Shown: one piece after another, positions 1 to 32,000 of the stretch | Layout: every line of letters starts with the position of its first letter | Position numbering within the stretch: the first letter of the stretch is position 1 | Assembly: GCA_963718915.1 (NCBI GenBank) | Contig: CAVRAI010000007.1 | Coordinates: 390,001-422,000, forward strand | Length of the DNA: 32,000 nucleotides | Origin: an uncultured Chloroflexia bacterium | GTDB lineage: Bacteria; Chloroflexota; Ktedonobacteria; Ktedonobacterales; JADMIN01 | Direction: 5' to 3' | The notes under the pieces: model-generated | Told to the model about the DNA's origin: nothing | Database searches by the model: none | What the model saw: only the letters and a program-made list of their open reading frames with translations | Position numbers and translations under genes: made by a program

Positions 1-97
1 ACCTCCTCCGCTTGCATGGAGCACGAAACTCTGATATACTCATATAATAAGTGTCCTAACGACATTTGTCAAGTAGCTAATAGTACGGGAGCTAATT

Positions 98-583
98 GTG
101 CATCCAGCCACCCAGATCACGTCCGATTTCGACGCGCTGTATCCGACCGCCAGCGCACGCGCGACCGAATGTGCGATGAACCTGGTGTTCACCGCTGACC
201 TATTGCAGAAGCGCATCGCCACCCTGGTCCAACCCTTGCACCTCACCCCTACCTCCGGGCTGGTGCTCAGTATCCTGGCAAACGCTGAGTCGCCCCTACC
301 GCCCAATGAAATCGCTGACCGGCTGATCATCAGCCGAGCGACGGTCACGGGTTTGCTCGACTCGCTCGAACGCCGGGCGTATATCCGCCGACGGCCTCAC
401 CCCTCGGACAGACGGATGATTCTGGCGGAGATCACCGAAGCGGGGAGGCAGGCCGCGAGCGCCTTTCGCCCGATCGTCCATCAGTGTGAGAAGGAATGGT
501 TTGGGGTGCTGGATGAGAAGGAGCAGCAACAACTCCTCGTCGCGCTCCATCGTTTACAGGAGCGCTTGCGGGATGCCGGCTGA
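98..583 (+). CDS. MarR-family winged-helix transcriptional regulator
   Basis: 161-aa ORF with a GTG start and GGGAG 6 nt upstream. The wHTH core 'SGLVLSILANA...PNEIADRLIISRATVTGLLDSLERRAYIRRRPHPSDRRMILAEITEAG' fits the MarR recognition-helix plus wing (DxR) pattern. An alternative ATG at 176 has no RBS. Confidence 0.85.
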   Translation: MHPATQITSDFDALYPTASARATECAMNLVFTADLLQKRIATLVQPLHLTPTSGLVLSILANAESPLPPNEIADRLIISRATVTGLLDSLERRAYIRRRPHPSDRRMILAEITEAGRQAASAFRPIVHQCEKEWFGVLDEKEQQQLLVALHRLQERLRDAG

Positions 584-929
584 GCGCCCCTGCGTCTTGC
601 TCGCATTTTCGCGGCTATAATCGTAGGATTGGCAGCAGTGGCGGGCGCCGGAGCGGTCAGTACACTTCTTGGCTTGTCGTTTCTAATCGTGTTTGCGGTT
701 CGTGACTTACATCGGCCGCTCTAGGATCGACGGCACGCACGCTCCGGCAATGAAACAACATCTGGCATATGAAGCCGCGCCTTTTTGCTATTGGACGAAT
801 CCTCACCGGAATTAGCGCCTGCTATCAACGCTCCCGCCTTCCGACGTGGTACAACAGCCTCATAGGGAAACAACGAACCTGTAGCCACGACCATCCCTGA
901 GCGGGCAGCAGACTGGAGCGTAACACAGC

Positions 930-1997
930 ATGAGCACACCATTGATGGCTGGCATCAGCGCCAGAGTTGTCGAGACGCCGCGCCTGCGTACCTACGCGCT
1001 GACGGCGGGTGATGAGAGCGGCGCGCCCGTTGTCTTCGTGCACGGCAACGTCTCGTCGGCGCGCTTCTTCGAGGAGACGATGCTGGCGATGCCGCCGGGC
1101 TACTGGTCGGTCGCGCCTGATCTGCGCGGCTTTGGCGAGAGCGAGACGAAGCCGGTGGACGCCTCGCGTGGCCTGCGCGACTTCTCCGATGATCTGCGCG
1201 CATTCCTGGAGGCGCTCGGCCTGACGGGCGCGCGCAAGCCCCATCTGCTCGGCTGGTCGCTCGGCGGTGGTGTCGTCATGCAGTACGCGATTGACAATGC
1301 CGCCGACGTCGCCTCGATCACGATGATGGACCCCATGTCGCCGTTCGGCTTCGGCGGGACAAAGGACACGAATGGCGCACCCTGCTGGCCTGATGCGGCT
1401 GGCTCTGGCGGCGGCACCGCCAACCCCGACTACGTCAAGCGGCTGCGTGAGGGCGACCGTGGCGAGGAATCGCCCAACTCGCCGCGCAACGTGATGAACG
1501 CCTTCTACTTCAAGCCGCCGTTCCGGGTCGCGCCGGAGCGTGAAGATGTCTTCGTCGACGCGATGCTCCAGATGCAGGTGAGCGACCAGAACTATCCCGG
1601 CGATATGCAGACCTCCGAGAACTGGCCCGGCGTGCGTCCCGGCGCGACCGGCGTGAACAACGCCATCTCTGCCCGGCTCGACCTTAGCGCATTCAGCGCA
1701 ATCACGCCGCAGCCGCCGGTGCTCTGGATACGCGGCGCGGACGATCTCATCGTCTCAGACAGTTCCTTCCTGGACTTTGGCACGCTCGGCAAGCTTGGCT
1801 ACGTGCCCGGCTGGCCCGGCGACGACGTGTTCCCGTCGCAGCCGATGGTCGCGCAGATACGCGCTGTCCTCGACCGCTACGCCATTGGCGGTGGGCGTTA
1901 TACTGAGGTTGTGGTGGCCGACTGTGGTCACTCGCCGCATATCGAGAAGCCAGGGGAGTTCAGCACGGCGTTCCTCACGTTTCTGGCGGGTGCGTGA
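930..1997 (+). CDS. alpha/beta-fold hydrolase
   Basis: 355-aa ORF with 'VVFVHGN' (oxyanion region), the nucleophile elbow 'GWSLGG' (G-x-S-x-G) and a C-terminal 'DCGHSPHIEKP' catalytic-His region. Confidence 0.85.
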   Translation: MSTPLMAGISARVVETPRLRTYALTAGDESGAPVVFVHGNVSSARFFEETMLAMPPGYWSVAPDLRGFGESETKPVDASRGLRDFSDDLRAFLEALGLTGARKPHLLGWSLGGGVVMQYAIDNAADVASITMMDPMSPFGFGGTKDTNGAPCWPDAAGSGGGTANPDYVKRLREGDRGEESPNSPRNVMNAFYFKPPFRVAPEREDVFVDAMLQMQVSDQNYPGDMQTSENWPGVRPGATGVNNAISARLDLSAFSAITPQPPVLWIRGADDLIVSDSSFLDFGTLGKLGYVPGWPGDDVFPSQPMVAQIRAVLDRYAIGGGRYTEVVVADCGHSPHIEKPGEFSTAFLTFLAGA

Positions 1998-2087
1998 CCT
2001 GTCCGGCACCGTATATCCAAGGGTTCCCATGCCGCATGAACATACACGTTTATTCCGAACACCGCGTGTCGTGGCAGGCGAGGTAGA

Positions 2088-2158
2088 CCGTAGCGTGAAC
2101 GCTACGGCGAATGGGTCGAGCGACGCTGGGGGCAGGGAAATTCGCTGGCAGGCTCCGG
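2088..2158 (+). repeat. Structured intergenic element, copy 1 (7-bp-stem/TGAA-loop hairpin + GGCGAAT...ATTCGCT long-range stem)
   Basis: Hairpin CGTAGCG-TGAA-CGCTACG at 2089-2106. GGCGAAT at 2106-2112 pairs with ATTCGCT at 2140-2146 (G-T, i.e. G.U only on the + strand). Tail is GGCAGGCTCCGG. Near-identical to copy 2 at 3170-3246. Lies 143 nt upstream of the SDR start. Confidence 0.8.
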
Positions 2159-2301
2159 TTGGTTCACCCTAGCACGCTTTTCGGGGTATTTCTTAACGTT
2201 CATCATGCCGCGAAGGTGGTTCATTGCCGCACTCGCATGGTTTCCATTACTCCGGCCATTTATGGCCGAGGCAGACATCATCAACAAAAGGAGGGCGTGA
2301 G

Positions 2302-3072
2302 ATGGCCGCTCTTGAAGGAAGGGTAGCGCTGGTCACGGGTGCGGCGAGTGGCATCGGGCTGGCGATTGCGCAGGCGCTGGCCGCCGAGGGCGCGCGGGTG
2401 ACGCTGGCCGATCTGGACGCCGAGCGTGGCCAGGCGGAGGCGGCGAAGCTGACGGGCGCGCGATTCGTCTCCGCCGATTTGACGCAGGCCGAGGGATGTC
2501 GCCAGCTCGTCGAGGGTACCATCACCGCGTCGGGCAGGCTGGATATCCTGGTGAACAACGCTGGTGTTCAGCATGTCGCGCCAATCACCGAATTCCCGGA
2601 GGCGAAGTGGCGCCAGTTGATTGAGTTGATGCTCACCGCGCCGTTTCTGCTGACTCAGGCGGCGCTGCCGGGCATGAACGAGCGGCGCTGGGGGCGTATC
2701 CTCAACGTTGGCTCGGTGCATTCGCTACGGGCGTCGGCCTTCAAGTCGGCGTATGTCGCCGCCAAGCATGGTATCCTTGGTCTGACACGAGTCACCGCGC
2801 TGGAGGGGGCCGAATACGGCGTCACCTGTAACTGTCTCTGTCCGTCGTATGTGCGCACTGCGCTGGTGGAGAAGCAGATTGCCGATCAGGCGCGGATCCA
2901 CAACATCCCTGAGAGCGAGGTGGTCGAGAAGATCATGGTCGCCGAGGCGCCGATTCACCGGCTGCTAGAGCCATCCGAAGTAGCAGCCTACGCCACATTC
3001 CTCTGCTCCGATGCGGCCAGCGGGATTACCGGCAGCGCGGTCACGATTGACTGCGGCTGGACGGCGCACTAG
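2302..3072 (+). CDS. Short-chain dehydrogenase/reductase (3-hydroxybutyrate dehydrogenase-like)
   Basis: ATG at 2302 follows AAAGGAGGG; the longer ORF from 2224 has no RBS. Motifs: 'TGAASGIGLAIA' (TGxxxGxG), 'NNAG', catalytic 'S...YVAAKHG' (Y-x3-K). 256 aa. Confidence 0.9.
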   Translation: MAALEGRVALVTGAASGIGLAIAQALAAEGARVTLADLDAERGQAEAAKLTGARFVSADLTQAEGCRQLVEGTITASGRLDILVNNAGVQHVAPITEFPEAKWRQLIELMLTAPFLLTQAALPGMNERRWGRILNVGSVHSLRASAFKSAYVAAKHGILGLTRVTALEGAEYGVTCNCLCPSYVRTALVEKQIADQARIHNIPESEVVEKIMVAEAPIHRLLEPSEVAAYATFLCSDAASGITGSAVTIDCGWTAH

Positions 3073-3090
3073 CGGGTAATAGTCCAGCTT

Positions 3091-3108
3091 CGCGGCATGA
3101 ATGCCGCG
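3091..3108 (+). repeat. Stand-alone copy of the 7-bp-stem/TGAA-loop hairpin
   Basis: CGCGGCA-TGAA-TGCCGCG, a perfect stem 19 nt after the SDR stop. Same architecture and loop as the hairpins at 2089, 3171 and 11120, with stem positions changed in a compensatory way. Followed by GCTAATCCC (compare GCGAATGGG in the full elements). Confidence 0.6.
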
Positions 3109-3169
3109 GCTAATCCCATCCGTTCAGCGCCGTATTTTAAAGGTGATCGCGGGCGGTGGGGTGAGCAGG

Positions 3170-3246
3170 CCGTAGCGTGAACGCTACGGCGAATGGGCGA
3201 ACGCGATGGTGGGGCGGGAAAATTCGCCGGGGCCTTTAGGCTCCGG
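3170..3246 (+). repeat. Structured intergenic element, copy 2
   Basis: Hairpin CGTAGCG-TGAA-CGCTACG at 3171-3188. GGCGAAT 3188-3194 pairs with ATTCGCC 3222-3228. Tail is GGCCTTTAGGCTCCGG. Lies 97 nt upstream of the hydrolase start at 3344. Confidence 0.8.
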
Positions 3247-3343
3247 CAAGCATTCCTCAGACCGCTGCTGCAGGCCGGAGATGTTTCCGCGCTATTTTCT
3301 AAAACAGCATTATGTGGAATTTCAGAAAGTGGAGGGTCGGACG

Positions 3344-4264
3344 ATGCGTCTCTTTGGCAAGCGGGCATCACAGGTGGATGCCGGCGGTGGTTCCGTGGCC
3401 GCGACTTCTTCCGATGCTGTCGGCGCGCACGATCTGCGCCTCTCTGACGTGACCATTCACTACCAGAGCTGGGGTCAGCCATCCACCTCGGAGCGCGCGG
3501 TCGTCCTCATCCACGGGTTGACGGCCAGCTCCATGGAGTTCGCCGAGCTTGGGCCAGCGTTGGCCGCGCAGGGTTACTACGCCATCGCGCTCGATCTGCG
3601 CGGGCGCGGACTCAGCTCGAAGCCCGCCCATGGCTACAACGTCGCGTTTCACGCCGCCGACGCGCTGGCGCTCTGCGACGCGCTCAACCTCGACGCGGTC
3701 AACGTCGTCGGCCACTCGCTGGGCGCGGTCATCGGCATGTATATCACCGCCATCGCGCCGCAGCGGGTGCGCAAGCTGGTGCTGATTGACGCGGGCGGCA
3801 ACATTCCGCAGGATACCGCGCAGGCGATCTCCGCCTCAGTCTCGCGGCTGGGAACTGTCTATCCCTCGCTGGACGCTTTCCTTGGCCTGATGCGCCAGCT
3901 GCCGATGCTGCAATGGAACAACCTATGGGAGCAGTACTTCCGCTACGACGCCGACGTCCGCCCGGACGGCACGGTGACCTCGCACGTGCCGAAGGCTGCC
4001 ATCGAGGAGGAGTCGCTGGCGCTGGCGCTGACCCGTTCGGAGGCGTTGCCCGATCTGGTGAAATGTCCGACGCTGGTCGTCCGCGCGACGGTGGGGCTGC
4101 TCGGCCCAGACGCGGGCTTCATTCTGCCGCGCGATGAGGCGGCGCGCCTCTGCAGCGTCATCGCCGACTGCCGCCTGCTCGAAGTGCCCGACACCAACCA
4201 CTACACAGTCGTCATCGCCGACGCCACCGTCGCAGGCATCCAGGGCTTCCTGGCGGATGGGTAG
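3344..4264 (+). CDS. alpha/beta-fold hydrolase
   Basis: ATG at 3344 is preceded by GGAGGG. The longer ORF from 3206 runs through repeat copy 2 and is unlikely. Motifs: 'VVLIHGLTAS', nucleophile elbow 'GHSLGA', C-terminal 'PDTNHY' His region. 306 aa. Confidence 0.85.
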   Translation: MRLFGKRASQVDAGGGSVAATSSDAVGAHDLRLSDVTIHYQSWGQPSTSERAVVLIHGLTASSMEFAELGPALAAQGYYAIALDLRGRGLSSKPAHGYNVAFHAADALALCDALNLDAVNVVGHSLGAVIGMYITAIAPQRVRKLVLIDAGGNIPQDTAQAISASVSRLGTVYPSLDAFLGLMRQLPMLQWNNLWEQYFRYDADVRPDGTVTSHVPKAAIEEESLALALTRSEALPDLVKCPTLVVRATVGLLGPDAGFILPRDEAARLCSVIADCRLLEVPDTNHYTVVIADATVAGIQGFLADG

Positions 4265-4265
4265 A

Positions 4266-4307
4266 GTTGGCGCGAATGCGCAGGGTATGTGGAGCATCCG
4301 CGCCAAC
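4266..4307. terminator. Inverted repeat between convergent genes (possible bidirectional terminator)
   Basis: GTTGGCGCG (4266-4274) and CGCGCCAAC (4299-4307) form a 9-bp perfect stem with a 24-nt loop, filling the 50-bp gap between the stops at 4264 (+) and 4315 (-). No clear U-tract. Confidence 0.4.
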
Positions 4308-4314
4308 CTAATGG

Positions 4315-6489
4315 TCAAGAATAGCTGGAAGTACTTCGTATAACATCGGCTTGGATTTCAGCGTTCTCGGCTTCTGCCTTACGACCCATTAGTCTCAATG
4401 TGTCCGCTTTTGCATCCCATGCAATGGGATTGTTAGCGTCTATGGAGAGTCTCTGATCATAGGCAGCGAGAGCTTCTTTGTATCGTTTCATAGCCGTGAG
4501 CAGTTGGCCTTTCGATAGCCAGGTCATGTTATGTCTGGGATCAAGAGTTAGCACCTGGTCAAAGGCTGCTAACGCCTCCTCGTTACGGCCGAGGTAGCGC
4601 AATACCGACCCCTTATCGTCCCAGGTTCCCGCATGTTCGGGATCAAGAGTTAGTGCCTGGTCAAAAGCGGCTAATGCCTCTTCATAGCGCCGCAACGTCT
4701 GAAGCGTCCACCCCTTGTAACTCCAGGCAGCGGCCAATTGGCTATCAAGGATGAGCGCCTGATCGAAGGCAGTCAGTGCCGCTTCGTCTAATTTCAACTC
4801 CAGGAGTGCTATGCCATTGTTCAACCACGCTCTAGCATCCTTTGGGGCAAGTGCTACTGCCTGTTCATAGGCGGTCAGAGACTCCTCATACCGCCCCAAT
4901 TGTTTCAGCACTTTACCTTTACGTTGCCATACGTTCGAATCCTTTGGGGTAAGGGTGAGTATCTGATTATAGATGGCGAGCGCCTCTTCATATCGCTCTA
5001 ATCGCAAGAGGATTGTAGCTTTCAATCCCCATGCATCTACACTCCTGGCATTGATCGAAATCGCTTGTTCGCAGGCGGTGAGCGCCTCCTCATCTCGGTT
5101 TAACAAAACGAGCGCGGCCCCTTTGCCGGCCCAAAAAGAGTCGTTTTGAGGGCCGAGTGCGACTGCCTGATCCCAGGCTTCCAGTACTTCCTGGTGTCGC
5201 TCCAATTCGACGAGTGCGTCACCCTTACATATCCATGTCAGGGCATCGCGGGGATTAATGGCGAGTGATTGATTAAAGGCCGAAAGCGCCTCTTCTGGCA
5301 GCTTCTTGCCGACGAGCGCCATACCCTTGCTGAACCATGCGAACGCGTTATTCGGGTTGAGAGCGATCGCCCGATCAATAGCAGCCAGCGCTTCCTCCTC
5401 CCGGTCCAGCGTACTCAGTACCATCCCTCTGTTCACCCAGTCAGAGTCATCTTTGGGATCGAAGGTAAGAACCCGCTCACATAATGCATGCACCTCTTCG
5501 TCTGAGCGATCCAACCCTTCGAGCGCGAAGCTTTTGTGAGACAGCGCCAGGACAAAATTGGGGTCGAGACTGAGCGCCTGCTCACAGGCCGCCAGCATCT
5601 CCTCCCAATGCATCTGCCCCCGCTGCAATACAATCAGTTCAGTGAGCAATGTCAGTTGTGGTTCGGTTTCATCTATCGGGATATAGGTTTGGGCGCGCGC
5701 CAGCAGCTTCATGGCTTCCTCTATCCGCCGCAGCAGGATTAGCGCCTGGGCCTTGCCACGTATGGTAGGCACATCATATGGATCATCGGCTAGAGCGTTA
5801 TCGAGCGCAGCCAGCGCGGTGGCGCCGTCTTCAAGTTCAACGGCGGCCAGCCCCAGTTCGCGCCAGAGTTGCGGCGTCATCGCCTCTGGCGCTTCGTCCT
5901 GTAGAGTTCGCGCTCGTATGAGTACCTGCCGCCAGTCCTTGCGGCCAAACGCGGTATGTATCTCCTGCATCAGGCGCGCAACCAGGCGCTCTTTTGGCGT
6001 CCCTGACGCGGCGGAGGATGCTGGTGAGGGGGCTGTTATAGCGGCTGGCGTCACGCTCCCCGTTTCTGCTGAAATTGGGCCAGTGTAGCCCAGTTCGCGC
6101 AACAATGAGGTCAATCGCGCCTCGTAGGGCAGGTCGTCGCCAAAAGGTAGCGCTTGAATGAGTTGCCAGTCTGCGGGTGTCTGGCAGGTACGATACATCA
6201 GCGGCAGGAGGTGTTTGCCGAGCTTGACGTGCTGCCAGTAGGCGATGCCCATCTCACGCGGTACCCAGTCTGAGGCGAGCGCATCAGGCGAGAGTAACAC
6301 AAGAAACGTGCCGCGCGCAGTAATCTCGGCGACGATACGATTCCACCACTCGTCACCGCCATGAAGACCGCCGGAGACATCGTACCAGACGGCATCCTCG
6401 CCCAGGTGCGCGCGCAGATCGGCGACTAGGCGCTTGCCAAACGCATCATCTTTGCTGCTGTGGCTGAAGAACAAACGCACCTGCTCCAT
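4315..6489 (-). CDS. TIR domain - TPR repeat fusion protein
   Basis: 724-aa ORF with AAGGAGAG upstream of the ATG. The N-terminal ~125 aa, 'RLFFSHSSKDDAFGKRLVADL...AVWYD...FLVLLSPDALASDWVPREMGIA', fit the bacterial TIR pattern, including the S-x-W-x(3)-E glutamate (E79, codon 6253-6255). From about aa 190 to the C-terminus there are roughly 14-15 tandem 34-aa TPR units of the form 'W..KG.AL..L.R.EEAL.A.DQAL.L.P'. Confidence 0.9.
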   Translation of the reverse strand: MEQVRLFFSHSSKDDAFGKRLVADLRAHLGEDAVWYDVSGGLHGGDEWWNRIVAEITARGTFLVLLSPDALASDWVPREMGIAYWQHVKLGKHLLPLMYRTCQTPADWQLIQALPFGDDLPYEARLTSLLRELGYTGPISAETGSVTPAAITAPSPASSAASGTPKERLVARLMQEIHTAFGRKDWRQVLIRARTLQDEAPEAMTPQLWRELGLAAVELEDGATALAALDNALADDPYDVPTIRGKAQALILLRRIEEAMKLLARAQTYIPIDETEPQLTLLTELIVLQRGQMHWEEMLAACEQALSLDPNFVLALSHKSFALEGLDRSDEEVHALCERVLTFDPKDDSDWVNRGMVLSTLDREEEALAAIDRAIALNPNNAFAWFSKGMALVGKKLPEEALSAFNQSLAINPRDALTWICKGDALVELERHQEVLEAWDQAVALGPQNDSFWAGKGAALVLLNRDEEALTACEQAISINARSVDAWGLKATILLRLERYEEALAIYNQILTLTPKDSNVWQRKGKVLKQLGRYEESLTAYEQAVALAPKDARAWLNNGIALLELKLDEAALTAFDQALILDSQLAAAWSYKGWTLQTLRRYEEALAAFDQALTLDPEHAGTWDDKGSVLRYLGRNEEALAAFDQVLTLDPRHNMTWLSKGQLLTAMKRYKEALAAYDQRLSIDANNPIAWDAKADTLRLMGRKAEAENAEIQADVIRSTSSYS

Positions 6490-6552
6490 TGTCTGCTCTC
6501 CTTATTTTGTGCTTGACTGCACCGAAAGCGATGAACCAATGAATCTGACAGT

Positions 6553-6580
6553 ATTCTAGCACGGGCTGTATGGTTCGTCA
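6553..6580 (-). promoter_or_regulatory. Candidate sigma70-type promoter for the TIR-TPR gene
   Basis: On the minus strand: TGACGA (6575-6580), a 16-nt spacer, then TAGAAT (6553-6558), about 60 nt upstream of the ATG at 6489. Hexamer matching only. Confidence 0.3.
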
Positions 6581-6656
6581 CGGGGAAAGATGGTTCAAAA
6601 TCTATCGAGATGCGCGCGATGAGGGCGTCTGGGTATTCATGCCAGGCGAAGCCTTC

Positions 6657-8423
6657 CTATGCGGGTGAGATCAGCAGGTCGGAGAAGGTAATCGTGCCAT
6701 TACTGCCTCCAACGAAGACACCGACCTGACCGGATTGCGGCACGTCATCCCCAACATAGCTGCCGACATACTGCCCGTTGACGAAGAAGCTCAACCTGGA
6801 ACCTTGCATCAGCACTGCCAGCCGGTTCGTCGCGTCCAGCCCCTGATGAATCGCCGCTAAGCCGCCAAAGGAGCCTTCATAGCGCAGGTCTCTATAATTG
6901 GACTCTGGCCCGTCGCCTTGTTTGGGGCGGAGATTCAGATGCCACTCGCCGTTCGGCGTGATCGTGAAGGCCAGCGCTGTGTTGCTGCCCGAATTTGCGC
7001 GAAATAATATGCCCGCGTCGTTCAAGTCGAAGTCCACCTGCTGGCGCATCGTCACCTCAACCAGCCCATCATGCATCGTTTGGGGGATGAGGCTGCCAAC
7101 ATTACAGCAGGTATCGGACGTGAAGACATAGCCGCTGGGCGTAAAGCTAACGCCCTTTGCGGCATCCGCTGAGGTGAGCGTCCACTGGAGCGTATTCGCC
7201 GTCAGTGGATCGCTGATATGTGACGTTGCGGTCTCCAATTGCGTAAGTTGCCCCCCAAAATACCACTGTTGCGCAGATGGGATGAGAATGCCCCCAAGCA
7301 GCACAAGCACCGATAACGCAGCGGCACATATGGCGGCTGGCCAGCGTGGCAGTGCTGACTCCCCAAAATGCCACGCGCTGGCCGCGAGCAGTCTGGGACG
7401 CCGCCAGGGAGATAGTTCCGAGACTTCAGACGAGATATGGAGCGCGCCGGGATTCAGGTCGCGTAGCGGAAAGTTCACCCGCGCCTGGACGAGTTGAGCG
7501 AGTCGCTGCCCTGGGTCTTCAGCAAGCACATACGGTGGGTAGGTAAGCCAGAGCAGGCTTGTATGCAGTCCAATCACGGCGTAAACGATATTGGAGCGCG
7601 GGTTGCTCATCTGTACAGGATTCATGGCGAAGGCAAACCAGCCGCGCGCCTCCGACCAGGGCAGCGCGTGTTTGCCCCAATGCAGGCCATCCCCGCGCGC
7701 CTCAACCTGGATTGCGCGTACCTTGCGTGTGATCGAGACAAACCACAACCCGCTCTGGATAGGGAACAAAGCGACTAAGGCGTACATCTGCCATGGAAAG
7801 AAGTTCTGCGCTAACAGCGTTCGTTCCACGAAGAACAGCGCCACCCACATTGCGACAACGCCCACACCCAGGCACAGGTTGAATCCGTACGTGATCTGCT
7901 GAGTGCGCAGCAGTCTCGACTCGGGCGGCATCACCTTGAACGATGTGGCGGGTGTGTCCAGTGGTTGCGCTGCCTGGCCAGTGGGGAAAATCGCAATCGG
8001 CGGCGCGAGGCTATCGTCGCCTGCCAGCGCGCCCCAGCTCAGACTACGGATGCTCACCTGGCCGGGAGCGGATATTCCTGCTGGCGCTCGGCGCTCCTGA
8101 CGGCGAACATGCCAGATGCTCCCCAGGATGATGACTTGCACCAACATCGCGAGACCCGCGAGCATCCAGTAAAACATCCAGTCAATGAAGCCATTGCTGT
8201 ACCACAAGGTGATAAGGCTTACCAGCGCAATGATGGTATACACAATGATAATGTGCCATCTTGTCCCCCACGGGTCCATGGCGCGCTGGAGTACTCCTCG
8301 CTGTGGCGGCTCGGCGAGTTGCTGGAGACCGCCGACAAGCGCTTTACATACCTTATCGGACGGATAGAGCGGAAGGCCGGGAATATAGCCATACATATCT
8401 CGTTCTGGCGTCTGTATATTCAT
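6657..8423 (-). CDS. Multi-pass membrane protein with C-terminal extracytoplasmic ConA-like (LamG/DUF1080-like) jelly-roll domain
   Basis: 588-aa ORF. Hydrophobic helices at about aa 55-105 (2), about 185-235 (2) and about 365-385 (1). The C-terminal ~190 aa, 'DGLVEVTMRQ...AGILFRANSG..ALAFTITPNGEWHL...SFFVNGQYVG...GQVGVFVGGSNGTITFSDLLI', match the pattern of DUF1080/LamG-type lectin folds. The family assignment is by eye. Confidence 0.7.
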   Translation of the reverse strand: MNIQTPERDMYGYIPGLPLYPSDKVCKALVGGLQQLAEPPQRGVLQRAMDPWGTRWHIIIVYTIIALVSLITLWYSNGFIDWMFYWMLAGLAMLVQVIILGSIWHVRRQERRAPAGISAPGQVSIRSLSWGALAGDDSLAPPIAIFPTGQAAQPLDTPATSFKVMPPESRLLRTQQITYGFNLCLGVGVVAMWVALFFVERTLLAQNFFPWQMYALVALFPIQSGLWFVSITRKVRAIQVEARGDGLHWGKHALPWSEARGWFAFAMNPVQMSNPRSNIVYAVIGLHTSLLWLTYPPYVLAEDPGQRLAQLVQARVNFPLRDLNPGALHISSEVSELSPWRRPRLLAASAWHFGESALPRWPAAICAAALSVLVLLGGILIPSAQQWYFGGQLTQLETATSHISDPLTANTLQWTLTSADAAKGVSFTPSGYVFTSDTCCNVGSLIPQTMHDGLVEVTMRQQVDFDLNDAGILFRANSGSNTALAFTITPNGEWHLNLRPKQGDGPESNYRDLRYEGSFGGLAAIHQGLDATNRLAVLMQGSRLSFFVNGQYVGSYVGDDVPQSGQVGVFVGGSNGTITFSDLLISPA

Positions 8424-8718
8424 ATGTGCGCGATACCTCTCGCTGATACTGGCACAAACGCTTCCAGCGTGAAATGCGCTTCGTCTAGGCCGCTAAATGG
8501 CCAGCAATCGTCACGATTATACACCGCACGGCTACTGCGTCAATCATCGCGCGAAATCTCATCGGTCATATTGCCCGCACCGCTTCAGTATTTCTGCCGT
8601 CGTTATCCTCTCCCTTGGCATAGTCCGCTGGGTGTGGTAGAAACCAGGTGAGAGGTGTGCTCCATCGGAGGCGCGCACCGCCTGTATGCTATGCCTACCA
8701 CCCAAGGAGAACAATCCA

Positions 8719-9237
8719 ATGGACCACCTTCCAAGCATGAAGAGCGATCCCAATCAGGCGCTGGTTGTCTCGTTCCCCGATGAGAACAAAGCACAGGAAG
8801 TGCTGGAGACCCTGAAGCAGCTCAACGCCGCCCACGATGTCGCGCTCAGCAGCGCCGCCGTCATCCGTCGCGATCCAGACGGCAAGATCAACGTCCACGA
8901 GACACGCGACTTCAATGCGAAGCAGGGCGCCGTCGCGGGCGCGCTGGCGGGCGGGCTGATCGGCCTGTTGCGCGGCAATGCGCTGGCGGGCGCGGCCATC
9001 GGCACGGCGGCGGGTTTTGGCGCCAGCAAGATCCTCGACCTGGGCCTCCCCGATGACTTCCTGAAGCAGATCGGCGAGCAGTTGACGCCGGGCAGTTCGG
9101 CCCTCGTCGCCATCGTCACCTTCGAGAACGTCGCCGAGGCGATGAAGGTGCTCGACCAGTACGCGGGCGCGAAGATTCTGCATAGTGCGCTCTCGCCCGA
9201 TGTCGCTCAGCAGCTCTCCGCCGCCATCGAAGACTGA
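8719..9237 (+). CDS. DUF1269-family membrane protein
   Basis: ATG at 8719 is preceded by AAGGAGA. 'ALVVSFPDENKAQEVLETLKQL...VALSSAAVIRRDPDGKINVHE' followed by Gly/Ala-rich TM segments 'GAVAGALAGGLIGLL' and a second alpha/beta half is the typical DUF1269 layout. Confidence 0.8.
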   Translation: MDHLPSMKSDPNQALVVSFPDENKAQEVLETLKQLNAAHDVALSSAAVIRRDPDGKINVHETRDFNAKQGAVAGALAGGLIGLLRGNALAGAAIGTAAGFGASKILDLGLPDDFLKQIGEQLTPGSSALVAIVTFENVAEAMKVLDQYAGAKILHSALSPDVAQQLSAAIED

Positions 9238-9259
9238 CCTCTAGATCGCGTTTCGTCTG

Positions 9260-9287
9260 GCCCCTTCCGGTGTGGAAGGGGCTTTTT
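9260..9287 (+). terminator. Rho-independent terminator
   Basis: GCCCCTTCC (9260-9268), loop GGTGT, GGAAGGGGC (9274-9282), then TTTTT (9283-9287). Lies 23 nt after the DUF1269 stop. Confidence 0.85.
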
Positions 9288-9403
9288 CGTGCCATGTGAA
9301 ACTATAAGCCCCCATTAAGGCCATCTTAAGCGCACACTAAGCTTGCTGATACATAATAGCCTCCATATGGTGGAGCAATCTTCGCAGAGTGGGGTGGCGC
9401 AGC

Positions 9404-11093
9404 ATGGATGATTCCTCCCGTCCGCAGTCGCGAGCCAGCGACGCGGGGCGTCTGGCGGATGCCACAGATACGATTCCGCGAGCCGGAAGCAGCTGGCAGT
9501 TGCCAGAGGTTCAGCCGCCGACCGCCGGTATCACCGATGACCGGACGATACCCATCTCGTCGCCGGGCAAGGCGTCGCGGCGTGGGGTGAGTCGCCGCAA
9601 AGCGCTGATTGGCGCGGGCGCCGGAGCCGTTGGGCTGGGGCTGCTCGGCACGGGCGCCGCCGTATTTCTAGCGCGCCAGCAGTCGGCCAGCCCCGCCACG
9701 CTCTATGCGGACGACGCCGCGAAGATAGGCCACCTGTTGCGCCGGGCGGGCTTCGGCTCGTCGCCCGCCGACCTTCAGCAGTACCTGAGCCTGGGCGTCT
9801 CTGGCGCCATCGAGAAGCTGCTCAACTTCTCTGGCGTCTCCAACACGGCGCTCGATGCCCGGCTCAACTCACTCAACCTCAACTTCACCAACCGGCAGGA
9901 TCTGATTCGCTGGGTGCTGCTGCGCATGATCTACAGCCCGCGCCCATTCGAGGAGAAGCTGACGCTCTTCTGGCATGGCGTGCTGACCAGCAGCTTCACC
10001 AAGATTGGCGGCACCACGCACCTGCCGTTCATGATCCAGCAGAACCAGTTGCTGCGCGCGAAGGGGCTGGGGCAATTCGACGACCTGATGCACGCGGTCA
10101 CGATTGATCCAGCCATGCTCTACTGGCTGGATGGACGGCTTAGTTCCGGCCACTCGCCCAACGAGAACTACTCGCGCGAGTTGATGGAACTCTTCACGAT
10201 GGGTATCGGCAACTATACCCAGGACGATGTGCATCAGGGGGCGCTGGCGCTGACCGGCTGGGTCGTCCGGGCGGATGGGGCGCACTACGTTCCGGCGCGC
10301 CACTATAACGAGCTCGGTCACCTTCCTGGGGCATACTGGCCCGATGACCGTAGACGACGTCATCAGGATCGTCTGCGCGCACCCGGCCACCGGCACGCAT
10401 ATCGCTCGGCGCATGTGGAGCTTCTTCGTCTACGACAACCCCAGCCCGCAGGACTTGAAGCCGCTCTCCGACGCCTATTACCAGCACGATCACAGCATCG
10501 CGGCGATGGTGCGCGCCATGTTCTCCTCGCCCGCGTTCTTCAGCGCGCAGGCCTACCGGGCGCGGGTCAAGAGTCCGCTGGAGTTCGTCGTCGGCGCCAT
10601 CCGCGCGCTGGGGCTAGAGACGAACGCCACCGGGCTGGCGACCGTCCTCAACGCGATGGGCCAACTACCACTCGATCCGCCCAATGTGGCGGGCTGGCCA
10701 GGAGATGGCGCGAGTGGGGCATGGATGTCCACGCAGGCCTGGGTCACGCGCATCAACCTGACCGACTTGCTGGTCTCGATTGCGGCGGGCGCGCACCCGA
10801 AGGGCGGCCCGAAGATCAACCTGACGACCCCGGGAGGGACGTCGGCCATCCAGCAGGCGATCACACAGCAGAAGATTGCCAGCGCCGATGCTCTGGTGAG
10901 CTACTACGTCGCCATGCTGCTGGACAACACGCTCGATCCCAGCCGCCGCGCCGTGCTGGCCGATGCGCTGACGAACAGTCCGATTCAGGGCGGCGCGACG
11001 TTCACGCTGGCGGGCGGCAAGAAGGTCTCCGCCGCCGCGACGGCTGAGATGCTCTACCTGCTGATGTCGCTGCCTGAGTACCAGATGAATTGA
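9404..11093 (+). pseudogene. DUF1800-family protein (Tat signal), interrupted by a +1 frameshift near 10316
   Basis: The N-terminal part is in the 9389 frame ('SRRKALIGAGAGAVGLG' twin-Arg signal; 'IGHLLRRAGFG', 'FWHGVLTS', 'YSRELMELFTMG'). After 'RHYNE' that frame turns into Arg-rich nonsense. The homologous C-terminal part ('VTFLGHTGP...VCAHPATGTHIARRMWSFFV...VKSPLEFVV...LPEYQMN') continues in the 10275 frame. Removing one G from the GG at 10316-10317 restores 'HYNELVTFLG'. Confidence 0.8.
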
Positions 11094-11118
11094 GGGGGAA
11101 GTCCTTCGTGGGCGCCGT

Positions 11119-11190
11119 CCGCAGCATAAATGCTGCGGCGAATTGGCGGCGAATGGGCAGGGAAATTCGCCGTGGCCTTCAGGCTACGGC
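11119..11190 (+). repeat. Structured intergenic element, copy 3
   Basis: Hairpin CGCAGCA-TAAA-TGCTGCG at 11120-11137 has a stem fully compensated relative to copies 1 and 2. GGCGAAT is duplicated (11137-11143, 11148-11154) and pairs with ATTCGCC at 11165-11171. Tail is GGCCTTCAGGCTACGG. Lies between DUF1800 and DUF1501, 51 nt before the ATG at 11242. Confidence 0.75.
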
Positions 11191-11241
11191 GGGCCAAAGT
11201 ACAACAGTCGAGCGCGATTGATTCATGAGAGGTGGTGCGTC

Positions 11242-12570
11242 ATGCCCAACACGCCCAACACGCCTGGCCAGCCATGCAAACCGTTCAATGCGCCATTCAG
11301 CCGGAGAGCGATGATTCGCGATGGACTGCTCGCGGTTAGCGCGGGCATGGTCATGCCGACGATCTTCTCGCGCGCCGTCCGGGCGGCCTCCAACGCGGCG
11401 CATGAGGGCGCGCACTGGGCGCAGGCGGCGCAGGGACGCACGCTGATTGTGGTGCAGATGGCGGGCGGCAACGACGGCCTGAATACGCTCATCCCCTACA
11501 CCGATGGCGCGTACTATTCCGCACGGCCAACGCTGGCCATCGCCCAGGCGGACGCCCTCCATCTCAACGACCGGCTCGGGCTGCATCCCGCGCTCAAGGC
11601 GCTGATGCCGCTGTGGCAGCAGGGACGCCTGGCCGCCATCGAAGGTGTCGGCTATCCAAACCCCAACCTGTCGCACTTCGCCGCGATGGACATCTGGCAG
11701 ACGCTCGATCTGAACGGCCAGGGCGGGCAGGGCTGGCTCGGCAAGTACGTCGCCGGGCTGGTGGATAAAGATGGCCACCCATTCCAGTCGCTCGCCGTCG
11801 GCACCTCGCTGCCGGTCGCGCTGAACGCGATCAACGCCGATGTGCCCGTGGTCGCCTCGCCGTCTACCTATCGGCTGCAGCCCGACCCGGAGGGCGCCAG
11901 CGCGGCCAAAAATGGCACGGCCGCCAATGCGCGGGTCGAGACGCTGCTGAAGCTCTACAATACCTATCCACGTTCGGCGCCGTATGCCGCGCTGCTCGAT
12001 GCGACGGCCCAGGCGGCGGTGGATGGATCGCGCCAACTCGATACCGCCGTCGCCAGCTACGTCCCGAAGGCGCAGTATCCGAACACGAACTTCGCCAAGG
12101 GCTTGCAGGTGCTGGCGGAGGTGATCGTCCAGGGGCTGGGGCTGCGCGTTGGCTATGTGACGCTGGGCGGCTTCGATACCCATGGCGAGCAGGCGAATAC
12201 CCAGGCGGGGCTGCTGCAACAACTCGCCGAGGGGCTGGCGGCGTTCTATAGCGACTTACAGGGACACAATGCCGCCGATAATGTCGTGGTGATGACCTGG
12301 TCGGAGTTCGGGCGGCGCGTGGAGGAGAACGCCAGCGCGGGCACCGACCACGGGACGGCGGCGCCCCTCTTCGTGCTGGGCAACGCGGTGCAGGGCGGCG
12401 TCTATGGCGAGCCGCCCGACCTCACGAAGCTGGACCCCAACGGCAACCTCGTCTTCACGACGGACTTCCGCTCGATCTACGCCACTGTGCTCGACCGCTG
12501 GCTCGGCGCGCCCGCCAGCGCGGTGCTCGGCGGCAACTATGGCGAGCAGGCGTTCCTGCCGCCCGCATGA
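11242..12570 (+). CDS. DUF1501-family protein (sulfatase-like fold, Tat signal)
   Basis: ATG at 11242 is preceded by GAGAGGTGG. The longer ORF from 11143 runs through repeat copy 3. Motifs: twin-Arg signal 'FSRRAMIRDGLLAVSAG', 'LIVVQMAGGNDGLNT', 'GGFDTHG', 'SEFGRRV.EN...GTDHG'. It forms the usual DUF1800-DUF1501 gene pair. Confidence 0.88.
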   Translation: MPNTPNTPGQPCKPFNAPFSRRAMIRDGLLAVSAGMVMPTIFSRAVRAASNAAHEGAHWAQAAQGRTLIVVQMAGGNDGLNTLIPYTDGAYYSARPTLAIAQADALHLNDRLGLHPALKALMPLWQQGRLAAIEGVGYPNPNLSHFAAMDIWQTLDLNGQGGQGWLGKYVAGLVDKDGHPFQSLAVGTSLPVALNAINADVPVVASPSTYRLQPDPEGASAAKNGTAANARVETLLKLYNTYPRSAPYAALLDATAQAAVDGSRQLDTAVASYVPKAQYPNTNFAKGLQVLAEVIVQGLGLRVGYVTLGGFDTHGEQANTQAGLLQQLAEGLAAFYSDLQGHNAADNVVVMTWSEFGRRVEENASAGTDHGTAAPLFVLGNAVQGGVYGEPPDLTKLDPNGNLVFTTDFRSIYATVLDRWLGAPASAVLGGNYGEQAFLPPA

Positions 12571-12577
12571 CCTGATT

Positions 12578-12597
12578 CCCTCTCCCACAGGAGAGGG
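12578..12597. terminator. Hairpin after DUF1501 (no U-tract)
   Basis: CCCTCTCC (12578-12585), loop CACA, GGAGAGGG (12590-12597), beginning 8 nt after the stop. No T-run follows, so a terminator function is uncertain. Confidence 0.35.
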
Positions 12598-12892
12598 GGA
12601 GCCAGAGGCAGTCCTGCAAAAGCTATCAAAAGCCATAACAGGAAAATGCGAACACAAAAGCGTCTGCCCCGCGCATCGCGGCAGGGGTGACACACCACAC
12701 AGCCGTTATTGCCGACATTTTCAGTCGGTTGCGGGAGGCAGACATATTTTCTATTTAGCTGGCCAGAGAGACGTGTACGGCGCACTCTGGCCTCAGCCGG
12801 GACAAGACCGCGCTGGTTCAGCATAGGTGGCCGCGTCCGTCGATTTCCCGCGAAGAGGACTCGTGCGGATTTACTGGCCGGAAACGCTGGAT

Positions 12893-13016
12893 CATCCGCC
12901 GCACGCGCCAGACGGAACCCTTCGTTGTTGTTGAAGTTGTCCCGCCTGTTGTCGTTACGGTAGGCCGCGCGCGTATTCTGGGAATCGTTGTTCCATGAAC
13001 CGCCACGCAGCACTGA
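12893..13016 (-). pseudogene. Decayed 3'-terminal fragment of an FGE-sulfatase-domain gene
   Basis: Aligns without gaps, at a 360-bp offset, to 13253-13376 (the 3' end of the TIR-FGE gene); most positions are identical by eye. It encodes 'VLRGGSWNNDSQNTRAAYRNDNRRDNFNNNEGFRLARAADD' versus 'VLRGGSWDVGSQYTRAAYRDGSRWVSFDDSGGFRLARAAAG'. The rest of the FGE domain is absent upstream and the native stop is lost. Confidence 0.75.
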
Positions 13017-13166
13017 GATCGGCCTGCCCCACGGCATACGCGCAAGAGGAGCGACCTCCCGCACGTCTTCCATACTGGCTACGACGGGCGACAACAGTAG
13101 GCGGATGCACGACCAGGACTTTGGCGTAGAACGCTTCACGCCGTTGCAGTTCCCAGGCAACGCCGC

Positions 13167-13194
13167 TTGATTGCCTATAGCTTGCATTTATAAT
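13167..13194 (+). promoter_or_regulatory. AT-rich promoter-like island (hexamers on both strands)
   Basis: Plus strand: TTGATT (13167-13172), 16 nt, TATAAT (13189-13194). Minus strand: TTGTCT (13211-13216), 18 nt, TATAAA (13187-13192). This is the only strongly AT-rich patch between the FGE fragment and the TIR-FGE stop. Hexamer matching only. Confidence 0.3.
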
Positions 13195-13241
13195 GCATAT
13201 CGATGCACCCAGACAAGAAACAAGAAATCAGAACCAGAGGA

Positions 13242-14540
13242 TTATGCTGAACCAGCCGCCGCACGCGCCAGACGGAACCCCCCGCTGTCGTCGAAGCTGA
13301 CCCACCTGCTGCCGTCACGGTAGGCCGCGCGCGTATACTGGGAACCGACGTCCCACGAACCGCCACGCAGCACTCGATTATCAGTGGAATCTGGATTCTC
13401 TCGTCCGTCGTTTTTACGGTAGGGATAGGGCTGGAGGAGGCTGCTCGTCCACTCCCAGACGTTGCCTGCCATATCCTGGACATGATACGGGCTTTCGCCG
13501 GTGGGATAGCGACCGACGGGCGTAGTCCTCCCGATGCCGCTCTCGCTGGTGTTGCAACGTGCCTTGTCGAACGTGTCGCCCCAGGGATAGATGCGGCCAT
13601 CCGTCCCGCGCGCCGCCTTCTCCCATTCTGCCTCGGTCGGCAGCCGCCATGGCTGGCTCGTAAGCTTGGCCAGCCAGGCGCAATATGCGACTGTGTCATT
13701 CCACGAGACACAGACCACAGGATGGTCAGGGTGCGCCTGCTGCGTCGCCCAGTCTACATCATCCCAGCTTTTTTCTGGCTCTCTCACGGCTTTGGCACGG
13801 ACGGCGCAGGCGTATTCAGCCACGGTGACGGGGTGCTGGCCGATGGCGAAGGCGTCCACCTCAACTGGATATTGTGGCGTCTCGTCGTCATCGGCATCTT
13901 TGTCGCGGCTCTTGTCGCTGCCCATGGTGAAGACGCCTGCCGACACCGGACAAATCGGCGGCAGGATGCACTCAACCCCGCCGATGGTATAGCCGCGAAA
14001 GCCAAGGTCATAGTAGGGTTTGGGTGTCAGATGGTGCGCGGGCGCGCTGTTGGCGGGGACGGGCGCCGGGCCGAGTGGCGGCAGGGTATCAGGCGGTGGA
14101 GGAGGTGGTAGCGGATCGCCACCATGCGCGTCGAGGATCACCCGATACGCCCGCATGGCGGCGGCTTGCGGTGGAAATGCCGCTCCGCCCGGCTGCTCGA
14201 TCCGCTTGTAGCCCTCCAGAAGAAGCGGCACATCGCAGGGAATCGCGGTGACGAATTGAATCGTCTCGATGCTCCCTTTGCGCCGTAGCGCCCGCGCCGC
14301 GTCTATTTCGTCGTTGACCCACCCAGAGTTCACCGCTGCCGGGCTGAGAATGGCAATGAAATGCTGACACTTGCGCAGTTCAGCTTCAATCACCTGCCGC
14401 AACGCTCCCCAGCCGAGATTATGCTCGTCGTACCAGACGGCGTTCTCATTGCCCAGCGCCTCGCGGAGCGCCCCCACGAACGCGCGACAGAAGTCATTAT
14501 CGGTGTGGCTGTGGCTGACGAAAACCTGTGGTGTGGCCAT
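13242..14540 (-). CDS. TIR domain - FGE-sulfatase (SUMF1/formylglycine-generating-enzyme-like) domain fusion protein
   Basis: ATG at 14540 is preceded by GAGGGA; the ORF-track start at 14708 adds 56 non-homologous residues. TIR: 'VFVSHSHTDNDFCRAFVGALR...AVWYD...FIAILSPAAVNSGWVNDEIDAA' (E78, codon 14307-14309). Poly-Pro linker: 'PLPPPPPPDTLPPLGPAPVP'. FGE domain hallmarks: 'FTMGSD', 'HPVVCVSWNDTVAYCAWL', 'RLPTEAEWEKAARG', 'AGNVWEWT', 'VLRGGSW', 'GFRLARA'. 432 aa. Confidence 0.9.
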   Translation of the reverse strand: MATPQVFVSHSHTDNDFCRAFVGALREALGNENAVWYDEHNLGWGALRQVIEAELRKCQHFIAILSPAAVNSGWVNDEIDAARALRRKGSIETIQFVTAIPCDVPLLLEGYKRIEQPGGAAFPPQAAAMRAYRVILDAHGGDPLPPPPPPDTLPPLGPAPVPANSAPAHHLTPKPYYDLGFRGYTIGGVECILPPICPVSAGVFTMGSDKSRDKDADDDETPQYPVEVDAFAIGQHPVTVAEYACAVRAKAVREPEKSWDDVDWATQQAHPDHPVVCVSWNDTVAYCAWLAKLTSQPWRLPTEAEWEKAARGTDGRIYPWGDTFDKARCNTSESGIGRTTPVGRYPTGESPYHVQDMAGNVWEWTSSLLQPYPYRKNDGRENPDSTDNRVLRGGSWDVGSQYTRAAYRDGSRWVSFDDSGGFRLARAAAGSA

Positions 14541-14780
14541 ATATCCCTCAACAGCAATCAGCATGAGCGCTACCACGAGCAGTTGGCGCGATGGCTTGCA
14601 CGCACAGTGTAACCCATCTATGGCGCGATGGGAAGAGCGCGGAATGGTTGATAAGCGTTGTGCGCGCCCGTCGCACGATACCGCAACGGACGCGATGAGC
14701 CGCGGCATTCATGCTGCGATGCTGGAGCATCTCCAACCTCGCCCGCGCCAAAAACACCCGCTACATATCTCAACCTTCAC

Positions 14781-14870
14781 ATCCGAGTCACGTAACCGCC
14801 GCACGGGCGAACGCGCCAGCATGACCGGGCCGAGCAGCTTGCCCACGCAGACGACGAAGAGCGTCATGCA
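14781..14870 (-). pseudogene. Decayed 3'-terminal fragment of an MFS transporter gene
   Basis: Aligns without gaps, at a 1240-bp offset, to 16021-16110 (the 3' end of the MFS gene). It encodes 'TLFVVCVGKLLGPVMLARSPVRRLRDSDV' versus 'TLFVVCAGKLLGPVLLARSPVRRLRDPDV'. No upstream MFS sequence precedes it. Confidence 0.75.
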
Positions 14871-14995
14871 CAGACGACCTTGAAGGCGATGCTGTATCTC
14901 CGACTTACCGCCCCGCGCCGACGTGCGGTCGCCTTGCCCCCACACTACGCAGAAATACTTATGGCGTAGTCGCACATGCGGATAGATACTACACC

Positions 14996-15952
14996 GTGGC
15001 AGTGGCCATAATGCCTCTTGCGTTGCGAAAAAGAGTGTGCCCCATGCAACCACCGCAGAATCCACCAGAGCAATCACCACAGCAATCACCACAGCAAACA
15101 TCGCAACAGCCGCCGCGGGATGCTCTGTATGGAGGCGACCACAACCAGAGACATAACGGTGCCGACGGCGATGCCAACGACGCGTCCGCTGCACCGCCGT
15201 TCGAGTCTCCGCACCAGGCACAGCCACATATACAGGCACGCCCGCCCCTGAGTCGCAGGACGCGCTGTCTCATCGTTGCTAGTACCCTGCTTGCCGTGTT
15301 CGTCTGTGGCTCAACTGCCTGGGTGCTGGCGGCGCATACGTCTTTGTTGTCTTCGCAGGTGGTCGGTTCGCGTGCTACCAACACCCCCTACCTCACACCG
15401 ACCTCGTACTATACCCCTGTACCGACGATTCCCGTGTCACCGGGCACGTTAAGCGCCATCATTTACACCCCCACCCTCGGAGGCTCCCTTGGCGCCTTCC
15501 AGCAGAAATACGGCCCCTCCACCGACGGCAGCGGCCTGACCTACACCGCTGTGATCGCGGGCCAGCCGGTACAGATGCTGATTGCGCCGGGTGATCCGAG
15601 CAAGAGTTTCGATGGACGGGCGCACGTGGTCGAAGTGCAGGTGTGGGCGCCGAGTGACCGGCTCGCTAGCGAGCACTGGAGCGCCTCGACCGTAGCTGCA
15701 ATAGTGAATATGCTCTTACCCGCCGACGCGCGCTTCCAGCGCACCGCCTCCATCAGCAGGCTGGGCGATATCGTCGTCACCGAGCACATCTACACCAGCA
15801 AAGGAATGGCGAGCACGTTTACGCCCGACCAGTTCATCACTGCGTCTAGCGGCGCACAGGTGTCTGTCGGCACAGTCAACTATTTCTGCGAGCGGCAACC
15901 GCCCGCCACCAGTGGCTATGAATTGTGTGACGTCTCCATTGGCGCCTCGTAG
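14996..15952 (+). CDS. Hypothetical single-pass membrane-anchored protein with Q/P-rich N-terminus
   Basis: 318-aa ORF. The start is uncertain (GTG 14996, ATG 15011 or ATG 15044). It has a low-complexity 'QPPQNPPEQSPQQSPQQTSQQPP' tract, one TM helix 'CLIVASTLLAVFVCGSTAWVLAA', then a ~200-aa extracytoplasmic domain I do not recognise. High GC3 supports coding. Confidence 0.6.
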   Translation: MAVAIMPLALRKRVCPMQPPQNPPEQSPQQSPQQTSQQPPRDALYGGDHNQRHNGADGDANDASAAPPFESPHQAQPHIQARPPLSRRTRCLIVASTLLAVFVCGSTAWVLAAHTSLLSSQVVGSRATNTPYLTPTSYYTPVPTIPVSPGTLSAIIYTPTLGGSLGAFQQKYGPSTDGSGLTYTAVIAGQPVQMLIAPGDPSKSFDGRAHVVEVQVWAPSDRLASEHWSASTVAAIVNMLLPADARFQRTASISRLGDIVVTEHIYTSKGMASTFTPDQFITASSGAQVSVGTVNYFCERQPPATSGYELCDVSIGAS

Positions 15953-15996
15953 ATGCAGCTCAAGCAGCACCGTTCCTTCCGTATGTCAGGCGTCCA

Positions 15997-17286
15997 CTAC
16001 ATACTCTCAGCCTGTACAACATCTGGATCGCGTAGCCGCCGCACGGGCGAACGCGCCAGCAGCACCGGGCCGAGCAGCTTGCCCGCGCAGACCACGAAGA
16101 GCGTCGCGCGCACGCCAAGCGTCTGCCCCAGGACGCCGCCGAGCGCCAGCCCGAGGACCGTCGCGCAGCCCTCGACCGCCCGCAGCGTCGCGTGCAGCCG
16201 TCCCTGCATCCGGTCGGGCGTCGTCCGCTGAAAGTGGCTCAGGCGCGTGACACTGTATATCGTGTGCGCCGCGTCGAAACACTGTCCGAGTATCAGCACC
16301 CCCACCGCCAGCCAGGCGGGGCCGCTCGCCAACGGGACGGTAAATGCGCCGAGGGTGTAGATGAGCATTGACGCCATCAGGATGCGCCCAACCGGCCAGC
16401 GCCGCGAGATGCGTGCCACGACCAGCGTTCCGGCGAATGAACTGACGCCGCCTACCGCGTAGATGACGCCCATCACCACAGGCGCGAGATGCAGGTCACG
16501 GACAAGATAGAGCGTTATCAGCGCGCCCAGGGCGTTGCCAAAGAGGGTGTCAACCGCCCCGGCAGCCGCCAGCGCCCGCCGTGTGGCATCGGCGGCTACG
16601 AATCCCAGCCCCTGCGCCACCTCGCGCGCCATGCTCTTTCGCGCTTCAGGCACAACAATCGGCGGCGACTCTTTCGTGCGAATCGCGAGAAGCGAGACGG
16701 CGGAGACGACGAACGTGACGGCATCCACCAGAATCGCCAGCGGCGCGCCTGCCACCTGGACCAGCACGCCCGCGACGCTCCAGCCCGAAACCTCGGCCAG
16801 CGACTCGCTGGCAGCCAGTTTGCTGTTGCCCTCGACCAGATCCTCACGCCGCAGCAGTGACGGCAAGAACGAGGGATAGGCGACATCGAAGAAGACGCTA
16901 CATACACTCACCAGCACAGCTACGACATACAACTGTTCCATGCGCAGCGCTCCCAGGACGGCAGCTAGCGGGATGGAGGCGAGCGCCAGCGCCCGGCCAA
17001 TATCGGCGGCGATCAGCAGCGGACGGCGACGCAGCCGATCCACCCAGACGCCCGCGAAGAATCCGAGCAGCAGCCCCGGCACGACCTCGGCGGCGGCCAA
17101 CAGCGCCATCTGGCCCGCGCCCGCGCCAAGCAGCAGCGCAGCAAGCAGTGGCAGGGCGAACGTGGTCAGCAGCGAGCCGAACAGCGAGATCGACTGCCCC
17201 GCCCAGAGCTTGAGAAAATCAGCATGACGCCAGAGGTTTGTCGAGGCGTCGGGCGTATCTTCACGAGATGGTAGACGAACGGACAT
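15997..17286 (-). CDS. MFS transporter (EntS/MFS_3-like)
   Basis: ATG at 17286 is preceded by GGAGAG. 429 aa with a ~12-helix hydrophobic profile. The N-terminus 'LWRHADFLKLWAGQSISLFGS' is typical of this MFS subgroup. The ORF-track extension to 17478 has no support. Confidence 0.85.
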   Translation of the reverse strand: MSVRLPSREDTPDASTNLWRHADFLKLWAGQSISLFGSLLTTFALPLLAALLLGAGAGQMALLAAAEVVPGLLLGFFAGVWVDRLRRRPLLIAADIGRALALASIPLAAVLGALRMEQLYVVAVLVSVCSVFFDVAYPSFLPSLLRREDLVEGNSKLAASESLAEVSGWSVAGVLVQVAGAPLAILVDAVTFVVSAVSLLAIRTKESPPIVVPEARKSMAREVAQGLGFVAADATRRALAAAGAVDTLFGNALGALITLYLVRDLHLAPVVMGVIYAVGGVSSFAGTLVVARISRRWPVGRILMASMLIYTLGAFTVPLASGPAWLAVGVLILGQCFDAAHTIYSVTRLSHFQRTTPDRMQGRLHATLRAVEGCATVLGLALGGVLGQTLGVRATLFVVCAGKLLGPVLLARSPVRRLRDPDVVQAESM

Positions 17287-17667
17287 AGCAATGCTCTCCA
17301 ACGCATAAGCAGGCAAAAATAGAAGCGGTAGATGGGTAAATGAGGATGGCCTGGCGGATTGGAGAGCCGGAGCTATTGTGGAAGCATAGCGCGTCGGAGG
17401 CACACAGATCGCCCATACCAGCATGTGGCATGAGCTGAGAGTTCGCGGTGGCGCTTCTCCGTTATCGCGTGTTTGCAACGCAGTTCGGAGGAAGTGACCG
17501 CCCTCGCAGGCTCAGCGCCGGGCCTACAGGGCGTAATTGACCGGAATCACCATATGCGCGATATCGTACACGCATTGTGGCGCAGCCGTCAAGTTGACAG
17601 CGATGCCCTCGTCCGGCGACACTGATGGTAGACAAAACGCCGCGCCGCGATGAAAGGATAGACACTC

Positions 17668-18801
17668 ATGACAACCCGCGCGAAGCCCGCGACTCCCGCC
17701 ACCGCGCCCGATTTGCCCGGAATGGCCGCGCTGGAGCGGGGCGAGACGCTGCCCGCCAGCTGGTATACCGATTCCGCCTTTTACGCCCGCGAGCAGGAGC
17801 GGATCTTCCGCCGCTCGTGGCAATATGTCGGGCTGACGGAGCAGGTGGCCAAGCCAGGTGACTTCTTCACCGCGCGGGCGGGCGACGTGCCGATTGTCGT
17901 GGCGCGCGACCAGCAGGGGACGCTGCGGGGCTACGTCAACGTCTGCCGCCATCGCGGCTCGCAGTTGGTGAACGCCGAGCAGGGCAACCGTGCGACGCTG
18001 CAATGCGGCTACCACGCCTGGACGTACGACCTCGATGGCTCGCTGCGCGCCGCGCCAGGCATGCGTGATGAGCCAGAGTTCGACAAGGCATGCTACGCGC
18101 TCGTGCCCGTCCAGGTGGAGGCATGGGGGCCATTTATCTTCGCCAACCCTGATCGTGAGGCGCCGCCACTGGCGAGCGTGCTCGGCGACCTGCCCGCCAT
18201 GGTCAGCGCGACGGGGCTGCGCCTCGACGCGATCCGGCGGAAGGTGCGCCGCACCTACGATATCGTCGCCAACTGGAAGGTGGTCGTCGACAACTATCTC
18301 GAATGCTACCACTGCCCGGTGGCCCACCCCGGCTTCAGCGACCTGATCGACCTGAAAAGCTACGCGGTCGCCGAGTACGAGTATTTCTCGACGCAGGCTG
18401 GCCCGCCCACAAAGTCGGCGCGGGAGGGCAAGGTGGGCCTCTACGATATCAGCGGCGAGGTGGAGGCGGGCTTCTACGCCTTTCTCTGGCCCAACTTCAC
18501 GCTGAACATCTATCCCGGCCCCGGCAACGTCTCGCTCAACCTCTTCCTGCCAGTGGATACCGACCGGACGCTCGCGGTCTACGACTACTGTTTCAGCAAC
18601 GCCGTGCCGGAGAAAGAGATCGAGGAGTTCACCCGCTTCATCGACCAGGTGCAGGAGGAGGATGTCGTGCTCTGCGAATCGGTGCAGCGCGGCCTGAAAT
18701 CGGGCTTCTTCGACCGGGGACGGCTGATGCAGTCCGAGCGGATGCTGGCGCACTTTCAGAAGCTGGTCTATCGCTTCCTGACGGATGAGGCGCAGGCATG
18801 A
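17668..18801 (+). CDS. Rieske [2Fe-2S] non-heme-iron oxygenase, alpha-subunit type (choline-monooxygenase-like)
   Basis: Rieske motif 'CRHRGSQLVNAEQGNRATLQCGYHAW' (C-x-H-x17-C-x2-H) and mononuclear iron motif 'ECYHCPVAH' (E-x2-H-x4-H). 377 aa. AAAGGA lies upstream of the ATG. Confidence 0.9.
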   Translation: MTTRAKPATPATAPDLPGMAALERGETLPASWYTDSAFYAREQERIFRRSWQYVGLTEQVAKPGDFFTARAGDVPIVVARDQQGTLRGYVNVCRHRGSQLVNAEQGNRATLQCGYHAWTYDLDGSLRAAPGMRDEPEFDKACYALVPVQVEAWGPFIFANPDREAPPLASVLGDLPAMVSATGLRLDAIRRKVRRTYDIVANWKVVVDNYLECYHCPVAHPGFSDLIDLKSYAVAEYEYFSTQAGPPTKSAREGKVGLYDISGEVEAGFYAFLWPNFTLNIYPGPGNVSLNLFLPVDTDRTLAVYDYCFSNAVPEKEIEEFTRFIDQVQEEDVVLCESVQRGLKSGFFDRGRLMQSERMLAHFQKLVYRFLTDEAQA

Positions 18802-19331
18802 ACCACGACGATCACGTGCGGCTGATCCGCGAGGGCGTCTCCGGCGGGGTCAGCATCTGGGCTGACCTCGGCTCTGGCGAGGGCGCGTTCACGCTGGCGC
18901 TGGCTGATCTGCTCGGCCCCGGTGGCCATATCTACTCGGTCGATACCGATGCGCGCGCCTTACGGCAGCAGCGACAGGTAGTTGAGGAGCGCTTCCCGGC
19001 GGTGACGCTCGAACAGCGCGCGGCTGACTTCACCCGGCCGCTCGATCTGCCGCCGCTGGATGGCGTCGTCATGGCCAACTCGCTGCACTTCCAGCGCCAC
19101 AAAGAGCCAGCGCTGCGACTGGTGCGCGCGATGCTCAAGCCGGGCGGACGGCTGGTGCTGGTAGAATACAACGCCGACAAGGGCAACTGGTGGGTACCCT
19201 ATCCATTGTCGTACCCCACATGGGAGGCGCTGGCCCAGGCGAACGGCTTCGTCGAGACGCGCCTGCTGGCCACACAGCCGAGCCGCTTCCTGCGCGAGAT
19301 CTACTCCGCGCTCAGCTATACACCATCATGA
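18798..19331 (+). CDS. Class I SAM-dependent methyltransferase
   Basis: Start overlaps the Rieske stop (ATGA at 18798-18801), suggesting translational coupling. Motif I 'WADLGSGEGAFTLALA', a later 'VVMANSLHF' motif and 'LKPGGRLVLVEY'. 177 aa. Confidence 0.85.
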   Translation: MNHDDHVRLIREGVSGGVSIWADLGSGEGAFTLALADLLGPGGHIYSVDTDARALRQQRQVVEERFPAVTLEQRAADFTRPLDLPPLDGVVMANSLHFQRHKEPALRLVRAMLKPGGRLVLVEYNADKGNWWVPYPLSYPTWEALAQANGFVETRLLATQPSRFLREIYSALSYTPS

Positions 19332-19355
19332 ACATTCCCAGGAGACCAGCGCGCA

Positions 19356-20183
19356 ATGTCTGATACGAATGAATCACCAGCGTCGGCCACTGGACTCAAC
19401 CTGCGGGCGGACTGCGCGCGCTGCTTCGCGCTGTGTTGTGTCGCGCCGGCCTTCGCCGTCTCGGTGGATTTCGCGATCAATAAAAAAGCCGGGCGGGCAT
19501 GTCCCAATCTGCAAGCAGACTTCCGCTGCGGCATTCACACGCGGCTCAGGCAGCAGGGCTTCCGTGGCTGCACTGTCTATGACTGCTTTGGCGCGGGACA
19601 GAAAGTCTCTCAGGTTACGTTTGGCGGAAAGGACTGGCGTCAGGCTCCGGACACTGCGGAGCAGATGTTCCGCGTCTTCTCGATTATGCGGTCGCTGCAT
19701 GAACTGCTCTGGTATCTGACCGAGGCGCTGACGTTACCACGGGCAGAACCACTGCACGATGAACTTCAACGCGCGCTGGCGGAGACGGAACGCCTGACCC
19801 ATAGCAGCGCCGATGAACTGGTACAACTGGATATGGCGGCGCACGGGCGAGAGGTCAATGGTCTGCTGCTGCGCGCGAGCGAGCTGGAGCGCGCCGAAAT
19901 TCAGCCCCAGAAGGACTTCACCAGAGCCGATCTCATCGGAGCCAACCTCAAAGGCGCCGACCTGAGGGGCGCCAACTTGAGAGAGGCGTATCTCATCGCG
20001 GCGGACCTGCGAGACGCCGATCTGCGCATGGCTGACGTTATCGGAGCCGACTTCCGCGATACAGACCTCAGCGGCGCCGACCTCACCGGGAGCATCTTTC
20101 TCATCCAGTCGCAACTGGATGCGGCGAAGGGCGATGACGCGACAAAGCTGCCGCCCTCGCTCACTCGTCCGGCGCATTGGTAG
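19356..20183 (+). CDS. Pentapeptide-repeat protein with Cys-rich N-terminal domain
   Basis: AGGAGA lies 10 nt upstream. The N-terminus is 'CARCFALCCVAP...GRACPNLQADFRCGIH...GCTVYDCFGAG' (8 Cys, reminiscent of CxxCxxCC/YkgJ-type metal-binding domains, recalled from memory). The C-terminus is 'ADLIGANLKGADLRGANLREAYLIAADLRDADLRMADVIGADFRDTDLSGADLTG', a canonical A(D/N)LxX array. Confidence 0.85.
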   Translation: MSDTNESPASATGLNLRADCARCFALCCVAPAFAVSVDFAINKKAGRACPNLQADFRCGIHTRLRQQGFRGCTVYDCFGAGQKVSQVTFGGKDWRQAPDTAEQMFRVFSIMRSLHELLWYLTEALTLPRAEPLHDELQRALAETERLTHSSADELVQLDMAAHGREVNGLLLRASELERAEIQPQKDFTRADLIGANLKGADLRGANLREAYLIAADLRDADLRMADVIGADFRDTDLSGADLTGSIFLIQSQLDAAKGDDATKLPPSLTRPAHW

Positions 20184-20221
20184 CTCGTAGCGCCGCCTGA
20201 TGACCTCCGCATGACCTCCGC

Positions 20222-20263
20222 AAAAAGCCGCCCCTCGAAGCGTGAGGAGCGGCATGTTTGTTT
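20222..20263. terminator. Bidirectional terminator between convergent genes
   Basis: AAAAA, then GCCGCCCCTC (20227-20236), loop GAAGCGT, GAGGAGCGGC (20244-20253, one mismatch), then ATGTTTGTTTG. There is an A-run on one side and T-rich sequence on the other. It lies between the stops at 20183 (+) and 20278 (-). Confidence 0.6.
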
Positions 20264-20277
20264 GCAACCAGGATTTG

Positions 20278-21046
20278 CTAGTCGTCGCTGTCGAGGATAT
20301 CGCCAGAGTTGCCGGTGTAGGCGTTGACCCAGACACCAGCTGCGGCCGGTGGATGGTGGCCGCTGTCCTTGCCCGACATAGCGCCAGCCCCACTGCGGCT
20401 CGTCAACGGTCGGAGTCCCGCTGAAGTATTTGGCGGTGAAGCTCACATACCCAGGGCAGTTGCCCAGAATATCGCAGTGATAGTCCACCGTCGCGCCGCC
20501 GTTGACCGCGCCAGATGTCGGCCAGGCCGCTGGATCACTGACAAAGAGCTGGCCGGTGATGGTGAAGCGCGCGCTGCCGGAGAACGATCCGTATTCCTCG
20601 CCCGAAAGCGTTCCACCAGCGCCAGGGCTGGTCTGGCCTGCCACCGCCTTGAAGGACGAATCATAGTAATTGACGATGGCGCAGTATTGGTCGGGCCCGA
20701 CGTTCCAGATCGTGATGGAGCGGTGATCGCGGTCGAATGCCCAATAGTTGCCTGCCTGACCCGAGTCGGCATCGTTCGCGATAGATTCAGTCACGTCGAT
20801 GACTTTGTTCCCTCGGACGGCGCCAGCGCTGGCGCACGAGTACGAAAATGCCGTTGAGTGATTGCTGCCGTCCCCAGAGCCGCGATGATGTTCCAGACTA
20901 AACATGCTGGGTTTGACGGTAGCATGCGTTGCTGGATGCGCGCTCGTCTTGTTGGTTGTTCCATGCGCCATCGCGGGAATCACGAAGATCACGGTGGCCG
21001 CCGCGACCGTCATCACAATAGCGCCAACTGCCAGCAGTCTCTTCAT
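20278..21046 (-). pseudogene. Secreted hypothetical protein, interrupted by a +1 frameshift at the CCC run 20372-20374
   Basis: ATG at 21046 is preceded by GAGGAG. Signal peptide 'MKRLLAVGAIVMTVAAATVIFVIPAMAHG'. The frame is good (high GC3) to '...DEPQWGWRYVG'. After that the 398-aa ORF becomes Arg-rich antisense of the pentapeptide gene, while the +1 frame continues with high GC3 as 'KDSGHHPPAAAGVWVNAYTGNSGDILDSDD*', stop at 20278-20280. Deleting one G from the GGG (minus strand) restores 'YVGKDSG'. Confidence 0.65.
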
Positions 21047-21201
21047 TGAAAGCTCCTCTACGAACACCGAGATGTGTTCGTACTTGGCACAGCGCACTCG
21101 TCACTGCGCCACACAACCAATCGCTCCTGACCCTGGGGTAGAGCTGGACGCCATCAGGAAACGTCCAGCCATGCGTTGCCGAATGAAGTTGCGAGTGATG
21201 G

Positions 21202-23289
21202 TTATTGTCGCCACTGGCCACGCTGAGGGTAGTCGAAGTCTTCCTCATTGTCGCGCCGCCGTCGGGCCAGGATCAGGAAGAGCAGCGACGACAGGATGAT
21301 GAACACCGCGATGCTCCCGATAATCACGGGGAAAGTTGGGAAGCCCGAGCTGCCGACAAGTCCAACTGAGGTAGGTGTCGGCGTCGCGCTGCCACCCGTA
21401 ACCGTGGTTGCCGTCGATTGTCCTGGGCCAGTCGTCTCGGTCGGACTCACCGTCACGCTCGCAATCGCGGCGGCGGTCTGCGTGGCAGCCAGGTTATAGA
21501 CCGTCAGCGCGAAACAGTCTGTCGCGCCGGTATTGCCAGCGGAGTCGGCGCCGCGCATACACACCGTATAGCGGCCCGCCGTCAAGCCACTGATATGCGC
21601 CGTAACGCCCTCGGACACCTGATTGAAGGAGCCGTCCGTCGCGCTCATCGCGTGATACGCGCCGCCGTTGATGTTATATTGGCCCGATGCGATGGCGAAG
21701 CTGCCTGTCGTCGAGTCGCTGAGCGTCCCAGTGAGCGTAAAGGCGGTACTCGATGCCGGTGAGGCGGGGGCCGTGAAGACGCTCTTCGCGACTGGCCCGG
21801 CGCAGATGGTTGCCTGCGACGTGCGGAACGGAGAGAACGACACGCTGCCAGTGGCCGCGTTGCCGGTGCCCGATGCGTTCGTCGGCGCGTGTGGCCCGCT
21901 GGCTGTGCCCCACCAGTTCTGCGTGGCGGGCAGGCTCATGCCCGCGGCGACCGTCGCGCCAGCGTTTGAGTTGCTCAGGATGCAGTTCTGGGCCGCGCTC
22001 ACCGACATGCCGGACGACAGCGCATCAGACGTCAGGCCATCCACGAATCCTGAGATGATATTGCTGGTGATGCTGACACCCGCCGAACCCGCGGGGCTGA
22101 CGAGTTCGAAGCCCGCGAGTGGCCGCGAGGAGCCGCTTCCCCGGATCAGGTTGTGGTCAATGACATTGCCGGAGCCAATCGTCCCCTTGTATGAGATGGC
22201 GTAGCCGTGGCCGCTGCTGCTCCCCATATTGAAGGTGTTGTTCTTGATTGTGACGCCCTTGATCTCCGAGGTGACGCTCCCACTCGTCGTACCGAAGCCA
22301 TGCAGGGAGATGGCGGAGTCGTCCGGGGTGCTGGACTGCGTAGCAGCGACACCGGCATTGTTGAATAGGTTGCCGGTGATCGAGATATTGTTATACCGGC
22401 CTACCAGTCCGCCACTGTAGCCCGCGTCAACACCGACCCCCAGGCCGGGATAGTTCCCGAAGACATTGCCCGAGACCACTTGCGGCGCGGTGACATCAAC
22501 GGTGTTGTCGGCGAGGAAGAACACGCCTTCCGCCCACCAGCCAAAGGTTGCTGGACTCGTGCTGATGTCGTTGAGTCCGTGCAGGTTCAGTGTGTTGCCG
22601 GTAAAATTGACGGCCCCTGGATTCCCCTCGATGAGCGCCGCTCGGAACACGCCCCGAAACGAGTTGTTTTTCACCGTGACTGTGGCGGAGTTGCTGGCGA
22701 TGTAGATTGAATCTGTCTGATCCGCCAGCAGCTGAGGGTCGAGTGTGGTATCACCGTAAAAGAGGTTGTTGTTGATGGTGATGACGTCACTCGCATTGTG
22801 ATCGGTGACCGTCATCAGGATTCCGTCGTCGTTCGCGTCATTGACGATCGCGCCCTCGATGGTGAACCCAGACACACTCACATTGCCTGGGGTCGCGGGC
22901 GCGATGGCGATCAGGCCGCCTATCGCCGTACCCGAGGCGGGCGCGCCGTTGATGATGGAGTGACCGACGCCCGCGCCTACCAGATGGATCGGCTTGTTGA
23001 TGGCGATGGGCGCATCTGATGTGCCTGGGCCATACGTTCCCGGCCCAACTTTGATCGTCGCGCCATTCGCCGCTGCGGCGATTGCGGCATTGATGCTGGT
23101 GTAGGCGCATCCTGAGGAGCACACGTCATATGTGGCGGCGCGCGCCTGATGCGCCAGCGCCAGACTCCCGGCAGCCATCGCCAGAAGCAGCCCCACGACA
23201 AGCAATACGCTAGCCCAGCGGGACCGCATTGCTCTGCGCAACGTGCTGATGCCAACGCCCGAAGCATGATGCCCTGAATGAGCGCTCAT
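21202..23289 (-). CDS. Secreted right-handed parallel beta-helix repeat protein (NosD/pectate-lyase-fold-like) with C-terminal membrane anchor
   Basis: ORF 21202-23313. The start is ambiguous: TTG 23313, ATG 23289, or ATG 23229, which begins the signal peptide 'MRSRWASVLLVVGLLLAMAAGSLALAHQARA/ATYD'. 'YDVCSSGCAYTSINAAIAAAANGATIKVGPGTYG' plus many 'I..N.F.G' rungs are typical of PbH1 beta-helices. An Ig-like region is followed by a Thr/Pro-rich stalk, the TM helix 'FPVIIGSIAVFIILSSLLFLILA' and 'RRRRD'. Confidence 0.8.
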   Translation of the reverse strand: MSAHSGHHASGVGISTLRRAMRSRWASVLLVVGLLLAMAAGSLALAHQARAATYDVCSSGCAYTSINAAIAAAANGATIKVGPGTYGPGTSDAPIAINKPIHLVGAGVGHSIINGAPASGTAIGGLIAIAPATPGNVSVSGFTIEGAIVNDANDDGILMTVTDHNASDVITINNNLFYGDTTLDPQLLADQTDSIYIASNSATVTVKNNSFRGVFRAALIEGNPGAVNFTGNTLNLHGLNDISTSPATFGWWAEGVFFLADNTVDVTAPQVVSGNVFGNYPGLGVGVDAGYSGGLVGRYNNISITGNLFNNAGVAATQSSTPDDSAISLHGFGTTSGSVTSEIKGVTIKNNTFNMGSSSGHGYAISYKGTIGSGNVIDHNLIRGSGSSRPLAGFELVSPAGSAGVSITSNIISGFVDGLTSDALSSGMSVSAAQNCILSNSNAGATVAAGMSLPATQNWWGTASGPHAPTNASGTGNAATGSVSFSPFRTSQATICAGPVAKSVFTAPASPASSTAFTLTGTLSDSTTGSFAIASGQYNINGGAYHAMSATDGSFNQVSEGVTAHISGLTAGRYTVCMRGADSAGNTGATDCFALTVYNLAATQTAAAIASVTVSPTETTGPGQSTATTVTGGSATPTPTSVGLVGSSGFPTFPVIIGSIAVFIILSSLLFLILARRRRDNEEDFDYPQRGQWRQ

Positions 23290-23632
23290 CCCTTGATCGT
23301 GGGTAGTACCCAATTGCCTTCACCCCCTCATCATGCCGACCGCAAGCGGACCCCGAAGAACTTATTTCACCATCGTGATATTGGTGGGTAGGAACGCAAG
23401 CGGCCCGGTCGATTGCTAGAAACGGGATGGTTCGATCTCTGTTCACCTGCCGCCGCGCTCACAACGGCGAGCGGCGCCTTTTCGTGTCGTGCTGTGACGC
23501 TTCCCCGTTACCGTCCTCAACGGACAATGTAATGAGCAGTAACGTCTGATTGGTCACAGAGAGGTCACGCTGATCGGTGGGATGACCATCTGAAAAGGCT
23601 GAGGATAATCTTTGCTGGGGAGTCTGCTGGCG

Positions 23633-25267
23633 TCAGGCGGCGCCCAGCCAGGCGATGAGGCATTCGATGCCTTCGTGTGTGCCCGTCACCTCGCGCAGTC
23701 TGCGGCCAAGCGTGCGCATCATCCAGGCGTTGCCGACCTGCGGGTTGTCGCGTAGCTCGCGCATCTCACTGGCCGCGCGGCGGACACGGAGAAGCATCTC
23801 ACGCGTGCAGAGGCCAAACCCTTCGACATATTCGAGGCTGCGGCGTCGGCAAGCCGACTGGGCGGATGGCTCGGCGAGTCGCCCGGCAAGCGCTTCTTCA
23901 GCGCATCCTAGCCGGTGGGCCAGCGCCAATTCGGTCAGCACTCCGGCTGTGGATGCCTCGTCGCAGACCGCCTCTATCTCCGCTGCAACTCTATGCCCCA
24001 TCGTTGCTGCAATGGCCCACGACAATAGCTCAGGGAGCGCCCGCATCTCGTCGTGGCTGGCATACCGCAGCTTAGAGACTGGCGAGTCAGCGTCTCCACC
24101 ACAGACCAGCGCATCATCACCCATTCCAAGCAGCGGAATCGCCTGGGCCAGCGGCGCCAGCCGCGCGGGAGTCTCGCCTGTCGCCAGCGGGAGCAGCGCA
24201 ACGCGCTCATCGCCACGAACGAACTGGCATAGCGCCAGCGCAAACTGGCTGCCCGCCACCAGTGGCTCATGCACACGCCGTAGCGCCCAACCATCCAGCG
24301 CGCCCGCACGCCGCAGGGCGGCAACCTCACCCATGAACTGATCCATGCGGTCGAGATGCGTGCGGAGCGCGGCGATGCTAAGTTGGGGTGTGTTGGTCGC
24401 GCCGAGAAAGGCCAGTGTCTCGCCCTCCAGGCGGAAGAGCAGCTCGCCGCCTTGCGGAGCCGCCACCAGCGCCTCGCCACTACGCGCGGGCAGCCCGCAC
24501 ATCAGCAGCAGCGAGAGCAGCCGCGCCAGTTTTGCGCCGTGGCGCGTCCAGCTTTCCAGCGCATCCTGCCGCCCGTGCAATACCAGTTCGCGCCCGCCCA
24601 ACTCGACCGATACCCCCGTTCGCGCGGCAAGCTCATAGACCCGCTCGGCGTCGGTGGCTGAGAGCGCGCGCGCCAGATTCACCCGTACCTGTGGCGATTG
24701 CGCCAGCACGGCAGCCGCCACCGCGTAGTTGTAGCGTACGATTACATCTTCGGCAGAAGGGCGCGCGCCAGTGCGGACGAGAATCGCCTGCTCCGGCGCG
24801 TCGAGCGTGATGAGTTCATCCAGTTTTCTGGCTTCCAGTCCCAACTCGCGCTCAGCCTCCGCCATGAAGGACGCGCGCTCTTCCCGGCCCGCGAAGCCCG
24901 GCAACTTGCGGTTCACCCGGCGAAACAGCCAGAGCCGCAGTTCGCTGGCGCTGCAAATGCTCTGAGCCGCCAGCGCCGCAATGTCTTCAGGCGCCAGCAC
25001 CTCAGCCAGAGCGCGGGGACGGTGGCGATAATGCGCGCCGAGGCAGGCCACCAGGCATCGCGCCACTTTGTGATCGCCGAACAGCTGGACGATCACCTCA
25101 TCGTCCAGCGCGCGGCGGGGCTGGCCAAGCATGCGCTCCATGTAGCGGATCGCCATCTCGATGCGCGGCGCAAGGCTGGCGTCGCGCAGGAAGCGTGGAT
25201 AGATGACGCGCATGCCATCCTTGCCGCTACGTCGGGTTGTCTTGCGCAGGTCGGTGAGCTTGAGCAT
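23633..25267 (-). CDS. DUF790-family protein (Bax1-like nuclease partner of XPB helicases)
   Basis: 544-aa ORF starting 6 nt after the helicase stop, with AAGGAG embedded in the helicase 3' end. The N-terminus 'MLKLTDLRKTTRRSGKDGMRVIYPRFLRD' resembles the conserved DUF790 N-terminus (ML..dLl......g..i.P.fl). Adjacency to an XPB-type helicase is the family's signature context. Assignment is from memory, not a search. Confidence 0.6.
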   Translation of the reverse strand: MLKLTDLRKTTRRSGKDGMRVIYPRFLRDASLAPRIEMAIRYMERMLGQPRRALDDEVIVQLFGDHKVARCLVACLGAHYRHRPRALAEVLAPEDIAALAAQSICSASELRLWLFRRVNRKLPGFAGREERASFMAEAERELGLEARKLDELITLDAPEQAILVRTGARPSAEDVIVRYNYAVAAAVLAQSPQVRVNLARALSATDAERVYELAARTGVSVELGGRELVLHGRQDALESWTRHGAKLARLLSLLLMCGLPARSGEALVAAPQGGELLFRLEGETLAFLGATNTPQLSIAALRTHLDRMDQFMGEVAALRRAGALDGWALRRVHEPLVAGSQFALALCQFVRGDERVALLPLATGETPARLAPLAQAIPLLGMGDDALVCGGDADSPVSKLRYASHDEMRALPELLSWAIAATMGHRVAAEIEAVCDEASTAGVLTELALAHRLGCAEEALAGRLAEPSAQSACRRRSLEYVEGFGLCTREMLLRVRRAASEMRELRDNPQVGNAWMMRTLGRRLREVTGTHEGIECLIAWLGAA

Positions 25268-25273
25268 CGGATA

Positions 25274-26662
25274 TCACTCCTTGCGGCGTGTCGGTCGCCG
25301 TCGTCGGGCCGCGTTGCGTTCGGTGGTGCGGCGCGAGATGAGTTCGTAGAGCAGCGCTTCTTTCGGTTTTGGCCGCAGCACGCGCCCCAGCCGCTGCACA
25401 TACTCGCGCATCGAGGCGCTGCCGCTGGCGATGATGGCGACGTTGGCATCGGGCACATCCACGCCTTCGTTTAGCACGCGCCCGGTGACAAGCTTGCTCA
25501 ATGCGCCGGAACGGAAGCCCTCCAGGATGGCGCGGCGCTCGGCGGCAGGTGTGCGATAGGTGATGGCGGGCAATAGCAGCGCGCGGCTGATGCGGTCCAC
25601 CATTTCCACGTATTCAGAGAAGACGATCACCTTGTCGTCGGGATGGCGGCACAGCACCTCTTCGATGGCGCCGATCTTGGCGGTGGCGTTGAGGGCGACC
25701 AGCCGCGCCTCCGCATGCGCCCGTAGCGCCCGGCGCGCCTCTGGCTCGAAGCCGCTCCGGCGAACCAGCTCGGCGAACATGCCAGGGCCGCTCCCCAGTT
25801 GCGAGCGGCGCGTCGCCAGATACCAGCGCCACTCCGCCATCAGCCCCTCGTAGCGCACCTCTTCTTCCGGCGTCAGGTCCACATAGATGCGCTTCTCGCG
25901 ATAGGCGGCGATGTGTTTCTGTGCTGAAAGCTCTTCGCTGTCGCGCGTGTAGACCAGCGGGCCGATCAACGCGGTCAGGTCGTGGTGACGACCATCGGCC
26001 CGCTCTAATGTGGCGCTGAGTCCCAGCCGCCAGGGCGCGACAGCCTTACGGGCGATAGACGAATAGCTCTGCGCGGGCAGGTGGTGCGCCTCGTCGAAGA
26101 CGATCAGACCGTAGCGATCCAGTCTGCGCCGGGGCATGGCGGCGGAGTCGTAGGTGATGACTGTGACGTCCCCCGTCTGACGCTCGCCACCGCCGATGAT
26201 GCCGACCGACTCCAGTGGCAGCCCGAGGTGCTCGGCGAGGCCCGCGCGCCACTGGCGCAGTAGCTCGATGGTTGGCACAACCACCAGCGTCCGCACACCC
26301 AGGCGCGTTATCGCGTCGAAGGCGACGACAGTCTTGCCCGCGCCTGTCGGCAGTACGACGACGCCACGCGCGCTCTCACGCAGCCAGGCGTCCACCGCCT
26401 CCCGCTGATACGAGCGTGGGGTGAGCCGAAGTTGTGGCGATTCTGCCAGCGCAAACGGAGCGCGCTGGACATCCGGCGGCAGGAGAGTATTGATCTTGGA
26501 CGAGGCATCGTCTGGCTCATCTGGCTCATCTGGCTCATCTGGCTCATCTGGCTCATCCGATGCGCTCTGCTCATCGAGTGCGGCAAAGAGGTCGGCGGCC
26601 CAGTCATCTTGTGTATCGTCGTCGCCGTGACGCGCCATGGGCGCAGGTCTTTCATGTGGCAT
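25274..26662 (-). CDS. XPB/ERCC3-like superfamily-2 DNA helicase
   Basis: GGAGAA lies 8 nt upstream of the ATG at 26662. Motifs: 'RSYQREAVDAW', motif I 'VLPTGAGKT', motif II 'FDEAHHL' (DEAH), motif III plus an XPB RED-like stretch 'LGLSATLERADGRH', motif VI 'QRLGRVLR'. Acidic N-terminal tail with (DEP)5. 462 aa. Confidence 0.85.
   Translation of the reverse strand: MPHERPAPMARHGDDDTQDDWAADLFAALDEQSASDEPDEPDEPDEPDEPDDASSKINTLLPPDVQRAPFALAESPQLRLTPRSYQREAVDAWLRESARGVVVLPTGAGKTVVAFDAITRLGVRTLVVVPTIELLRQWRAGLAEHLGLPLESVGIIGGGERQTGDVTVITYDSAAMPRRRLDRYGLIVFDEAHHLPAQSYSSIARKAVAPWRLGLSATLERADGRHHDLTALIGPLVYTRDSEELSAQKHIAAYREKRIYVDLTPEEEVRYEGLMAEWRWYLATRRSQLGSGPGMFAELVRRSGFEPEARRALRAHAEARLVALNATAKIGAIEEVLCRHPDDKVIVFSEYVEMVDRISRALLLPAITYRTPAAERRAILEGFRSGALSKLVTGRVLNEGVDVPDANVAIIASGSASMREYVQRLGRVLRPKPKEALLYELISRRTTERNAARRRRPTRRKE
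26511..26555. repeat. Perfect 9-bp tandem repeat x5 inside the helicase gene
   Basis: TCTGGCTCA repeated five times with no mismatch. On the coding (minus) strand it is GATGAGCCA x5 and encodes (DEP)5. Confidence 0.95.
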
Positions 26663-26730
26663 CGCGAGGGTTCTCCGCTGAGGAAAAGACGCCCTCCTCC
26701 AAAACTAGCGAGGAGGGCATGAAATCTATG

Positions 26731-27258
26731 TCAGGCGGCTGCCTGGCCGCCATCATGGCCGTCGTGATCATTGTGGCCGTCGTCATGCGGGTGGGCCAGC
26801 ACGCCCTGCGCGCCCTGCGCCAGCCGCTGCTCGCTGCGTTCGCCAAAGCCATAGTATGGGCGCAACAGCTGATGTTCGGCGGCGCGCGCCAGCTCCTCGA
26901 CGCTGTGAATATCAAGCTGCGACGAGAGCCGGATCGCCGTGCGCGGGCCAACGTGCGGGACGCGCATCAGGTCGCGCACATCCTCCGGCAGCGACTCTTC
27001 GCAGAGATCCTCGTAGAAGGTCATGTGGCCGGTGGTGGCAAGCTCGGTGATCTTGCGGCGCAGACGGTCGCCGAGTCCTGGCGCATCCAACCGCGCGCCC
27101 TGCGCGAGGATGTCCGTCACCTGCACCGGCAGCGCCAGCATGCCACGGGCGGCGTTGCGGTAGGCCTCGATGCGATATGGGTTGCCCTGCTGCATCTCCA
27201 GCAGCGTGGCAATATTGAATAACACATCAGCGATCTGCTGATTGCTGACTGGCTCCAT
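26731..27258 (-). CDS. Stand-alone helix-hairpin-helix protein resembling the N-terminal 8-kDa + fingers region of family-X DNA polymerases
   Basis: ATG at 27258 is preceded by GGAGAGGA. 'NQQIADVLFNIATLLEMQQGNPYRIEAYRNAARGM' matches the PolX 8-kDa domain signature. Two HhH units: 'APGLGDRLRRKITELATTG' and 'LMRVPHVGPRTAIRLSSQLDIHSVEEL'. There is no palm/thumb or PHP domain. The protein ends in a His/Asp-rich tail 'HPHDDGHNDHDGHDGG'. 175 aa. Its stop lies 68 nt upstream of the helicase start. Confidence 0.75.
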   Translation of the reverse strand: MEPVSNQQIADVLFNIATLLEMQQGNPYRIEAYRNAARGMLALPVQVTDILAQGARLDAPGLGDRLRRKITELATTGHMTFYEDLCEESLPEDVRDLMRVPHVGPRTAIRLSSQLDIHSVEELARAAEHQLLRPYYGFGERSEQRLAQGAQGVLAHPHDDGHNDHDGHDGGQAAA

Positions 27259-27328
27259 CGAATCTTCCTCTCCAGGAGCCTGGACAAGCCGAAGGGTCTG
27301 GGTAATCTCGAACATGGTCTGCCTGCGG

Positions 27329-27347
27329 TTTCTAGAACGACTAGAAA
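27329..27347. promoter_or_regulatory. Perfect inverted repeat (operator-like) upstream of the HhH-helicase-DUF790 cassette
   Basis: TTTCTAG-AACGA-CTAGAAA, with 7-bp arms and a 5-bp spacer, lies 71-89 nt upstream of the ATG at 27258 in a relatively AT-rich intergenic region. Confidence 0.35.
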
Positions 27348-27573
27348 ATACGTTCCATTTTACCACATTGCGCCGGTCTTTGCCACCCCACGTGGGTGTC
27401 TTTCCGGCTGTGTCTAATTTCTTTCCGAGCCGGGAAATTATGGAAGGTTCCGCCATTCTATCGGTGCTTTTGGAGGACTATTTCATCCCTATCGTGCAAG
27501 CTGAAAAAGCGCGTATAATCCACTGCGTCAATGACCGAGATTGCGGATAGACAAACGGCATGTGAGTTCTGCC

Positions 27574-27625
27574 AGCCCGCGCAGGCGGGCTTTGCGGCGA
27601 AGCCCTTAGCCGCGGCTTCAGCCGC
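27574..27625 (+). repeat. Possible divergent fourth copy of the structured intergenic element
   Basis: Hairpin AGCCCGC-GCAG-GCGGGCT (27574-27591), followed by GCGGCGAAGCC (27594-27604) pairing with GGCTTCAGCCGC (27614-27625, 1-nt bulge). It has the same two-module layout and a shared GGCGAA core. It ends about 20 nt before the methyltransferase ATG. Confidence 0.4.
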
Positions 27626-27645
27626 CAGCACCTGAAGGGGACATA

Positions 27646-28416
27646 ATGAGTAACGACAGCACCGATAATCGCGCGCGCTTCGCGCAGGCCACCGAGATCA
27701 CCACCGCTACCTATGACCGTGTCGCGCACAACTATGCCGACCGCAACGATTCACGTCCGGGGCATTGGATGGAGCGGATGGAGCAGTTCGTCAACCTGTT
27801 GGAGGAGAACGAGGCGCGCCAGCCGATCCCCGAACTGGGGCGGCCCGGCGATGACGCTTCACTCGAAGAGTATCTGCAATTCGTGCCTGTGCTTGACGCT
27901 GGCTGCGGGCCGGGACAGGACGCCCGCGCGCTGGCGGCATACAATTTGCCCGTGCTGGGGGTGGACATCTCGCAGGGCATGCTCGACGAGGCGGGCGAAC
28001 GAACCGCACGGCGGCTGCCGAAGGGGTTCATCCGCTACGCGCTGATGGACATGCGGCGGCTGGACCTGCCCGACGCCAGTTGTCGCGGCGTCTGGTGCTC
28101 GGCGTCGCTGCTCCATCTGCCGCTGCGCATCGCGCCACGTGCCGTGCGTGAGCTGGTGCGGGTGACGCGCGTCGGGGGGCCGCTGGCGGTCTTTCTGAAA
28201 GCGCGCAGACCCGATGAAGAGGCCGAGCGGTTGCAGACATACGAGCATCTCGAAGAGGAGCAGGGTCAGCGCTTCTTCGCCTATTACACCCCGGACGAGG
28301 CGCGGGCCTTGCTGGAAGACGCCGGAGTTGAGGCGCTGGAAATGGCGACGATCCCCGACCCTCGCACGCCCGAGACGCTGGGCTGGGTGACGCTGCTGGC
28401 GCGCAAGCCCCTATAA
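27646..28416 (+). CDS. Class I SAM-dependent methyltransferase
   Basis: GAAGGGGA lies upstream of the ATG. Motif I 'VLDAGCGPGQDARALA', later motifs 'GVDISQGML' and 'GVWCSASLLHL', and 'RVGGPLAVFLK'. 256 aa. Confidence 0.85.
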   Translation: MSNDSTDNRARFAQATEITTATYDRVAHNYADRNDSRPGHWMERMEQFVNLLEENEARQPIPELGRPGDDASLEEYLQFVPVLDAGCGPGQDARALAAYNLPVLGVDISQGMLDEAGERTARRLPKGFIRYALMDMRRLDLPDASCRGVWCSASLLHLPLRIAPRAVRELVRVTRVGGPLAVFLKARRPDEEAERLQTYEHLEEEQGQRFFAYYTPDEARALLEDAGVEALEMATIPDPRTPETLGWVTLLARKPL

Positions 28417-28558
28417 AGCCACTCTGTGACGCGCCTGTGATGGGAGACACCGGGACACGATTGAGACGAAGGCGTATAATAGAAAGGTGTGCGCCTGCAT
28501 GCGCGCCGCACGCCGCCAGCGCTACGTCAGGCAACTGGCGAACAAACGCCAGTTCCGC

Positions 28559-28564
28559 TATAAT
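28559..28564 (+). promoter_or_regulatory. Consensus -10 hexamer upstream of the BON-domain gene
   Basis: TATAAT at 28559-28564, preceded by hairpin CTGGCG-AACAAA-CGCCAG. The -35 (TGGCGA, 17-nt spacing) is weak. Its position favours GTG 28609 (RBS AAGGAG 28595-28600) over ATG 28573 as the start codon. Confidence 0.3.
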
Positions 28565-28608
28565 ACGGGAAAATGCCAGAATTATCTCCCGCGAAAGGAG
28601 CCTCCATA

Positions 28609-29601
28609 GTGGTAGCTACCGGTCCCGCTCGCTACTTCTTTCTGCGCCGAATACGGAGCGCCCATGAAGAGGTTCCTCATTGGCCGCCGGAAATCAAGCC
28701 GTTGCAGTTGCCCGATAACCAGGTGACGGTCGCCGTGCTGCTCTACCCAGAGGAGGGTGGCTGGCGCGCTGAGATGGCCAAGGACGAGGCCGCGCTGAAT
28801 GGCGATCTGGGTGGCGCTTTCGTGCTGACCCGCGATACCACAATTGGCGCGACGCCCGATGACCGGCGCGTGGTCGCCGATCTCGCGCTGATGGGCGTGC
28901 GGGTGGCGCTGGCGGGCGAGAAAGGCCCGGAATACACGACCCATCTGGTCGTGCGCGTGCTGGATGGCGGCGCGGGCGCGCCCAAACGCCCGGTCGTCGT
29001 GCCCATCGAGCGGCTGGTTCTGGGGCAGTATGTCGAGCGCGGCAAGCGGACCGTCGCGACGGTGCAATTGAACCTGCAACTGACCGGGGCCGAACTGGCG
29101 CAGATGCCCGCCTATATGCCCGACGCGCTGATCGAGCGCTACGTGCATCAGACCCTCGATGACGCGGTGCCCTCACAGCGCGCGCGCCACGAGATCAAGC
29201 CAGAGGTGCAGGCGGGTCGAGTCAACCTTTACACCGACAACCGCTTTCCCCTCGAATTGGTTACCACGGGCGATATCGCGAAGGCCGCGCTGGAGCGCGC
29301 GCCGGGAGTGGTTGAGATTAGCGACCACATGATCTATTCGGAGTTGCTCCAGCATCAGGTGAGTGTGGCGCTCTCCGCCAAGGGGCTGGGCGATGTCGGC
29401 GTACTCGGCGAGCATGGATTGATCGTGCTAAGTGGCGCCGTCAAAGACAACGCTACCCGGCATCAGGCGCGCGACATCGCGATCAAGGTGACGGGCGTGA
29501 AGGGCGTTGTCAACGACCTCGAAATCCAGACGACGCCTGGTGGTTCTCTTGAGGAAGATCCGGAAGAGGCCGAGATGCGCTCGCAGGTGCATTCCTCATA
29601 G
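28609..29601 (+). CDS. BON-domain-containing protein
   Basis: ORF 28573-29601; the likely start is GTG 28609 (AAGGAG 8 nt upstream). The C-terminus 'VSVALSAKGLGDVGVLGEHGLIVLSGAVKDNATRHQARDIAIKVTGVKGVVNDLEI' is a canonical BON domain. A second BON-like unit lies around 'IKPEVQAGRVNLYTDN...AKAALERAPGVVEISDHM'. Confidence 0.75.
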   Translation: MVATGPARYFFLRRIRSAHEEVPHWPPEIKPLQLPDNQVTVAVLLYPEEGGWRAEMAKDEAALNGDLGGAFVLTRDTTIGATPDDRRVVADLALMGVRVALAGEKGPEYTTHLVVRVLDGGAGAPKRPVVVPIERLVLGQYVERGKRTVATVQLNLQLTGAELAQMPAYMPDALIERYVHQTLDDAVPSQRARHEIKPEVQAGRVNLYTDNRFPLELVTTGDIAKAALERAPGVVEISDHMIYSELLQHQVSVALSAKGLGDVGVLGEHGLIVLSGAVKDNATRHQARDIAIKVTGVKGVVNDLEIQTTPGGSLEEDPEEAEMRSQVHSS

Positions 29602-29632
29602 GCGTTGTAGCCGCAACACCATCTGGTAGCCA

Positions 29633-29654
29633 CCCCTCCCCAAATCGGGAGGGG
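29633..29654 (+). terminator. Terminator-like hairpin after the BON gene
   Basis: CCCCTCCC (29633-29640), loop CAAATC, GGGAGGGG (29647-29654), followed by T-containing TTCAGTTCTCC. Lies 32 nt after the stop. Confidence 0.5.
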
Positions 29655-29709
29655 TTCAGTTCTCCCACAATTTTCGTCTGTCAGCCCAGATTCTTTGTCG
29701 CCATCTTGA

Positions 29710-32000
<2,291 letters not shown>

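Follow-up and report, generated by a model that had tools for sequence, protein, structure and literature searches.

Paired REP-like hairpins between genes of a Ktedonobacterales bacterium: a probable lineage-specific family of dispersed palindromic DNA repeats

The hairpin elements described here are very probably members of a lineage-specific repeat family of Ktedonobacterales (Chloroflexota) whose copies are palindromic, non-coding and dispersed. The family is a new one of a well-known kind (REP/REPIN/MITE) and is not a gene-specific RNA regulator, since a hairpin repeat that is scattered through Ktedonobacterales and varies between close relatives is an ordinary bacterial repeat. The window (the whole 32,000-nt stretch of DNA analysed) holds full copies at 2088-2158, 3170-3246 and 11119-11190, far more than chance would give, and a hairpin-only copy; an earlier note on this DNA had placed all four there, which is borne out by pattern counts and by a covariance model. 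GGCGAAT-N15-40-ATTCGC is matched 5 times where 0.05 matches are expected, and the hairpin pattern 10 times (0.68 expected). Scanned across the entire window without filters, the covariance model of the unit returns five intact units (2073-2107, 3155-3189 and 11104-11138 on the plus strand, 3227-3261 and 11170-11204 on the minus strand), two weaker singlet hairpins (3091-3108 plus and 14701-14718 minus) and no further matches. The copies lie 26-98 nt beyond the preceding stop codons, at 1997, 3072 and 11093; downstream start codons follow at 144, 98 and 52 nt from copies 1, 2 and 3. Coordinates of the features are collected in Table 1.

Table 1. Family features in the window and their coordinates
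Feature	Position	Strand	Description
Copy 1, long form	2037..2203	+	Palindromic, ends TGAAC...GTTCA(T), central hairpin doublet; 82% identity over 188 nt to L057/L042
Copy 1, unit A hairpin CCGTAGCG-TGAA-CGCTACGG	2088..2107	+	Covariance-model match 2073-2107, 39.9 bits
Copy 1, decayed inverted unit ATTCGCTGG (gap) CAGGCTCCGG	2140..2158	-	Alignment: one arm lost by a 6-nt deletion; unit missed by the covariance model
Copy 1, direct repeat CATGCCGCA	2028..2036		Partner CATGCCGCG at 2204-2212, 8/9 identical; possible target-site duplication
Retained 3' arm of S1 singlet hairpin TCATGCCGCGAAG	2203..2215		Abuts right end of copy 1; inverted-repeat pair
S1 singlet	3083..3124	+	Hairpin CGCGGCA-TGAA-TGCCGCG at 3091-3108, then CTAAT tail; 11 nt past SDR stop codon
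Copy 2, core doublet	3156..3260	+	89% identity to L036 over 122 nt
Copy 2, unit A hairpin CCGTAGCG-TGAA-CGCTACGG	3170..3189	+	Covariance-model match 3155-3189, 53.2 bits
Copy 2, inverted unit B hairpin	3227..3246	-	Minus strand CCGGAGCC-TAAA-GGCCCCGG; covariance-model match 3227-3261 minus, 37 bits
Copy 3, doublet	11104..11204	+	Between DUF1800 and DUF1501; unit A CCGCAGCA-TAAA-TGCTGCGG at 11119-11138; inverted unit B at 11170-11189
Second S1 singlet TCGCAGCATGAATGCCGCGG-CTCAT	14685..14726	-	88% complementary to 3083-3124 over 42 nt

The repeat unit is about 40 nt long and consists of a 15-nt flank, an 8-bp hairpin with a GC-rich stem and a TGAA or TAAA loop (CCGNNGCN-TRAA-NGCNNCGG), and CGAAT; the outer ~15 nt beyond each hairpin, gtggggtgagcagg or its complement, also belong to the unit. 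The earlier note had described a 7-bp stem (module 1), which is actually 8 bp (CCGTAGCG/CGCTACGG), and a pairing of GGCGAAT with ATTCGC further downstream (module 2) followed by a plain tail. This tail, GCCGTGGCCTTCAGGCTACGG, is in fact an 8-bp hairpin and the reverse complement of module 1 plus GGCGAAT, a relation that the note missed; module 2 is therefore merely the inner part of a large inverted repeat, and each copy, having a second, inverted hairpin as its tail, is an inverted doublet of one unit with a spacer of 7-38 nt. All 18 strictly defined adjacent pairs have the arrangement unit(+)/unit(-), with spacers of 9-34 nt and neither tandem nor divergent pairs among them, and two different hairpins are paired in each of the 18. 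The usual element is made of two different REP-like units in inverted orientation; such a REP doublet has the architecture of a REPIN or a MITE. Some copies carry an extra ~50 nt of inverted sequence per side, with the ends TGATGAAC...GTTCATCA; element length is 85-190 nt, and the element is an imperfect palindrome throughout, is non-coding and has terminal inverted repeats in the long form. Copy 1 matches other copies across 2036-2214; a systematic search for long-form copies with both ends gave too few complete examples to generalise on flanks. The GTAG of the commonest unit (CCGTAGCG) is paired with CTAC inside the stem, and there is no unpaired GTAG/CGTC head; B-type units have GGAG in place of GTAG, and their hairpin is CCGGGGCC-TTCA-GGCTCCGG. 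The S1 hairpins form a separate singlet subfamily, TCGCGGCATGAATGCCGCGG-CTAAT, of which the hairpin-only copy at 3091-3108 is a member.

In an alignment of 74 units (from the window, metagenome contigs and the Chloroflexota loci among the matches listed), 94% of stem cells are paired. Stem position 4 is occupied by UA in 39 units, GC in 22 and CG in 3, and position 8 by GC in 31, CG in 21 and AU in 14; the covariation score was reached by none of 500 shuffles, although the counts are not independent events, because the copies have common ancestors and the search pattern itself fixed five of the eight pairs. Compensatory stem changes, which the earlier note had reported for the window, are real across the family at these two positions, and the strong covariation of positions 4 and 8 shows that hairpin formation is maintained; the hairpins are kept either by selection or by the copying mechanism. 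Folding is equally good on both strands, with z about -3.5 to -4 on each. A.C/G.T asymmetry makes one DNA strand the better folder. In unit B of copy 2, position 5 is an A.C mismatch when read on the minus strand, and the plus strand has G.T. The G-T wobble of copy 1 had been taken to argue for a plus-strand RNA; it lies in the decayed arm with the 6-nt deletion, and the general argument from G.U pairs on the sense strand fails across loci, where the mismatch-bearing hairpin stands 5 vs 4 relative to transcription direction, without orientation bias (n=9). Rfam 15 was searched and contains no match to the whole window at gathering score, nor any to 1950-3400 at E<=1. A promoter and terminator scan of 1900-3450 gave results at chance level only, including a lone weak terminator site at 3276-3289 on the outer flank of copy 2; no T-run directly follows the unit hairpins, which are followed by CGAATGGG or flank sequence instead.

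None of the three window copies is present at the orthologous site in close relatives (~90% nucleotide identity, or 89-96% at the amino acid level); such elements are acquired and lost between genes over short evolutionary time. The relative L076, which is ~90% identical and syntenic, lacks copies 1 and 2, and no such element stands upstream of the SDR, hydrolase and DUF1501 orthologues in L076, L071, L075, L078 and L081. At the copy 1 site L076 has only an intact S1 hairpin, CGCGGCATTCATGCCGCG, without the whole 2037..2203 segment, and this empty site contains a single TCATGCCGCG; copy 1 occupies the site of the S1 hairpin that is intact in L076. Copy 1 is flanked by CATGCCGC(A/G), an 8/9 direct repeat, and the pairing of CATGCCGCA with CATGCCGCG across it suggests a possible target-site duplication. 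The S1 singlet that follows the SDR stop codon has a conserved counterpart at the orthologous position in L076; the segment missing from L076 at copy 2 runs from about 3133 to about 3320 (limits approximate), and copy 2 has no clear target repeat, its ends being obscured by ~10% divergence from L076. The copy 3 site is empty in L081 (96% amino acid identity) and L078 (89%), in which the gap between DUF1800 and DUF1501 is only 13 nt, and it is filled by a variant doublet in L079 and by a different element in L077. Two stem pairs differ between the window copy and the L079 copy, both with compensation on the two arms. In L077 a perfect 12-nt direct repeat, AGATGAATTGAG (12/12), surrounds a 164-nt hairpin doublet, and degenerate versions of AGATGAATTGAG flank window copy 3 and the L079 element. 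Flanks are inverted rather than direct in several copies, including L057 and L055; inverted hairpin arms border the copies in L057/L042 and L055, and in a few cases elements are seen inside or beside pre-existing hairpins. Related contigs, about 77 kb in all, contain a single doublet.

A pattern scan in which stem positions 4, 5 and 8 were left free returned at least 40 loci; among the matches listed, 22 come from six Chloroflexota MAGs, with 14 loci in CAVPDP01 and others in Ktedonobacteria/Ktedonobacterales and Thermomicrobiales MAGs. Most of the Chloroflexota MAG loci among the matches listed have a partner unit beside them, and the listed matches outside this phylum stand alone and are due to chance. 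In a second scan the element turned up on 29 metagenome contigs from soil or rhizosphere, and many of these end at it or close by; viral contigs scanned with the unit pattern gave no matches. Near-identical copies are present at unrelated loci and in different MAGs, and units are intergenic in nearly all cases (by crude ORF calls). Flanking genes are unidirectional at 19 sites, convergent at 9 and divergent at 3, in a small sample with crude gene calls; two of the convergent sites were confirmed by Pfam, namely L016 (an AMP-binding gene, two doublets, then NurA) and L012 (MFS and LepA). The neighbours are unrelated genes, and the element occurs in both orientations relative to transcription. 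The sense position upstream of start codons that the earlier note had emphasised is correct as to the distances in the window; as a property of the element it does not extend beyond the window, with convergent sites elsewhere, and the 3/3 sense orientation could be a local effect.

To our knowledge, REP/REPIN systems have been studied almost entirely in Proteobacteria; Bertels and Rainey reportedly described REPs and their inverted doublets (REPINs) in 2011. The present family resembles them as a short, GC-rich, imperfect palindrome with many dispersed intergenic copies, mostly as inverted dimers of two different hairpins with spacers of tens of nucleotides. Also shared are compensatory changes in the stems, the repeated occurrence of G-T pairs, a bias towards spacers between unidirectional or convergent genes, remnant-like singlets, and GTAG in the commonest unit. 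The family differs in its host order, Ktedonobacterales, in that GTAG is base-paired in the stem where REPs have it in an unpaired head, in that no RAYT is linked to it in the sampled sequence, and in the 9-12 nt direct repeats of some copies. Among the papers searched, none names both Ktedonobacter and "repetitive extragenic palindromic". The GTAG REP families were treated by Di Nocera et al. 2013 (PMC3733652), who describe REP doublets, heterodimers, G-T pairs and a convergent/unidirectional bias, and also REPs of the Chloroflexi member Thermomicrobium roseum that are inserted in small GC-rich palindromes of the form CCGSSCC(n3-4)GGSSCGG. This T. roseum family, GTAG-23, belongs to the same phylum, its host palindrome resembles the B-type hairpin in form and its nesting is like that of copy 1; however, it is reported to form large blocks at a few loci (PMC3733652), whereas the present family is dispersed; the two are compared here by description. 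MITEs such as Correia of Neisseria, ERIC/IRU, RUP and Nezha share with the family a non-coding length of 100-200 nt, terminal inverted repeats, many copies, strain-variable presence, co-transcription with neighbours and possible target-site duplications; they differ in that the interior here consists of REP-like hairpin units and not of insertion-sequence ends, that no matching autonomous insertion sequence was identified, and that duplications are present at few sites only. The insertion of IS1397 and ISKpn1 in the loops of enterobacterial REPs (BIMEs) has a parallel in locus L059, where the two arms of a family hairpin enclose a DDE_Tnp_1 insertion sequence, and in the longer family members that also lie inside hairpins. 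IS1397 is of the IS3 family; the transposase family here is a different one, in a single example.

The copies might be taken for strand-specific structured RNA, that is, a cis-regulatory leader, a riboswitch-like element or a small RNA for the SDR, hydrolase and DUF1501 genes, as three of three window copies are in sense, 52-144 nt upstream of start codons, the stems covary and copies 2 and 3 have plus-strand G.T pairs. This reading is extremely improbable and already contradicted by the present data: close relatives have the same genes but no element at the orthologous sites, it is found by unrelated genes and between convergent genes, orientation bias is absent, folding is no better on the plus than on the minus strand, Rfam has no match, and as a whole the element is palindromic DNA. 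By the refuting conditions that the earlier note itself set, namely terminal inverted repeats, target-site duplications (apparent here at a few sites) and a lack of strand bias, the regulatory-RNA reading fails and REP/MITE stands. The strand-specific RNA or cis-regulatory role offered by the earlier note is likewise at odds with folding on both strands, with the absent orientation bias and with the copies absent in relatives, and the evidence points in the direction of the two other roles it named, a protein-binding REP-like repeat and a miniature mobile element; dedicated regulation of the SDR, hydrolase or DUF1501 genes is probably not a function of these copies. It is also quite improbable that the hairpins are immobile and host-maintained, as 3'-end mRNA stabilisers, bidirectional terminators or gyrase/nucleoid-protein sites, and spread by recombination or duplication only. 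Their placement after stop codons in unidirectional and convergent spacers and the S1 singlet conserved in L076 so close to the SDR stop codon agree with host maintenance, and enterobacterial REPs do have roles in 3'-end mRNA stabilisation and attenuation; however, no T-run follows the hairpins, near-identical copies stand at unrelated loci of different MAGs, and gain and loss are rapid, with target duplications. By analogy with the enterobacterial REPs, 3'-end mRNA stabilisation or attenuation may still occur; effects on neighbours would be a by-product of co-transcription between genes, which would at most be transcribed together with the hairpins, with mRNA stability perhaps affected.

As a REP/MITE family, the elements are probably non-autonomous and moved in trans by an enzyme encoded elsewhere. 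Neither a RAYT nor a cognate transposase was found in the window plus ~0.48 Mb of loci, which is a small fraction of any genome, and a 120-sequence RayT profile, purely enterobacterial and thus a weak test, gave nothing below E=4.9 against six-frame ORFs of the loci; the earlier note had suggested looking for a RAYT. Pfam detects no transposase in the other window ORFs. The tblastn search with E. coli RayT gave one weak match, at 8926-9201, which corresponds to the DUF1269 gene read in antisense. The 9-12 nt direct repeats at three sites make a transposase with a staggered cut (DDE-type) the somewhat likelier mover; the alternative would be a HUH enzyme of the RAYT type that acts on hairpins in single-stranded DNA. 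The DDE-type possibility in its full form, a MITE that derives by deletion from a DDE-type insertion sequence or parasitises one and moves by cut-and-paste or copying with a 9-12 bp staggered target cut, can be held only tentatively. It accords with the duplication at the copy 3 site, which is perfect over 12 nt in L077 and degenerate in the window and L079, with the 8/9 direct repeat around copy 1, with element size and the terminal inverted repeats TGATGAAC...GTTCATCA, and with the DDE_Tnp_1 insertion sequence located exactly between family hairpin arms in L059. This insertion sequence was rejected as the autonomous partner, as its ends (ACGTTTGGTGTGA) differ from the element ends, sharing only AACGTT with them, and it occurs once; moreover, several copies have inverted rather than direct flanks, the L077 element with the clean duplication is of a different hairpin family, and the duplication shared at the copy 3 site may reflect one old event. 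Rather doubtful is a strict REPIN, in which a single-copy RAYT (HUH Y1 transposase) recognises single-stranded hairpins and inserts them without target duplication, preferably into other hairpin loops. Y1 transposition makes no 9-12 nt direct repeats, and those at copy 1, L077 and L079 stand against it together with the GTAG paired in the stem and the lack of a RAYT in the sequence sampled (a weak test). The inverted REP doublets with existing singlets, the GTAG within the commonest stem, the nesting in hairpins, the better folding of one DNA strand through A.C/G.T asymmetry and the precedent of Chloroflexi GTAG REPs inside small palindromes, as described in PMC3733652, all fit a strict REPIN. 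An unlikely extension of the REP/MITE reading is a self-nesting Ktedonobacterales superfamily of REPIN-like doublets, which would transpose by staggered-cut, non-RAYT means with 9-12 nt duplications and home to ATGAAT-type loops of hairpins, including their own, so that the interior is replaced in place while the edges persist; if true, it would explain three different doublets in the same duplicated target between DUF1800 and DUF1501 in three relatives.

The family is well populated in a large-genome Chloroflexota order. With its filled and empty sites among close relatives, its nesting in hairpins and its apparent target duplications, it would lend itself well to studying whether REP-like doublets depend on RAYTs in every case. 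In the annotation of Ktedonobacterales genomes and MAGs, the hairpins should be masked as repeats and not labelled as regulatory RNAs; such repeats also account for the broken contigs in assemblies of Ktedonobacterales from soil metagenomes.

The three full copies of the repeat proposed in the earlier note were confirmed in the window and align with one another over ~100 nt. The motif GGCGAAT-N15-40-ATTCGC has five matches in the window against 0.05 expected (at three loci, two of which are readable on both strands), and the hairpin pattern has 10 against 0.68 expected. When all 32 kb were searched with a covariance model of this unit, filters off, the output was five intact units, all within copies 1-3, a weaker singlet hairpin on each strand (plus, 3091-3108; minus, 14701-14718) and no further match. 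The hairpin scan also matched the minus strand at 11169-11188, inside what had been described as a 3' tail, which is thus a second hairpin; with ATTCGCC it reads on the minus strand as CCGTAGCC-TGAA-GGCCACGG-CGAAT, the same unit as the first hairpin with its GGCGAAT. Every copy is thus built from one unit, present twice in inverted orientation as a doublet. The GGCGAAT/ATTCGC pairing, previously taken as a separate long-range stem, is only the inner portion of the doublet's inverted repeat.

The unit extends ~15 nt outside each hairpin, with the flank consensus GTGGGGTGAGCAGG. All 18 of 18 strictly defined pairs have the form unit(+)/unit(-), and the hairpins joined in each are unlike, typically CCGTAGCG... 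and CCGGAGCC...; REP dimers have been described as showing the same heterodimer habit (PMC3733652). Copy 1 is decayed, with 6 nt deleted from its second hairpin; the G-T pair reported for this copy exists, but it sits in the damaged arm. A longer form of copy 1 (window 2036-2214; ends TGATGAAC...GTTCATCA) has 82% identity to two metagenome contigs. Microsatellite-like expansion of the inner motif can occur: at ~4150-4240 of L007, another locus with the repeat, at least five tandem copies of the octamer GGGCGAAT directly follow the GGCGAAT tail of a unit.

Pairing holds in 94% of the stem cells of 68 distinct units; stem position 4 is U-A in 39, G-C in 22 and C-G in 3, position 8 is G-C in 31, C-G in 21 and A-U in 14, and position 5 is A-U in 40 or A.C in 27. 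Pairing drops to 25-47% in slid registers. The compensatory stem changes first described from the window are borne out by the paired-arm variation at positions 4 and 8, and the observed covariation was reached by 0 of 500 shuffles, where the counts are non-independent events, five of the eight pairs being fixed by the search pattern and the copies sharing descent. The stem pattern supports selection for the hairpin to form, whether as DNA or as RNA; it would equally be left by copying in which one arm is corrected against the other.

The hairpin-only copy at 3091 is a member of a sister singlet family, S1 (TCGCGGCATGAATGCCGCGG-CTAAT), which is related to the doublet units and has 13 matches in the window and the compared loci with up to two mismatches allowed. 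S1 copies often lie just 3' of stop codons; the one that follows the SDR stop codon is kept at the orthologous site in the window and L076, a locus syntenic with window 844-10757 at ~90% identity.

Locations of the doublet copies and S1 repeats
Feature	Sequence	Position	Strand	Remark
Copy 1	window	2088-2158		
Copy 2	window	3170-3246		
Copy 3	window	11119-11190		
S1, 3' arm only	window	2203-2215		adjoins right end of copy 1
S1 repeat	window	3083-3124		
S1 repeat	window	14685-14726	minus	S1 pattern match
S1 repeat	L076	8288-8307		
S1 repeat	L076	9210-9229		

Where the window has ~205 nt at the site of copy 1, L076 has 13 nt, which make up the rest of an S1 hairpin (CGCGGCATTCATGCCGCG) directly 3' of the hydrolase stop codon; of this hairpin the window keeps just the 3' arm. 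The ~190 nt containing copy 2 are missing from L076. The copy 3 site, between the DUF1800 stop and the DUF1501 start, is 13 nt long in the relatives L081 (DUF1501 96% identical) and L078 (89%); L079 (90%) carries there a doublet with CCGTAGCG-TAAA-CGCTACGG, and the window has CCGCAGCA-TAAA-TGCTGCGG. L077 (96%; 658-845) has at this site a different hairpin doublet (arms TCTCGGCC-ATCAAT-GGCCGGAG), whose 26-nt inverted arms are 85% complementary and which is bounded by a perfect 12-nt direct repeat, AGATGAATTGAG, that is single in empty sites. Doublet density is one in ~77 kb of these relatives versus three in the window's first 11 kb. From these site differences, the doublet elements undergo rapid gain, loss and replacement.

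Judged by the source names attached to near-identical proteins, the window's organism belongs to the Ktedonobacterales. A genome-collection scan with stem positions 4, 5 and 8 left free matched at least 40 loci. Among the matches listed, 22 come from six Chloroflexota MAGs (CAVPDP01 supplies 14; the others are Ktedonobacteria/Ktedonobacterales and Thermomicrobiales MAGs), and most of these 22 carry an inverted partner unit; those listed from other phyla are lone units, and are chance matches. A metagenome scan found the element in 29 short soil/rhizosphere contigs, many of which terminate at or close to it. The repeats share with REP/REPIN elements a short palindrome, many extragenic copies, inverted doublets and a context bias, but not the unpaired GTAG head; with MITEs they share size and terminal inverted repeats. 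The doublets behave like both kinds, and the repeats are a new family in an under-studied order; the family would be of somewhat more note should self-nesting and the apparent target duplications turn out to be widespread.

Gene contexts, as called by a crude gene caller, are unidirectional (19), convergent (9) or divergent (3); the Pfam-confirmed convergent cases, between AMP-binding enzyme and NurA genes in L016 and between MFS transporter and LepA genes in L012, place the element upstream of no gene. At stem position 5, B-type units carry A.C on one strand, which reads as G.T on the opposite one, and in unidirectional contexts the sense strand is the G.U strand four times and the A.C strand five times. 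In copies 2 and 3 either strand gives a fold far better than those of shuffles (z -3.5 to -4.1), which does not hold for decayed copy 1. The Rfam search that had been suggested found no match in the window, even at E<=1 (a run covering 1950-3400), and the repeats belong to no Rfam family; a promoter and terminator scan of the copy 1-2 region found no T-run 3' of the hairpins and no promoter-like site. These five counts (context, strand, folding, known families and signals) argue against a gene-specific RNA, and the strand-specific, cis-regulatory RNA once proposed is not supported; the element does not qualify as a conserved leader RNA or as an intrinsic terminator. The earlier note's alternative, a REP-like or miniature mobile element, is supported. 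By analogy with enterobacterial REPs, 3' stabilisation of or other effects on adjoining transcripts are plausible.

The elements are palindromic doublets that are dispersed, polymorphic between relatives and maintained in their stems; in a few cases they are associated with pre-existing hairpins. They are presumably non-autonomous and transposed in trans, and we lean slightly towards a duplication-making mechanism over a RAYT. A DDE-type transposase making staggered cuts is a tentative candidate for moving the doublets: the direct repeat in L077 matches at 12/12 positions, L079 and the window have degenerate direct repeats at that site, and an 8/9 direct repeat surrounds copy 1; however, the sole insertion sequence seen, in the locus L059, differs in its ends and occurs only once in the sample. 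This insertion sequence (197-1350; 336-aa DDE_Tnp_1 transposase; terminal inverted repeats ACGTTTGGTGTGA) exactly separates the two arms of a family hairpin (CCGGGGCC / IS / GGCCCCGG); on each side there follow a spacer and another family unit, these two flanking units being mutually inverted. A RAYT-type enzyme is the competing, slightly less favoured candidate: the REPIN-like architecture, the nesting in hairpins and a precedent in T. roseum (PMC3733652) fit it, and the direct repeats do not fit Y1 chemistry; a narrow profile found no RAYT-like ORF in the window or ~0.48 Mb of loci.

Other features of the window were also observed. The DUF1800 gene (9389-11093) is split over two reading frames with a junction near 10317-10321; against the intact L078 protein, the match runs in frame 2 as far as 10321 and resumes in frame 3 at 10317, with a 1-nt gap versus L076, and the split reflects a sequencing error or a pseudogene with a frameshift. 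Two minus-strand genes encode TIR-domain proteins, one with TPR repeats (4315-6489; absent from the syntenic relatives L076 and L071) and one with an FGE-sulfatase domain (13242-14708); they may be variable defence-type cargo. Window 9235-16031 is missing from L071. A 94-nt direct repeat (87% identity) occurs at 14779-14872 and 16019-16112; the latter copy is the 3' end of an MFS transporter gene (minus strand, 15997-17478), and the former accordingly resembles a duplicated piece of a gene, lying where the variable segment borders its surroundings. A second direct repeat, of 129 nt (84% identity; 12886-13014 and 13246-13374, spaced by 360 nt), extends over the 12537-13187 ORF and the beginning of the region of the TIR/FGE-sulfatase gene, and a 9-nt tandem repeat, TCATCTGGC, is present in ~5 copies at 26508-26557 within a ResIII/helicase gene (25274-26662, minus strand).

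Follow-up and report, generated by a model that had tools for sequence, protein, structure and literature searches.

A TIR-TPR fusion protein without an NTPase from a Ktedonobacteria genome, compared with known NADase-sensor defence systems

TIR-II, a single-protein combination of TIR and TPR, has been validated as anti-phage in E. coli (Nat Commun 2024, PMC11350192). Among TIR systems, it was reported to be the most abundant, only about 30% of its members have an ATPase, it can consist of a single gene, and its defence needs the active-site residues of the TIR (PMC11350192). DSR2 and Dsr1 join a SIR2 NADase to a helical-repeat sensor, in which the direct binding of a phage structural protein results in NAD+ depletion (PMC11087589, PMC11850899, PMC13581612). 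The sensors of Avs proteins recur in the NTPase-less Dsr1, whose sensor is common to Avs7, and the TPR, WD40, and FGE domains constitute three sensor classes of bacterial STANDs (PMC13581612). Furthermore, C-type-lectin sensors diversified by diversity-generating retroelements (DGRs) occur in multicellular bacteria (PMC10907252).

We analyzed a 32,000-nucleotide stretch (the window) of a Ktedonobacteria (Chloroflexota) genome harboring a TIR-TPR gene (Table 1). The 724-aa reading frame given in a preliminary description of this DNA was present in the ORF list with an ATG start, and the alignment with the orthologue P0001 revealed a common N-terminus, MEQVRLFF. The ribosome-binding site described for the gene was also found, 8 nt before the ATG. 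As for the proposed promoter, a matching site exists, although the consensus scan gave 2 promoter-like sites in this region against 1.5 expected, and the match is weak evidence because such sites do not exceed chance. The hairpin that separates the ends of the TIR-TPR gene and an alpha/beta-hydrolase gene (3206..4264, +) was not equaled in stability by any of 200 shuffled sequences and is likely a bidirectional terminator. With its own RBS and terminator hairpin, the gene looks monocistronic. The GC content of the gene was 0.56, with 0.529 in the TPR array, against 0.64-0.67 in the flanks. The Rfam and tRNA scans of the window found nothing.

Table 1. Location of the features of the TIR-TPR locus within the window.
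Feature	Position	Strand	Details
TIR-TPR gene	4315..6489	-	724 aa, stop codon 4315-4317; ORF list and Pfam TIR_2/TPR families
TIR domain, residues 1-136	6082..6489	-	Pfam, AF2, Foldseek
E79 codon, putative catalytic glutamate of the W75-x3-E79 motif	6253..6255	-	invariant in alignments A1, A3, A6
Disordered Ala/Pro/Ser/Thr-rich linker, residues 137-164	5998..6081	-	28 aa, pLDDT 41-43, no secondary structure
Conserved mid-module, residues 165-312	5554..5997	-	four degenerate TPR-like hairpins; alignment A4
TPR array, residues 313-724	4318..5553	-	1 degenerate, 10 canonical 34-aa units (348-687), C-terminal capping unit
Shine-Dalgarno AAGGAG	6498..6503	-	8 nt 5' of the ATG; read from sequence
Sigma-70-like promoter match GTGACG-17-TAGAAT with TG	6553..6581	-	consensus scan, 9/12 positions; weak evidence
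Strong hairpin between convergent stop codons	4262..4310	.	RNA fold -27.1 kcal/mol, z -5.4
Second TIR gene, TIR-FGE-sulfatase	13242..14708	-	

The N-terminal domain, for which the preliminary description had suggested HMM and structure searches, scored as TIR in both. Pfam TIR_2 (PF13676) matched residues 7-119 with an E-value of 1.8e-14 and 54.7 bits against a gathering cutoff of 28, and the AF2 model of the domain had a pLDDT of 91.5. Foldseek recovered the TIR fold with a probability of 1.00 and TMq values of 0.70-0.79 to the TIRs of SPARTA, SARM1, AbTir, and Hydra TRR-2 (0.76-0.79 for SPARTA TIR-APAZ and AbTir), and the best structural matches were the NADase TIRs of SPARTA, SARM1, and AbTir. 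The E79 codon had been placed correctly; the residue lies within SDWVPREM and was aligned to the Glu of AbTir KDWTNYEL and Cat1 SDWCWDEL, and the W-x3-E motif recurs with its Glu invariant across the family alignments. In AbTir, SARM1, and plant TIRs, the Glu of this motif, in helix C, is the catalytic residue. Some TIR domains serve as scaffolds or generate signals and do not deplete NAD+. The protein harbors a genuine TIR with a catalytic-type Glu and is predicted to cleave NAD. SARM1 (ARM-SAM-TIR) and SPARTA TIR-APAZ are also comparable: in both, TIR-TIR assembly activates a TIR NADase that is under the control of a helical-repeat or partner sensor; however, the domain order differs, the SAM ring and the Argonaute are absent in the TIR-TPR protein, and the identity is only 17-26%.

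The remainder of the protein was examined with the same combination of profiles and models. Pfam TPR_1 and TPR_2 matched at E-values of about 1e-62, 15 matches were obtained with an HMM of the protein's own repeat units, with the ten canonical units in register, and the AF2 model contained 32 helices forming 16 hairpins, residues 165-723 being all helical repeats. The earlier estimate of about 15 TPR units was therefore about right, but the run of 34-aa units is not uninterrupted, as had been stated: a disordered linker precedes it, residues 165-312 are degenerate, and canonical units extend only over residues 348-687. These are tandem 34-residue helix-turn-helix units with the W4/G8/L11/A20/P32 signature. 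The array was aligned without gaps to the consensus TPR 8bu0 (E 1e-32), and it also matched the OGT TPR superhelix. Within the units, positions 2, 5, 6, 9, 12, and 13 showed entropies of 2.65-3.12 bits over an invariant scaffold, and these are the canonical ligand-contact positions of the concave face. The conservation of the first four hairpins (165-312) sets them apart as a module of their own. At the DNA level, the repeat search (4000-9000) resulted in a 102-nt periodicity in the array. Tandem Repeats Finder detected no tandem repeat in the DNA. Two adjacent C-terminal units have a common 51-nt segment with 84% identity, which suggests a fairly recent unit duplication.

Pfam and the AF2 model agreed on the absence of an NTPase between the TIR and the TPRs, as previously claimed. 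Among the Pfam matches at E <= 0.01, only TIR and TPR-type families occurred and no NTPase family, and the model, with the order TIR, 28-aa linker, and helical repeats, leaves no room for one. The P-loop NTPase of the NB-ARC, NACHT, or similar type, which defines the STANDs, is missing, and the disordered linker and the helical repeats take up the whole of the protein after the TIR. Avs and STAND-NLR proteins (TIR-NLR in PADLOC) are similar in their N-terminal TIR and C-terminal TPR-like sensor, and their TPR, WD40, and FGE-sulfatase sensor classes recur in the family described below; nevertheless, the TIR-TPR protein is not a STAND, Avs, or NLR member because it lacks their central STAND NTPase.

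Judged by the alignments, residues 1-312 (TIR, linker, and four degenerate TPRs) are a conserved chassis in Ktedonobacteria, alternatively fused to TPR arrays, WD40 propellers, or FGE-sulfatase domains. Residues 1-311 were 40-76% identical to five relatives (L001-L005). The members comprise a TIR, a low-complexity linker, a four-hairpin module of ~146 residues with the motifs QEIHTAFG..W and LWRE.GLA, and a variable C-terminal domain (alignments A1, A4). The mid-module is common to the TIR-FGE and TIR-WD40 relatives (L003, L004, L005) and adjoins the TIR in a single stretch in about 25 representative clusters; no NTPase was seen among 24 representatives. The family members were selected by single-stretch, full-length matches from an exhaustive mid-module profile search, whose top matches were mostly generic long TPR proteins. 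A word-indexed search with the mid-module alone as the query gave no match, and the matches listed by a profile search with the TIR-only alignment A6 were all shorter than 250 aa, many of them fragments, and unfit for an architecture census. The genome scan with the single TIR-TPR sequence resulted in six loci, and the assembly index contained no exact record of the protein. In the searches made, the relatives were confined to Ktedonobacteria/Chloroflexota, a lineage with many TIR paralogues; none matched in phage records, and plasmids gave TIR-domain-level matches only.

A second TIR effector in the window, already mentioned in the preliminary description, was found as the TIR-FGE-sulfatase gene. 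It has a VR/TR pair (VR 13246-13374, orphan TR 12886-13014), with 18/20 mismatches at TR adenines (p 1.4e-9). In the relative L003, an RT, bAvd, and a TR come after the TIR-mid-FGE gene, and 23/23 mismatches fall at TR adenines; by sequence, a complete diversity-generating retroelement targets this FGE relative. The sister chassis proteins thereby resemble the described DGR-diversified C-type-lectin/FGE sensors (PMC10907252, PMC7159879), since the C-terminal VR of the L003 FGE domain is DGR-mutagenized, whereas the TIR-TPR protein has a TPR array without a VR/TR pair. Described DGR targets mostly have STAND or MoxR/vWA NTPase partners, in contrast to the chassis proteins, which have none in the same polypeptide. 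DGR action on the TPR array was rejected because no TR-like copy of the array exists, the repeats between 4000 and 9000 showing only the internal periodicity. The DGR target features occur in the window's TIR-FGE paralogue and in L003, and the link concerns paralogues of the TIR-TPR gene and not the gene itself.

The neighborhood of the gene contains MarR, alpha/beta hydrolases, an SDR, DUF1269, DUF1800/DUF1501, and an unknown membrane protein, and it is no recognized defence island. Some relatives have the neighboring islet gene and others lack it. An obligate partnership with the upstream 588-aa membrane protein was considered and rejected, as this protein is absent from L002 and L003-L007. 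PADLOC, a check suggested earlier, gave domain-level matches only and named no system, and across PADLOC and NCBIfam no system-level defence match was obtained, only domain-level or sub-threshold ones; PADLOC v2 predates the TIR-II system. The PDB entry 9m0n, named "tetratricopeptide repeat protein", has 824 aa and a TIR at its N-terminus.

The PADLOC matches to ThsB were at the domain level, with E-values of 2e-5 to 2e-3. This weak similarity to ThsB TIRs, also seen in Pfam, favors a Thoeris-like protein whose TIR, upon sensing by the TPR array, makes a cADPR isomer or related nucleotide that activates an effector elsewhere in the genome, possibly common to many TIR paralogues. The presence of two TIR genes no more than 7 kb apart, in a lineage rich in TIR paralogues, points the same way, as does the report that signals are produced by many bacterial TIRs (bioRxiv 10.64898/2025.12.03.692087). 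However, neither in the window nor in L001/L002 does the gene adjoin a ThsA-like, SLOG, Macro, caspase-like, or other nucleotide-binding effector; where Thoeris has its ThsA-type effector, an alpha/beta hydrolase, a membrane protein, DUF1269, and an SDR were found instead. The monocistronic appearance of the gene also argues against signal generation, and so do the NAD+-depleting TIRs among the best structural matches, although the fold does not discriminate the product type. We consider this alternative quite improbable.

We compared the gene with two syntenic relatives, both metagenome assemblies. The TIR was 87-90% identical and the flanking genes 89-95%, whereas the TPR array reached only 33-38%; the mid-module (165-312) was intermediate, with 65-72%, and the linker, with indels, was 30-42% identical. 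The TIR-TPR protein has 12 TPR units against about 3-5 in the relatives. The TIR showed dN/dS values of 0.06-0.09, indicating strong purifying selection, and the synonymous divergence of the gene ranged from 0.85 to saturated, above the 0.18-0.6 of the flanks; for the TPR array, the NG86 estimates were saturated. The array is long and fast-evolving. A sensor role for it is plausible, supported indirectly by three results: the hypervariable contact positions, the divergence of the array in syntenic relatives, and the DGR-diversified sister sensors. Also in line with a sensor are the differing unit numbers, the suggested unit duplication, the synonymous divergence and lower GC content of the gene, and the variable occurrence of the islet gene.

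The same results bear on a non-immune function, in which the TIR would mediate protein-protein interactions only and the TPR array would organize a housekeeping or developmental complex. The housekeeping-type neighbors, the lack of a system-level match in the defence databases, and the resemblance of the array to the TPRs of OGT, APC/C, and chaperones are consistent with such a scaffold or regulator. In contrast, the catalytic-type Glu and its W-x3-E motif are invariant, sister proteins carry DGR-diversified domains, and an array so divergent in identity and unit number between well-conserved flanks is unexpected for a housekeeping scaffold. We consider this function very unlikely.

Our main reading, to which we assign a probability of about 0.5, is that the TIR-TPR protein is a stand-alone, single-chain immune (conflict) sensor-effector, in which sensing by the repeat array leads to NAD+ hydrolysis by the TIR with no NTPase switch. 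The ligand of the TPR superhelix would be a foreign peptide or protein, most likely of phage origin, and its binding would promote self-association or relieve autoinhibition, possibly via the conserved mid-module. TIR NADases need a composite active site; the TIR domains would pack into such a site and then hydrolyze NAD+, and the NAD+ loss would arrest the growth of the infected cell or kill it, as in abortive infection. This mechanism would follow the logic of DSR1/DSR2 (SIR2 and repeat sensor) and E. coli TIR-II (TIR and TPR). The gene belongs to a Ktedonobacteria chassis family with interchangeable TPR, WD40, and FGE-sulfatase/C-type-lectin sensors, the last of which are DGR-hypermutated in some members.

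Alternatively, the protein may determine kin recognition or allorecognition and programmed cell death in a multicellular (mycelial) bacterium, with an array that recognizes polymorphic proteins of non-kin Ktedonobacteria and a TIR that kills or arrests the cell. The TPR/WD40 NLRs of fungal heterokaryon incompatibility offer a parallel. The alleles diverge strongly although their chromosomal position is conserved, and their synonymous divergence exceeds that of the flanks; this would fit such a function, along with the lack of a defence-island context and the restriction of the family to Ktedonobacteria/Chloroflexota in the searches made. Repeat-sensor and DGR systems have also been tied to multicellular bacteria, with kin recognition raised as an alternative (PMC7159879, PMC10907252). 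On the other hand, there is no evident polymorphic partner gene, one relative lacks the adjacent variable membrane protein, and the validated TIR+TPR and NADase-sensor systems target phages (PMC11350192, PMC13581612). We regard allorecognition as unlikely, and the present data cannot separate it from phage sensing.

The sensor-effector reading agrees in part with the preliminary description, which had called the protein a binary sensor-effector. This is plausible, as the TIR and TPR fusion, the missing NTPase, and the array divergence fit it. Its characterization as unusual and not a named system is outdated because TIR-II is a validated TIR+TPR defence (PMC11350192) and the NTPase-less Dsr1/DSR2 fusions are established (PMC13581612, PMC11087589). 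The TIR-TPR protein has the domains that define TIR-II (TIR and TPR, optionally in one protein; PMC11350192) and, like most TIR-II members, no ATPase; however, TIR-II comes from Proteobacteria, and the two are likened by domain description only. It further differs from TIR-II in belonging to a Ktedonobacteria-specific family with a conserved linker, a four-hairpin mid-module, and exchangeable TPR/WD40/FGE sensors. DSR2 and Dsr1 also combine an NADase-type domain with a repeat sensor in a single chain without a STAND NTPase, but they carry a SIR2 effector and a HEAT-like or bilobed sensor in place of the TIR and the regular consensus TPR superhelix, and no homology is implied. The TIR-TPR protein is a new lineage-specific example and not a new kind because a single-protein TIR+TPR system was already validated in E. 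coli.

A broader proposal, which we put forward tentatively and consider somewhat doubtful, is that Ktedonobacteria own lineage-specific, NTPase-less TIR receptors. The chassis would replace the STAND switch, with the mid-module as the autoinhibition or oligomerization device and TPR, WD40, or FGE-C-type-lectin domains as plug-in sensors. The TPR members would diversify by unit gain or loss and contact-position substitution and the FGE members by DGR, resulting in an anticipatory antigen receptor wired to an NADase.

For annotation, this Chloroflexota family is unnamed by current defence-finder models, as PADLOC v2 and NCBIfam gave no system-level match. As a template for re-targetable sensors, the TPR array is attractive: it is regular and consensus-like, and it varies at contact positions only. 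If the main reading is true, a repeat sensor alone can gate a TIR NADase, without the ATP-driven switch of NLR and Avs proteins, and a single chassis combined with sensors of three types, of which one is DGR-diversified, would provide a compact natural series for the question of how ligand binding leads to TIR assembly.

The open reading frame proposed for the TIR-TPR protein (4315..6489, reverse strand) was recovered with an ATG start and a length of 724 aa, and the ribosome-binding site attributed to it corresponds to an AAGGAG Shine-Dalgarno sequence located 8 nt upstream of the ATG. The promoter claim stood only in part: a consensus scan found the promoter-like site, but two such sites occurred in the region against 1.5 expected; hence, the site is compatible with a promoter, yet it is not evidence for one. 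RNA folding gave a strong hairpin, spanning 4262-4310 (-27.1 kcal/mol, z -5.4), within the 50-nt gap between the TIR-TPR gene and the convergent alpha/beta-hydrolase gene downstream, and the TIR-TPR gene therefore appears to be transcribed on its own.

The N-terminal TIR was borne out by Pfam, in which TIR_2 covers residues 7-119 and scores 54.7 bits (cutoff 28; E 1.8e-14). A model of residues 1-137, built from 38 homologues, was confident (pLDDT 91.5), and its best PDB matches were NADase TIRs, namely SPARTA TIR-APAZ, SARM1, and AbTir (TMq 0.70-0.79). The residue E79, encoded at 6253-6255 as in the preliminary description, lies within the motif SDWVPREM, was aligned by sequence to the glutamate in the DWTNYE motif of AbTir and the DWCWDE motif of Cat1, and was invariant across all family alignments built. 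The second TIR claimed for the window belongs to a TIR-FGE-sulfatase fusion at 13242..14708 (reverse strand), and the two TIRs are 38% identical. The 824-aa chain of PDB 9m0n and 9umd, whose deposited name is 'Tetratricopeptide repeat protein', also carries an N-terminal TIR; this TIR, with its Glu motif SEWVKKEI, aligns to residues 4-80 of the TIR-TPR protein. We found no publication for these entries; the PADLOC TIR-NLR profile likewise has a length of 824 positions.

The full-length AF2 model (pLDDT 86) comprised the TIR (1-136), a disordered Ala/Pro/Ser/Thr linker (137-164), and a helical region (165-723) of 32 helices forming 16 hairpins. The unit at 420-448 had low confidence, which we attribute to the alignment, shallow across the TPR array, because the sequence is that of a normal TPR unit. 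The TPR array had been claimed before, and Pfam TPR-type matches agree (best E about 1e-62). Ten canonical 34-mers run in perfect register over residues 348-687, preceded by a degenerate unit and followed by a capping unit. The array aligned without gaps to the 8-repeat consensus TPR 8bu0 (E 1e-32) and superposes on the OGT TPR superhelix. Besides TIR_2, the Pfam matches (E <= 0.01) were almost all to TPR-type or related helical-repeat families; none was an NTPase, in agreement with the absence previously claimed, and the protein has no space for such a domain. Across the ten canonical units, positions 4, 11, and 21 were invariant and positions 7, 8, 14, 16, 18-20, 23, 26, and 30 nearly so. 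Variability was concentrated at positions 2, 5, 6, 9, 12, and 13 (2.65-3.12 bits, with 7-9 different residue types among the ten units), which in TPR structures are the helix-A, concave-face positions that contact the ligand. A 102-nt periodicity is visible in the DNA, and a 51-nt segment is 84% identical between two adjacent C-terminal units, pointing to duplication of a unit in the fairly recent past.

The closest relatives were all metagenome assemblies of Ktedonobacteria/Chloroflexota, only two of which (L001 and L002) provided the synteny comparison. The L001 locus contains DUF1269, a membrane protein, a TIR-TPR protein (449 aa), an alpha/beta hydrolase, and an SDR, and the L002 locus contains DUF1269, a TIR-TPR protein (486 aa), and an alpha/beta hydrolase. 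Protein identity of the flanking genes was 89-95%. Within the TIR-TPR protein, identity to L001 and L002 was 90% and 87% for the TIR, 65% and 72% for the mid-module (residues 165-312), 30% and 42% for the linker, and 33% and 38% for the array, the last being no higher than the roughly 40% obtained when units of a single protein are compared with each other. The array has 12 units in the window versus about 3-5 in the two relatives. By the Nei-Gojobori method, dN/dS of the TIR was 0.06-0.09, and synonymous divergence ranged from 0.85 to saturated for the TIR-TPR gene (array estimates were saturated) against 0.18-0.6 for the flanks; the alleles therefore either predate their surroundings or were replaced by recombination. 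The gene lies in a low-GC islet (about 4300-8450; TIR-TPR gene 0.56, array 0.529, membrane-protein gene 0.585) between flanks of 0.64-0.67, and the islet content varies across the three syntenic genomes. In L001, the flanking alpha/beta-hydrolase gene (5955-6865) matched the gene of the window in three separate tblastn pieces, so that the L001 copy may be frameshifted or a pseudogene as assembled.

The neighboring membrane protein had no family match in Pfam, PADLOC, or NCBIfam; its C-terminal roughly 190 aa gave only a sub-threshold concanavalin-A-like match (Laminin_G_3, E 0.008). It is fast-evolving (65% identity to the L001 counterpart, dN/dS about 0.27), and extra fragments or paralogous pieces accompany that counterpart at L001 1341-2621. 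The L002 locus has no counterpart, so the membrane protein was ruled out as an obligate partner.

Residues 1-311 were 40-47% identical to three further relatives (L003, L004, and L005), beyond which L003 and L004 carry an FGE-sulfatase domain and L005 seven WD40 blades. The mid-module profile (alignment A4) was searched exhaustively against 1.84 billion representatives, and about 25 clusters contained the whole module in a single stretch (roughly residues 150-310). TIR_2 was present in 20 of the 24 clusters scanned, the others appearing N-terminally truncated. Their C-termini were TPR arrays, WD40 propellers (5-6), FGE-sulfatase domains (4), or 450-550 residues without a Pfam match, and no P-loop NTPase was among the families listed for these 24 clusters. 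These three named domain types, TPR, WD40, and FGE-sulfatase, coincide exactly with the sensor classes reported for bacterial STAND receptors in a study that also shows reuse of an Avs sensor by the NTPase-less Dsr1 (PMC13581612). Within the WD40 propeller of L005 (8605-9534), the DNA repeats every 126 nt and the copies reach 84% identity, so the blades were duplicated or homogenized recently.

A complete diversity-generating retroelement (DGR) cassette was found in L003, a Ktedonobacteria MAG (DAIDGU010000084), at 7803-11830, in the order VR-RT-Avd-TR.

Coordinates of the promoter-like site, the membrane-protein gene, and the L003 DGR components
Feature	Location	Strand	Remarks
Promoter-like site	window 6553-6581		GTGACG-17-TAGAAT, TG upstream; consensus scan
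Predicted membrane protein, 588 aa	window 6657-8423	-	directly upstream of TIR-TPR gene
TIR-mid-FGE-sulfatase target gene	L003 7803-9956		VR 9825-9953
Reverse transcriptase	L003 10024-11220		RVT_1
bAvd	L003 11277-11657
TR, 129 nt	L003 11702-11830

All 23 mismatches between the L003 template and the last 129 nt of its target gene fall at template adenines (23/23, p 6e-15). In the window, the TIR-FGE-sulfatase gene ends in 43 codons (VR 13246-13374, reverse strand) that have a 129-nt downstream copy at 12886-13014 (84% identity). Of the 20 mismatches, 18 are at template adenines (p 1.4e-9), and nearly all affect the first or second position of a codon. The window retains the TR and about 95 nt beyond, without the RT-Avd segment seen in L003. 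No RT or Avd was detectable in the whole 32 kb; therefore, the template either has been orphaned by loss of the RT-Avd or is served in trans. No VR/TR pair occurs in the TIR-TPR gene. Hypermutated ligand-binding domains on proteins with this TIR type, one of which (L003) shares the very same chassis of TIR, linker, and mid-module, provide strong, though circumstantial, evidence that variable recognition is the role of the C-terminal modules in this family. In L004, two FGE-domain gene 3' regions about 6.5 kb apart (9207-10101 and 15715-16604) are 76-95% identical in blocks and have common downstream 60-88-nt repeat elements, also present at 7701-7760; the two regions may represent paralogous targets or duplication of a cassette.

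Elsewhere in the window, a gene pair at 23633-26662 (reverse strand) encodes a 544-aa DUF790 protein and a 462-aa XPB/ResIII-type helicase. The pair resembles Bax1-XPB, and the helicase also matches PADLOC PbeA models across its core (E 5e-49). A 256-aa ORF at 27646-28416 (forward strand) matched the PADLOC model 'mad2' (E 1e-12).

The protein joins an intact TIR, whose Glu is of the catalytic type, through a flexible tether to a conserved mid-module and a hypervariable TPR superhelix, and it contains no NTPase. The array would bind a foreign protein, most likely phage-derived, and binding would promote self-association or relieve autoinhibition, so that the TIR domains come together as an active, NAD+-depleting NADase. 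Depletion is favored over signaling, because no nucleotide-activated effector gene adjoins the TIR-TPR gene in the window, L001, or L002; an effector encoded elsewhere may nonetheless exist. Kin recognition in a mycelial, multicellular lineage would account for these data as well as phage sensing does. The invariant Glu and the pattern of divergence are hard to reconcile with a role that is purely structural.

The protein is not a STAND/Avs member, as the defining NTPase is missing, nor a Thoeris one, as no Thoeris effector gene lies beside it. By domain composition alone, it equals E. coli TIR-II, a validated single-protein TIR+TPR defense and the most widespread TIR system reported, in which only about 30% of members have an ATPase (PMC11350192); its logic is that of DSR1/DSR2. 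Given these precedents, the earlier view of an unusual and unnamed system is outdated. The apparent novelty lies in a chassis that is specific to this lineage and accepts TPR, WD40, or FGE sensors interchangeably, in the DGR-served members of this chassis family, and in the hypervariability of alleles whose chromosomal site is conserved.

Follow-up and report, generated by a model that had tools for sequence, protein, structure and literature searches.

A TIR-FGE protein as the probable variable protein of a diversity-generating retroelement lacking RT and avd in cis in a Ktedonobacterales genome

Results

A TIR domain fused to an FGE-fold domain

The window (the whole 32-kb stretch of DNA analyzed) carries at 13242..14540 (-) a gene for a 432-residue protein that consists of a TIR domain, a proline-rich linker, and a domain with the FGE/C-type-lectin (CLec) fold. 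We identified it by translation, by Pfam matches to TIR_2 and FGE-sulfatase, and by identity to the database protein P0001. The translation contains the motifs DHPVVCVSW, GNVWEWT, LRGGSW, and GFRLARA and a PPPPPP linker; reading frame, length, motifs, and linker are all as the initial annotation had given them. A longer open reading frame reaching 14708 exists, and the homologues start with MATPQ. AlphaFold2 gave a confident model of the whole protein (pLDDT, 86), and Pfam, AlphaFold2, and Foldseek together upheld the proposed architecture, in which a TIR effector is joined to a sensor of the FGE fold at the C terminus. We found neither a signal peptide nor a transmembrane-like start at the N terminus, and we infer from the sequence that the protein is cytoplasmic.

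The TIR domain comprises residues 1 to 139 (14124..14540, [-] strand) and was recognized by Pfam, PDB phmmer matches to Cat1 and AbTIR, AlphaFold2, and Foldseek. The TIR_2 match scored 54 bits against a cutoff of 28 (E value, 2.3e-14), and a ThsB_TIR match was marginal (21.5 versus 21.2). Modeled alone, the domain had a pLDDT of 89. Its best 50 Foldseek matches were all TIR domains, with the TIR NADases SPARTA TIR-APAZ, AbTIR, SpbK, and SARM1 as neighbors. We found that the motif S72-x-W74-x3-E78 is retained (E78 codon, 14307..14309) and that E78 is invariant across 38 to 39 aligned homologues. W74 and E78 align with WTNYE of AbTIR and WCWDE of Cat1 in the PDB phmmer comparison. The earlier claim of a TIR fold with a glutamate at the catalytic position is borne out by Pfam, the predicted fold, the invariance of E78, and the alignment with AbTIR and Cat1. 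Sequence and model suggest that the TIR domain is probably an NADase, and a single-polypeptide sensor-NADase is the best functional reading of this putative function.

Alternatively, the TIR domain could be no NAD+-depleting executioner but a scaffold, or a generator of signals passed to an unlinked effector or to a regulatory pathway; in a mycelial bacterium, such a pathway might control differentiation or programmed cell death. In that case the protein would act as a sensor for tunable signaling rather than as an antiviral abortive-infection protein. The weak ThsB-type match fits signal-producing TIRs, and cyanobacterial multidomain targets of diversity-generating retroelements (DGRs), including TIR-like ones, have been read as tuning signal transduction (PMC7517822). 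In addition, the neighborhoods of the homologues, whose survey the initial annotation had proposed, hold varied housekeeping genes and gave no defense-island signal. In contrast, we detected no receptor gene (ThsA, SLOG, SAVED, or another) in the window, and none is conserved at homologue loci. The ThsA-type partner of Thoeris (SIR2/SLOG or Macro/TM) is likewise absent from the window and not conserved at those loci. The glutamate of the WxxxE motif is invariant, and the closest matches (AbTIR, Cat1, SPARTA, and SpbK) are NAD+-consuming effectors. We consider the signaling role unlikely and retain the NADase as the probable activity.

The C-terminal domain resembles a binding scaffold

A conserved beta extension and the FGE-sulfatase/CLec-fold domain occupy residues ~151 to 432 (13245..14090, [-] strand), as identified by Pfam, Foldseek, and sequence. 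The FGE-sulfatase match is strong (178 bits versus a cutoff of 23.3; E value, 3.9e-52). Foldseek matched the domain to ToxD, FGE, PvdO, EgtB, and the DGR variable protein TvpA (2y3c; E value, 1e-12; TM score, 0.68). PDB entries of FGE mutants are also among the Foldseek matches. In human FGE, the Cu-binding pair, C336 and C341, sits between the GGS and GFR motifs. The target protein has no cysteine after C329, and the catalytic pair between GGS and GFR is missing. The initial annotation had called the domain a complete FGE-sulfatase with all of its hallmarks; the scaffold motifs are indeed there, but the domain is not complete, because the Cu-binding cysteines are absent and the stretch that would hold them is hypervariable. 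The absence of the cysteine pair suggests that the domain serves as a scaffold for binding, with no enzymatic role.

If the domain were instead an active enzyme of the SUMF1/EgtB/PvdO type, the TIR fusion would regulate or localize an oxidative modification activity. The strength of the Pfam match, the fold matches to FGE and EgtB, the sub-threshold NCBIfam matches to EgtB, SenA, and PvdO, and the enzyme names that NCBI gives to the homologues all point in this direction. However, every NCBIfam score is far under its cutoff (EgtB, 102 bits versus 360; SenA, 94 versus 420), no cysteine lies between GGSW and GFR, and the would-be active-site stretch is the hypervariable segment that the retroelement rewrote (see below). 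A DinB-like iron-binding domain is also lacking, since the N terminus is occupied by the TIR domain. We rejected the FGE/EgtB identity on the grounds of the missing cysteine pair, the sub-threshold NCBIfam scores, and the position of the variable segment over the active-site stretch, and we regard an enzymatic role as very improbable.

A variable repeat and a template repeat differ at adenines

Downstream of the gene we found a near-repeat of its 3' end, which the initial annotation had overlooked. The last ~110 nt of the gene form the variable repeat (VR; 13266..13374, [-] strand; codons ~390 to 425 of 432), defined by its ungapped alignment to the second copy and by hypervariability in 102 homologues. 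This copy, the template repeat (TR), is offset by 360 nt (12906..13014, [-] strand); it is noncoding, rich in AAC codons, and recognizable by its adenine-biased differences and by homology to the TRs of L086, L092, and L091. The VR ends in an IMH-like 3' boundary, GCGGCGG-CTGGTTCAGC (13246..13265, [-] strand), and by sequence comparison the TR ends in an IMH*-like counterpart, GCGGCGG-ATGATCCAGC (12886..12905, [-] strand). The positions that tell the two ends apart are shared by all four loci (the window, L086, L092, and L091), and the difference between IMH and IMH* is thereby conserved.

Over the 129-nt alignment of VR and TR that includes the adjoining IMH and IMH*, there are 20 differences, 18 of which fall on the 32 adenines that the TR has among these positions (hypergeometric P = 1.6e-11). 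Inside 12906..13014 proper we counted 17 of the 20, with 16 at adenines, and within the VR the differences are confined to 13281..13356. The adenine changes are A>G (14), A>T (3), and A>C (1); 16 of the 18 are at codon position 1 or 2, mostly in AAC codons. Across the 102 homologues, codons with a TR adenine have an entropy of 3.22 bits, compared with 0.90 for the other VR codons and 1.36 for the rest of the domain. Because the differences are almost all at TR adenines, we read them as the signature of a DGR.

The downstream repeat could also be an ordinary tandem duplication of the 3' end of the gene that has decayed, with no retroelement involved. An open reading frame (12537..13187) does span the repeat, with a weak FGE-sulfatase match. 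Against such a duplication, the 18 of 20 differences fall on adenines, the repeated part of the gene is only ~110 nt long, and in L086, L092, and L091, the same TR with its flanking element lies beside genes for a DGR-type RT and for Avd. The adenine specificity effectively refutes a duplication.

The comparison of the two repeats shows that the VR was copied from the downstream TR by adenine-mutagenic retrohoming. This process rewrote up to 18 codons on the predicted ligand-binding face of the CLec/FGE fold, which allows ~2e15 variants. The window VR has 2 non-adenine mismatches to its own TR and 13 to 20 to the TRs of other loci, and therefore homing into it used the window TR. A 25-mer common to the VR and TR had no exact match in the genome contig collection, and the adenine-degenerate VR/TR pattern had none in the metagenome contig collection.

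RT and avd are missing from the window and present at related loci

Neither a Pfam RT (RVT_1) match nor an RT motif turned up when the 32 kb were searched in six frames, and only ~30 nt of homology to the 3' end of avd are left. A related Ktedonobacterales genome carries the syntenic locus L092, whose flanking genes are 84 to 92% identical to those of the window at the nucleotide level. The order of L092 is TIR-FGE target, RT (motifs IGNQTSQ and YVDD), avd, and TR, and 11 of its 13 VR/TR differences are at adenines. When we compared the window with L092 and L086 by blastn, 144 unique nucleotides (13057..13200, [-] strand) stood in place of the 1.6 kb that carries RT and avd in L092. Within this scar, 13094..13124 can still be aligned with the very end of the L086 avd region. 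We ruled out a MITE or IS origin of the junction, whose sequence is unique in the window and all fetched loci. The alignments thus show a deletion, as read from sequence, of the RT and avd genes, which the orthologous locus has between its target and its TR. Since the VR, the TR, and the element 3' of the TR remain without an RT in cis, we call the cassette degenerate.

Other loci retain more of the cassette. L086 contains MoxR, target, RT, avd, and TR, and L091 contains a TIR-TPR-FGE target, RT, bAvd, and TR. The avd gene is frameshifted in L092 and L086, and bAvd is intact in L091 and in L131, a second, distant TIR-FGE locus that has an intact bAvd and a TR and no RT within 13 kb. In L090, which is orthologous to the L086 locus, RT, Avd, and TR are all absent. 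The L092-type VR is identical in 6 assemblies; the whole gene is identical too, which indicates a clonal population. None of the RT-less paralogues L081, L083, L085, L001, L087, and L090 qualifies as a remote target of any of the four known TRs, because each has at least 5 non-adenine mismatches.

A conserved element follows the TR

The ~230 nt 3' of the TR (12657..12885, [-] strand) form a conserved noncoding element that, from its conservation and consensus fold, probably corresponds to the 3' portion of the DGR RNA. It is 93% identical to its counterparts in L086 and L092, which are 92% identical to each other. The identity of the TR and target gene to those loci is lower (77 to 80%), and flanking orthologues differ by 24.9% at 4-fold sites. 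Of the 66 pairs in the consensus fold, 8 show compensatory change. An element identity of 93% against this neutral-site difference suggests constraint through most of the history of the lineage. Scans of the window with Rfam (gathering thresholds) and for tRNAs gave no matches, and no promoter or terminator signal near the locus exceeded the expectation from shuffled sequence.

This conservation bears on whether the cassette is still active. The RNA of the TR and post-TR element, possibly transcribed with the target gene, could be used by an RT and Avd encoded elsewhere. The locus would then be a working satellite, without an RT of its own, in a DGR network spread over the genome. In favor of this, the element is conserved beyond neutral divergence, the TR keeps its 32 adenines with the AAC codons intact, and L131 likewise combines an intact bAvd and TR with no RT within 13 kb. 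The use of TR and RT in trans is known from experiment and has been inferred in Thiohalocapsa (PMC5758913; PMC10907252). However, there is no RT in 32 kb and Avd is missing too, a recent deletion accounts for the conservation of the element equally well, and related cassettes have decayed, by avd frameshifts or, in L090, by complete loss. We regard continued activity as possible but improbable. A broader version is more doubtful still. In it, cassettes of target, TR, and 3' RNA element without RT (the window and, independently, L131) would be kept as satellites, all supplied in trans by one RT encoded at another place in the genome, and a mycelial Ktedonobacterium would operate a dispersed repertoire of minimal, single-chain TIR receptors, each hypervariable and with a template of its own. 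If it were true, no simpler adaptive-like receptor-effector fusion would be known.

Discussion

We propose that the TIR-FGE gene encodes the variable protein of a Ktedonobacterales (Chloroflexota) DGR that has lost its RT and avd in cis, and that the product is a single-chain TIR sensor with predicted NADase activity whose specificity no longer changes, barring the action of an RT in trans. We give this reading a probability of about 0.7. According to this model, the diversified CLec surface would bind an invader-derived, probably multimeric, ligand, and binding would cluster the N-terminal TIR domains. The assembled TIRs would cleave NAD+ through E78, leading to growth arrest or abortive infection or to an ADPR-derived signal. 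The specificity would currently be fixed in the source genome, unless an RT and Avd encoded elsewhere serve the retained TR RNA. The DGRs of this clade may be largely decaying, because avd is frameshifted in L092 and L086, RT, Avd, and TR are lost from L090, and no population-level VR variation was seen (the window pattern had no match in the two contig collections, and the 6 assemblies of the L092 type are clonal); the protein may then be a sensor of fixed specificity or one heading for loss.

DGR-diversified intracellular sensors have been proposed to provide somatic, adaptive-like immunity in multicellular bacteria, and we know of no example that has been put to test. Most described DGR sensors are large multidomain or multigene systems (STAND and MoxR-vWA). 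A 432-residue TIR-CLec fusion is close to the simplest possible version, with one hypervariable binding face and one predicted enzymatic output. This minimal design, together with a standard assay (NAD+ loss with an E78A control), makes the TIR-CLec family, and especially the intact L091 and L092, a tractable model. The family could reveal whether specificities made by a DGR trigger TIR activation and what they recognize. The window also documents one route by which DGR cassettes decay, in which RT and avd are cleanly lost while the template stays; this is relevant to annotating "orphan" TIR-FGE genes, now named nonheme iron enzymes.

The initial annotation concluded that the protein fits no described system. 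This conclusion does not hold given the adenine-specific VR/TR pair in the window and the RT and Avd genes at orthologous and paralogous loci. A search with PADLOC assigned the protein to no defined system, with matches confined to the TIR portion (PDC-S66, ThsB, SAVED-TIR, and TIR-NLR). The link to conflict systems of multicellular bacteria that the initial annotation drew was correct (Kaur 2020, PMC7159879). As for the MoxR-vWA (VMAP) ternary conflict system, neither MoxR nor vWA is in the window, and a bpMoxR gene adjoins a homologue only in L086 and L087/L088. DGR targets carrying TIR have been listed (PMC7517822; PMC10907252) and degenerate RT-less DGR loci have been described (PMC10907252). 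Both were thus known before, and the window locus adds one more. We found no published description of DGRs in Ktedonobacterales.

Among the closest systems are DGR-diversified proteins of multicellular bacteria that putatively sense antigens (Dore et al. 2024, PMC10907252; Kaur et al. 2020, PMC7159879). These also have the VR in a C-terminal FGE/CLec domain, N-terminal effectors that include TIR, and a cytoplasmic location, and they share a filamentous or multicellular host, an occasional MoxR-like ATPase neighbor (compare L086 and L087), and degenerate loci without RT. In contrast to them, the window protein has two domains and no STAND/NACHT NTPase, vWA, or CHAT, with no MoxR in the window; its locus keeps the TR and the 3' RNA element while RT and avd are both gone, and its host belongs to the Ktedonobacterales. 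Cyanobacterial multidomain DGR proteins (Vallota-Eastman et al. 2020, PMC7517822) likewise graft N-terminal signaling or effector domains, TIR-like ones among them, onto a C-terminal CLec VR domain, and they have many paralogues, with "remote" targets dispersed in the genome. Those remote targets lack a TR of their own, whereas the window locus keeps one; they are from another phylum and were read as regulatory tuning.

Treponema denticola TvpA and Bordetella phage Mtd have in common with the window an FGE-type CLec fold with the VR at the C-terminal binding face, an AAC-rich TR, and IMH/IMH*. They are surface or tail-fiber proteins without an enzymatic effector, whereas the window protein is predicted to be cytoplasmic and is fused to TIR. 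The FGE/EgtB/PvdO family shares the fold and scaffold motifs (HPV..VSW, NVWEW, RGGSW, and GFR), but the window protein has neither the Cu-binding cysteine pair nor a DinB iron domain, and its sequence is hypervariable where the pair would lie. With the single-protein TIR antiphage sensors and effectors SpbK, AbTIR-like NADases, SPARTA TIR-APAZ, and Cat1, it shares the TIR fold and the WxxxE catalytic glutamate, and, judging from sequence and model, it would likely be activated in the same way, by ligand-induced oligomerization leading to NAD+ cleavage. The sensors of these systems are germline fixed (coiled coil, Argonaute, and CARF), whereas the sensor surface of the window protein was made by targeted hypermutation.

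TIR and FGE-sulfatase domains of the target gene

Translation of window 13242..14540 (minus strand) gave a 432-aa protein identical in sequence to database entry P0001. Pfam found an N-terminal TIR_2 domain (E = 2.3e-14) and a C-terminal FGE-sulfatase domain (E = 3.9e-52). AlphaFold2 modeled the whole protein with a pLDDT of 86 and the TIR part with a pLDDT of 89. The TIR model matched exclusively TIR domains in the PDB, with SPARTA TIR-APAZ, AbTIR, SpbK, and SARM1 as the best matches. Translation, Pfam, and fold matches thus confirm the TIR plus FGE-sulfatase open reading frame (ORF) of the initial annotation. The S-x-W-x3-E glutamate reported there is present as E78 (codon 14307..14309); it is invariant in 39 of 39 aligned homologues, and in alignments it falls on the WxxxE glutamate of AbTIR, an NAD+ hydrolase, and of Cat1. 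PADLOC assigned no system to the protein and matched the TIR portion alone. We found no export signal in the 432-aa protein, whose N terminus these data show to be a TIR domain with a glutamate at the catalytic position.

The gene carries a variable repeat templated by its own downstream repeat

The final ~110 nt of the target gene are repeated 360 nt downstream on the same strand, which had been overlooked. The variable repeat (VR; 13266..13374, minus strand) forms the 3' end of the gene, and the template repeat (TR) lies at 12906..13014 (minus strand). We found 20 differences in 129 aligned bases, 18 of them at TR adenines (TR to VR, 14 A>G, 3 A>T, and 1 A>C), which occupy 32 of the 129 positions (hypergeometric P = 1.6e-11). 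The TR codons read AAC AAC GAT .. AAT .. AAC GAC AAC .. GAC AAC TTC AAC AAC AAC GAA. The varied codons of the gene coincide exactly with the adenine-bearing TR codons, and the changes fall mainly at codon positions 1 and 2. This bias toward template adenines is what defines a diversity-generating retroelement (DGR). The earlier statement that the gene fits no described system was therefore wrong: it is a DGR target with its VR/TR pair in the window. The 18 templated codons allow about 2e15 possible variants.

The VR ends in CTGGTTCAGC and the TR in ATGATCCAGC; this difference between the 3' boundary sequences (IMH and IMH*) is common to three related loci, and the boundary is DGR-like. We found 2 non-adenine mismatches between the VR and its own TR, versus 13-20 against the TRs of other loci; the VR was therefore templated by its own TR after the TRs had diverged. 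We rejected a 216-aa ORF across the TR (12537..13187) as a gene; it is a "translated" template.

A T-rich motif (TCCTCTGGTTCT.ATTTCTTG.TTCTT) lies directly 3' of the stop codon in the window (13190..13241, minus strand), in the locus of the closest homologue, L086 (5870..5925), and in the syntenic locus L092 (9916..9965). It is kept in these three closely related cassettes and is not found in RT-less paralogues. It is distinct from the GC-rich hairpin that follows the VR in Bordetella phage. The T-rich sequence may be a target-recognition element.

At 90% identity, TIR_2 plus FGE proteins fall into roughly a hundred clusters, almost all of them from Ktedonobacterales (Chloroflexota). We aligned 102 full-length homologues and split the VR codons by the presence of a TR adenine at position 1 or 2. 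Mean entropy was 3.22 bits at TR-adenine codons versus 0.90 at the remaining VR codons; it was 1.36 in the FGE domain outside the VR and 1.88 in the TIR domain. In this alignment, family-wide hypervariability maps to the templated adenines.

The C-terminal domain is a binding scaffold

In the whole-protein model, the C-terminal domain matched ToxD, CalU17, EgtB, FGE, PvdO, and the DGR variable protein TvpA. NCBIfam scores of the 432-aa protein for EgtB, SenA, and PvdO were far under the cut-offs. The Cu-binding Cys pair of FGE sits between the GGS and GFR motifs (residue positions of human FGE). The 432-aa protein has no cysteine downstream of C329, and thus the pair is missing; the stretch between these motifs is the hypervariable VR. 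We therefore rejected an enzyme of the EgtB, SenA, PvdO, or FGE type and concluded that the domain, like those of TvpA and Mtd, is a binding scaffold of C-type-lectin fold and not an enzyme.

The effector-sensor idea put forward for this architecture was right. The repeats show that adenine-mutagenic retrohoming, with the adjacent TR as template, wrote the C-terminal binding face. We infer that the protein is a cytoplasmic single-chain receptor. A ligand, probably a multimeric invader component, would bind the diversified face and bring TIR domains together. By analogy with SpbK, SPARTA, and AbTIR, the assembled TIRs would cleave NAD+ and stop the infected cell. A signaling or regulatory role of the TIR domain is a live alternative (PMC7517822). 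In agreement with the initial annotation, no ThsA-like, cyclase, or NTPase partner is encoded in the window, nor is a SAVED partner, and none is conserved around homologues; a MoxR-like ATPase adjoins the target gene in L086 and in the homologue loci L087/L088 only.

Related loci with and without reverse transcriptase

The syntenic locus L092 comes from a Ktedonobacterales MAG and recurs in JGI metagenomes. One flank that it shares with the window runs from the XPB helicase/DUF790 pair through Rieske and MFS genes; the other holds DUF1501, DUF1800, DUF1269, and hydrolase genes. Nucleotide identity across the flanks is 84-92%. Its order is TIR-FGE target, 370-aa reverse transcriptase (RT) with the DGR-type motifs IGNQTSQ and YVDD, accessory variability determinant (avd), and TR (11 of 13 differences at adenines). 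The 1.6 kb with RT and avd (9942..11542) is replaced in the window by 144 unique bases (13057..13200), and we found no RVT_1 domain or RT motif in any frame of the 32 kb. L086, whose target is 79% identical, has the order MoxR-like ATPase, target, RT, avd, and TR; of the 17 differences there, 15 fall at adenines. L091, in a complete Ktedonobacterales genome, encodes a TIR-TPR-FGE target, RT, bAvd, and TR.

The cassette in the window still has its VR and TR and, downstream of the TR, a noncoding element of ~230 nt (12657..12885, minus strand). Identity of this element is 93% to its counterparts in L086 and L092 alike and 92% between those two; in the same comparisons, identity is 77-80% for the TR and 77-79% for the target gene. 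Divergence at fourfold degenerate sites of orthologous genes in the flanks is 24.9%, and thus the post-TR element is under purifying selection. Its consensus fold has 66 pairs, and double changes in the distant L091 preserve 8 of them; support for the fold, from four sequences, is only suggestive. The element probably forms the 3' portion of the DGR RNA.

Either the RT/avd deletion is recent and the cassette a fossil, or the TR RNA is still served by an RT in trans. Signs of decay in this clade favor a fossil. In both RT-bearing loci, L092 (11100..11500) and L086 (7023..7464), avd is frameshifted at about residue 40-50. The identical frameshifted sequence occurs in five independent L092-type assemblies and is thus not a sequencing error; avd is either a pseudogene, in which case the DGR would be inactive, or recoded by frameshifting. 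L090 corresponds to L086, next to UvrC in both, but is missing 2.2 kb with RT, avd, and TR, leaving the TIR-FGE gene alone; this comparison shows that DGR machinery has been lost recurrently with the target kept. One finding favors use in trans. L131 (JGI Ga0116166_1000427, 5980..7800) encodes a distantly related TIR-FGE protein (33% identity). Behind it come an intact bAvd (E = 1e-20) and a TR for which 13 of the 16 differences fall at adenines; no RT lies within 13 kb, with RuvB upstream and QueA downstream. L131 is an independent RT-less, TR-bearing cassette. Supplying avd, TR, and RT in trans works experimentally (PMC5758913). The L092-type assemblies are clonal, and VR variation was compared only across them.

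The TIR-coding part of the target gene (14106..14540) has no nucleotide homology to that of L092 (8548..9030); the FGE part and flanks are homologous. It matches instead the L086 target, which is homologous over its full length and lies in a different genomic context. In this family, one conserved sensor occurs with two TIR subtypes, a pattern suggestive of domain swapping or gene conversion among paralogous cassettes. L086 also has a second, apparently degraded TIR-FGE paralogue (293..1688, minus strand), which lies upstream of the MoxR gene in opposite orientation, with conserved VR flanks and a diverged center.

Other features of the window compared with L092

A ~4.3-kb segment (about 4258..8562) is missing from L092, which indicates an insertion or lineage-specific gain. 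It contains a second TIR gene (4315..6489, minus strand; 724 aa, TIR_2 plus a long TPR array), whose TIR is 38% identical to that of the target gene with the same WxxxE-type motif, and an adjoining 588-aa ORF (6657..8423, minus strand) without Pfam or PADLOC matches. Just upstream of the target gene is a 1.1-kb insertion (14873..15993), flanked by a duplicated MFS gene 3' end (14758..14865 and 15994..16105; 87% identity). Its ORF (14996..15952, plus strand; 318 aa, Pro/Gln-rich) had no match in Pfam, NCBIfam, or PADLOC. Also missing from L092 is a 3.4-kb segment (20183..23632) with large minus-strand ORFs (19901..21097 and 21202..23313, the latter 703 aa) that had no Pfam or PADLOC match. The DUF1800 gene (9389..11093, plus strand) is split by a frameshift into overlapping ORFs (9389..11047 and 10275..11093), either as a pseudogene or through an indel error of a long-read assembly; in L092 it is single and intact (562 aa). 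At 23633..26662 (minus strand), an XPB/RAD25-type helicase (ResIII, Helicase_C, ERCC3_RAD25_C; strong PADLOC PbeA matches, E = 5e-49) adjoins a DUF790 protein. The two form the archaeal-type XPB-Bax1 pairing, which is conserved in L092.

Comparison with known systems

In open-access text, we found no paper on DGRs in Ktedonobacteria or on the minimal TIR-C-type-lectin architecture specifically. The target gene belongs to an already described DGR class, and the locus itself is degenerate, with no RT in 32 kb. For Thiohalocapsa, published work describes degenerate DGR loci without an RT, variants with the RT deleted, and diversification in trans (PMC10907252). DGR-diversified FGE-type (FGS) domains are known from conflict systems of multicellular bacteria (Kaur et al. 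2020, PMC7159879; Dore et al. 2024, PMC10907252), and TIR-like domains are grafted on DGR variable proteins in cyanobacteria (PMC7517822) and Thiohalocapsa (PMC10907252).

Follow-up and report, generated by a model that had tools for sequence, protein, structure and literature searches.

The three genes described here lie on the minus strand of a 32,000-nt stretch of DNA (the window) from a soil Chloroflexi bacterium of the order Ktedonobacterales (Chloroflexota). In the direction of transcription they encode an HhH protein (gene 1, 26731..27315, 194 aa), an XPB helicase (gene 2, 25274..26662, 462 aa), and a Bax1-like DUF790 protein (gene 3, 23633..25267, 544 aa). The coordinates of the open reading frames agree with the arrangement first read from the sequence: the genes are co-oriented, gaps of 68 nt and 6 nt separate HhH from XPB and XPB from the Bax1-like gene, and the ribosome-binding site of gene 3 (Shine-Dalgarno AAGGAG, 25277..25282, minus strand) is embedded in the 3'-terminal part of gene 2, the helicase gene. 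The 6-nt stop-to-ATG gap and the AAGGAG inside gene 2 fit translational coupling, and the Bax1-like gene is apparently coupled to the XPB gene.

The original prediction took gene 1 to be a 175-aa protein comprising only the 8-kDa and HhH fingers region of family X polymerases. The length did not hold. Open reading frame calls for this gene span 26731-27258 or 26731-27456, and we reassigned the start to the ATG at 27315, which gives 194 aa (as in the database protein P0001), because the 19 residues upstream of the earlier start contain a peptide, MF[QE][FI]TQ[ST][VL][QR]L, that is kept in nearly all homologous loci. The domain assignment did hold, as the protein matches Pfam HHH_8 (1e-16) and HHH_5 (6e-10), aligns with residues 2-148 of Thermus thermophilus PolX (E = 1e-18), and has a predicted fold whose Foldseek matches are PolX/Pol beta N-termini only. 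Its N-terminal peptide (MFEITQTLRL) is followed by a short linker, the 8-kDa domain, a fingers subdomain with three HhH motifs (PGLG, HVGP, and GFGERS), a tail, and a terminal -AA. Three HhH motifs are likewise found in the N-terminal region of PolX, Pol beta, and Pol lambda, and the set in gene 1 includes GFGx(K/R), which is specific to prokaryotes (PMC3479172). Unlike those enzymes, gene 1 lacks the palm, thumb, and PHP domain, so its product is neither a polymerase nor an exonuclease, and it carries an extra conserved N-terminal peptide (MFQFTQSVQL-like) and a tail that varies and ends in -AA. Palm and fingers domains in a degraded state are described in a 2022 survey of PolX diversity among prokaryotes, which in the part of its text considered here mentions no N-terminal-only proteins (PMC9226535).

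We rejected the notion that gene 1 is a one-off truncation, since it has 345 homologs and forms with them a conserved family of ~180- to 200-aa proteins. The His/Asp-rich tail, earlier proposed to bind metal, is found in the nearest relatives only, differs in length among them, and is predicted to be disordered; the conserved feature of the tail is the terminal -AA. One point against the repair reading favored below is that the HhH core is, on the whole, acidic (pI 5.4). Residues K72, K68, K35, and Y39 of Pol beta correspond to K69, R65, R29, and Y33 of gene 1, and in an alignment of 24 sequences the last three positions are R, R, and Y in 24/24, and the K72 equivalent is K in 23/24. As judged from the alignment, the HhH protein retains the Pol beta lyase lysine and the basic residues of the 5'-phosphate pocket, and it may have lyase activity via the intact lysine.

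Gene 2 had been recognized as an XPB-like helicase by its DEAH and SATLERADGR motifs, an identification reinforced by Pfam (ResIII, Helicase_C, and ERCC3_RAD25_C) and NCBIfam matches and by alignment with residues 91-465 of Archaeoglobus fulgidus XPB (6p66_A), thumb (ThM) region included (E = 2e-99). The catalytic motifs of XPB are intact (PTGAGKT, DEAHH, SATLERADG, and QRLGRVLR), and by sequence gene 2 is an archaeal-type XPB helicase/translocase. Two features depart from the archaeal proteins: the RED motif reads R-A-D, and in the family alignment the damage-recognition domain is replaced by an acidic low-complexity N-terminus (residues 1-79) with DLFAALDE, an instance of DLFxALDE. Mycobacterial XPB (Mycobacterium tuberculosis Rv0861c) is likewise a bacterial SF2 helicase of the XPB family but differs from gene 2 in having a 120- to 130-aa N-terminal domain common to eukaryotes and no thumb insertion.

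The suggestion that the 544-aa protein belongs to DUF790 was confirmed, with a Pfam score of 53.4 bits against a 28.8-bit cutoff for a match that spans only positions 15-232 of the 387 in the profile. The AlphaFold (AF2) model (pLDDT 88) has solved Bax1 structures as all of its top 8 Foldseek matches (E, 1e-10 to 7e-14; probability 1.00), and Pfam and the modeled fold agree in making gene 3 a genuine Bax1 homolog. The closest known counterpart of the helicase and its partner is the archaeal XPB-Bax1 helicase-nuclease complex (A. fulgidus and Sulfurisphaera tokodaii, PDB 6P66, 6P4F, 6P4O, and 6P4W; Pyrococcus furiosus Bax1, 8GY8), whose genes are likewise adjacent and co-oriented, XPB first and Bax1 second. 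The Bax1 fold and domain order are the same in both, and the XPB-binding N-terminal domain, which in archaea also modulates XPB ATPase activity (PMC7293015, PMC7672443), is the best conserved part; the Cas2-like domain is conserved too. The C-terminal region holds a winged-helix-like segment, and the protein, longer than archaeal Bax1, ends in -GAA. Other differences from the archaeal pairs are the bacterial host, the third gene (HhH) upstream, and the LexA-type operator described below; at the time of PMC3353954, no bacterial Bax1 complex was known.

Gene 3 also differs from archaeal Bax1 in its PD-(D/E)XK-fold domain. In a profile alignment (StBax1 274-362), the StBax1 segments GWKIIREPEPLV, IPDF, and VYVEIVG align with GWxLRRAxEPLV, VxPALF, and RVxLVPAP of the family, so that the nuclease motifs are degenerate, with neither the catalytic Asp nor the second Glu present. 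In 30/30 family members examined, the residues at positions 345-346 and 357 are nonacidic, and across the same 30 proteins no conserved acidic residue occurs at positions 339-365. At motif II, the divergent relatives L074 and L082 still read PEL, in keeping with a stepwise decay of the active site. From sequence, then, the Bax1-like protein has lost the canonical nuclease active site while keeping the fold, and with both residues missing in 30/30 members, the label "helicase-nuclease" given to the pair in the original prediction is unsupported.

One could still suppose that the genes encode a canonical helicase-nuclease of the archaeal kind, with XPB opening a bubble, the Bax1-like protein cutting through relocated catalytic residues or through the N-terminal site known from A. 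fulgidus and Thermoplasma acidophilum Bax1, and HhH acting as a damage or end sensor in place of the missing damage-recognition domain of XPB. Such a scheme would accommodate the retained fold and domain order, the first acidic motif (E334, kept in 22/30 members), and the invariant N180 and D156, which align near N156 and E135 of the AfBax1 N-terminal site; should D156 be a retained acid of that site, some cleavage activity would be possible. We nonetheless regard the scheme as improbable, because mutation of the catalytic Asp that is absent here abolishes cleavage by SsXPB-Bax1, the second, N-terminal nuclease site of archaeal Bax1 is masked by XPB binding (PMC7293015), and only one of the two acidic residues of that site aligns with a conserved acid (D156).

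Upstream of the unit, a consensus scan predicts a promoter with 9/12 consensus matches, consisting of a -35 hexamer (GTGGCA, 27381..27386) and an extended -10 hexamer (TAAAAT, 27357..27362, preceded by TG), both on the minus strand. Abutting the -10 hexamer, 28 nt upstream of the ATG at 27315, is a LexA-type (SOS) operator, GAACGTATTTTC (27344..27355, minus strand), with one mismatch to GAAC-N4-GTTC. At the distant locus L083 the arrangement is the same, a perfect box directly adjoining the hexamer TAGAAT. HhH is preceded by a box with one mismatch or none in 16/23 species-level loci, and of the 8 perfect sites in 399 kb, 6 are directly upstream of HhH, in 272-nt stretches (~190-fold enrichment). 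Among triads the box stands upstream of HhH in 19/24 and between HhH and XPB in 0/24. A palindromic GAAC-N4-GTTC box overlapping the promoter of a DNA repair operon is typical of Gram-positive-type LexA regulons, and to our knowledge no SOS regulon has been described that includes XPB, Bax1, or a PolX fragment. For Ktedonobacterales, where the candidate box was read from sequence and in the window has one mismatch, we infer that LexA uses it by analogy with the site of Firmicutes and Actinobacteria (PMC3323433) and, reportedly, with that of Dehalococcoides. A single LexA-type operator heading the unit favors a role in repair, and the three genes are probably DNA damage inducible.

Transcription may not be uniform across the unit. 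Within the 68-nt HhH-XPB spacer (RNAfold, -25.5 kcal/mol), a GC-rich hairpin followed by GTCTTTTCC (26682..26720, minus strand; arms 26710-26720 and 26689-26699) resembles an intrinsic terminator or attenuator. Across 8 loci of the window's clade the stem is conserved and the loops differ, and no compensatory changes were found. The consensus terminator scan did not flag this hairpin because of its short T run and a loop of more than 8 nt. Such a stable, terminator-like element suggests that cotranscription in this clade may be partial. Also conserved is the terminal -AA, present in 111/120 HhH homologs and 116/120 Bax1-like homologs versus a 1.2% background, which suggests ssrA-type proteolytic removal of both proteins. 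It recalls SOS proteins such as Escherichia coli RecN, which is degraded by ClpXP.

The original prediction cast HhH as an adaptor dedicated to the helicase pair, and a neighborhood survey upheld the linkage though not the exclusivity. The order HhH-XPB-Bax1-like recurs in over 25 loci whose flanks are unrelated (among them L007-L012, L017, L024-L026, L031, and L033), including 10/21 informative species-level genome loci and 12/17 informative metagenome lineages. Some lineages with the triad have an HhH protein that is only 46-51% identical, among them L083 (50%, 1-nt gap) and the P0245 locus (46%, 8-nt gap). In ~11/21 informative genomes, about half, HhH stands alone with the same box, N-terminal peptide, and -AA end, and hence does not need the pair; five lineages have the pair without an adjacent HhH gene, each with a box at the XPB start.

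These solitary occurrences would be expected if the genes shared only regulation, with HhH acting on its own in SOS repair (perhaps as a free-standing dRP-lyase or as a gap binder in Pol I-dependent base excision repair) and XPB/Bax1-like a separate SOS module that shares its LexA-controlled promoter without cooperating. The hairpin between HhH and XPB is in keeping with this, as are the terminal motifs of HhH, identical with or without the pair, and the placement of lone HhH genes, often convergent with polA, while a 39%-identical relative follows xseB. Mere colocation is a possibility we take seriously but rather doubt, given that the gene order outlasts complete scrambling of the flanks down to 46-50% HhH identity, that gaps are 1-15 nt in some lineages, that HhH is kept upstream of ~70% of informative XPB/Bax1-like pairs, and that HhH and the Bax1-like protein have the unusual -AA terminus in common.

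Defense against phages or plasmids, with the XPB-like helicase and its DNA-binding adaptor directed at foreign nucleic acid, had also been raised. The helicase does have partial matches to PbeA (5e-49) and the Dnd restriction helicase TIGR04095, but these reflect the shared helicase core only. No PADLOC system, plasmid or phage copies, or defense-island context was found for the triad: HhH and the Bax1-like protein have no PADLOC match, and the neighbors are unrelated housekeeping-type genes that vary by locus. With no active nuclease effector evident, and with a LexA-type operator and PolX/XPB/Bax1 ancestry indicating repair, we consider a defense role very improbable.

Taken as a whole, we lean modestly toward an SOS-induced repair operon of Ktedonobacterales, in which LexA cleavage would allow HhH, XPB, and an inactive Bax1 to be made from one promoter. 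XPB and the Bax1-like protein would form a complex, as in archaea, that opens or translocates on damaged DNA, with the latter as a junction-binding, ATPase-modulating subunit and not a cutter. HhH would bind nicked or gapped DNA or 5'-phosphate/5'-dRP ends, and through K69 it may also cut at abasic or dRP sites by beta-elimination, thereby marking or creating an entry point, with resynthesis left to other enzymes, e.g., Pol I. It would serve as a general SOS factor that works without the pair too, and the spacer hairpin probably sets its level above that of XPB/Bax1. Proteolysis at the -AA ends would clear HhH and the Bax1-like protein once the response is over. No three-component version of XPB-Bax1 with an HhH protein was described in the literature that we searched. 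The combination of HhH, XPB, and inactive Bax1 is a new variant of XPB-Bax1, and the triad is probably an SOS-induced repair module rather than a defense system.

The three-gene cassette singled out by the original prediction is real and richer in detail than stated, and its interpretation needs revision. The same three co-oriented ORFs were recovered on the minus strand of the window (G+C ~60 to 67%), with the described gaps of 68 nt between gene 1 and gene 2 and 6 nt between gene 2 and gene 3. The AAGGAG of gene 3 was found embedded in the terminal codons of gene 2, also as described. The related loci all carry names of Ktedonobacterales or Chloroflexia MAGs.

Gene 2 (25274-26662, minus strand) had been called an XPB-like helicase, and this identification holds. 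Pfam assigns it ResIII, Helicase_C, and ERCC3_RAD25_C domains, and the SF2 core motifs I, II (DExH), III, and VI are all preserved (PTGAGKT at residue 105, DEAHH at 190, SAT at 216, and QRLGRVLR at 423). Its best NCBIfam family is XPB (NF045503; 241 bits, E = 2e-71), at a score below the 610-bit equivalog cut-off. Residues 80 to 457 align to the solved structures of A. fulgidus XPB (AfXPB; 2e-99) and S. tokodaii XPB2 (StXPB2; 1.5e-97), the former without a break across the thumb (ThM) insertion of helicase domain 2 (residues ~246 to 330). Because these alignments span the thumb insertion, we place gene 2 with the archaeal-type XPB proteins and not with the mycobacterial type (PMC3353954). The RED motif, which has been called absolutely conserved in XPB (PMC3353954), reads R-A-D across the family and R-S-D in the related loci L025 and L083. 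R-A-D retains the Arg and the last Asp and lacks the middle acid, and we treat it as a mild variant because StXPB2 itself carries R-D-D (PMC7672443).

The N terminus of gene 2 also differs. Archaeal XPB proteins carry an N-terminal damage-recognition domain, whereas gene 2 has in that place an acidic, low-complexity stretch (residues 1 to 79, pI 4.05) containing a DLFxALDE motif; the damage-recognition domain is absent, as these residues align neither to AfXPB residues 1 to 90 nor to positions 1 to 178 of the NCBIfam XPB profile, and a Pfam search of the N-terminal 86 amino acids of XPB gave no match. Unlike bacterial and eukaryotic XPB, gene 2 likewise has no counterpart of their 120- to 130-amino-acid N-terminal domain. 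DLFxALDE (residues 24 to 31; window 26570-26593) is found family-wide, including in loci that have XPB and a Bax1-like gene but no HhH gene (pair-only loci), in an N terminus that is otherwise variable. Its xxDLF part may loosely recall the way in which beta-clamp-binding motifs (QL[SD]LF) end.

The assignment of the 544-amino-acid product of gene 3 (23633-25267, minus strand) to DUF790 was borne out by Pfam (PF05626; 53.4 bits versus a gathering score of 28.8), with the match confined to profile positions 15 to 232 of 387, the N-terminal 60%; a Pfam search of the C-terminal 122 amino acids of the Bax1-like protein gave no match. An AlphaFold (AF2) model built on 30 homologs (pLDDT 88, pTM 0.82) was compared with the PDB by Foldseek, and Bax1 chains of S. 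tokodaii, P. furiosus, and A. fulgidus filled the first eight places (E values of 1e-10 to 7e-14). Because these top matches are Bax1 only, we consider gene 3 a true Bax1 homolog with the four-domain fold.

What finds no support is the premise of a helicase-nuclease pair. The acidic nuclease motifs of AfBax1 are E275, D305, and E318, and D305 corresponds to D301 of SsBax1, whose mutation abolishes cleavage (PMC7293015). When residues 323 to 413 of the family profile are aligned to residues 274 to 362 of StBax1, the segments GWKIIREPEPLV, IPDF, and VYVEIVG of StBax1 face GWxLRRAxEPLV, VxPALF, and RVxLVPAP in the family. The Asp-to-Glu distance is 13 residues in StBax1, as it is between D305 and E318 of AfBax1. 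The position of the catalytic Asp is occupied by A, T, V, M, G, or L and that of the second Glu by A, P, T, L, or S, with an acid in none of the 30 family members. This non-acidic outcome at both positions holds in 30/30 members for registers within ±2, and since no acidic residue is conserved anywhere in residues 339 to 365 (n = 30), the loss of the active site is independent of the exact register. The first acidic motif is represented by E334, kept in 22/30 members, and the predicted strands and helices around the lost site fit a PD-(D/E)XK core in the AF2 model. Gene 3 is, by these sequence comparisons, a Bax1 whose canonical site is gone and which has probably turned into a pseudo-nuclease. 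In loci L074 and L082, which hold the most divergent Bax1-like relatives recovered, PEL replaces PDF in motif II and the Glu of motif III is missing, and these residues suggest intermediates in a stepwise decay of the ancestral active site. The best-conserved part of the Bax1-like protein is its N-terminal domain, the domain that forms the XPB interface in archaeal Bax1 (PMC7293015, PMC7672443). Archaeal Bax1 is reported to have another nuclease site, in its N-terminal part, which XPB masks (PMC7293015); one of the two acids of this site may survive in gene 3 as D156.

Gene 1 had been described as consisting only of the 8-kDa and HhH fingers region of family-X polymerases, and several lines of evidence concur. 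Pfam finds HHH_8 and HHH_5 domains, the protein aligns with residues 2 to 148 of T. thermophilus PolX (1e-18), and its structural model (pLDDT 87) matches only the N termini of PolX, Pol beta, and Pol lambda. There are three HhH motifs, among them GFGx(K/R), which is prokaryote specific (PMC3479172), and the protein ends past the third, at 194 amino acids compared with ~570 for PolX. It scores 59 bits against the NCBIfam PolX model, whose cut-off is 426 bits. With the nucleotidyltransferase palm and its catalytic triad, the thumb, and the PHP domain of prokaryotic PolX all absent, gene 1 is best described as a DNA-binding derivative of PolX rather than a polymerase. Nor is it an accidental truncation, because the family comprises 345 homologs of similar length (~180 to 200 amino acids). 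The dRP-lyase nucleophile of Pol beta, K72, corresponds to K69 of gene 1, and the basic 5'-phosphate pocket (K68, K35, and Y39) is represented by R65, R29, and Y33. All four residues are invariant across the HhH family; K60 and K84 are not conserved in it. By this alignment gene 1 has both the lyase lysine and the basic 5'-phosphate pocket of the Pol beta 8-kDa type and is a putative dRP/AP lyase.

Two details of gene 1 had to be corrected. The ORF as first drawn (26731-27258, minus strand; 175 amino acids) lies in a longest ORF that reaches 27456. The start at 27258 has a good Shine-Dalgarno sequence, and we nevertheless reject it in favor of the ATG at 27315, 57 nt upstream, which yields a protein of 194 amino acids (P0001 in our homolog set). 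This start is preferred because the 19 additional in-frame residues contain a conserved peptide, MF[QE][FI]TQ[ST][VL][QR]L (window 27286-27315, minus strand), which is present in almost every locus, including those with HhH, XPB, and Bax1-like genes in that order (triads), those with HhH and no pair (HhH-alone loci), and the Dictyobacter outgroup, and is absent from the more distant L083 and L087. A variable linker parts it from the PolX 8-kDa domain, and it probably serves as a short motif for interaction. The His/Asp-rich tail, which had been put forward as a metal-binding site, is restricted to the closest relatives, differs in length among them, and is predicted to be disordered, and we have dropped it as a conserved metal site.

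Whether the HhH gene belongs with the XPB-Bax1 pair was examined from both ends. An HhH-based scan using one genome per species gave 23 Ktedonobacterales loci, 10 of which have HhH, XPB, and Bax1-like genes in this order on one strand; at 11 informative loci the HhH gene occurs without the pair inside the fetched flank. A Bax1-like-based survey of metagenome loci with enough upstream DNA gave 12 triads and 5 distinct pair-only lineages, along with two further long contigs with the triad and one with the pair beside IS elements. XPB was adjacent to the Bax1-like gene in every locus with sufficient upstream sequence. In four triad loci (L017 and L024 to L026), identity to the window is 64 to 70% for HhH, ~75% for XPB, and 44 to 48% for the Bax1-like protein, and no flanking gene is common to the window or to one another. 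In L083 (70% G+C), a 51%-identical HhH gene directly adjoins XPB, with a Bax1-like gene next in line, and elsewhere a 46%-identical HhH gene precedes an XPB gene and a 490-amino-acid gene for which a Pfam search gave no match. Because triads recur with scrambled flanks and both HhH-alone and pair-only loci exist, the association is far beyond chance and survives rearrangement, and it is not obligate in either direction. In the HhH tree, triads occupy two clades with HhH-alone clades in between, a pattern that fits an ancestral triad from which the pair was later lost or relocated. None of the 120 listed Bax1-like matches lies on the long contigs of the HhH-alone genomes, and these genomes may lack the pair altogether. 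The HhH-alone genes share no common downstream element.

Other contexts of the HhH family were also seen. In the HhH-alone loci L018 and L020 to L023, the HhH gene and polA (DNA polymerase I) often converge, and a 39%-identical short relative (L087) follows xseB, the exonuclease VII small-subunit gene. Both settings belong to DNA repair and would suit PolX N-terminal proteins that act on their own in repair generally. In L049 (2140-2590), tblastn recovers the HhH gene ahead of XPB as two segments that overlap and differ in frame, which points to a frameshifted pseudogene or to an error of assembly.

The upstream regions point to a common regulation. The sequence GAAC-N4-GTTC is the Gram-positive LexA box (PMC3323433), and the 260 nt that precede every HhH gene were searched for it, with perfect copies in many loci and one-mismatch copies in most others. 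In a control of 399 kb from the 23 genome loci there were only 8 perfect boxes, 6 of them upstream of HhH, in stretches that account for 1.6% of the 399 kb; the other two were intragenic and uninformative. This is an enrichment of ~190-fold at the family level. In the window, the box GAACGTATTTTC (27344-27355, minus strand) has one mismatch, abuts a predicted extended -10 element, and is 28 nt away from the downstream ATG (27315); in L083, TAGAAT is followed directly by a perfect box. Box positions in triads and pairs complement each other: among triads the box stands before HhH in 19/24 and between HhH and XPB in 0/24, and in the pair-only lineages it is at the XPB start in every one, as in L074, where a perfect box lies 24 nt before XPB. 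The simplest reading would be one LexA-controlled unit with HhH as its first gene whenever it is present. Dehalococcoides LexA reportedly uses the same box, and by analogy we infer that the LexA of Ktedonobacterales would do so too.

Further features flank the HhH gene. In the window's clade the 68-nt HhH-XPB spacer, with a folding energy of ~-25 to -30 kcal/mol, contains a G+C stem of 10 to 11 bp followed by TCTTTTTCC; the stem is conserved while the loops differ. No compensatory changes were found in this stem, and the sequences are too similar for covariation to support the hairpin. In other clades, where start codons are approximate, spacers range from ~14 to 300 nt. The hairpin is a possible attenuator or transcript-stabilizing element that would set HhH output above that of XPB/Bax1. 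In the consensus fold of the spacer (26663-26690, minus strand), the XPB Shine-Dalgarno sequence GGAGAA (26671-26676) is paired to the T-rich tract that follows the main hairpin, a modeled pairing without covariation that may add a second layer of translational control. In the intergenic region upstream of HhH, Rfam reported a CRISPR-DR28 match (27573-27596, minus strand) whose 34.1 bits fall below the gathering score of 35. It occurs as a single copy in the window, hence there is no array; the element is probably a G+C-rich palindrome or a chance match, and we treat it as chance.

The HhH and Bax1-like proteins also have a common ending. HhH C termini read -AA in 111 of the 120 listed homologs and -VA in 8 more, after tails of widely differing length and composition, and Bax1-like C termini read -AA in 116 of 120 listed homologs. 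XPB lacks a terminal -AA, and the background is 1.2% of other ORFs at the same loci and 1/26 full-length PolX representatives. In the window the codons concerned are at 26731-26736 (gene 1) and 23633-23641 (gene 3), on the minus strand. The terminal -AA may act as an ssrA-type degron or as a docking peptide common to both proteins. A precedent is E. coli RecN, an SOS protein with a C-terminal Ala-Ala that is degraded by ClpXP.

The possibility of a nucleic acid-targeting defense system, also raised originally, was rejected. PADLOC matched only the helicase core (PbeA, DpdF, and similar models), with no match for the HhH or Bax1-like protein and no complete system. The plasmid and phage search found no Bax1-like gene on either, and plasmid matches to HhH were full-length polX genes. 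The neighbors of the cassette in the window (genes for a methyltransferase of the small-molecule type, a BON protein, a pentapeptide protein, and an MFS transporter) are of a housekeeping type and form no defense island.

Two other genes of the window deserve mention. Directly downstream of the cassette, and syntenic in two of the closest relatives (L007 and L009), is a gene for a 703-amino-acid protein (21202-23313, minus strand) with a signal- or TM-like N terminus, Gly/Ser/Thr/Asn-rich repeats, and a C-terminal TM segment, for which a Pfam search gave no match. A 488-amino-acid protein (13242-14708, minus strand) is an unusual fusion of a TIR domain (TIR_2, 2e-14; ThsB_TIR, 3e-4) and a SUMF1-like FGE-sulfatase domain and might function in signaling or defense; its gene is 9 kb away from the cassette and unlinked to it.

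This is a probably SOS-controlled unit in which an archaeal-type XPB is combined with a Bax1 that is apparently a pseudo-nuclease and with a protein of PolX origin that retains the lyase lysine and would bind DNA ends or gaps. In agreement with the original prediction, no HhH or PolX partner of XPB-Bax1 appears in the literature searched, nor, as of 2012, any bacterial XPB-Bax1 complex. A more speculative proposal, which we consider unlikely though worth stating, is a new bacterial pathway of SOS repair, assembled from archaeal and PolX components, in which the pseudo-nuclease Bax1 and XPB would form a DNA-opening motor, and strand scission and end recognition would be taken over by the stand-alone PolX 8-kDa/HhH lyase protein. 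The HhH protein would dock via its conserved N-terminal peptide, possibly onto the acidic DLFxALDE tail of XPB, and the whole machine would be removed by ssrA-type (-AA) proteolysis at the end of the response. Some Ktedonobacteria are culturable, and therefore induction, deletion, and biochemical tests are feasible.

XPB-Bax1 is the prokaryotic model for how XPB, the motor of TFIIH, couples DNA opening to incision. Apparent LexA control in this bacterial lineage gives the module a directly testable physiological context, DNA damage. With the active site of Bax1 lost, its structural and regulatory role can be viewed apart from cutting. Genetic linkage adds a third component, the PolX-derived protein that would bind gaps or ends, and two of the three proteins seem to share a C-terminal Ala-Ala signal. 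The HhH protein itself appears to be a widespread SOS gene in Ktedonobacterales, and these results define a family of PolX N-terminal proteins standing alone, apparently core SOS genes in this order.
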